Positions 1 to 35,028 of a stretch of DNA of 35,028 bases are shown piece by piece; the first letter of the stretch is position 1, and the number at the start of each line of letters is the position of its first letter. Source of the stretch: Bacteroidia bacterium. Lineage in GTDB: Bacteria; Bacteroidota; Bacteroidia; AKYH767-A; OLB10. The translations under genes were made by a program, and so were the position numbers. The DNA lies in NCBI GenBank assembly GCA_032111385.1, contig JAULUX010000114.1, forward strand, positions 1-35,028, read 5' to 3'. The notes beneath the pieces are model-generated. The model searched no databases and was not told the origin of the DNA. It saw only the letters and a list, made by a program, of their open reading frames with translations.

Positions 1-36
1 TTAGAGACAACCCCTTTTTTCAAATTGTAGATTCGA

Positions 37-2028
37 TTACTGAATGACCATCATGCGGGTGAGTTTCTCACCATCAACAGTCACTGCGTAAGTATAGACC
101 CCGGCAGAAAGTCCTGCAGCATCCAGGTTCATCGTGGTGACGCCTGCAGCTACATTCTTCGTACTGGTGGTTGATACCAACTGGCCCATTGGGTTGAATA
201 CCTCGACAAGCACATCAGCGTTTTTCTTCAGATTGATCTCGAAGCGGCTGTAAGTGCTGAAAGGGTTCGGGTAGTTTTGAGCAATGCTGAAGTTGGCGCT
301 GGGAGAAGTCACTTCGTTGATGCTCGTGACAAAGTCAGTGACATCGGCACTGGCGTAAACGATATCGTTACGGTTTACGTTGTTGGAAGCCTGGCATTGC
401 AGAGCTGGATCTGTAGATGTGCTCAACAGGGAGTAGCCCGGTGCATCATCACGCTCGTAAAGTACGTGGATCTTGGAATCGACAACTTTGGCGAGTGAGG
501 GGTAAACCGCCTCCTGGAATTCGCCATCGCCGCCCTGAGCCAGCAAGGGAACAAGTGCCAGAGGAGTAGACCAGGTGTTTCCGCCGTCTGTTGACTTTAC
601 TGCATACACGTGACGACGGGATTGCTGGAAGATGTTGGTGTCAGCAATTTCACAAACAGAAGAGTAGGCCATGTAAACATTGCCGCTTGCGTCGTAACCG
701 ATGCTGGGGTGCGCGCTCAAGCCGCTTCCACCGTAGTAACCCAGTGTACGGCAAGTGGTGTTTGAAGCTACGATGCTGATAACAGTATCACCTGTAAGTT
801 CAGGAGCAGTGGCAGCAAGCAAGGGGCTGGTCATTCCTTCGTTCCAGTATACGATGCCGTCAACGGTGGGGAAATAACTCCAACCCGCTCCGGCAGTCGT
901 ATCGTCATCCAGGTAAACCATCTGCACCCAGGCCAGGTGAGCTGTACCGGTGGGGTCGACAGTTACCGTCACATCACCTGTGCTTGACTCCACCTGATCG
1001 GCTACACCGTCGTTGTCCACGTCAGAGATAGAGCCGCTGGCAGTGGGATCATACATAGAACCCAGGGGACCTGGCTGAACGATGGTCTTGGTCCAGGTTG
1101 TTCCATTGTCGGTTGACTTCATCAGGATAACGTCGCCGAAGCTCTCAGCAAGTGCAATGGCAATATTGTCTCCGTTGGCGTCGATGTGGTACACATCCGC
1201 TCCCCAACCGAAATACATGCTGGAGTCAAGGCCTGGAAGAACGATGTGCTGGATATCCCAGGTAGCACCGCCATCTTGTGAACGGGAGTAGGTGACAGGA
1301 CCGTTTTGTCCGAGGATCGGAGCGGTACCGCTTCCTTGGGAGTTGACAACCACGTGAAGCGATTGACCGTTAGCACCACCCACTGCCATACGTGACCAGA
1401 TGTCGGAACCGCCTGCAGGCATAGGACCACCGGCATTGTTCGAGTTGGTCCATGTTCCGGTACCTTTGGTGCGCTTGGAAAGGATCAGGCCGTTTGCACC
1501 ACCGCTATGCGCAACGGAGTACTCCATACCGTTGGCAACGCACATGTTCGGCCAGCCGGAGCGGGCACCGTCGACGCGGGTGGTGGGAGGAGTTCCCCAG
1601 CTCGATCCGTCGAAATAGTTGTAGAAGGTTCCGCGGTCAGCCCATGTGGACCCCATACCGGCTTGTGACCCCGTATAAACAACTGAAATGGTTCCGTCTC
1701 CGTTGTTGGAGATACGTTTGCCCATGCTCACGTTGCTTTGCAGGTCGTAATCCGAAGTTCCGATGATGGCTTCAGATACAGCACTGAAAGTCTTGGGTTG
1801 AACTTTCTTCAGGGCAGCGGCGGCTTGAACAGTCGGACCAGCCTGCACACGGAGGAGGCTCTGGTCGTCGATGTTGATTTCGCCTTTGTTGATTTTTACC
1901 GGTGGGAGTTGGATGTTCGTCGGACGAACCACTACTCCTTTTGCTGGCTTCACAGTGCGCAAAGCCTGGGCATTTGCTCCGAAGGCTGTGCCTAACGCAA
2001 TGCCGCAGATGAGTAATCTTTTGATCAT
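37..2028 (-). CDS. T9SS type-A CTD secreted protein with Asp-box (BNR) repeats, probable beta-propeller, function unknown
   Basis: 663 aa. Signal peptide ends at ANA-Q. Asp-boxes SQDGGATW, STDNGTTW, STDGGNTW and a DVDNDG Ca-binding-like loop. C-terminal 'QNYPNPF...VFNPMGQLV...LSAGVYTY...TRMMVIQ' is typical of a type-A CTD. Confidence 0.85.
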   Translation of the reverse strand: MIKRLLICGIALGTAFGANAQALRTVKPAKGVVVRPTNIQLPPVKINKGEINIDDQSLLRVQAGPTVQAAAALKKVQPKTFSAVSEAIIGTSDYDLQSNVSMGKRISNNGDGTISVVYTGSQAGMGSTWADRGTFYNYFDGSSWGTPPTTRVDGARSGWPNMCVANGMEYSVAHSGGANGLILSKRTKGTGTWTNSNNAGGPMPAGGSDIWSRMAVGGANGQSLHVVVNSQGSGTAPILGQNGPVTYSRSQDGGATWDIQHIVLPGLDSSMYFGWGADVYHIDANGDNIAIALAESFGDVILMKSTDNGTTWTKTIVQPGPLGSMYDPTASGSISDVDNDGVADQVESSTGDVTVTVDPTGTAHLAWVQMVYLDDDTTAGAGWSYFPTVDGIVYWNEGMTSPLLAATAPELTGDTVISIVASNTTCRTLGYYGGSGLSAHPSIGYDASGNVYMAYSSVCEIADTNIFQQSRRHVYAVKSTDGGNTWSTPLALVPLLAQGGDGEFQEAVYPSLAKVVDSKIHVLYERDDAPGYSLLSTSTDPALQCQASNNVNRNDIVYASADVTDFVTSINEVTSPSANFSIAQNYPNPFSTYSRFEINLKKNADVLVEVFNPMGQLVSTTSTKNVAAGVTTMNLDAAGLSAGVYTYAVTVDGEKLTRMMVIQ

Positions 2029-2122
2029 TTTGCTTTGGGTTTTAGTAAGTGATTATGTGATTGAATCGATTGATCTCTGGTTGATTTCTGAATGGTGGGA
2101 TAGATCCAATTGATGTTACTGA

Positions 2123-2130
2123 CAAATCTA
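2123..2130 (-). promoter_or_regulatory. Bacteroidota -7 promoter element (TAGATTTG) for the 37..2028 gene
   Basis: Exact TAnnTTTG match about 95 nt upstream of the ATG, after the upstream gene's terminator. Confidence 0.55.
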
Positions 2131-2229
2131 AGCGAATTTCTGTAATCGGAACGATGGTTTCCTAAAGTAGCATTGTTGTCCCTGGTATGCAGCCAAAATA
2201 ATAAAAACATCTTTTTTGGCGTAGGGTAT

Positions 2230-2264
2230 AAAAACAAATGGGCTCCTTCGGGAGCCCATTTGTT
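2230..2264 (-). terminator. Intrinsic terminator after the second T9SS gene
   Basis: Minus strand AACAAATGGGCTCC-CGAA-GGAGCCCATTTGTT followed by T's, about 25 nt after the stop at 2288. Confidence 0.85.
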
Positions 2265-2287
2265 GGAAATAACTAATTTAATTTCAA

Positions 2288-4267
2288 TTACTTCTGAACA
2301 CTGAGGACTTTGCTGGTCCACTCGTTGCCGATCATCACCTGGATGATATAAAGTCCGCTGGAAACCTCGCTCAGATCAAGCTGGAGGTTGTTGCTTCCTG
2401 CAGCACGGAATCCGAAGTTCTGGCTGGAAATCGTCTGGCCGAGGCTGTTAACAACATTCACCATCACGTTGGAACCTGATTTCAAATCGAGCATCAGATT
2501 GGACAGTGAAGCGGTCGGGTTCGGGTAGAGGACAATGGTGTTCAGGTTGTTTGGCAATTCGTTCAAGCTGGTGATGAACGGATTGGTAAAGTCATTTGAA
2601 GTGAACTCCAGTCCGCCTACAAATTCATGCATCCAGGGTTCAGTATCAGTTCCTGTGGCACCAATGGATCTGCTAGTCATACCGGGTACGACGAAGTTAC
2701 CGTTGGCAGCCCAACTGTCTCCTGCAACATACAACCAGTAGTTACTTCCGTCGTAGTTGCCTCCTGCAGTGAAATTAATTTCGTTGGTGTAGGTCTGAGT
2801 AGTGAAGTCAGCAGCTACGCCAATGATATTTGGATAGGCATTGGTTGCAGCAATAAGCGTGTCGGTGTCCATCCAGAAATAACCCATCTTGGTAGCGTCA
2901 GCAGAGCGGGTGATTTGAAGGCGGGCATCAGTACCAACAGCCCAGTTGAGGTTGGTTCCGTCTTCCGGATCGGTAAGGACGGTTCCTACCCAAAGTGCAT
3001 TCCAGTTTCCACTGTTGTCTTCGTACACATCGAATACAGTTCCGTAGCTGTTCAAGAAGTTAAGGGAGTCGGCATCGTTACTGTATGCAGCAGAAACTTC
3101 GCACAGGATGTGGATTTTTCCGTTTGCATCAACTTGGGCATCGAGGCTGTTTTGCAAATTCCAAAAAGGACGGTCTACAGCTGGATTTGCAGCAGAAGAT
3201 GCAGGGAAGAATCCCTGAAACAGCGGGCTGAAATCTCCGGTGTAATACAATGACCATGTGGCACCGGCGTCAGTAGTGCGGTAAACAATCGGCATAGGAG
3301 CCTGGTGGTCGTTGATGGAGTCACGTCCAATCAGTACCAGGTAACCGGTAACACCGTCCTGTGAGAAGGCGATGGTTCCCAAAGAGGAGAAGTTCTGACT
3401 TCCGTCTGCTGGATCCTGGCTGAAAGCATGGTATATCAGCGTTTGCGTCCAGGTGTAGTTGTTGTTGGCGGCATCCCAAACGCCTTTGTTGATCACCGCT
3501 CCGTCAAAATAAGGGTTGGTGGTGTTGTTGAAGTCGTAATTAGAACCGAGAACGTAGACGTTTCCGTTGGTTCCGGTGCACATGCCCAAACGCGGCATGT
3601 ATTGAGGAGTTACGGGAGCAGAAGCGTTGTAGATGTTCAGCTGTGAGGCGTTCTGGTTGTCCAGACGAAGCGAGGCAAATGTTCCGCCGTCCCAGGTTGC
3701 TCCGCCAACAATGATCGGAGCAGAAGCCACTGCATATCCCTGATTGGGAGTGGTATTTCCCGGAGGATTAGCCACAACACCGTTCGGGTAACGGTTAGGG
3801 TCGGTAGCGTTCTGGGTGATGGCCAAGGTCGTATCCCAGGTAAGACCTTTGTCGTAACTGACATGGGTTTGAATCACACCACTGTTGTTGACAGGGAAGG
3901 TGTTTCCGATAGCTTTCCTGTTGGTGTAGGAAATCACATCGAGTGTCGGATTGTATGCACCAAGTGTACCCTCTGCTACCAGAGATCCGTAAATATTGGC
4001 AGACGTGGCAATATCCACTTTGGTTGCAGTGGCAATTTGGTTTCCGCTACCTGGAGTGGATTTACGGACAGGGGCAGGCTTTGCCGTCTTGTTGGTAAAA
4101 GTTTGGACTTTGGGTTCAGTCGGTGCAACGAATTTTTTCGCCTTCACCAGTTTCCCGGGAGCCATTACCCGGTTTTGAGCCGAGGCAGGAAGGATCGCCA
4201 GGCAGCAGGCAGCCAGCAGGATGCTTCCTGCACGTCCCAAATTGATCAGGGGTACGTTTTTTTTCAT
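2288..4267 (-). CDS. T9SS type-A CTD secreted protein with Asp-box repeats, function unknown
   Basis: Start moved to ATG 4267 (MKKNVP..., signal peptide ending ASA-Q), 659 aa. Asp-boxes SYDKGLTW and TTDAGATW. CTD 'LYPNPT...VVNSLGQ...SSGLYII...SKVLSVQK'. Confidence 0.85.
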   Translation of the reverse strand: MKKNVPLINLGRAGSILLAACCLAILPASAQNRVMAPGKLVKAKKFVAPTEPKVQTFTNKTAKPAPVRKSTPGSGNQIATATKVDIATSANIYGSLVAEGTLGAYNPTLDVISYTNRKAIGNTFPVNNSGVIQTHVSYDKGLTWDTTLAITQNATDPNRYPNGVVANPPGNTTPNQGYAVASAPIIVGGATWDGGTFASLRLDNQNASQLNIYNASAPVTPQYMPRLGMCTGTNGNVYVLGSNYDFNNTTNPYFDGAVINKGVWDAANNNYTWTQTLIYHAFSQDPADGSQNFSSLGTIAFSQDGVTGYLVLIGRDSINDHQAPMPIVYRTTDAGATWSLYYTGDFSPLFQGFFPASSAANPAVDRPFWNLQNSLDAQVDANGKIHILCEVSAAYSNDADSLNFLNSYGTVFDVYEDNSGNWNALWVGTVLTDPEDGTNLNWAVGTDARLQITRSADATKMGYFWMDTDTLIAATNAYPNIIGVAADFTTQTYTNEINFTAGGNYDGSNYWLYVAGDSWAANGNFVVPGMTSRSIGATGTDTEPWMHEFVGGLEFTSNDFTNPFITSLNELPNNLNTIVLYPNPTASLSNLMLDLKSGSNVMVNVVNSLGQTISSQNFGFRAAGSNNLQLDLSEVSSGLYIIQVMIGNEWTSKVLSVQK

Positions 4268-4338
4268 GCGTGTTTTTTGTTTTAGGTTAATTTTTATGAA
4301 TTTGATGGAATTGATTTCAGTTGTGAATCGAATAGCAA

Positions 4339-4346
4339 CAAACATA
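4339..4346 (-). promoter_or_regulatory. -7 promoter element (TATGTTTG)
   Basis: Exact TAnnTTTG match about 70 nt upstream of ATG 4267, which supports the shorter start. Confidence 0.55.
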
Positions 4347-4448
4347 CTGTTTTTACAGAAAAAAGTGATGCTCGATTGACTGGATCTTATGAACAATTCG
4401 ACGCTTTCGACTGCGTGGATTCTGAAGTTCTTTTGAGAAAGAAGCGTT

Positions 4449-5756
4449 CTATCGGATGATAGTGTAGGTAAAAGCCAAAAGGAGCAAAAGGGTGTACATC
4501 AACCAGGTTTTAATCGGTAAAAGGTCGGTGAGTCGGATGCCCGATTGCTTTTTGACATAAAAATAAAGAAGACATTTCTCTGCCATGAAGGCGATGACTG
4601 TTCCAAATGCAATTCCCTCCATTCCGAACCAGCGCATCAGTATAACACTTGAAACGATATTGATGGATAGTTCGATGATGGAGATTCGAAAAATGACATC
4701 GTGCCGTTGAAGGGCAAGAACGAGGGTCTGTGGAAAAACCATCCTGGAAATGACCAATAGGGCATAAATGTTGAAAACTGAAGCGCTTTCCAGAAATGCA
4801 GGACTAAAAACCAACGGGTATATCCACGAACTCAAAAGGATGAGCAGAATGGAGACCGGGAAGACAACGTGCATAAGTGCAGTGGATTCCTTCTTCAAAG
4901 TCATCAAGCCTTCCCGCGTGATCCCTTCCGCTGCAAATCGCGCGACCATGGCCTGCGACATGGCAGCAGCCAGAATTCCGGATAGGGGAAGTTCGCGGGC
5001 ACCGTACCGAAAAAGGGCGAAAGCCTCATTGCCCAGGAAATGACCAACGAGGAATCCATCGATCATCTCTGATGAGCCGGAAATCAGCATGCTGAGAATA
5101 AGCGGAAAGGCCAATTTTCCAAGATTGAAGGTGGTGCTCAACTTAGGAAGCACAGTATTCATTCGGTACAACTGGACGACCAACAAGATATTTTTAAGTA
5201 TAGCCAACGCCAGAAGCAATTGGATCAGGCTCTCGACCCCTTTTCCGCTAAGGATGATCCAAACTGCCCCGCCGATGTGTAAACAGAAATTGAGCAGGCC
5301 GTAGGCTATCAATGTGCTGCCGCGCCTGCGCAATAGGAGGAGGGTTTCGTTGAGGAAAGCGGTGTTGTTGAAGAAGGTGAAAAGGCAGAACCAACCGAAA
5401 ACCGATGCGGCTTCCGGTCCGGTGATCGAGTAAAGGGGGCTCCTGAAAATCCAAAGCAATGCCGAGATGAGGAAGGAGCCGGTTAAAACAAGACCGAAAG
5501 TTGCTGATACCGATTCTGCCGATTCTCGCTCATTCGAAGGGTTAAATCGGCTGGTGAGTGAATTGCCAAGACCGTTCACCCAGAAAAAACCGGTTGCAGT
5601 ACTCAGGAAAAGGAGGGATTCATAAAGTCCTATTTCATTCAAAGCCATTCCCGACCGGGCCAGGACAATGCCCGTCACGAATACCGTTCCGAAACGCATC
5701 AGCTGGAAAAACTGCAGAGCCCGGACCGGACTGGGTTTTGACTGGAGCGTACTCAC
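4449..5756 (-). CDS. Wzx/MOP-superfamily oligosaccharide/polysaccharide flippase
   Basis: About 435 aa with many hydrophobic helices and MOP-like segments ('IDGFLVGHFLGNEAFALFRYGARELP', 'FGMEGIAFGTVIA'). The likely start is GTG 5756, overlapping the ATPase TGA (GTGA). The ORF-track start at 5906 lies inside the ATPase. Confidence 0.7.
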   Translation of the reverse strand: MSTLQSKPSPVRALQFFQLMRFGTVFVTGIVLARSGMALNEIGLYESLLFLSTATGFFWVNGLGNSLTSRFNPSNERESAESVSATFGLVLTGSFLISALLWIFRSPLYSITGPEAASVFGWFCLFTFFNNTAFLNETLLLLRRRGSTLIAYGLLNFCLHIGGAVWIILSGKGVESLIQLLLALAILKNILLVVQLYRMNTVLPKLSTTFNLGKLAFPLILSMLISGSSEMIDGFLVGHFLGNEAFALFRYGARELPLSGILAAAMSQAMVARFAAEGITREGLMTLKKESTALMHVVFPVSILLILLSSWIYPLVFSPAFLESASVFNIYALLVISRMVFPQTLVLALQRHDVIFRISIIELSINIVSSVILMRWFGMEGIAFGTVIAFMAEKCLLYFYVKKQSGIRLTDLLPIKTWLMYTLLLLLAFTYTIIR

Positions 5757-7897
5757 GAATCTCCTTGGTTTTTTCTCAGGTGCAATCGAAGCGAATTGCC
5801 GATCACCACGACATCGGAAAAGGCCATGGAGAGGGATGCCAGCAAGGGCGAGAGCATCCCTGTGGCAGCCATGGGGATGGCCACCAGGTTGTAGGCAAGC
5901 GCCCACCCCAGGTTCTGGCGGATGGTTCGAAGGGTGTCGATTGATAAATGACGAAGCACGGTTAAGCTGTTCAAAGGTTGGCTATTCATCAACACCACTT
6001 CGGCTGTTTTGATAGCGATCGATGTCCCTTTTCCCATGGCGATTCCAACATCGGCTATGGCCATGGCAGCGGAGTCGTTGATTCCGTCGCCCACCATGGC
6101 CACCGGGCCCGCTTCTTGTAATTTTTTTATGATGGCCGCCTTTTCTTCAGGTAACTTCTCACCGTGCACTTCAGTGATGCCTGTTTTTTTGGCGATATCA
6201 AGGCAGTGCTCCAACCTGTCCCCGCTGAGCATCACCACATTCAACCCCAAGGCCTTGAGTTGCCCGATGCTGTGTGCGGCTTCTTCGCGTATCGTATCAC
6301 TGAAACGGATCGAGGCCAGCGTCGTACCATCGCACGATAAGAACACCTGATATGCCGGGTCCGCTTTCGATCCCCCGGCGAAAACCGCGGAGCCGATGCG
6401 ATAGCAGCGTTCATCGGTGGAATAAGCTTCGACTCCCTTGCCTTTCACCTCGCGGATGTCGCGGAATCGGATGTCTGCCGGTAAAGGTAGATTTCCGTAG
6501 GCGGTGGTCAAAGCTTGAGCATAGGGGTGTGTGGAGTACTGCTCGAGGGTGCCGATCAAACCCTGGATGGATTTTTCCTCACCCCAATAATGAACCTGGT
6601 CGATGCTCATCCTGCCCTCGGTGAGGGTGCCGGTTTTGTCAAAAACCACGGTGCGCACCTGACTCATCCTTTCAAGCGTATCTCCTCCTTTTACAAGAAT
6701 ACCCTGCCTTGCCGCTTTGCCGATTCCGACAGATACGGCTGTTGGGGTCGCAAGACCCATGGCGCAGGGGCAGGAGATGACTAAAACAGCTACCGAGCGC
6801 AGCAACGACTCGCCGGCATCGTAGTCGAGCAACCAGTAATTGAGGCAAAAAGTGATAAGTGACAGTCCGATGACAACAGGAACGAATACTGCACTGAGGC
6901 GGTCACCGCTTCTTTGGATGGCAGGCTTTCTCAATGCCGAGCTCCGCACGGTATCTATCATCCTGCTGAGGGCAGTCTCGCTACCGGCATGCTGTACGAT
7001 TATCTTCAGGTAACCGTCACTGACTACAGTGCCACTCAAAACGGTGTCGTTGACCACCACTGACCGAAGTACGCTCTCCCCGGTCATCAGTGAAGTGTCT
7101 ATGTCTGCACTCCCTTCATACACCAAACCGTCGGCAGGGATACGGGTGCCTGTTGGGATAAGAATCAAGTCGTTGCTTCGAAGCTGCGAGGAATCGACGG
7201 TCTCTGTCCTTTCGCGATCGGTCATAGGGTCGACAATGCGCTGGGCTTTGTCCGGTTGGATTCTCACCAGCGCCTCGAGACCGGCCTGTGTCGACTTCAG
7301 GCTTCTGCGTTCGATCAGATTGCCCAGCAACAGCAACGTGATGATGGTAGCTGCTGTCTCGAAGTAGAGGTGAGGGGCGGTTGCATCCTTGTGCATCATC
7401 GACCATTCGATGCAGGAGTAAATGAATGCCGAACCCGAACCGAGGCTGATGAGGACATCCATGTTGGAAGTTCCTGATCGGATGGCACCCAGGGCACTCC
7501 TTCCGAAATGCTGCCAGCCAATGAACATGACCGGAAGGCAAAGTATGAATTGGACCAGTGGGTCATGCAGAATTGTCCATGGAAAGACCATGTGCAAAAG
7601 CAATGGGATGCTGAAAACGGTACTGATTAAAAATCGGAATCCGAGCGAAGTCGTCAGCAATTCCCATTTGCCGGGATTCGAATCCTCCCCCTTCAGACTG
7701 CTGGTGTAACCCAACCTGTCGATCTCCTTGCATAACCGTTCTGCACTCCATCCCGTTGGCAAGGTTGCCTCCACTTCGCCCGAGTCGAAATGGACGTTCA
7801 CATCGTGCAGTCCCAATTTTTCAAGATGCCTGCTGATTCCGCTCGCGCAACTCGAACAGGTCATTCCCCGAACGTCCAACACCGTTTTCTCCGACAT
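5753..7897 (-). CDS. copA: Heavy-metal P1B-type ATPase, CopA-like (Cu+)
   Basis: N-terminal HMA GMTCSSC, YFE, TGES, CPC, DKTGT phosphorylation site, HP, GDGIND, and YN plus M in the last helices. Confidence 0.88.
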   Translation of the reverse strand: MSEKTVLDVRGMTCSSCASGISRHLEKLGLHDVNVHFDSGEVEATLPTGWSAERLCKEIDRLGYTSSLKGEDSNPGKWELLTTSLGFRFLISTVFSIPLLLHMVFPWTILHDPLVQFILCLPVMFIGWQHFGRSALGAIRSGTSNMDVLISLGSGSAFIYSCIEWSMMHKDATAPHLYFETAATIITLLLLGNLIERRSLKSTQAGLEALVRIQPDKAQRIVDPMTDRERTETVDSSQLRSNDLILIPTGTRIPADGLVYEGSADIDTSLMTGESVLRSVVVNDTVLSGTVVSDGYLKIIVQHAGSETALSRMIDTVRSSALRKPAIQRSGDRLSAVFVPVVIGLSLITFCLNYWLLDYDAGESLLRSVAVLVISCPCAMGLATPTAVSVGIGKAARQGILVKGGDTLERMSQVRTVVFDKTGTLTEGRMSIDQVHYWGEEKSIQGLIGTLEQYSTHPYAQALTTAYGNLPLPADIRFRDIREVKGKGVEAYSTDERCYRIGSAVFAGGSKADPAYQVFLSCDGTTLASIRFSDTIREEAAHSIGQLKALGLNVVMLSGDRLEHCLDIAKKTGITEVHGEKLPEEKAAIIKKLQEAGPVAMVGDGINDSAAMAIADVGIAMGKGTSIAIKTAEVVLMNSQPLNSLTVLRHLSIDTLRTIRQNLGWALAYNLVAIPMAATGMLSPLLASLSMAFSDVVVIGNSLRLHLRKNQGDS

Positions 7898-7901
7898 GCG
7901 A

Positions 7902-7909
7902 CAAAGGTA
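7902..7909 (-). promoter_or_regulatory. -7 element (TACCTTTG) 4 nt before the copA ATG
   Basis: Minus strand reads TACCTTTG-TCGC-ATG. Confidence 0.65.
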
Positions 7910-7970
7910 AGTCCACAGGGGTTGAATAGCGATTCATTTCTTTTCTGAACGGGATGAGATCAAAACTCAT

Positions 7971-7978
7971 TACTTTTG
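7971..7978 (+). promoter_or_regulatory. -7 element (TACTTTTG) of tRNA-His
   Basis: Exact TAnnTTTG match 10 nt upstream of the tRNA G-1. Confidence 0.7.
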
Positions 7979-7988
7979 CATGCGAAAC

Positions 7989-8063
7989 GGTGGATGTAGC
8001 TCAGTTGGTTAGAGCGCCAGTTTGTGGCACTGGAGGTCGGGGGTTCGACCCCCCTCATTCACC
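7989..8063 (+). tRNA. tRNA-His (GUG)
   Basis: Cloverleaf with G-1 at 7989, acceptor GTGGATG/CATTCAC, D-arm GCTC/GAGC, anticodon stem CCAGT/ACTGG with GTG at 8024-8026, T-loop TTCGACC and discriminator C. CCA is not encoded. Confidence 0.97.
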
Positions 8064-8067
8064 CGGT

Positions 8068-8101
8068 AAGAGGCCTTTCGGAAACGGAAGGCCTCTTTTT
8101 T
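8068..8101 (+). terminator. Intrinsic terminator of tRNA-His
   Basis: AAGAGGCCTTTC-GGAAAC-GGAAGGCCTCTT followed by a T-run. Confidence 0.85.
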
Positions 8102-8268
8102 ATAATCCATTGGTTATTAAGGCTTTGTTGGTATTTTTTTGGAGTGGCATTTAACTCTGACTTTCTGGCTATTGTCAAAGGTTAGTGTATTTAAAAGGCT
8201 GATAAACAAGGATTTGAGTATTCTCAGTTCAATGTTTACAGAACGGTGCATGGTTACGTCCTCAAACT

Positions 8269-8276
8269 TATCTTTG
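8269..8276 (+). promoter_or_regulatory. -7 element (TATCTTTG) of gap
   Basis: Exact TAnnTTTG match 17 nt upstream of ATG 8294. Confidence 0.65.
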
Positions 8277-8293
8277 CACCAACCTTTCCATCT

Positions 8294-9772
8294 ATGATAA
8301 ACGCACCCGAAACCCCGGCCACACAACAGAACTACGAGAAGCAGTTAGGCGACTGGATCGAGCAGGAAAAAGCAGCCATCGAGCTGATTCATCTTACCGG
8401 TTCGCTCTGGTTCAATCAATCTGTCGAACTGATCCTGTTCAGGAATCAGCTTGTCGACCGAAGTGCCAGCCAGATCCTCAACCTGCACCAGTACGCTCGT
8501 GACATCGTGAAACGCCCCATTATTATCCAGGATACACTGGATATCGCCCGGGCTCTTTCTGCAATGGAATTGGCACCTTCCCGCATCGACATTGGCCGAC
8601 TGACGGCAGAATGGATCACGGACAAGGGCAACTATGAGAACTCGATCGACCGGTTCATCGGCGACAAGCTCTCCGGTTTTTTAGGAAAAGACCGTCGGAA
8701 AATGATCCCGCGCGATGTTGTTTTGTATGGTTTCGGTAGGATCGGCCGCATTCTTGCTCGTGAACTGGTGGCCCAGGCAGGCAAAGGCGAACAATTGCGT
8801 CTTCGTGCCATAGTCGTACGAAAGCGTTCTGCCGATGACCTGAGCAAAAGAGCTGAATTGTTGAGGAACGACTCGGTTCATGGACCTTTCCCGGGTACGG
8901 TGATCGAAGACCACGACAAGAGCGCGCTCATCGTGAACGGTCATACGATCTATGTGATCGATGCTAAAAATCCGGAAGATGTGGATTATGCCGCGTACGG
9001 AATCAACAATGCACTTTTGATCGACAACACCGGAGCATCACGCGACCGGGAGGGACTTAGTAAACATTTGTCAGCAAAAGGTATAGACAAGGTTCTCCTG
9101 ACTGCGCCCGGCAAAGGAGACATCCCGAACGTAGTGTACGGAGTGAATGAAAAGAGCCACAATGACGATGAGCGAATATTCTCAGCGGCCTCCTGTACGA
9201 CAAACGCCATCGTTCCTGTTTTGGATGTCATCGAAAAACAATTGGGCATCGAACGCGGTCACATTGAAACCATCCATTCCTACACCAACGATCAGAACCT
9301 TCTGGACAATTACCATAGCAAATACCGCCGTGGACGTTCCGCAGCGATGAACATGGTGATCACAGAGACAGGAGCTGACAAAGCGGTATCGAAAGTGATT
9401 CCTGCCCTGGAAGGAAAGCTCACCGGCAATGCAGTGCGCGTCCCGACCCCCGATGTTTCCCTGGCTATCCTTAACCTCACGGTGAAAAAGGAGGGAATCA
9501 CGAAAGAATCGGTGAACGAGATATTGAAAGATGCTGCTTTAAAGGGTAAACTGGTCGAACAGATCCAATACAGCTACTCGAATGAGCTCGTGTCGTCCGA
9601 CCTGATCGGAAATCCTTGTGCATCCATTGTCGATTCACCTGCTACGATCGTCTCCAAAGACAAGCGCAGCATGGTGCTTTATGTGTGGTATGATAACGAG
9701 TACGGGTATAGCCGTCAGGTGATCCGATTCGCCAAGTATCTGGCCGATGTCATCCGTTTGACCTACTACTGA
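8294..9772 (+). CDS. gap: Glyceraldehyde-3-phosphate dehydrogenase, long N-terminally extended form
   Basis: YGFGRIGR, SAASCTTN catalytic Cys, TIHSYTNDQ, AVRVPT and WYDNEYGY. About 140 aa N-terminal extension. Start taken as ATG 8294, downstream of the promoter (492 aa). Confidence 0.92.
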   Translation: MINAPETPATQQNYEKQLGDWIEQEKAAIELIHLTGSLWFNQSVELILFRNQLVDRSASQILNLHQYARDIVKRPIIIQDTLDIARALSAMELAPSRIDIGRLTAEWITDKGNYENSIDRFIGDKLSGFLGKDRRKMIPRDVVLYGFGRIGRILARELVAQAGKGEQLRLRAIVVRKRSADDLSKRAELLRNDSVHGPFPGTVIEDHDKSALIVNGHTIYVIDAKNPEDVDYAAYGINNALLIDNTGASRDREGLSKHLSAKGIDKVLLTAPGKGDIPNVVYGVNEKSHNDDERIFSAASCTTNAIVPVLDVIEKQLGIERGHIETIHSYTNDQNLLDNYHSKYRRGRSAAMNMVITETGADKAVSKVIPALEGKLTGNAVRVPTPDVSLAILNLTVKKEGITKESVNEILKDAALKGKLVEQIQYSYSNELVSSDLIGNPCASIVDSPATIVSKDKRSMVLYVWYDNEYGYSRQVIRFAKYLADVIRLTYY

Positions 9773-9792
9773 TAGCGATCGTACTGAATAAG

Positions 9793-9824
9793 AAAAGGGG
9801 GCTTCCAACCGGATGCCCCCTTTT
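9793..9824. terminator. Bidirectional intrinsic terminator between convergent gap and sigma paralog 1
   Basis: AAAAGGGGGC...GCCCCCTTTT stem with A and T tails on either side. Confidence 0.8.
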
Positions 9825-9845
9825 GATTGTTCGGATAATTTTATT

Positions 9846-10712
9846 TCAGTCGCCCAGAAACGCCTTGAGCACGAGATTGAAATTCCTGCCGCGCAAACGT
9901 CGAAGTGCTTTCTCCTTGATTTGCCTGACCCGTTCCCGGGTGAGATTGAATTTCATGCCGATTTCCTCAAGGGTATAGGGTTGATTGTCTCCGATGCCGA
10001 AGAAGAGAATCAGCACTTCACGCTCTCTTTCTGAAAGGCCGTGCAAGGAGCGCTCTACTTCCTGCTTCAACGATTCATTGATGAGGTTCATGTCGGTGCG
10101 CGGGGTGTCCGTGCTCTCCATCACATCAAGTAGAGTGGAGTCCTCGCCGTGAGCGAATGGAGCGTCTACGGATACATGTTTCAAGGAGACTTTCAAGGCA
10201 TCACTCACCTTGTCGATGGGCATATCGGTGACCGCTGCTACCTCATCGGCAGTCGGTTCCCGTTCGAATTCCTGCTCCAGCTTGCTGAAGGCCTTGGTGA
10301 TCCTGCTAAGCGATCCGATCTGGTTCATCGGTAATCGGACAATACGGGCTTGTTCTGCGATGGATTGTAAAATACTCTGACGGATCCACCACACAGCATA
10401 GGAGATGAATTTGAATCCGCGGGTTTCGTCGAAACGCTTAGCCGCCTTGATCAGCCCCAGGTTTCCTTCGTTGATCAGGTCGGGAAGGCTCAACCCCTGG
10501 TTCTGGTATTGCTTGGCCACGGAAACCACAAACCTCAGGTTCGACTTAGTAAGTTTGTCGAGAGCCTTTTGGTCTCCGGCCTTGATCAGCCTGGCCAGTC
10601 GTGCTTCCTCATCTGCGGTGATCATGGGTTCCTTGGAAATATCGGCAAGGTATTTCTCCAGGGATGCACTTTCCCGATTGGTGATGGAACGGGTGATTTT
10701 GAGCTGGCGCAT
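9846..10712 (-). CDS. RNA polymerase sigma-70 factor, Bacteroidota primary (RpoD/SigA) type, paralog 1
   Basis: 288 aa. MRQLKIT start, region 2 [12 protein letters not shown]...[19 protein letters not shown], region 4 TLEEIG...[13 protein letters not shown]. Confidence 0.93.
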
Positions 10713-10820
10713 TCGGTGGTAGGTTTAGGTTTAGGTCGGTTTGGCAGGTTCAAGTTATTAAATTAAAGCCATCACACCAAGAAATAAATAGTTATTCACC
10801 AAAATCCCGTGTTTGTTAAT

Positions 10821-10846
10821 AAAAAAGTGGCCCCATTTGGGGCCAC
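10821..10846 (-). terminator. Intrinsic terminator after degP
   Basis: Minus strand GTGGCCCCA-AA-TGGGGCCAC followed by T6. Confidence 0.8.
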
Positions 10847-10880
10847 CGGTCAGAAAGTTCTTCGGTTTCAGTTCCTGAAC

Positions 10881-12326
10881 CTACATGCCAAAACCATAGA
10901 ATGCCTTCATGCCGTTCGGGTAGATGCCTTCGATAAGGACGCCGCCTTGTTTACTGTCCAGGTAGGAAATGACCTCTGTAGAATTTTTTACAGGTTTATT
11001 GTCGATGGCCGTGATGATAAAGCCGTCTTTCAGTCCGGCATTTTTCAATTTACCGGGACGCAATTCCTTCACCTTTACACCCGAATTGAGCCTCAATTTG
11101 TCCAATTCGACATCTGATGCGTTTTCGAGTGTAGCGCCCAGCAAACTGGCCGTTTCGTTTCGTTTTACAGCGGTCGTCCCTTCCTTGTTCCTCAAGGTCA
11201 CGTTGAACAGTTTTTCATCGCCTTTCCGGATGACGGATACCTGAATACGGTCTCCAGGGCGATGCCTTCCCACCTGCTCCTGTAACTCCGGAGACGATTT
11301 AACAGGTGCGCCATTGATCGCGGTGATGACATCTCCCTCACGTATGCCGGCACTTTCCGCAGCTCCATCTTCGGTGAGGCCGTTCACGTAAACCCCCTGA
11401 AGTGTACGCAGGTCCTTCTCCTTTGCAAATTCGGCATCCACATCCCGAATACTCACGCCGATGAAGCCCCGTTGTACTGTGCCGAACTCGATCAGGTCGT
11501 CAACCACCTTGCGAACCATGTTCACGGGAATGGCGAAAGAATAACCGGAATAGGAACCGGTGTTCGATGCGATGGCAGTATTGATGCCGATCAATTCGCC
11601 CCTGGAATTCACCAAAGCCCCTCCCGAATTGCCCGGGTTGACCGCTGCGTCGGTTTGTATGAATGATTCGATTGGGAACCGCTGGTTGGGCAGTATGTTT
11701 ATGTTTCTGGCTTTTGCGCTGACGATTCCGGCGGTCACGGTCGATGTCAGATTGAATGGGTTTCCAACTGCTAAAACCCATTCGCCGACACGTACCTCGT
11801 CTGAATTCCCCCAATCGATATGGGGAAGCTTTTCTGCTTCCACTTTCAGTAAAGCCAGATCCGTAGAGGGGTCGATACCCACGACGCGTGCTTTGTATGT
11901 CTGCTTGTCGTCGAGGGTCACCGTGACTTCGTCGGCGTTTTCTATGACGTGGTTATTGGTCACGATGTATCCATCTTCCGAAAGAATCACACCGCTGCCG
12001 GCTGATTGTTGTTGCGGAGCGGACTGGGGCGACGGCTGTCCCCAAAAGAAAGAAAAGGGGTCAAAGAATGGATTGGCCATTCCCGACGTGCGGGAAATTG
12101 TTGTTTTTACGTGAACAACGGTAGTGACTGCCCGCTCAGCGGGAGCGGTGAAATCGACCGGAGGAGCGGATGGCCCCGCGTACAGTACTTGTTTGACCGG
12201 ATTTTTGTGGTCATATCCATCCAGATTGGAGAAGCTGGGGGATGAGGGGAGCGCCCATTGGTATAGGGAAGCTCCTGCAAAACCGCCGAGAATGGTCAGC
12301 GAAACGAAAAGGATGTGTTTGCGCAT
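10881..12326 (-). CDS. degP: Do/HtrA-family serine endoprotease with two PDZ domains
   Basis: TNNHV (His), DLAL (Asp), IQTDAAVNPGNSGG (Ser), an N-terminal membrane anchor and two PDZ-like domains. Confidence 0.93.
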   Translation of the reverse strand: MRKHILFVSLTILGGFAGASLYQWALPSSPSFSNLDGYDHKNPVKQVLYAGPSAPPVDFTAPAERAVTTVVHVKTTISRTSGMANPFFDPFSFFWGQPSPQSAPQQQSAGSGVILSEDGYIVTNNHVIENADEVTVTLDDKQTYKARVVGIDPSTDLALLKVEAEKLPHIDWGNSDEVRVGEWVLAVGNPFNLTSTVTAGIVSAKARNINILPNQRFPIESFIQTDAAVNPGNSGGALVNSRGELIGINTAIASNTGSYSGYSFAIPVNMVRKVVDDLIEFGTVQRGFIGVSIRDVDAEFAKEKDLRTLQGVYVNGLTEDGAAESAGIREGDVITAINGAPVKSSPELQEQVGRHRPGDRIQVSVIRKGDEKLFNVTLRNKEGTTAVKRNETASLLGATLENASDVELDKLRLNSGVKVKELRPGKLKNAGLKDGFIITAIDNKPVKNSTEVISYLDSKQGGVLIEGIYPNGMKAFYGFGM

Positions 12327-12381
12327 GGCTTTTGTTTTTTTTGTTGGTGAATATCAGTCAACATATATACGTCAGACCTGT

Positions 12382-12389
12382 CAAAATTA
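12382..12389 (-). promoter_or_regulatory. Possible -7 element (TAATTTTG) of degP
   Basis: TAnnTTTG match 55 nt upstream of the ATG. Confidence 0.45.
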
Positions 12390-12500
12390 TTTTCGAGGAA
12401 ATGAAAGCCGTGTGAATTTAACTCGATTTAACAAGTTGAAGTGCTTTTGATTGCATCCCGGAAATGGCTTTAGTCGAGGAGGATAAACAACCATATTTGC

Positions 12501-12508
12501 TACTTTTA
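12501..12508 (+). promoter_or_regulatory. Near-consensus -7 element (TACTTTTA) 4 nt before the dapF GTG
   Basis: TACTTTTA-CGGG-GTG, the same spacing as at copA. Confidence 0.5.
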
Positions 12509-12512
12509 CGGG

Positions 12513-13295
12513 GTGCGGATTCCATTCGTAAAATACCAGGGCGCCGGAAATGACTTCGTGATTTTCGACGCTTGGAAAGAAGCTGTCGAACTTTCCGGGG
12601 CTACGATAGCCATGTTGTGCGATCGCCACTTTGGCATCGGTGCAGATGGGTTGATGCTCATCAGGAAGATGAACGGTTTTGATTTCGAAATGGTGTATTA
12701 CAACTCGGACGGAAAAACCGGAAGCATGTGCGGTAACGGTGGACGTTGTCTGGTCGACTTTGCCGTGGTTTCCGGGTTGGTGAAAGGTCCCAACATTCGT
12801 TTCCTGGCCAGTGACGGACCCCACGAAGCGGTGGTGTTGGGGCCCGGATCGATCCGCTTGCGGATGATTGATGTGGATGAAATCGCCCTAGTAGATGATG
12901 GGTATCTGATCAACACCGGATCGCCTCATTTTATTCACTGTGTCGACGAACTTCATGGCTTCGACGTTACCGCCGAAGGCCGGAAGACCAGATTCAGCGA
13001 ACGATTCAAAGACGACGGGGTCAATGTGAATTTCATGGAATGGAAAGATGGTCTTTTGCATGTGCGTACTTACGAGCGCGGTGTTGAAGCGGAGACTTTG
13101 AGTTGTGGAACCGGTGTCACCGCTGCCGCTTTGCTGGCACACCGTCTCGGGGTCACTGGCGGGCGGACGACATGTGGTGTTTCCACACAAGGCGGATTGC
13201 TCAATGTCAGTTTTGATTCGGTAGGTGATGGTTTTCGAAACGTCTGGCTGGAAGGTCCGGCTACATTTGTTTTCAAAGGAGAAATTGAATTATGA
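12513..13295 (+). CDS. dapF: Diaminopimelate epimerase
   Basis: KYQGAGNDF, DRHFGIGADG, MCGNGGRC, TGSPH and RTYERGVEAETLSCGTG. Confidence 0.96.
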   Translation: MRIPFVKYQGAGNDFVIFDAWKEAVELSGATIAMLCDRHFGIGADGLMLIRKMNGFDFEMVYYNSDGKTGSMCGNGGRCLVDFAVVSGLVKGPNIRFLASDGPHEAVVLGPGSIRLRMIDVDEIALVDDGYLINTGSPHFIHCVDELHGFDVTAEGRKTRFSERFKDDGVNVNFMEWKDGLLHVRTYERGVEAETLSCGTGVTAAALLAHRLGVTGGRTTCGVSTQGGLLNVSFDSVGDGFRNVWLEGPATFVFKGEIEL

Positions 13296-13837
13296 TTCGT
13301 GGTAACAGTATCATTTTGCGCGCATTGGAACCGCAGGACGTGGATCTGATGATGATTTTCGAGAACGACCAGGAGATATGGCAAGTCAGCGGCACGCTCT
13401 CTCCATACGCAAGGTATACGCTTGAGCAGTATTATGCGAACGCAACCCAGGATATTTATGCCACCAGGCAAATGAGGTTGGCCATTGAAACCATTACAGA
13501 GGTTCCCGGAGCCGGGTTGACCATTGGGTATGTTGATGTGTTCGATTTCGATCCTCAGAACCGACGGGCGGGAGTGGGCATCCTCATCGGGGAACCGTCG
13601 CAGCGCCGAAAGGGATATGCCTCCGAGGCATTGAAGCTTATGATCAGGCACTGCTTCACCGTGCTGAATCTTCATCAGTTGTATTGTCATATTAACAATA
13701 TGAACGAACCCAGCCTTAAGCTCTTTTCCAAGGTCGGTTTTAAACCGTGCGGTGTTTTGCGCGATTGGATTGTTTATGATGGAGAATGGCATAACGTCAC
13801 CTTTTTTCAATTGATCAGGCCACAGCCAATCCTTTGA
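13292..13837 (+). CDS. GNAT N-acetyltransferase, RimJ/RimL/SpeG-like
   Basis: LRALE start, RRKGYASEAL acetyl-CoA motif and N-x-x-S-x-x-L-F-x-K-x-GF. ATGA overlap with dapF. Confidence 0.85.
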   Translation: MIRGNSIILRALEPQDVDLMMIFENDQEIWQVSGTLSPYARYTLEQYYANATQDIYATRQMRLAIETITEVPGAGLTIGYVDVFDFDPQNRRAGVGILIGEPSQRRKGYASEALKLMIRHCFTVLNLHQLYCHINNMNEPSLKLFSKVGFKPCGVLRDWIVYDGEWHNVTFFQLIRPQPIL

Positions 13838-15897
13838 TAGAAAAGCGCATGGTGCACCGCTTTGGAATCGTCTTGCTGGTAGCCATATCCGCCTTTCTGA
13901 ACTGGGTCTGCGGTACCAGGACAGCTTTAGATCCGGAGCAGATCGCACGTTCCCGAACGAGTTATGCCGGTTTGTCCGACACGGCACGCTATGTCGGAAT
14001 GAATACCTGCATGGGTTGTCATTCCGGAATCCACGAGACTTTCCGGCATACCGGAATGGGCATGTCCTTCGACCGCGCAACCACTGTAAAAAGCGCCGCG
14101 GAATTCAATGCGGGTTCGACAGTATATGACAAACAAAAGGATCTGTTCTATCATCCTTTCTGGAAAGACGATTCCCTCTTTTTTTCCGAATTCCGGTTGA
14201 ATGGAAAGGATACCATTCATCAGCGCAGGGAGCACGTTGCCTATGTTGTAGGGTCGGGACAGCATACAAACTCGCACATCCTTGACAGGAATGGATATCT
14301 GTTCCAGGCGCCACTAACTTATTATACCCAGAAAGGCAAGTGGGATCTTCCACCGGGATTTGAGCAAGGCAATAACTCAAGGTTCAACCGTTCCATCGGT
14401 TTGGAGTGCATGAGTTGCCACAATGCCTATCCGGAGTTTGTCGTCGGATCGTCGAACAAGTACAATCTGGTTCCTTCAGGAATTGATTGCGAACGCTGTC
14501 ACGGACCCGGAAGCATCCACGTTCGGGAGAAATCGATGGGGATCTTGATCGATACGGCGAAGGCGATCGATTATTCAATTGTGAATCCCGCTAAATTACC
14601 CATCGACTTGCAGTTCGATGTTTGTCAACGTTGTCATGTCCAGGGGAATGCAGTCCTAAGGGAGGGAAAGTCCTTTCTTGATTTCAAGCCGGGTATGCGT
14701 CTGTCCGAAGTGATGAATATCTACATGCCTGTATATGATGACGACGGAGAGCAGCACATCATGGCTTCGCATGCAGAACGTCTCAAAATGAGCAAGTGTT
14801 TTATCGAGAGCGCGCCTTCCTCAAGATCCGAATCGGAAGCCTTGCGGCCCTATAAGAATGCTCTAACCTGTATTACCTGCCATAACCCTCACGTCTCCGT
14901 GAAAAAAAGCGGCCGGAATCTTTTTAACGCGGCATGTATGGATTGCCATGGCAAAAAAGTAAAAAGTCTTTGTACGGAGAAGAGTGTATTGCGTACGAAA
15001 TCGAGTGATGATTGCGTTTCGTGTCATATGCCACTTCATGGAACCGTTGATATTCCGCACGTCAGTGTGCACGATCATAGGATCGGCATTCACCGGATGG
15101 ATGCCGGTGATGAGTCGGGTGCCATTCGCAAGCTGAAAGGGATCATTTGTGTGCATGATTCCGATCCCCCACGGGAATCGACCGGAGAAGCCTATGTCAA
15201 TTACGTTGAAAAATTCGGTTTTTCAATTTCACTTCTTGATTCTGCCCTGAAATACATCCCTCACCATACCAAGGATGAAAAGCGGAAACAATTCCATTCA
15301 CTCGTTCGGATTGCTTTTTTAAAGAGGGATGTCCAGTCGTTAAATCAGCTGTTGAGTGAACTTCCTGATATTCGGAAAGGTCTGAATAGAATGGATCCTG
15401 AAAACAGGGATGCCTGGACTTCCTACCGTATCGGGGAATTGTTACTGGTCGATGGAACGACCAATCCGGGCAAAGGCGACGCGCGAGATCCCCTGCCCTG
15501 GTTTGAAAACGCCTATAAACTAGCTCCGCTTGATCCCGCTTTTGCCAACAAGTACGCTACTTTATTAGTCAATGCCGGTCGACCGAATGAAGCCGGGAAA
15601 ATTTGGGAGTTCATGGTCAAGGAACATCCGAATTATGCACCCGGTTTTTGCAATCTCGGCTACCTCGTCTTGCAAAGGGACCGGAATACAGTACGAGCGC
15701 ATCAATTGATCGATCGGTCCATCGCTCTTGATCCTGACTACGAGCAATCGTATATGAACAAAGCTGCTGTTTGTATTCAGGAAGGCGATTTGATTGAAGC
15801 GGAGCGGTTGTTGAATGTGGTGATGGTAAAGAATCCCCGACAAGAACAAGCCCGTCGTGCACTGGCAGCTATCCGGTCTGAAAGGAAATTGAGATGA
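13834..15897 (+). CDS. Multiheme cytochrome c (7 CxxCH) with C-terminal TPR-like repeats, exported and possibly a lipoprotein
   Basis: CxxCH codons start at 14008, 14407, 14488, 14623, 14869, 14935 and 15013. Hydrophobic N-terminus followed by Cys (FLNWVC). TPR-like helices (AYKLAPLD, HPNYAPGFCNLG, SIALDPDY). Start is TTG 13834 (TTGA overlap) or ATG 13849. Confidence 0.85.
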   Translation: MIEKRMVHRFGIVLLVAISAFLNWVCGTRTALDPEQIARSRTSYAGLSDTARYVGMNTCMGCHSGIHETFRHTGMGMSFDRATTVKSAAEFNAGSTVYDKQKDLFYHPFWKDDSLFFSEFRLNGKDTIHQRREHVAYVVGSGQHTNSHILDRNGYLFQAPLTYYTQKGKWDLPPGFEQGNNSRFNRSIGLECMSCHNAYPEFVVGSSNKYNLVPSGIDCERCHGPGSIHVREKSMGILIDTAKAIDYSIVNPAKLPIDLQFDVCQRCHVQGNAVLREGKSFLDFKPGMRLSEVMNIYMPVYDDDGEQHIMASHAERLKMSKCFIESAPSSRSESEALRPYKNALTCITCHNPHVSVKKSGRNLFNAACMDCHGKKVKSLCTEKSVLRTKSSDDCVSCHMPLHGTVDIPHVSVHDHRIGIHRMDAGDESGAIRKLKGIICVHDSDPPRESTGEAYVNYVEKFGFSISLLDSALKYIPHHTKDEKRKQFHSLVRIAFLKRDVQSLNQLLSELPDIRKGLNRMDPENRDAWTSYRIGELLLVDGTTNPGKGDARDPLPWFENAYKLAPLDPAFANKYATLLVNAGRPNEAGKIWEFMVKEHPNYAPGFCNLGYLVLQRDRNTVRAHQLIDRSIALDPDYEQSYMNKAAVCIQEGDLIEAERLLNVVMVKNPRQEQARRALAAIRSERKLR

Positions 15898-16961
15898 GTA
15901 AGACGAAAAATAGAAAATCTGGTTCGGGTGTCGCAAAAAAGACAATCTTGGGGTTGGCTGCGCTTTTCGCAGTGTCCATGCTTTTTTACGGCATCGTGCT
16001 TTACAAAAGACTGTTCACCCCCAATACTGCACCTCTTCAAGACAAGTCCTATGTATTGATTCCTACCGGTTCCGGTTTTCCTGAGGTTGTCCAAATACTT
16101 GAGGATGGGGGATACATCAAGGATGTAAAGAGTTTTGAATGGACAGCGAAGCAGATGAACTATCCTGAACGGATCATGCCGGGACGCTACAAGATCAAAT
16201 CGGGTATGGGGAACCGGGAGCTGGTATCCTTGCTCCGATCCGGAAAACAAGACCCGGTCAGGGTTGTTGTGCGTAACCACAGGACGATTTTCGAATTGGC
16301 GGGATCGGTAAGTAAGAAAATTGAAGCTGACTCAGCCTCAATCGCGTTCCTGCTCAGGGACCGGTATTATCTTGAACAGAACGGCATACGCCCGGATGCA
16401 GTTCTGGGCATGTTCATCCCCAACACCTACGAATATTTTTGGAACACCTCTGCTGAACAATTTTTCAAACGGATGTTGGGTGAGTCGAAGAAGTTCTGGA
16501 CCGAGACCAGGCGGGCAAAAGCAAAGGCGTTAGGGTTGACGGAAATGCAGGCCGTTATCATCGCCTCGATAGTGGAGAAGGAGACCAACAGGAACGATGA
16601 GAAGGCCAGGATTGCAGGTGTTTATCTGAACCGTTTCAGGAAAGGATGGAAGCTGGAAGCCGATCCAACATTGGTTTATGCAACCGGTGATTTCAGTATC
16701 CGTAGGGTGCTCGACATCCACAAGGAGATCGACTCTCCATACAATACGTATTTGTACACCGGGTTGCCACCCGGACCGATTTGCATCCCGTCCATTTCGT
16801 CGATAGATGCAGTATTGAACGCTGAGAAACATGATTTCATGTTCTTTTGCGCCCGCGCTGATTTTTCCGGATACCATTCTTTCGCAAAGACCTATCAGCA
16901 ACACCTTGTGAATGCCAGGCTTTTTCAGAAGGAGTTGAATAAACGCGGGATACGGTCTTAG
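15894..16961 (+). CDS. mltG: Endolytic peptidoglycan transglycosylase MltG (YceG family)
   Basis: N-terminal TM, ASIVEKET catalytic Glu, LEADPT and SPYNTY...GLPPGPI. ATGA overlap with the upstream gene. Confidence 0.95.
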   Translation: MSKTKNRKSGSGVAKKTILGLAALFAVSMLFYGIVLYKRLFTPNTAPLQDKSYVLIPTGSGFPEVVQILEDGGYIKDVKSFEWTAKQMNYPERIMPGRYKIKSGMGNRELVSLLRSGKQDPVRVVVRNHRTIFELAGSVSKKIEADSASIAFLLRDRYYLEQNGIRPDAVLGMFIPNTYEYFWNTSAEQFFKRMLGESKKFWTETRRAKAKALGLTEMQAVIIASIVEKETNRNDEKARIAGVYLNRFRKGWKLEADPTLVYATGDFSIRRVLDIHKEIDSPYNTYLYTGLPPGPICIPSISSIDAVLNAEKHDFMFFCARADFSGYHSFAKTYQQHLVNARLFQKELNKRGIRS

Positions 16962-17005
16962 GAGCTGCTCGCTTCTTTCAAGTGTGTTTTTCACTGCTGA
17001 ATCGG

Positions 17006-17013
17006 TACCTTTG
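17006..17013 (+). promoter_or_regulatory. -7 element (TACCTTTG) 6 nt before ATG 17020
   Basis: TACCTTTG-TCTCCT-ATG. Confidence 0.6.
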
Positions 17014-17019
17014 TCTCCT

Positions 17020-18222
17020 ATGACGATTGGTATCATTCGGGAAGAGAAAATGCCTCGCGACAAGCGCGTGCCGTTTACTCCGTTGCAATGCAAAGAACTA
17101 GTGGAGCTGTACCCCGGGTTGAATATCCTGGTTCAGCCATCCCCACACAGATGCTATTCCGATGCAGAGTATGCGTCGCTTGGAATCTCATTGCAGGAAG
17201 ACCTAAGTCAATGCGATGTGCTGATGGGCATAAAAGAAGTTCCGAAGGAGAAACTCATTCCGGGAAAAAAGTACTTGTTCTTTTCCCATACGATCAAAAA
17301 GCAGCCTCACAATCGTGATCTGCTCAAAACAGTCCTGCAAAAAGGTGTTCAACTCATCGATTACGAATGTCTGGTGGATGAAAAGAATAACCGTGTCATC
17401 GGATTTGGCAGGTATGCAGGTCTGGTAGGTGCCTACAACGGCATCATGGCCTATGGACTCAAGTATGGTTTGTTTGAGCTGAAGCCGGCGCAGTTATGTC
17501 ACGATAAAAAGGAGTTGTTCGCCGGCTTGGATCAGATCAGCTTGCCCAACATCAAAATCATCGTTACCGGTGGCGGACGTGTAGCGAATGGCGCTTTGGA
17601 AGTGCTGGGTGTTCTTGGTCTGAGAAAAGTAACTGCCTATGAATTCCTGAACTATTCTTTCAGGGAGCCTGTCTATGCTCAATTGCATTCTGAGGATTAT
17701 CACCGTTCCAAGGACGGATCGCCCTTCAGCAACAGCCTGTTTCACGAACATCCCGAGTTGTTCGATTGTACTTTCGCTCATGGGCATTCATTCGCCTCCA
17801 ATTGCGATCTGTTGATTCACTGTACTTTTTGGAATCCTGCAGCTCCGGTCCTTTTCACCAAAGACCAGATGCGCGATCCCCGTTTTCGGATTTCGGTTAT
17901 AGCCGATGTGACCTGCGATATCGACGGCAGTATTCCTTCGACTACCAAGCCATCAACGATCGAGGATAAGTTTTACGGCTACAATCCGAATACCGAGAAA
18001 ATCGACGAGCCTTTCGCGCCATCCACCATTACGGTAATGGCTATAGACAATCTCCCATGTGAACTTCCCAGGGATGCATCTGAAGGGTTCGGGAAGCACC
18101 TGATCGAACGGGTCATGCCGTCGTTGTTGGGTGAGGACAACGGTCTGATTGAACGTGCTAGTATCGCGAGGGAAGGTAAACTTACTTCGCGGTTCGGATA
18201 CTTGTCCGACTACGTCGCCTGA
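17020..18222 (+). CDS. AlaDh/PNT-fold NAD(P)-dependent oxidoreductase, lysine-ketoglutarate reductase/saccharopine dehydrogenase-like
   Basis: 400 aa from MTIGIIRE. GIKEVP, FFSHTIKKQPHN, LIDYE, IGFGRYAG, ADVTCDIDGSI and MAIDNLPCELPRDAS match LKR-type domains. Confidence 0.8.
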   Translation: MTIGIIREEKMPRDKRVPFTPLQCKELVELYPGLNILVQPSPHRCYSDAEYASLGISLQEDLSQCDVLMGIKEVPKEKLIPGKKYLFFSHTIKKQPHNRDLLKTVLQKGVQLIDYECLVDEKNNRVIGFGRYAGLVGAYNGIMAYGLKYGLFELKPAQLCHDKKELFAGLDQISLPNIKIIVTGGGRVANGALEVLGVLGLRKVTAYEFLNYSFREPVYAQLHSEDYHRSKDGSPFSNSLFHEHPELFDCTFAHGHSFASNCDLLIHCTFWNPAAPVLFTKDQMRDPRFRISVIADVTCDIDGSIPSTTKPSTIEDKFYGYNPNTEKIDEPFAPSTITVMAIDNLPCELPRDASEGFGKHLIERVMPSLLGEDNGLIERASIAREGKLTSRFGYLSDYVA

Positions 18223-18241
18223 TTTACGGATGGAATAGGGC

Positions 18242-18907
18242 TTACGCAGTCTGTGACACGCAATCCTTCAGCATAGAAATGACTTCTGTAGGGTTGGTGG
18301 ATGAAAAAACCGTGTTTCCGGCCACCAAGACATCAGCACCGGCCTCCACCAGTTCACGGGCATTCTTTAAGTCCACACCTCCGTCGATTTCAATTTTAGC
18401 GGATGAGTTTTTTTGAAGAATCAGATTCTTCAAGTCATCGACTTTGCTCAGTGTATTCTTGATGAAACGCTGCCCGCCGAATCCGGGATTGACAGACATG
18501 ACCACAACCAGGTCAATCGAGGCGATCACCTCTGAGAGGAGCGATACCGGCGTATGTGGGTTGATGGCTACTCCCGCCAGTACACCCAGCTGTCGCATCG
18601 ATTGGATGGTCCGGTGGAGATGCGTGCAGGCTTCCAAATGAACGGAAATGATAGAGGCTCCGGCGTCGGCGAAGGCTGCCAGGTACTTGTCCGGTTCAAC
18701 AATCATCAAGTGCACATCCAATGGCTTCTTGGCGTGCTTTCTCAAAGCGCTCATGACGGGAAATCCAAAGGAAATATTCGGAACGAATACGCCATCCATT
18801 ACGTCGACATGGAACCAGTCGGCACGACTTTCATTGATCATCTTGATGTCTTGCTGCAGATTGCCGAAATCTGCGGAAAGGACGGATGGGGCGATAAGTA
18901 CGGGCAT
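18242..18907 (-). CDS. rpe: Ribulose-phosphate 3-epimerase
   Basis: IAPSVLSADF, HVDVMDGVFVPN, DVHLM, MSVNPGFGGQ and EIDGG. Start moved to ATG 18907, with a near-consensus -7 TAACTTTA at 18925-18932. Confidence 0.96.
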   Translation of the reverse strand: MPVLIAPSVLSADFGNLQQDIKMINESRADWFHVDVMDGVFVPNISFGFPVMSALRKHAKKPLDVHLMIVEPDKYLAAFADAGASIISVHLEACTHLHRTIQSMRQLGVLAGVAINPHTPVSLLSEVIASIDLVVVMSVNPGFGGQRFIKNTLSKVDDLKNLILQKNSSAKIEIDGGVDLKNARELVEAGADVLVAGNTVFSSTNPTEVISMLKDCVSQTA

Positions 18908-18972
18908 GGGCTTTTTTCGAAACGTAAAGTTACGCAACCTGGCCGTTTTTCCGGTGATGCCCGCCCAGGGGT

Positions 18973-19908
18973 CTAAAAGTGTACACCCATTCCGAACATG
19001 AAAAAGAGGCTATTCAGGCCGTTCGTTCGCTCCGGCATGACCAACTGATCTCCGTCGAAAAAGCTTGTGTAGATTTTGGATGGAATCGCCTCCCGATAAA
19101 GAGTTCTTCTGTAGGTGACTTGGGGTAAAATCAAAGAAAAATAAGCTGAAGCATGCCATTCAAAACGAACGCCCGCCTCCATCGAGTACAGGTCGGCAAA
19201 CACGGTTCGTGAAAATTCCTCTTTTTTATATTCGAGGGCACCGGTTGAGCTGTTTTGCATCAAGTCGGTCTGCATGGTCACCTCTTCCTTTTCCCTTAGG
19301 TGAGTGTACATCAATTAGCCAACTATATGGATGGAATAACCCAGGAAATGAGCCGGATTGTATTCTTGAAGAGTTAGTGCTCCAATGACATAGACCGACT
19401 TTAAATCGTGCGACATGATGATTGACTCACCGATATATTCGTTTTTGAGAATTCCTTGTTGGATCTTGTCGACATCGAGAAAACCGGATTGACTGAATTG
19501 AAATCGTTCATAACCGAGTCCGATCGACAGGGGTGATCCTGCGGTTTTAAGCTTCGAAAAGTCAATTGACATTTCGAAGGAAGGCTTGTCTGAAAGTACA
19601 CCGTAAGTCTCTCGGTCGCTTTCTGTGTCGCTACCGAAAATGCTAAAGCCTAAGTCCATCTCAGGTTCTTTGATCAGCTCATTCAGCATAAAGATCTGCT
19701 TGTTCCATCTGGTTGCAATGGTGTAATAGTGGACAGTTGTACTTTCTTTTATCGGCTTGTACACCACAATTGAGTCCGGGTCTCCCGTAAAGCTGATGTG
19801 TTCGGTCTTGGAAGCAGACTGTCCTCCCTTCGAAGTGGAAGAAAGCACGACCATCATCAAGGATAAGAAGATGCTGATTGAATGGAAGGTGTTTTTGTTA
19901 GTAGTCAT
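18973..19908 (-). pseudogene. Orphan exported, probably outer-membrane beta-barrel protein interrupted by an in-frame TAA at 19315-19317
   Basis: ORFs 19315..19908 and 18973..19314 share a frame and together align end to end with the neighbouring paralog. Signal-like N-terminus and C-terminal GMGVHF. Confidence 0.65.
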
Positions 19909-19974
19909 TCATAAACCCGGTTTAAATTGAAGTTCTGGGATGGAAAGTGACCTAATTGACCTTTTATTGACTGA

Positions 19975-20884
19975 TTAAAGATGAAGTCCGATTCCCACCA
20001 TTAAGAAAATCCCATGGTAACTGCTCTTACGCTCTTCGATTTCGATTTTGTCACCATCAATTCCACTTGTGTAAGTAGTGGCAGGAACAGCATTGCTGAT
20101 GAATGTTCCTCTAAGTGTTACCTGTGGAAGTATTATGGATATGAATCGGCTTGCATGCAACTCCAAGCGCCCCCCCGGCTTCAATGGCAAGTTTGTCGGC
20201 AGGCATTGATCTTTGAAAGGTCTCGGATTGATATTCCATTTGACCTGTAGTTCCATTGATATGGTAGTTGCTTTGCATGGTTACCCGTTCGGTTTCCTGA
20301 ATATCAAAATACCGAATGGCACTGAACACACTGATTGAATAACCGAAAATACGTTTTGGCACAAAGGGTTTCACATTCAATAAACCCATCAGCGAAAAGG
20401 AATGCAAGTCGATGGTGTGAACCAGGTATTCACCATAATAGGTTTCACTGAACCAGCCTGACAAGGTTTGATCGACATCAATAAATCCACCATATTGATA
20501 TTGAAGTTTTTCAATTCCAATACCCAAAGTGACCGGATTTCCTTTGATGTTTAGATTGGGAAAAGTTATGGCAGCTTCGTAGTACAATCCTGATTCCCAA
20601 TTTAGAATGGCCGTTTCTTCAATGCCGTCAAAGATGCTAGGGGGATCTGTTGTTTTTATAGATTCAAATTTTTTCCCTGTCCAGAACTCATACCCGGCTG
20701 TGAAATGGAACCTGCTTTTTCGATCCGGAGTAGGTGCGGTGTTGATTAGGGAGTCCGTTTTTTTTACTTTAAATGCGGAGTGATTCAACATCGCCTGGTC
20801 CCGTGATCTGCCATAAATTGGAGTAATCAGTGCAGCGCAGGTGAAAAGCAGTGTAATTATCACCTGCATCAGCATTTTTTTCAT
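19975..20884 (-). pseudogene. Paralogous orphan beta-barrel-like protein, frameshifted at a G7 tract (C7 at 20170-20176 on +)
   Basis: Removing one G joins ...IEAGG to RLELHASRFISIILPQVT...GIGLHL (302 aa). This matches the paralog's EAGVRFEWHASAYFSLILPQVT...GMGVHF. Confidence 0.65.
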
Positions 20885-20961
20885 TATTCAAAGGAAATCT
20901 GATTTTCTTGGGATTTGGATTTGTTGTGTCAGAACCTCACCTGATCTTAGTCAGTTAAATG

Positions 20962-20989
20962 AAAAAAGCCCCGGTATACCGAGGCTTTT
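20962..20989 (-). terminator. Intrinsic terminator after sigma paralog 2
   Basis: Minus strand AAAAGCCTCGGT-AT-ACCGGGGCTTTTTT. Confidence 0.75.
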
Positions 20990-21007
20990 CAAAATGTTGT
21001 CATATGT

Positions 21008-21871
21008 CTAACCCAGATAGGTCTTCAGGATCTTGCTGCGCGATGTGTGCTTCAATCTGCGTATCGCTTTCTCTTTGATCTGACGTACGCGTTCGCGGGT
21101 GAGTTCGAAACGTTCACCGATTTCCTCAAGAGTCATGGGCGAGTCGTTCAGGCCGAAATACAGGCGGATGACGTCGGCTTCACGCGGTGTGAGCGTGAAC
21201 AGAGCCCTTTCGATCTCTCTGCGAAGCGATTCGGTAATGAGGTTGTTCTCCGGGGAGGGTGTTGAATCTTCACCGGGCATTAGGTCCATCATTGTGGAGT
21301 CCTCTCCCTGGATCAGCGGGGCGTCCATGGATACATGTCGTCCTGATGAACGCATCGTATCGAGTACATCATCAACGGATATATTCAGAACTTCCGACAA
21401 TTCTTCGTTGGTGGGTTCACGTTCGAACTCCTGTTCGAGCTGAGCGAAGGCCCGGTTTATCTTGTTGATGAAACCGATCTTGTTCAAAGGCAAGCGGACG
21501 ATGCGTGCTTGTTCTGCCAAAGATTGAAGGATGCTTTGTCTGATCCACCATACGGCATAGGAGATGAATTTGAATCCCCGCGTTTCATCGAATCGTTGAG
21601 CCGCCTTGATCAAACCCACATTCCCTTCATTGATCAGATCACCAAGGGTCAATCCCTGATTCTGGTATTGCTTGGCCACGGAAACGACAAAGCGCAGATT
21701 TGCCTTGGTGAGACGCTCAAGAGCCTGTCTGTCGCCTTCCTTTATACGGCGAGCCAGTTCCACCTCTTCCTCGGGCTTGATCAAGTCCACTTTCCCGATT
21801 TCCTGAAGGTATTTGTCGAGTGATGCGGTTTCGCGATTGGTGACCTGCTTGGTAATTTTTAATTGTCTCAT
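21008..21871 (-). CDS. rpoD: RNA polymerase sigma-70 factor, Bacteroidota primary (RpoD/SigA) type, paralog 2
   Basis: Start at [26 protein letters not shown] (ATG 21871), 287 aa. Conserved regions 2 and 4, in the rpsO-pnp-sigma-(rpe) context. Confidence 0.92.
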
Positions 21872-22052
21872 GTTTGCTATAAAGAATACAAGTCCCCTTA
21901 ACGGCATGTATTGGAAGCAGGTTGCAGCATGACATGTTGTATGCCTTTTCCGGATGTAAGATTCAGGTGATTCTGGTCGACAATTGGGCAGAAACGATTG
22001 AAACCGTTAGTTTTTGAATCAAATTAAACACTGCGTCTTGAGGATTGTACAT

Positions 22053-22082
22053 AAAAAAAGCCTGTTGTAAACAACAGGCTTT
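22053..22082 (-). terminator. Intrinsic terminator after pnp
   Basis: Minus strand AAAGCCTGTTGT-TT-ACAACAGGCTTTTTTT. Confidence 0.85.
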
Positions 22083-22105
22083 CAAATATTTAGCGTATTT
22101 CCGGA

Positions 22106-24256
22106 TCAGTTTTCCTCTTTGGGAGCTACTCTTTCCGGACGGTTATTCAACAAAACCTTACGGGATAACCGGTATTTGCCGGTTTTCTTATCGACTTCAA
22201 CCAGCTTCACCTTAACGATTTCTCCTTCTTTAAAGACGCCGTCCATGGAGGCCAGTCTATCGTTGGAGATTTCGGAGATGTGCAGAAGTCCATCCTTACC
22301 GGGCATGAATTCAACGAAGGCACCGAACGTGGTGATGGTCTTGACTTTTCCTTCATACACTTCACCGACTTCAGGTTCGGCGACGATTCCTCGTATGCGA
22401 GACAGTGCTGCATCAATACAAGCCTTGTCAGGCGAAGCGATCTCCACATGTCCTTCCCCACCGATTTCCTCGATGGTTATCGAGGTGTTGGTAAGGCGTT
22501 GGATTTCCTGAATGATCTTTCCTCCGGGTCCGATGATGGCACCGATATAATCCTTGGCCACACGGATCTTGACGATGCGTGGTGCATGCGGCTTGTAATC
22601 TTCGGCAGGCTGTGAGATGGTCTTATTCATCTCGTCAAGGATATGCAGGCGGCCGGCACGCGCTTGCTCAAGGGCTTGAAGCAGGATATCATACGGAAGT
22701 CCGTCCACTTTCAAATCCATCTGGCAGGCACAGATCCCTTTGGAGGTTCCGGTCACTTTGAAGTCCATATCGCCAAGGTGATCTTCATCGCCCAGGATAT
22801 CGCTCAATACGGCGAAGTTTCCTTTGCCATCAGTGATCAGACCCATGGCGATACCGGAAACGGCAGCTTTGATCTTGATGCCTGCATCAAACAAGGCAAG
22901 GGAGCCAGCACAAACGGTGGCCATGGAACTGGAACCGTTCGACTCAAGAATATCGGAAACGATTCGAATGGTGTAGGGGTTGATGTCTTCACCGGGCATC
23001 ACCTGGCGCAATGAGCGCAGGGCCAGGTTGCCGTGCCCCACCTCGCGGCGACTTTGTCCGCGGTTGGGCTTCACTTCACCCGTACTGAACCCGGGGAAAT
23101 TGTAGTGAAGCATGAAATTGTTAGTGCCCTGGTACATGGCCTGGTCGATGATCTGCTCGTCGAGTTTAGTTCCCAGGGTTACTGTGGTCAGGGATTGCGT
23201 TTCACCGCGGGTGAATACGGCCGATCCGTGAGCTGAAGGCAGGTAATTCACTTCAGACCAGATAGGACGGATATCGGTGAGGCCACGTCCGTCGAGTCGG
23301 ATACGCTCCTTAAGGATCATATCGCGCATGGCATCGTATTCCACATCGTGGTAGTACTTCTTGATCAGCCCTTCTTTCTGGGCCCGCTCTTCTTCGCTGA
23401 AAGTGGCGAGGAACTCCTCGAGTACCTGCTTGAAACCTTCCTTGCGTTCTTTCTTGTTCGGATTGCAACGACGTGCTACGGCGTAGACTTTGTCGTAGGT
23501 TTCGCGATTTACTTTTTCGCGGAGTTCCTCGTCGTGTACTTCGTGACTGTAGTCACGCTTCTGGATCCCACCAAGCTTTTCTGCAAGTTCCAGCTGGGCT
23601 GCGCACTGTACCTTGATGGCTTCATGCGCGGTACGGATAGCCTCAGCCATATCGACTTCCTGAACCTCATCGCATTCTCCTTCGACCATCAGGATGTCCT
23701 TGGCGGTTCCGGCGACGATCAGGTCGATGTCTGCTCCTTCGGCTGATTCGATACGTGGGTTGATGATATACTCTCCGTTGATTCGGCAAACCCTGACTTC
23801 GGAAACTGGTCCGTTGAAGGGGATATCGGAGATGGTGACTGCTGCCGATGCAGCCAGTCCGGCAAGACTATCGGGAGCGACATCCTTATCTGCAGAGATC
23901 AGGAACACCTGAATCTGGATGTCGGCATGGTAATCGGAAGGGAAGATCGGACGCAATGCCCGGTCGATGAGACGGCAGATCAGGATCTCCTGCTCGGTAG
24001 GCCTTGCTTCACGACGGAAAAATGAACCTGGGATTCGACCTGCGGAGGCGAATTTTTCCTGGTAATCGACAGTGAGTGGAAGGAAGTCGACTCCTTCCTT
24101 GGCCTTCTCAGATGAGACCACGGTGGCCAGCAGCATACAATTGCCTTGACGGACGATAACGGAACCGTGGGCCTGTTTGGCCAATCGGCCTGTCTCGATG
24201 ACAATCTCCCGTCCGTCGGGGAGAAGAGATGAGACAGTGGTTGCTTTTGGTTGCAT
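22106..24256 (-). CDS. pnp: Polyribonucleotide nucleotidyltransferase (PNPase)
   Basis: Two RNase PH domains ([42 protein letters not shown]), KH (IIGPGGK) and S1 domains. Confidence 0.98.
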
Positions 24257-24341
24257 TTTGGACAGCTTTTTATTGGATCTATATGATATCGATAGGTAGT
24301 AGAAACCCGGAACCAGTATTGACTGTATTCATGGGTAGAAA

Positions 24342-24376
24342 CGAAAAAAAGGCAATTTTTGAATTGCCTTTTTTCG
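24342..24376 (-). terminator. Terminator-like hairpin between rpsO and pnp
   Basis: AAAAAAGGCAATT-TTTG-AATTGCCTTTTTT inverted repeat with tails on both sides. Confidence 0.75.
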
Positions 24377-24397
24377 AGTTGCCTGCTCCGGGCATGC

Positions 24398-24667
24398 TTA
24401 TTTGCGGATACCCAGTTCGCTGATGATGGCCCTGTAACGGGTGATATCCGTTTGGTGAAGGTAATCCAGCAGACTGCGACGCTTACCGACAAGCGTGATG
24501 AGCGCGCGCTGGGTGGAAAAGTCTTTGCGGGAAGTTTTCAGGTGATCTGTAAGGTGGTTGATACGCTCAGTAAAGATGGCGATCTGAGCCTCTGCTGAGC
24601 CGGTGTTCGACTCAGAGTTTCCGTGTTTTTTGAAGAGGGCTTTCTTCGATTCAGCAGTTAGCAGCAT
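24398..24667 (-). CDS. rpsO: 30S ribosomal protein S15
   Basis: 89 aa with NTGSAEAQIAIFT, HL...KD, LVGKRRSLLDYL and LGIRK. Confidence 0.98.
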   Translation of the reverse strand: MLLTAESKKALFKKHGNSESNTGSAEAQIAIFTERINHLTDHLKTSRKDFSTQRALITLVGKRRSLLDYLHQTDITRYRAIISELGIRK

Positions 24668-24700
24668 GTTCTTTTCAGCAGAAATTACTTTTCAGGTCGG

Positions 24701-24733
24701 CAAAGATACAAAACGTTGGTTGCCAAACCCAAA
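24701..24733 (-). promoter_or_regulatory. Full Bacteroidota promoter of rpsO (TTTG-N21-TATCTTTG)
   Basis: -7 TATCTTTG at 24701-24708 and -33 TTTG at 24730-24733. Confidence 0.7.
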
Positions 24734-24801
24734 TATGATTAAAATAATATATGAAGTGTCTTTATTGAATGGAGAGGTCGCATTTTGACCCGAATGTGAA
24801 T

Positions 24802-25647
24802 TTACTTCATCATGAAGCCGAACAATTGACCAAGCTTGGTTTTCAGGTCTTTACGCTCTGCAATTAGGTCCAGGAAGCCATGTTCAAGGACGAATTCTGA
24901 GGTTTGGAACCCCTTGGGGAGGTCTTTACCGATAGTTTCCTTGACGACCCTGGGTCCCGCGAAGCCGATGAGTGCTCCTGGTTCAGCCATGTTTATATCA
25001 CCCAACATGGCGAAGGAAGCCGTGACTCCACCGGTAGTGGGGTCGGTCATCAGTGAGATGTATGGCAAGCCCGCATCAGCAAGCCGGGTGAGTTTAGCCG
25101 ATGTCTTCGCCATTTGCATCAGTGAAAAAGCCGCCTCCATCATACGTGCACCACCCGATTTGGAGATGATCATAAAAGCAGTCCGGTGCTCAATGGCGTA
25201 ATCGATGGCGCGGGCTATTTTTTCTCCCATCACCGATCCCATGGAACCTCCGATGAATTTGAAATCCATACAAGCGATGGTTACCGGGATACCTTGAACT
25301 TCACCGGATGCAGTACGAATAGCGTCGTTTAAGCCGGTTTTTCGGGTGGTGTCCTGCACACGGTCGGTGTACTTTTTGGTGTCTGTGAACTTGAGTGGAT
25401 CCCCGGATCGCATACCGGCATTGAGTTCAGTATAACCGCTTTCGTCGAAAAGGATGGCGAAATACTCTTCTGAGCCGATGCGTTCGTGAAACTGGCATTT
25501 GGTGCACACCCACATGTTCTCCGCATGCTCGAGGGTGGTCAGGATGGATTTGCATTTCGGACACTTGTACCATAGACCTTCGGGAGTTTCCTTTTTCTCC
25601 TGGGTGCTCGTTGTGATGCCTTCTTTAATCCTTTTGAACCAACTCAT
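24802..25647 (-). CDS. accD: Acetyl-CoA carboxylase carboxyltransferase beta subunit
   Basis: C4 zinc finger (CPKC...CTKC), [21 protein letters not shown] and IGFAGPRV. Confidence 0.97.
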
Positions 25648-25760
25648 GGTGCTGTCGTTTGGGACTTCTAATACTGATTGATTTGCGGTAGGAATGAGAT
25701 TGATGAGGGAAATTTAATCTCAATTTTTATTTTAAATAATCTAATTTAAAATATTGAAAT

Positions 25761-26819
25761 TTAGGCTACTGTAACTTCTTTGTTGAGATAAACGTCTTGG
25801 ATTGAATGCAGTAATTTGACGCCTTCATCAAAAGGTTTTTGAAATGCTTTTCTACCGGAGATGAGTCCATGACCGCCCGCCCGTTTGTTGATTACTGCAG
25901 TAGTGATGGCTTCGGAAAGATCGCTGGCACCTTTGCTTTCGCCTCCCGAATTGATCAATCCCATCCTGCCCATGTAACAGTTGGCCACTTGGTACCTACA
26001 AAGGTCGATAGGGTGCGGCGAGGAGAGTTCTTCGTAGACTTTTTTGTGTGTTTTGCCGAAATTCAAGGCGGTGTAGCCGCCATTGGTAGTCGGTAACTTT
26101 TGTTTGATGATGTCCGCTTGAATAGTGACACCGAGGTGATTGGCTTGCCCGGTAAGGTCGGCAGCGGTATGGTAATCAGTGCCGTCCTTTTTGAAAGCAC
26201 TGTTCCGAGTGTAACACCACAAGACCGTCGCCATGCCCAATTCGTGTGCCCGTTCAAAAGCGCGGGCGACCTCTACGATTTGACGGGATGATTCCTCCGA
26301 TCCGAAGTAAATGGTGGCACCCACGGCAACGGCGCCCATGTTCCAGGCCTCATCTACCGAACCAAACATGATTTGGTCAAATTTGTTGGGATAGGTCAGG
26401 AATTCGTTGTGGTTGATCTTTACAATGAATGGAATCCTATGGGCGTATTTCCTGGAAACGGATGCGAGTACGCCGAACGTGGAAGCGACCGCGTTGCATC
26501 CGCCTTCAATGGCCAATTTTACGATGTTCTCGGGGTCAAAAAATGCGGGATTGGGTGCGAATGAAGCTCCTGCACTGTGTTCAATTCCTTGATCTACCGG
26601 TAAAATACTCACATAGCCTGAGTTTGCAAGACGACCGCTTCCGTAAATGGATTGAATGCTGCGCAATACCTGATTGGTCCTGTTGCTTCCTGCGAATATT
26701 CGATCCGTAAAGTCAGATCCGGGCAAATGAATCTGGGAGGCCGGTATGGTTCGGCATACATGGCCAAGGAGGTTATCGGCTTCCTTGCCGAGTTGTTCGC
26801 GGATGTGTTCTATTGACAT
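25761..26819 (-). CDS. fbaB: Class I fructose-bisphosphate aldolase (DhnA/FbaB family)
   Basis: [24 protein letters not shown] Schiff-base Lys and [10 protein letters not shown]. Confidence 0.95.
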
Positions 26820-26853
26820 GGGTGTCGTTATGATTGGATGACGAAAGGGCGGA

Positions 26854-26861
26854 CAAAACTA
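26854..26861 (-). promoter_or_regulatory. -7 element (TAGTTTTG) of fbaB
   Basis: Exact TAnnTTTG match 34 nt upstream of the ATG. Confidence 0.6.
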
Positions 26862-26888
26862 CGGAAAATTGACTCCTGAGGCGTACTG

Positions 26889-27488
26889 TTAACGCCCCCC
26901 GGTATTGGAAAGCCAATCCACCCACGACATGAAAGGACTGAAAGGGAAGCGATCCGCAAAAACCTGGACATAAGGCGCTATAGGAGCAACATGGGCTTCA
27001 ATGCTTTTCGGATCTTTCAAGTAGGTGAAGTCACAATCCGGAACCGATTCGTATGGATCTCCTTCCATGTTTGAGTTGCCTTTTGAAAGTCGTCCGATGA
27101 CAATGGCATTCAGTTCCTCATTGAGATCCAACAGAAATCGGTGCTTTCTGGAATAAACAGTGAATATTTCATCTCGGAACATTGGAAAAAACGGACTGCT
27201 ATTGTAGTCTGCAATGAGCGCACCCGTGTGCACCCGGATCCAATCCTGTTGGTAGCAAATCTGAATATCCTTGATGCAAGTCGATTTTCCTCCCGTGGAG
27301 TGAACCGGTACGGTTAAGGTTTGGATGCCGTTTGGTCCAAGGATGGATGCTCGGTTGAAAAGGCACTTTTTCTCCCATTTCATCTTCCGGTCTGTAACTA
27401 GGGTATTCGACCGGGAGAGCCATACCAATTCGGCTGGAGGGAGGTAGAGCGAGGGGATCTGAATCAGTCCTCCGGCTGGGGTGTTCAA
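26889..27488 (-). CDS. WbqC family protein (divergent)
   Basis: NR-x-x-I-x-GPNG-x-x-x-LTVPV, W-x-x-x-H, YNSSPFF, FLLDLN and PYVQVF. Sits in the usual position after lepB with a 4-nt overlap. Confidence 0.75.
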   Translation of the reverse strand: MNTPAGGLIQIPSLYLPPAELVWLSRSNTLVTDRKMKWEKKCLFNRASILGPNGIQTLTVPVHSTGGKSTCIKDIQICYQQDWIRVHTGALIADYNSSPFFPMFRDEIFTVYSRKHRFLLDLNEELNAIVIGRLSKGNSNMEGDPYESVPDCDFTYLKDPKSIEAHVAPIAPYVQVFADRFPFSPFMSWVDWLSNTGGR

Positions 27489-28579
27489 TCGTTGTTCCAG
27501 TGGATGATATTGAATAATCTGCTCCAGCGGATCTTATTGAAAAACTCTCCGTTTGTGTTCCACGACATCCAGATGAACACCGCCTTACCGACAACGTGGT
27601 CTTCGGGAACAAAGCCCCAAAAACGGGAATCGGCAGAGTTGTGGCGGTTGTCGCCCATCATAAAGTAATAATCCTGCTGAAAGGTGTAGGAGTCCGACTG
27701 TTTCCCATCGATAAACGCTTGTCCCGATTTCACCTCCAGGTTATGACCTTCGTAGGTGGTGATCACGCGACGGTAGATCGCAATGTTAGCGCTGTCGAGT
27801 CTTACAGTGCTGCCCTTCTTCGGTATAAACAAAGGACCGTAATTGTCCATGTTCCAGCGTAAAATCGGATCATGAGGGTAGATGTAATCCTCGAATTGAC
27901 CGGGAGGCATGCTCATCACCTGAAGCGAGGTGACATTGGGAAGTTCCTTAAGTTCTTTGGCGGCAGCCGAAGTAAGGCAGTAGCGGTATTCGCCCAATGA
28001 ATAGGCAGGACCTCCATCGGTGATATCGTTTTTACGGAGGATGCGATCGCTGAGTCCGCTGCCTGAGGTTTTGATGTCGTACACATATTGGCTCTTTTTC
28101 GGAACCATGGCTTTTTCGCTGTTGAGGTAAACCGTTCGGTCTACGATTCGAATCGTATCACCTGCGATACCTACACAGCGCTTGATGTAATGGGTCTGTT
28201 TGTCGATCGGCCGGTCATCTTCCAAAGGGTAATTGAACACCACGATGTCGTTGCGTTTGATGGATGCAAATCCCGGAAGCCTGTAATAAGGGAGTTTCCA
28301 AGCTTCAGAGTACGATTTTCCGCCGAAAAGGGGAATCTCCTGGTGCATGAAAGGGATTGAAAGCGGGGTCATAGGTGTACGGGCACCGTAATGCACCTTA
28401 CTCACAAAAAGAAAATCCCCCACCATTAGTGTTTTCTCCATGGATGGGGTCGGGATGGTAAATGCCTCGATCAGGAAAGTCCTGATGATGGTGGCCGCTA
28501 TCACCGCAAAAACGATGGCATCGGTCCATTCTCTTGCTTTGCTTTTGGGGCCGTTCGATTGCCAGAACTTCCAATTCAT
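27485..28579 (-). CDS. lepB: Signal peptidase I
   Basis: IPTPSMEKTL (Ser), YIKRCVG (Lys) and MGDNRHNSADSRFWGFVP. Confidence 0.96.
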   Translation of the reverse strand: MNWKFWQSNGPKSKAREWTDAIVFAVIAATIIRTFLIEAFTIPTPSMEKTLMVGDFLFVSKVHYGARTPMTPLSIPFMHQEIPLFGGKSYSEAWKLPYYRLPGFASIKRNDIVVFNYPLEDDRPIDKQTHYIKRCVGIAGDTIRIVDRTVYLNSEKAMVPKKSQYVYDIKTSGSGLSDRILRKNDITDGGPAYSLGEYRYCLTSAAAKELKELPNVTSLQVMSMPPGQFEDYIYPHDPILRWNMDNYGPLFIPKKGSTVRLDSANIAIYRRVITTYEGHNLEVKSGQAFIDGKQSDSYTFQQDYYFMMGDNRHNSADSRFWGFVPEDHVVGKAVFIWMSWNTNGEFFNKIRWSRLFNIIHWNND

Positions 28580-28627
28580 GGTTTGAGGGGTATTTTAAAG
28601 GGTCAAAAGTAAAGAATGCACGGTTGC

Positions 28628-29362
28628 TCAACCTCCATGTCCGAAGAGAACGTCTTCCATACCGTACACACCCTTTTTATCCCTTAGCCATTCCGCTGCG
28701 AGTAGTGCGCCGCGGGCGAATCCGTCCCGGTTGTGGGCGACGTGGCGAATGGACAATTCGTCGATGTCACTCTGCCAGGTGACGGTGTGTTCACCGACGG
28801 CGTCATGAATCCTTGAACTTTGAACAGGAAGTTGGTCGGACTGTACATCGTGGAAATCATCGGTCAGCAACCAGGAGCGGTAGGAGGGATGTGCTTCCAG
28901 GATATCACTTGCAAGCGTCACTGCGGTTCCACTGGGCTTGTCCAGCTTCTGCGGATGATGGCTCTCGCTTATCCGGACATTGTATCCGGATTGCTTGCTC
29001 ATCCATGAGGCCAGCTGGAGGTTCAAACGAAACATCAGCTGTACCCCGACGCTAAAATTGCTTGCTGTCAGCAAACTACCGTCTTTTTTCAGGAAAGCGG
29101 ACCGCACTTCCTCAAAACGTTCGTGCCATCCTGTTGTTCCGCAAACGACCGGAATCCCCGCTTCAAGGCACATCAGGAGGTTTTCAACCGCTGAGGATGG
29201 TTGTGTGAATTCAATCGCAACTTCACCTGAATTCAAATGGTGCTTTGCAAGTTGGCCTTTATTGGAGGAGTCGATTTTCAGTACGATGTGGTGCCCGGCG
29301 GCCAAAGCAGCTTTTTCAACTGCCTGCCCCATTTTTCCGTAACCGATCAAAATGATATCCAT
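28628..29362 (-). CDS. dapB: 4-hydroxy-tetrahydrodipicolinate reductase
   Basis: GYGKMG, IEFT, VCGTTGW, NFSVG, ESHHPQKLDKPSGTA and FARGA. Confidence 0.96.
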   Translation of the reverse strand: MDIILIGYGKMGQAVEKAALAAGHHIVLKIDSSNKGQLAKHHLNSGEVAIEFTQPSSAVENLLMCLEAGIPVVCGTTGWHERFEEVRSAFLKKDGSLLTASNFSVGVQLMFRLNLQLASWMSKQSGYNVRISESHHPQKLDKPSGTAVTLASDILEAHPSYRSWLLTDDFHDVQSDQLPVQSSRIHDAVGEHTVTWQSDIDELSIRHVAHNRDGFARGALLAAEWLRDKKGVYGMEDVLFGHGG

Positions 29363-29371
29363 GTATTGATG

Positions 29372-29989
29372 TCAGAAACGCAATGTCAATTGCACGCCGG
29401 GAGACAAAGAACCGCTTGAGGGATTGAAGGGTATTACCGGTTGCCAGTTTAGACTTAGATCGTCGTCCATGTTGAAATCGAACAAATGGGCGTCCACATG
29501 TGCGTCGATGATGTTGAGAACATAAACAAGCGACAAACCCATGATTGACAAATCGCGATTTCTGCGGTAAAAATCAGCTAGTGTACGAAGGTTGTCGTCC
29601 GTGTACAGATCGGTATACTCATCCACTGTGGCAGGGTTGTCGTCGTATCGGAGTACAAGGGCACCTTCGAACTCGTTGAATTTTTTCTGGTTGAAGTAAA
29701 TCAGATAACCCAAGCCTGCAAAACCTGCGTAAAGAATAGGCACTTTCCAGGCTTTGCGGTTATACACCTGACCGGCACCCGGTAAGACAGCCGATAGAAC
29801 CGTCGCTTTGCGGACGGAATGGACACTCACAATTGAATCTTGTTCCCGGATTTTCGATGATGAAATTTTGAGCGAATCACTTTCCTGGGCGACGGCCGGA
29901 AGAACCAATAAACAGATTATGATTCCACACAAGCTTGAGCGTGTGAAGAATCGTAAAATTTGAAACGCCGGTGATTTCAGCAGGTCCAA
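29372..29989 (-). CDS. DUF5683-domain protein
   Basis: SAVLPGAGQVYNRKAWKVP, RRNRD and LNIIDAHVDAHLFDF, between parB and dapB. Start uncertain (TTG). Confidence 0.75.
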   Translation of the reverse strand: MDLLKSPAFQILRFFTRSSLCGIIICLLVLPAVAQESDSLKISSSKIREQDSIVSVHSVRKATVLSAVLPGAGQVYNRKAWKVPILYAGFAGLGYLIYFNQKKFNEFEGALVLRYDDNPATVDEYTDLYTDDNLRTLADFYRRNRDLSIMGLSLVYVLNIIDAHVDAHLFDFNMDDDLSLNWQPVIPFNPSSGSLSPGVQLTLRF

Positions 29990-29995
29990 TTGGGT

Positions 29996-30907
29996 TCAAT
30001 CGAAATCGAGAAGGTCCATCAGGCGGTTCAAATCGTCATTGCTGAAATACTGAATGATGATCTTCCCGTTTCCGTTGTCCTTGTGTTTGATTTCAACCTT
30101 GGTTTCGTATCGGTGCTCCAGTCGATCTTCCAGATTACGTATTTCAGTGGCCCAGTTCGCCTTCTTCGCTTCTTTCTTATTCGACTTTTTGGGAGCCTGC
30201 TGCCTCACCAGGTCTTCGACCTTTCTTACAGATAAGTCTCCTTCAAGGATGTCTTTGAAAATCTTGAGCTGCATGCCGATGTCGTCTACACCGAGGATGG
30301 CTCTTGCATGACCCATGCTTAGCTTTCCGTCGCGGATAGCCGATTGGATCTGGGGTGGTAGTTTCAGCAGTCGCAGGTAGTTGGTGACGGTGCTGCGTTC
30401 TTTGCCGACACGTTCACCCAGACTTTCCTGAGTGAGTTTGCATTCTTCGATAAGACGCTGATAACTGATAGCGATTTCGAGAGCGTTGAGGTTTTCCCTT
30501 TGGATATTCTCCACCAAAGCCATCTCCAACATCGACTGGTCGTTGGCGGTACGGATGTAGGCGGGTATCGTGGAAAGTCCTGCGAGGCGACAGGCTTTGT
30601 ATCTGCGTTCACCGCTGATGATCTGATAGCGGTCATTTGACATCCTCCTGACGGTGATCGGCTGGATGATCCCTTGTATTTGTATCGACTCGGCGAGTTC
30701 CGTCAGTGCCTCCTCATCGAATTCGGTGCGGGGTTGGAAAGGATTGGCTTCTATCTGATCAAGCGGAATCTGAGTGACTGATCCGGTAGCCGGGAGTATG
30801 GGAGTTGTATCGTTGACTCCTCGCGGGGCAGGGGTGCCTGCCGGTAGGGATCCGTTATCCAGTAGCGCGCCAAGGCCTTTGCCCAGGGCGGATTTCTTCA
30901 TCGTCAT
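29996..30907 (-). CDS. parB: Chromosome partitioning protein ParB/Spo0J
   Basis: LGKGLGALL, NPFQPR, GERR CTPase motif, ENIQRENL and HTH GKERSTVTNYLRLL. Confidence 0.96.
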   Translation of the reverse strand: MTMKKSALGKGLGALLDNGSLPAGTPAPRGVNDTTPILPATGSVTQIPLDQIEANPFQPRTEFDEEALTELAESIQIQGIIQPITVRRMSNDRYQIISGERRYKACRLAGLSTIPAYIRTANDQSMLEMALVENIQRENLNALEIAISYQRLIEECKLTQESLGERVGKERSTVTNYLRLLKLPPQIQSAIRDGKLSMGHARAILGVDDIGMQLKIFKDILEGDLSVRKVEDLVRQQAPKKSNKKEAKKANWATEIRNLEDRLEHRYETKVEIKHKDNGNGKIIIQYFSNDDLNRLMDLLDFD

Positions 30908-30935
30908 ATGCGTTCAGCGGATGTTGTTTTCAGGT

Positions 30936-31772
30936 TCAATTGTCGGAAACTTTCAGTTTCTCGATGACTTTGTCGGTGAGCACTTTCTCCTCTGCCGACA
31001 TGCCGGTGAGGTTGTTTTTTTGAAGGATTTCCCGTGCCAGATTCAGGTAGTTGATCGCCCCCTTGCTGGTAGCGTCGTGCATGATGATGCTTTCTCCAAA
31101 ACTGGGAGCCTCGCCCAACTTGGTGTTTCGCTGGATGATGGTGTCGAACACCATGTCCTGGAAATGCGTCTTCACCTCTTCCACCACCTGATTGCTCAGA
31201 CGAAGACGCATGTCGTACATGGTCAGCAGGATGCCTTCAATCGCCAGTTCCGGATTCAATCGATTCTGAACGATTTTGATGGTGTTGAGCAGTTTGCCGA
31301 GTCCTTCGAGGGCGAAATACTCGCACTGCACAGGGATTATCACCGAATCGGAAGCGGTGAGCGAATTGATGGTGATGAGTCCGAGCGAAGGCGAACAGTC
31401 GATGATGATGAAGTCGAACTCAGGCGACACCGCCTCAAGCACCTGCTTCATCATCCGTTCCCGGTTCGGCATCTGGATCATTTCGATTTCCGCACCGACA
31501 AGGTCGATATGGGAGGGGAGAAGATGGAGATGCGGAGTCTTGGTTTCGAGAATGATGTCTTTCGGTGAGACATCGTTCACAATACACTCGTAAATGGACG
31601 TTTTCACGGTCCTGGGGTCGAAGCCTACCCCGGAAGTGGCGTTGGCCTGCGGATCAGCATCGACTAAAAGCGTTTTGTATTCGAGCACGGCCAAACTGGC
31701 TGCCAGATTGATTGCGGTGGTCGTTTTACCGACACCGCCTTTTTGATTTGCGATAGAAATGATTTTAGCCAT
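30936..31772 (-). CDS. parA: Chromosome partitioning ATPase ParA/Soj
   Basis: NQKGGVGKTT, DADPQAN, IIDCSP, PVQCEYFALEG and EAPSFG. Confidence 0.96.
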   Translation of the reverse strand: MAKIISIANQKGGVGKTTTAINLAASLAVLEYKTLLVDADPQANATSGVGFDPRTVKTSIYECIVNDVSPKDIILETKTPHLHLLPSHIDLVGAEIEMIQMPNRERMMKQVLEAVSPEFDFIIIDCSPSLGLITINSLTASDSVIIPVQCEYFALEGLGKLLNTIKIVQNRLNPELAIEGILLTMYDMRLRLSNQVVEEVKTHFQDMVFDTIIQRNTKLGEAPSFGESIIMHDATSKGAINYLNLAREILQKNNLTGMSAEEKVLTDKVIEKLKVSDN

Positions 31773-31790
31773 GGTCGTAGAGATTCGGTT

Positions 31791-32489
31791 TCAGGGGGTA
31801 AGGTACTTACTCAATTCATAGGATTTTCCGACCGGCAGCAGGATGAGTTCCTTCCCGCTGGCTGCAAATTTTCCGAAGGCTTCATCCTGGTCGATGCGGA
31901 TGGGCGGGAAGGTGTCGTAGTGCATACCGATGATCCGGTCGCAGCGGATGAAATCGGACGCGATCACTGCGTTGTCGATTCCCATGGTGAAGTTGTTGCC
32001 TATGGGCAGAAAGGCCAGATCGATGCGCTTGTAATCGCCGATCAGCTTCATGTCCATGGTCAACGCCGTATCGCCTGCAAAGTAAATGTTGGCATCATCC
32101 GTTTCGAGCAGGAAGCCCATTGCGGATCCTCCATAACTACCGTCCGGCAACGAGGAGGAATGAACAGCATTCACGCATTTCACCTTGCCGAAATCGAAGT
32201 GCCAATGCCCGCCGATGTTCATCGGATGCGTACGTTGCACACCGTGGCGTTCGAGCCAACGGGTGATTTCAAAATTCGAAATCACCAGCGCTCCGCTGTT
32301 TTGGGCAATTTCTACAGTGTCTCCTACATGATCATCATGTCCGTGGGAAACAAGAATGTAATCCGGTTTCAAGCCGGCAACGTCAATCCCGGAAGCCAAT
32401 TTATTCCCCCGGATGAACGGGTCGAACAAAAGGGTTTGCCCTTTGACTTCCAATAGAAAGCATGAATGACCTAAATACTTGATATTCAT
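31791..32489 (-). CDS. Metallo-beta-lactamase-fold metal-dependent hydrolase (UPF0173)
   Basis: LGHSC, DPF, SHGHDDH, AVHSS, FAGDT, LPIG..FTM and MHYDTF. Confidence 0.9.
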   Translation of the reverse strand: MNIKYLGHSCFLLEVKGQTLLFDPFIRGNKLASGIDVAGLKPDYILVSHGHDDHVGDTVEIAQNSGALVISNFEITRWLERHGVQRTHPMNIGGHWHFDFGKVKCVNAVHSSSLPDGSYGGSAMGFLLETDDANIYFAGDTALTMDMKLIGDYKRIDLAFLPIGNNFTMGIDNAVIASDFIRCDRIIGMHYDTFPPIRIDQDEAFGKFAASGKELILLPVGKSYELSKYLTP

Positions 32490-32536
32490 TGGTTAATTAC
32501 GTCGACTTTTCGACATCGATCGAAATGCAGGTTTCC

Positions 32537-32544
32537 CAAAGATA
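32537..32544 (-). promoter_or_regulatory. -7 element (TATCTTTG) of the MBL-parA-parB operon
   Basis: Exact TAnnTTTG match 47 nt upstream of the ATG. Confidence 0.6.
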
Positions 32545-32584
32545 GCGAGCCTTTTCGGGAGCTTGCAATGAAAACCTGATTGAA

Positions 32585-32635
32585 TTATCCACCGGTTTAT
32601 TGTGGATCAGGCAATTTGGGTCAATAAGTTGATAA
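32585..32635. promoter_or_regulatory. Cluster of three DnaA-box-like 9-mers
   Basis: TTATCCACC (32585-93, +), TGATCCACA (32601-09, -) and TTATCAACT (32627-35, -), compared with TTATCCACA. Confidence 0.45.
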
Positions 32636-32659
32636 CGAAAAACTTGTGATGTAGATTGT

Positions 32660-34129
32660 CTATCGGACCAATAAAAATGGTTCGCGCTTTCGCTTGTTTA
32701 TGTACCGTCCGTTGTCGTACCCCGAGTATTTAAGGACGTAGACATAAACCCCTTCGGGTGCGTCCTTGCCTTTCCAGGTGCCGTCCCAGCCATCTTCCGG
32801 GTCTTCACTTTCAAATAGCAATTGCCCCATACGGTTGTAAATCTCCAGTTTGCCTGTGTATTCGGTACAATTCACTTTACTTTGAAACAGTTCATTTTTG
32901 TTGTCCCGGTTCGGGCTGAACGCGCTGGGCAGATAAACAAGACAATTGCAGGTGACAAAAGTGACTTGAATAGAGTCGGCTGCGATACCGCAACGGTTTT
33001 CCGCGGTCACATAGTAGAATCCGGTGACTCCGGGTTGAAAAGTCGATTCGGTAGAACCGTCCTGCCAACTGTAAGTGGCGCCGTAATTGAATGCGTTGAG
33101 GATAAGCGGTTGTCCGGAACAAAGCAGGCTGTCCTCGCCTAGAAAAACGCTGGGTTTGTCTTGCTGGTCCAGTAAAATCGTGTCGCCTGCTATGCAGTTT
33201 CCAACGCTGACCAAAACAGAGTAAAATCCAGGGTCTTCGGCAAAGATGAATGGGTTGGTTGAGCCATTTTGCCAGATGTAAGATGCATTTTGGTTGGTGG
33301 CATCCAGGAAAATGGGGAAGCCCTTGCAAACGACCGTGTCGTTGCCCAGGAAGACCTGGGGACTGGGATCGACAGAAATCTGTACCGTACTTGTGGAACT
33401 GCATCCTCCGATTGAAACGGTGACCGAATAGGCGCCGGAGGTGCTTGCAATGTAAGTTGGATTGCTGCTGCCGTCTTGCCAAAGGTAGGTGGCTGAAGGC
33501 TGAAATCCGGGGTCGAGGACGAGCGATTGTCCGTCGCAAATCGATCGGTCGTTGCCCAGGCTCGAAAGGGGCACCGGGTAAAAAAGAACACTGATGGTAT
33601 CCGAAGCGATACATCCTTGCCGGTCCTGTTTCACCCAATAAATACCCGCTTGCGTTACGGTCAGGGTGTTTCCGCTGCTGGCATCAGACCAAACAGTCAA
33701 AGCTCCGGCAGCCGGACCGGGATTGAGCGTAACTGGAGTTCCGGCACAGCTCGAAATGTCAGGTCCAAGATCGGGCGATGGGGTCTCAATGATGAAGATG
33801 GTTTTTGTTTCCGTTTCCGGAACGCCGGAGGTCCATGCCGTAAGGGTCACATCGAATGTTCCGGGATTGCTGAACAGGTGTTGAGGGTTAAGGGCCGTGC
33901 TGGTGTTCAGAATTCCTGATGAAGGGTCGTCAAAGTCCCAGCGAATGGAATCCTGGCCTGCGACGAGGGCGGAGAAAAGGGTCGGTGAACCGGAGCATGT
34001 GTCGGAATAAATGAAGTCTGTGTTGACGATCAAGGCAAAAGAACTACCCATCGATTCCGCCCGGGTCGTTAGGGTGTTTGCCGAAACAAGCAGGGCACAG
34101 ACAGCAAAGATTCTCGACAGGATATTCAT
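32660..34129 (-). CDS. T9SS type-B (gliding motility-associated) CTD protein with a PKD domain and four ~70-aa Ig-like repeats
   Basis: WDFDD...PQHLF..PG PKD. Repeats start LGPDISSC, LGNDRSIC, LGNDTVVC and LGEDSLLC. CTD 'PSAFSPNRDNKN...IYNRMG...WDG...GVYVY'. Start taken as ATG 34129. Confidence 0.85.
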   Translation of the reverse strand: MNILSRIFAVCALLVSANTLTTRAESMGSSFALIVNTDFIYSDTCSGSPTLFSALVAGQDSIRWDFDDPSSGILNTSTALNPQHLFSNPGTFDVTLTAWTSGVPETETKTIFIIETPSPDLGPDISSCAGTPVTLNPGPAAGALTVWSDASSGNTLTVTQAGIYWVKQDRQGCIASDTISVLFYPVPLSSLGNDRSICDGQSLVLDPGFQPSATYLWQDGSSNPTYIASTSGAYSVTVSIGGCSSTSTVQISVDPSPQVFLGNDTVVCKGFPIFLDATNQNASYIWQNGSTNPFIFAEDPGFYSVLVSVGNCIAGDTILLDQQDKPSVFLGEDSLLCSGQPLILNAFNYGATYSWQDGSTESTFQPGVTGFYYVTAENRCGIAADSIQVTFVTCNCLVYLPSAFSPNRDNKNELFQSKVNCTEYTGKLEIYNRMGQLLFESEDPEDGWDGTWKGKDAPEGVYVYVLKYSGYDNGRYINKRKREPFLLVR

Positions 34130-34216
34130 TACATGCAAAAATCGTAAAAAACGGCCTTGGGATGAAATTATAGTGGCAGTAGTTTGCGGAATGAACTGAT
34201 CGAAATGCGAAGGACT

Positions 34217-34224
34217 TATTTTTA
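34217..34224 (+). promoter_or_regulatory. Near-consensus -7 element (TATTTTTA) 4 nt before the M16 peptidase ATG
   Basis: TATTTTTA-CAAC-ATG. Confidence 0.45.
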
Positions 34225-34228
34225 CAAC

Positions 34229-35028
34229 ATGAAACAGTCCTTCTTCACCCGTTGCCCATTTCTGTCATTGCTTCTTTTTGTCATCCTGGGGACAGGCCTT
34301 CCTGCCTTTTCTCAAAGTCCGACCGGAGGAGGATCTTTCTCCTTCGATTCGGTGCCGGGTGATCCTCTGCGCGCCCGTATTTACACCCTGGAGAATGGAC
34401 TAAAGGTTTATCTGTCTGTTTACCGCGACGAGCCTCGGTTTCAATCCATGATCGGCGTGAAGGCCGGCTCCAAACACGATCCGGCAGAATACACCGGTCT
34501 TGCACATTACCTCGAGCACATGCTGTTCAAAGGAACGGATGTGTACGGAACGCTCGATTACAAGACTGAAGCCGTACTGCTCGATACGATTTTCGCACTT
34601 TACGAGCGTTACGGAGCTACCCAAGACAGTTTGAGTCGTGTACTCATTTACAGGCAAATCGATTCTGTGTCGGCAGTGGCGTCCCGCTATGCCATTGCCA
34701 ACGAATTTGACAAGATGATGGCCTCCATGGGGGTTTCCGGTGTGAATGCATACACATCGAATGAACGAACAGTTTACATCAACAATGTGCCATCGAATCA
34801 GCTCGAGAATTTTCTTGGCGTAGAAGCTGAACGGTTCCGCAATCCGGTGATGCGGCTTTTCCATACGGAGCTCGAAACGGTTTACGAAGAAAAGAACCGC
34901 TCGCTGGACAACGACCGGTCCAAGGTCTTTGAAAATCTCTATGGCGGATTATTTCCCAACCATCAGTATGGCACGCAGACGACCATCGGAACAGTAGAGC
35001 ATCTGAAAAAGCCCTCTTTGAAGGCCAT
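34229..35028 (+). CDS. M16 (insulinase/pitrilysin) zinc metallopeptidase, 5' part, runs off the window
   Basis: Translated by hand (not in the ORF track): [20 protein letters not shown]...[11 protein letters not shown]...[25 protein letters not shown]...NAYTS. HxxEH motif and a signal peptide. Confidence 0.92.

Follow-up and report, generated by a model that had tools for sequence, protein, structure and literature searches.

The third gene of a four-gene array in a Bacteroidia genome encodes what is, judged by its sequence motifs, a real multihaem c-type cytochrome with seven predicted covalent haems. Its family is very large, extends across Bacteroidota and is uncharacterised; nearly every genome of the order concerned has the gene, as a single copy. 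The gene lies in the window (the whole 35,028-nucleotide stretch of DNA that was analysed), where it looks like a cytochrome gene lodged in an older dapF-GNAT-mltG array in one lineage of Bacteroidia. We give roughly even chances to the reading that the product is a general periplasmic redox protein residing in this older array and possibly catalytic at haem 2. It is probably not specific to peptidoglycan.

The array opens with dapF, which encodes diaminopimelate epimerase (12513-13295, + strand; TIGR00652 and PF01678) and scores 203.6 bits against TIGR00652 (E 3.9e-60, cut-off 114.65). It is followed head to tail on the same strand by a GNAT N-acetyltransferase gene (13292-13837; PF13302, 80.1 bits, cut-off 25.4), the cytochrome gene (13834-15897) and mltG (15894-16961), which encodes a YceG-family endolytic transglycosylase (PF02618, 273.7 bits; TIGR00247, 183.6 bits, cut-off 103.4). 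The GNAT protein appears by eye to be without a signal peptide, and its top NCBIfam match is SpeG-like and far under the cut-off; its gene keeps the middle place in the dapF-GNAT-mltG array throughout the class. MltG has an N-terminal membrane helix, as judged by eye. An AlaDh_PNT-type dehydrogenase gene (16984-18222, + strand; PF05222, 72.3 bits) begins 22 nt past mltG. It is found downstream in several loci of the same genus at 69-73% identity (94% in locus L004), and may, in this genus alone, extend the unit to five genes.

The original prediction described the four genes as joined by 4-nt stop/start overlaps. Two of the junctions are true ATGA overlaps, at 13292 and 15894, but the TTGA overlap at 13834 is real only if the cytochrome starts at TTG, which gives a protein of 687 aa. 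An in-frame ATG at 13849, five codons past the TTG, gives 682 aa and leaves a gap of 11 nt after the GNAT stop. The ATG start agrees with the length of a nearly identical protein in public databases (P0001), which has 682 aa. As had been noted earlier, no haem-maturation, quinol-oxidase or porin gene was found among the 28 ORFs of the window in a family scan; CcsA-type maturation genes are present in the same genome on another contig (C186).

The cytochrome gene is probably co-transcribed with the dapF-GNAT-mltG array. Low-depth contigs from RNA-library run X19 fall in dapF (12691-13165), the GNAT gene (13295-13604) and the cytochrome gene (13933-14134), and those from run X20 in the cytochrome gene (15510-15697) and mltG (15906-16083). 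No contig in these two runs bridges a junction, and DNA carry-over is possible in them. Run X22 gave no contig, and all that run X23 contributed was 33 bases belonging to a foreign contig. Scans of positions 12000-18500 for sigma-70 promoters and terminators returned 12 and 10 sites versus 7.1 expected for each, numbers that carry little information, with Bacteroidota promoters lying outside the models of the scan.

The seven CxxCH motifs begin at residues 59, 192, 219, 264, 346, 368 and 394, and a motif search of the 687-aa protein found neither CxxCK nor CX15CH. In 20000 shuffles of the sequence the maximum was two CxxCH motifs, with two or more in only six shuffles, so seven motifs far exceed chance. 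Exactly seven are found in 220 of 225 full-length relatives. A hydrophobic signal/anchor helix (13834-13911, + strand; residues 2-26 in the model) ends in Cys26, the candidate lipidated residue, at a position that is Cys in 112 of 129 aligned relatives; 13 more rows are gapped or truncated there. Because this Cys is kept after the signal helix, the protein is probably a lipoprotein, exported, membrane-anchored and facing the periplasm; the original prediction had put a lipid anchor forward as possible. The residues ahead of Cys26, N-W-V, are outside the classical lipobox.

Two domains follow the anchor. The haem domain (aa 27-446; 13912-15171, + strand), assigned from the domain model and from structure and profile matches, includes a sub-domain of beta-sheet, whose strands in the model span roughly aa 79-171. 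The C-terminal domain (aa 447-687; 15172-15894, + strand) is all-helical, with helices at 447-686 in the model, and matches TPR_19 (PF14559, 36.1 bits, cut-off 25) and TPR_17 (PF13431, 33.2 bits, cut-off 24.4). Known TPR structures match it with Z of 12-15.5. The full-length model has a pLDDT of 93.7 and a pTM of 0.91, and the model of the haem domain a pLDDT of 91.1. ORF, motif and Pfam evidence thus agree with the initial description of an exported 687-aa protein with seven CxxCH motifs and C-terminal TPRs.

The haem domain was modelled and searched separately because fold searches with the whole model were swamped by TPR matches. Based on VIA-align, it matches OcwA (PDB 6I5B) with a Z of 16.9 over 315 residues (rmsd 3.7, 18% identity), OmhA (6QVM) with a Z of 11.2 and MccA (4RKM) with a Z of 9.2, the latter two over 270 aligned residues each. 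The next unrelated structure has a Z of 6.2. The Foldseek E-value against OcwA is 1.8e-7. A profile searched against PDB sequences matches OcwA (6.7e-16), the MtrA chain of 6r2q (3e-13), NrfA (3ubr; 1.2e-8), MccA (1.6e-7) and c554 (3e-4), whereas the single-sequence match to OcwA is weak (E 2.5e-7). The ESM Atlas gave only generic cytochrome c-552/c554 cluster names. OcwA, from Thermincola potens, is described as an outer cell-wall cytochrome with nine haems (PDB 6I5B; PMC6703420), and Soares et al. define an OcwA/OmhA/MccA/c554 branch of the NrfA superfamily (bioRxiv 10.1101/2022.02.24.481543). The modelled haem domain belongs to this branch at the level of the fold. A match to a characterised respiratory cytochrome family had been named as evidence that would speak against the cell-wall role first proposed; the protein has the fold of OcwA, but it is not a member of the OcwA family.

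Conserved residues point to candidate haem ligands and to a possible active site. H229, H353, H409, H415 and C322 are each present in 129/129 aligned relatives, H313 in 113/129, and M75 in 118, the other 11 having Lys. Read from this alignment, H229, H313, H353, H409 and H415 together with Met75 are candidate distal haem ligands. Cys322 (codon 14797-14799, + strand) is an unpaired, invariant Cys in the motif H313-A-E-R316-L-x-x-S320-x-C322, in which R316 is kept in 126/129 relatives and S320 in 127/129. R183 and R186 (the latter in 128/129) immediately precede the haem-2 motif and are conserved as strongly as the R316/S320 segment. Cys322 aligns near the distal His-His region of OcwA haem 2, in HMMER alignments that are uncertain and differ by a few residues. 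Haem 2 is reported as the catalytic haem of c554, MccA and OcwA (PMC6703420; bioRxiv 10.1101/2022.02.24.481543). In OcwA, the catalytic H282 and H381, with the adjacent H281 and H380, are described as lying over two five-coordinate haems, and in MccA C399 and C495 are described as binding Cu(I) at haem 2 (bioRxiv 10.1101/2022.02.24.481543). A second cysteine of the cytochrome, Cys380, is present in 109/129 relatives. That Cys322 and Cys380 make up a haem-copper site of the MccA kind is only a remote possibility; the HMMER alignment to 4rkm pairs neither residue with the MccA cysteines.

We place catalysis at haem 2 at somewhat less than an even chance. In the mechanism that we propose, electrons of the respiratory chain would enter a relay of mostly bis-His haems and arrive at haem 2, whose presumed distal pocket would contain the invariant Cys322 and possibly R316 and S320. 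A small periplasmic substrate would be oxidised or reduced there, and the TPR domain would provide a surface for docking or for oligomerisation. The same genome encodes an ActA/ActB-like pair, an alternative-complex-III-like module.

The protein could also be a pure electron carrier, since the catalytic His-His pairs of OcwA are not conserved in the uncertain alignment: in the HMMER output one pair faces D406-I407 and the other lies close to K318-M319, and the placement varies between runs. It would then be a non-catalytic relay of seven haems that passes electrons from a quinol-oxidising complex to periplasmic or surface acceptors while the TPR domain holds a partner. The loss of both OcwA motifs in that alignment is consistent with such a relay, as are the conserved His and Met residues, which are enough for six haems, with Cys322 as a potential ligand of the seventh, and the profile match to the MtrA chain. 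The genome also supplies, besides the alternative-complex-III-like module, a protein with five CxxCH motifs and a T9SS sorting domain that is a possible surface acceptor. However, both sources cited above put catalysis in this branch of the superfamily at haem 2 (PMC6703420; bioRxiv 10.1101/2022.02.24.481543), the Cys322 segment with R316 and S320 is conserved in the manner of an active site together with R183/R186 beside the haem-2 motif, and no partner gene accompanies the family. We regard a pure relay as unlikely, if well within consideration, and retain the reading of a general redox protein with possible chemistry at haem 2.

Out of 8000 scored candidates, 6029 are homologues of the cytochrome, and a library clustered at 50% identity contains 5061 matches at E<=1e-3, with 1351 clusters at E<=1e-30. 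The gene was found in 40 of the 41 genomes of the window's order, and the sole miss is a genome that is 58% complete. It is single-copy in the window's genome, and genomes of other classes carry two or three paralogues. The titles and abstracts retrieved in a literature search held no description of a heptahaem-TPR cytochrome family, the related papers being about other organisms, and nothing relevant was found on MltG with multihaem cytochromes. The proposal of an undescribed redox protein is upheld. According to Soares et al. (bioRxiv 10.1101/2022.02.24.481543), sequence databases contain very few OcwA-type cytochromes; the present family adds a very large sister group, from Bacteroidota that are aerobic and for the most part uncultured. 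Since almost all members of an order of abundant freshwater Bacteroidia have this single-copy gene, what it does matters for their basic physiology.

The association with cell-wall genes is confined to part of this distribution. Within one Bacteroidia clade, mltG is downstream of the cytochrome gene in 53/73 loci and a GNAT gene is upstream in 49/71. Elsewhere mltG is downstream in only 1/23 Chitinophagales-like loci and in 0/15 loci of other classes, so the neighbourhood is conserved well beyond the species of the window but not across the family. Decay of the arrangement is symmetrical, with mltG alone kept in 12 loci and the GNAT gene alone in nine. Five Chitinophagales-like genomes have an mltG with no dapF, GNAT or cytochrome gene nearby. 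The 18 distant cytochrome loci sit among unrelated housekeeping genes, and neither a redox partner nor a gene related to a substrate recurs beside these 18 homologues. A culturable species, Flavipsychrobacter stenotrophus (locus L168), is among the carriers that lack the operon link. In the cytochrome-less loci the dapF-GNAT-mltG genes are contiguous in all 28 of 28. This contiguity and the lineage-bound linkage fit the fallback offered with the original prediction, which was insertion of the cytochrome gene into a convenient operon.

The opposite history, in which the cytochrome is ancestral to a four-gene array that is an old functional unit and was lost where dapF-GNAT-mltG stands alone, seems clearly unlikely to us. 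In its favor, the cytochrome-mltG pair, without the GNAT gene, is already present in those groups that branch first in the 77-row clade, and the family predates the array since it is present in other classes. The cytochrome tree (FastTree) is nonetheless unrooted with 34 open forks, which makes the direction of change unreadable. In addition, the array is found in all 28 genomes of group f8 while the cytochrome is in the array in 0/28 of the cytochrome-less loci (mostly f8), and both the array and the cytochrome-mltG link are missing from Chitinophagales-like genomes. We favor lodging of the cytochrome gene in an array that was already there.

The function originally put forward was that of a redox sensor or redox enzyme for peptidoglycan processing, possibly with MltG bound by the TPRs. 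Spelled out, the TPRs would dock MltG or another wall enzyme, and wall turnover would thereby respond to redox or oxygen conditions. The linkage itself is suggestive, as mltG is directly downstream on the same strand in the 53 loci of the Bacteroidia clade, including 12 without an upstream GNAT gene, and in the window the two genes share an ATGA overlap. Both the cytochrome and MltG are predicted to be membrane-anchored and to face the periplasm, and TPR lipoproteins that scaffold wall enzymes are known in NlpI and LpoA. Against this stand the near absence of the link from Chitinophagales-like and other-class loci, the separation of mltG from dapF, GNAT and cytochrome genes in the five Chitinophagales-like genomes, and the array left intact without the cytochrome in every cytochrome-less locus. 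In nine loci the GNAT-cytochrome pair was kept and mltG lost, and adjacency to mltG, which is not kept throughout the family, changes state at least 13 times on the tree. The two or three paralogues per genome in other classes are a further point against a dedicated wall function, as is the result of the Pfam and NCBIfam scans, in which the cytochrome has no match to the NlpI or LpoA families. Prediction of a complex between residues 27-687 of the cytochrome and 41-355 of MltG scored 0.00 twice in runs without a control and counts neither for nor against binding.

We conclude that a dedicated role in peptidoglycan processing is unsupported, as the linkage is lineage-bound and the array is complete without the cytochrome. 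Occurrence of homologues in unrelated contexts, which had been named as grounds for dropping the idea, is largely what we see. It is improbable, though conceivable within the clade that has the four-gene array, that the haem redox state or chemistry at haem 2 and Cys322 makes the termination of glycan strands responsive to the respiratory state or to oxygen; if true, this would be an undescribed link of the electron-transport chain to peptidoglycan processing. The array with the cytochrome is present in more than 50 species at 40-57% protein identity, a persistence beyond that usual for neutral arrangements in Bacteroidia, and the cytochrome may for this reason have some functional tie to its neighbors. 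Its long residence among cell-wall genes poses the question of whether redox state is an input to wall turnover.

Several known systems can be set beside the cytochrome. The decahaem families MtrA/DmsE and GSU2203 match partially in sequence, over aa 191-405, and score far under curated cut-offs (DmsE/MtrA, 48.2 bits, cut-off 192.2; GSU2203, 62.1 bits, cut-off 325); their structural Z is 3.5, and the cytochrome has no porin partner. NrfA, the pentahaem nitrite reductase, and c554 are distant profile matches in the superfamily with alternating haem packing (structural Z 4-5), and the cytochrome lacks the catalytic CxxCK of NrfA. NlpI and LpoA, the TPR lipoproteins that scaffold wall enzymes, resemble the cytochrome in joining TPRs to a lipoprotein anchor in the periplasm, an anchor that is predicted for the cytochrome, and the cytochrome gene has a wall-enzyme gene beside it; NlpI and LpoA are haem-free.

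The second and third structural matches, OmhA (an undecahaem S-layer cytochrome) and MccA (an octahaem sulfite reductase), are closer. Unlike MccA, the cytochrome has no CX15CH motif and has seven CxxCH motifs versus eight haems, and its C-terminal module also differs from those of OmhA and MccA. The surface cytochromes OcwA and OmhA have nine and eleven haems, respectively, and a three-helix bundle, where the cytochrome has seven motifs and a TPR C-terminus.

OcwA is the best match. The seven CxxCH motifs correspond one-to-one and in order to OcwA haems 1-7, the beta-sheet domain is common to the cytochrome, OcwA and MccA, and OcwA also has His at the positions aligned with His229, His313 and His409. 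The differences are nevertheless substantial. Haems 8-9 of the nonahaem OcwA have no counterpart, and about 240 TPR residues take the place of these haems and of the C-terminal three-helix bundle. Neither catalytic His-His pair is kept, according to the uncertain HMMER alignment, Met75 stands where OcwA has His, and Cys322 of the cytochrome is invariant. Whereas OcwA is a surface protein of a Gram-positive, the cytochrome is a predicted lipoprotein of a diderm. The combination of seven predicted haems, a TPR domain and a predicted lipid anchor, with an invariant Cys at what would be the catalytic pocket of its relatives, is a new architecture.

ORF calling recovered the four genes of the original prediction at the same positions, all on the forward strand: dapF (12513-13295), a GNAT acetyltransferase gene (13292-13837), the 687-aa cytochrome ORF (13834-15897) and mltG (15894-16961). 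Curated models confirm DapF, the GNAT domain, the TPR repeats of the cytochrome and MltG/YceG. The genes had been described as joined by three stop/start overlaps; the ATGA overlaps at 13292 and 15894 are present, and TTGA at 13834 is an overlap only if TTG serves as the start codon. An in-frame ATG lies at 13849, five codons 3' of this TTG, and the length of the near-identical public protein P0001 (682 aa) agrees with a start there. The cytochrome gene is single-copy in its genome (2.57 Mb, 295 contigs, ~91% complete), and the CcsA-type maturation genes of that genome are located on another contig. Between them, contigs of two RNA libraries represent parts of each of the four genes, and none spans a junction.

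An AlaDh_PNT-type dehydrogenase gene (16984-18222, forward strand) starts 22 nt after mltG. Same-genus loci carry it in that place at 69-73% identity (94% in the locus L004), and it may belong to the transcription unit as a fifth gene, in this genus only. Given that the first gene of the unit, dapF, is a lysine-pathway gene, a lysine or saccharopine dehydrogenase-like role for the product is a candidate worth checking. Elsewhere in the window, two RpoD-type sigma factor genes with regions 1.2, 2, 3 and 4 (9846-10712 and 21008-21907, both reverse strand) lie <11 kb apart, and a two-ORF module is duplicated in tandem (18973-19908 and 19975-20884, reverse strand). Between the two copies of this module, identity is 43% over 70 aa for the small ORFs and 34% over 85 aa for the larger ones, and a Pfam scan gave no match for the latter. 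Three large ORFs with T9SS C-terminal sorting domains (Por_Secre_tail or CHU_C) fall within 37-4396 and 32660-34138 (reverse strand). The remaining genes are ordinary Bacteroidota housekeeping genes, among them a MurJ-like flippase, P-type ATPase, HtrA, Rpe, PNPase, LepB, DapB and ParAB.

The seven predicted CxxCH motifs are present in the cytochrome, beginning at residues 59, 192, 219, 264, 346, 368 and 394. A motif scan of the 687-aa protein found neither CxxCK nor CX15CH, and 20,000 shuffles of the protein gave at most two CxxCH each. Exactly seven motifs occur in 220 of 225 full-length relatives, and six in the other five. Residue conservation was read from a 129-row alignment reaching down to 25% identity. 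Outside the motifs, H229, H353, H409, H415 and C322 are invariant, R186, R316 and S320 are retained in 126-128 rows and H313 is His in 113; position 75 has either Met (118 rows) or Lys (11 rows). The N-terminal hydrophobic helix is directly followed by Cys26, which 112 rows retain and at which 13 more are truncated; this favours a putative lipoprotein, although its lipobox is non-classical. Seven haems need seven distal ligands and six conserved candidates can be counted (M75, H229, H313, H353, H409 and H415), leaving haem 2 with nothing or with Cys322. Based on this count, we infer that the distal side of haem 2 is either empty or ligated by Cys322.

The family is large. A word-indexed search yielded 6029 homologues among 8000 scored candidates. 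The best 120 are all 605-698 aa long; where named, they are labelled 'tetratricopeptide repeat protein', 'cytochrome c3 family', 'CXXCH cytochrome family', PilF or 'hypothetical', and those from NCBI that bear a name come from Bacteroidia or Bacteroidota MAGs. When the haem domain (aa 1-455) was compared exhaustively with a set holding a single representative of each 50%-identity cluster, matches numbered 5061 at E<=1e-3, and 1351 of these reached E<=1e-30. The gene is present in 40 of 41 genomes of the window's order, and the sole genome without it is 58% complete. Across an even sample of the phylum (401 genomes), 42 have a haem-domain match. Outside the order, full-length forms occur in this sample in four other genomes of the same class and ~21 genomes of other classes, the latter often with two to three paralogues, and TPR-less short forms (~400-480 aa, ~30% identity) are found in three further families. 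Such TPR-less relatives (428-443 aa, ~30% identity) were seen at L059:1345-2673 and L061:1378-2661, loci of other same-class genomes. These are two of four such loci examined, and both have a PUL-like arrangement of SusD, Laminin_G_3 protein, cytochrome and FG-GAP repeat protein, in that order; a multihaem cytochrome within a polysaccharide-utilisation-type locus is unexpected.

Of 29 loci within the order that have 1.5-kb flanks, 27 have GNAT upstream and 22 have dapF upstream, and mltG is downstream in 21. Among 29 loci outside the order, dapF, GNAT and mltG surround the cytochrome in one only (genome G403). No recurring partner gene was found beside 18 distant homologues, whose neighbours are unrelated housekeeping genes. 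A reverse search with the GNAT protein identified orthologues in 43 of the 401 genomes; at 29 GNAT loci besides the window's own, G403 includes the cytochrome and the other 28 are all contiguous dapF-GNAT-mltG without it. A scan of one genome per species found 576 relatives, of which the best 80 were kept, mostly from uncultured freshwater-type Bacteroidia together with Chitinophagaceae such as Flavipsychrobacter stenotrophus. At those of the best 80 loci with enough flank, GNAT is upstream in 25/69, dapF in 14/62, and mltG is downstream in 33/69.

On a FastTree tree of 119 cytochromes (115 distinct rows, as four duplicate others where the same genome was reached twice; 34 forks open), neighbour states follow clades. 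Rows from other classes have mltG downstream in 0/15 and GNAT upstream in 0/15, a Chitinophagales/Saprospiraceae-like clade in 1/23 and 0/23, and the remaining 77-row clade in 53/73 and 49/71, respectively. Counted across the rows, both neighbours are present at 38 loci, mltG alone at 12, GNAT alone at 9 and neither at 44; the tree requires minima of 13 state changes for mltG and 8 for GNAT. The 1.5 kb on either side of mltG was free of dapF, GNAT and cytochrome genes in five genomes from the unlinked groups. The cytochrome family is older and wider than the dapF-GNAT-mltG array, the array also exists without the cytochrome, and where they occur together the link is lost about as often toward one neighbour as toward the other. 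These patterns fit a gene that settled into a conserved array of envelope-biogenesis genes and was inherited from there on. They fit less well a dedicated cytochrome-MltG pair, as in the original prediction of a redox module acting on peptidoglycan processing and possibly bound to MltG through its TPRs. We consider a real functional tie to the neighbours improbable, and keep it in view at all because the arrangement is retained in >50 species at 40-57% protein identity.

The full-length AlphaFold2 model (pLDDT 93.7, pTM 0.91) has a beta-rich region at ~aa 79-171, a haem core to ~aa 440 and helical repeats at 447-686. In two genomes of the window's genus the gene appears as two neighbouring ORFs (G007:C7:317892-319906 and G018:C1:742003-743927), which may reflect a split gene, a frameshift or a pseudogene, with the break near residues 333/335, in the model's one low-confidence loop, between haems 4 and 5. 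As TPR proteins dominated fold searches with the whole model, the haem domain (aa 40-446) was folded by itself from a 111-row alignment (pLDDT 91.1) and searched against 48,161 representative PDB chains. The best match was OcwA (6i5b; Z 16.9, rmsd 3.7, 315 residues aligned, 18% identity), followed by OmhA (6qvm, Z 11.2) and MccA (4rkm, Z 9.2). The next row, at Z 6.2, covers the beta sub-domain alone; c554, HAO and octahaem nitrite reductase score Z ~5 and MtrA 3.5. Foldseek agrees (OcwA, E 1.8e-7), and the family sequence profile matches OcwA at 6.7e-16, NrfA at 1.2e-8, MccA at 1.6e-7 and c554 at 3e-4.

The protein combines seven haem-attachment motifs, an export signal, an OcwA-type fold, a TPR tail and conserved residues. 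It would be held by Cys26, facing the periplasm, and electrons from the respiratory chain could reach haem 2 through a series of haems of which most are bis-His and one is His/Met. The haem-2 pocket may be made from the conserved Cys322 segment (R316, S320); R183 and R186 adjoin the haem-2 motif in sequence. By analogy with the related c554, MccA and OcwA, a small periplasmic substrate would be turned over at haem 2. The TPR, in place of oligomerisation helices, might act in docking or in self-association. As the main alternative, the protein may be a non-catalytic relay, possibly toward a five-CxxCH T9SS protein on contig C10 of the same genome. That 647-aa ORF (L201, 3385-5325), a candidate cell-surface multihaem cytochrome, has a T9SS C-terminal sorting domain and is followed by a 977-aa T9SS cargo. 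The same genome encodes an alternative-complex-III-like module (L200, contig C8, 1911-5547, cut by the contig end), an ActA/ActB-like pair in which a six-CxxCH QrcA/ActA-like cytochrome lies beside a TAT-signal QrcB/ActB-like molybdopterin-type subunit.

The OcwA report (PMC6703420) describes five-coordinate haems 2 and 5 with a His-His pair over each, His/Met ligation of haem 9, a beta-sheet domain common to OcwA and MccA, a C-terminal three-helix bundle, and reduction of iron oxides, nitrite and hydroxylamine. In HMMER alignments the seven motifs of the cytochrome pair in order with OcwA haems 1-7, and nothing in it pairs with OcwA haems 8 and 9. By our reading of two HMMER alignments, which differ there by a few residues, the family probably does not retain the two His-His pairs of OcwA: D406-I407 stand opposite one pair and K318-M319 near the other. 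Membership in the OcwA, NrfA, MccA or MtrA families was rejected on the defining features of those families. Targeted literature searches, with supplements outside their scope, found no description of the cytochrome family. According to Soares et al. (bioRxiv 10.1101/2022.02.24.481543), OcwA, OmhA, MccA and c554 form a single clade whose catalytic haem is haem 2 of the N-terminal module, and databases hold very few OcwA and OmhA representatives. The fold and chemistry of the cytochrome are within a known superfamily; what is new is the architecture of seven haems, TPR and putative lipid anchor, the size of the family, its near-universality in an order and its invariant cysteine.
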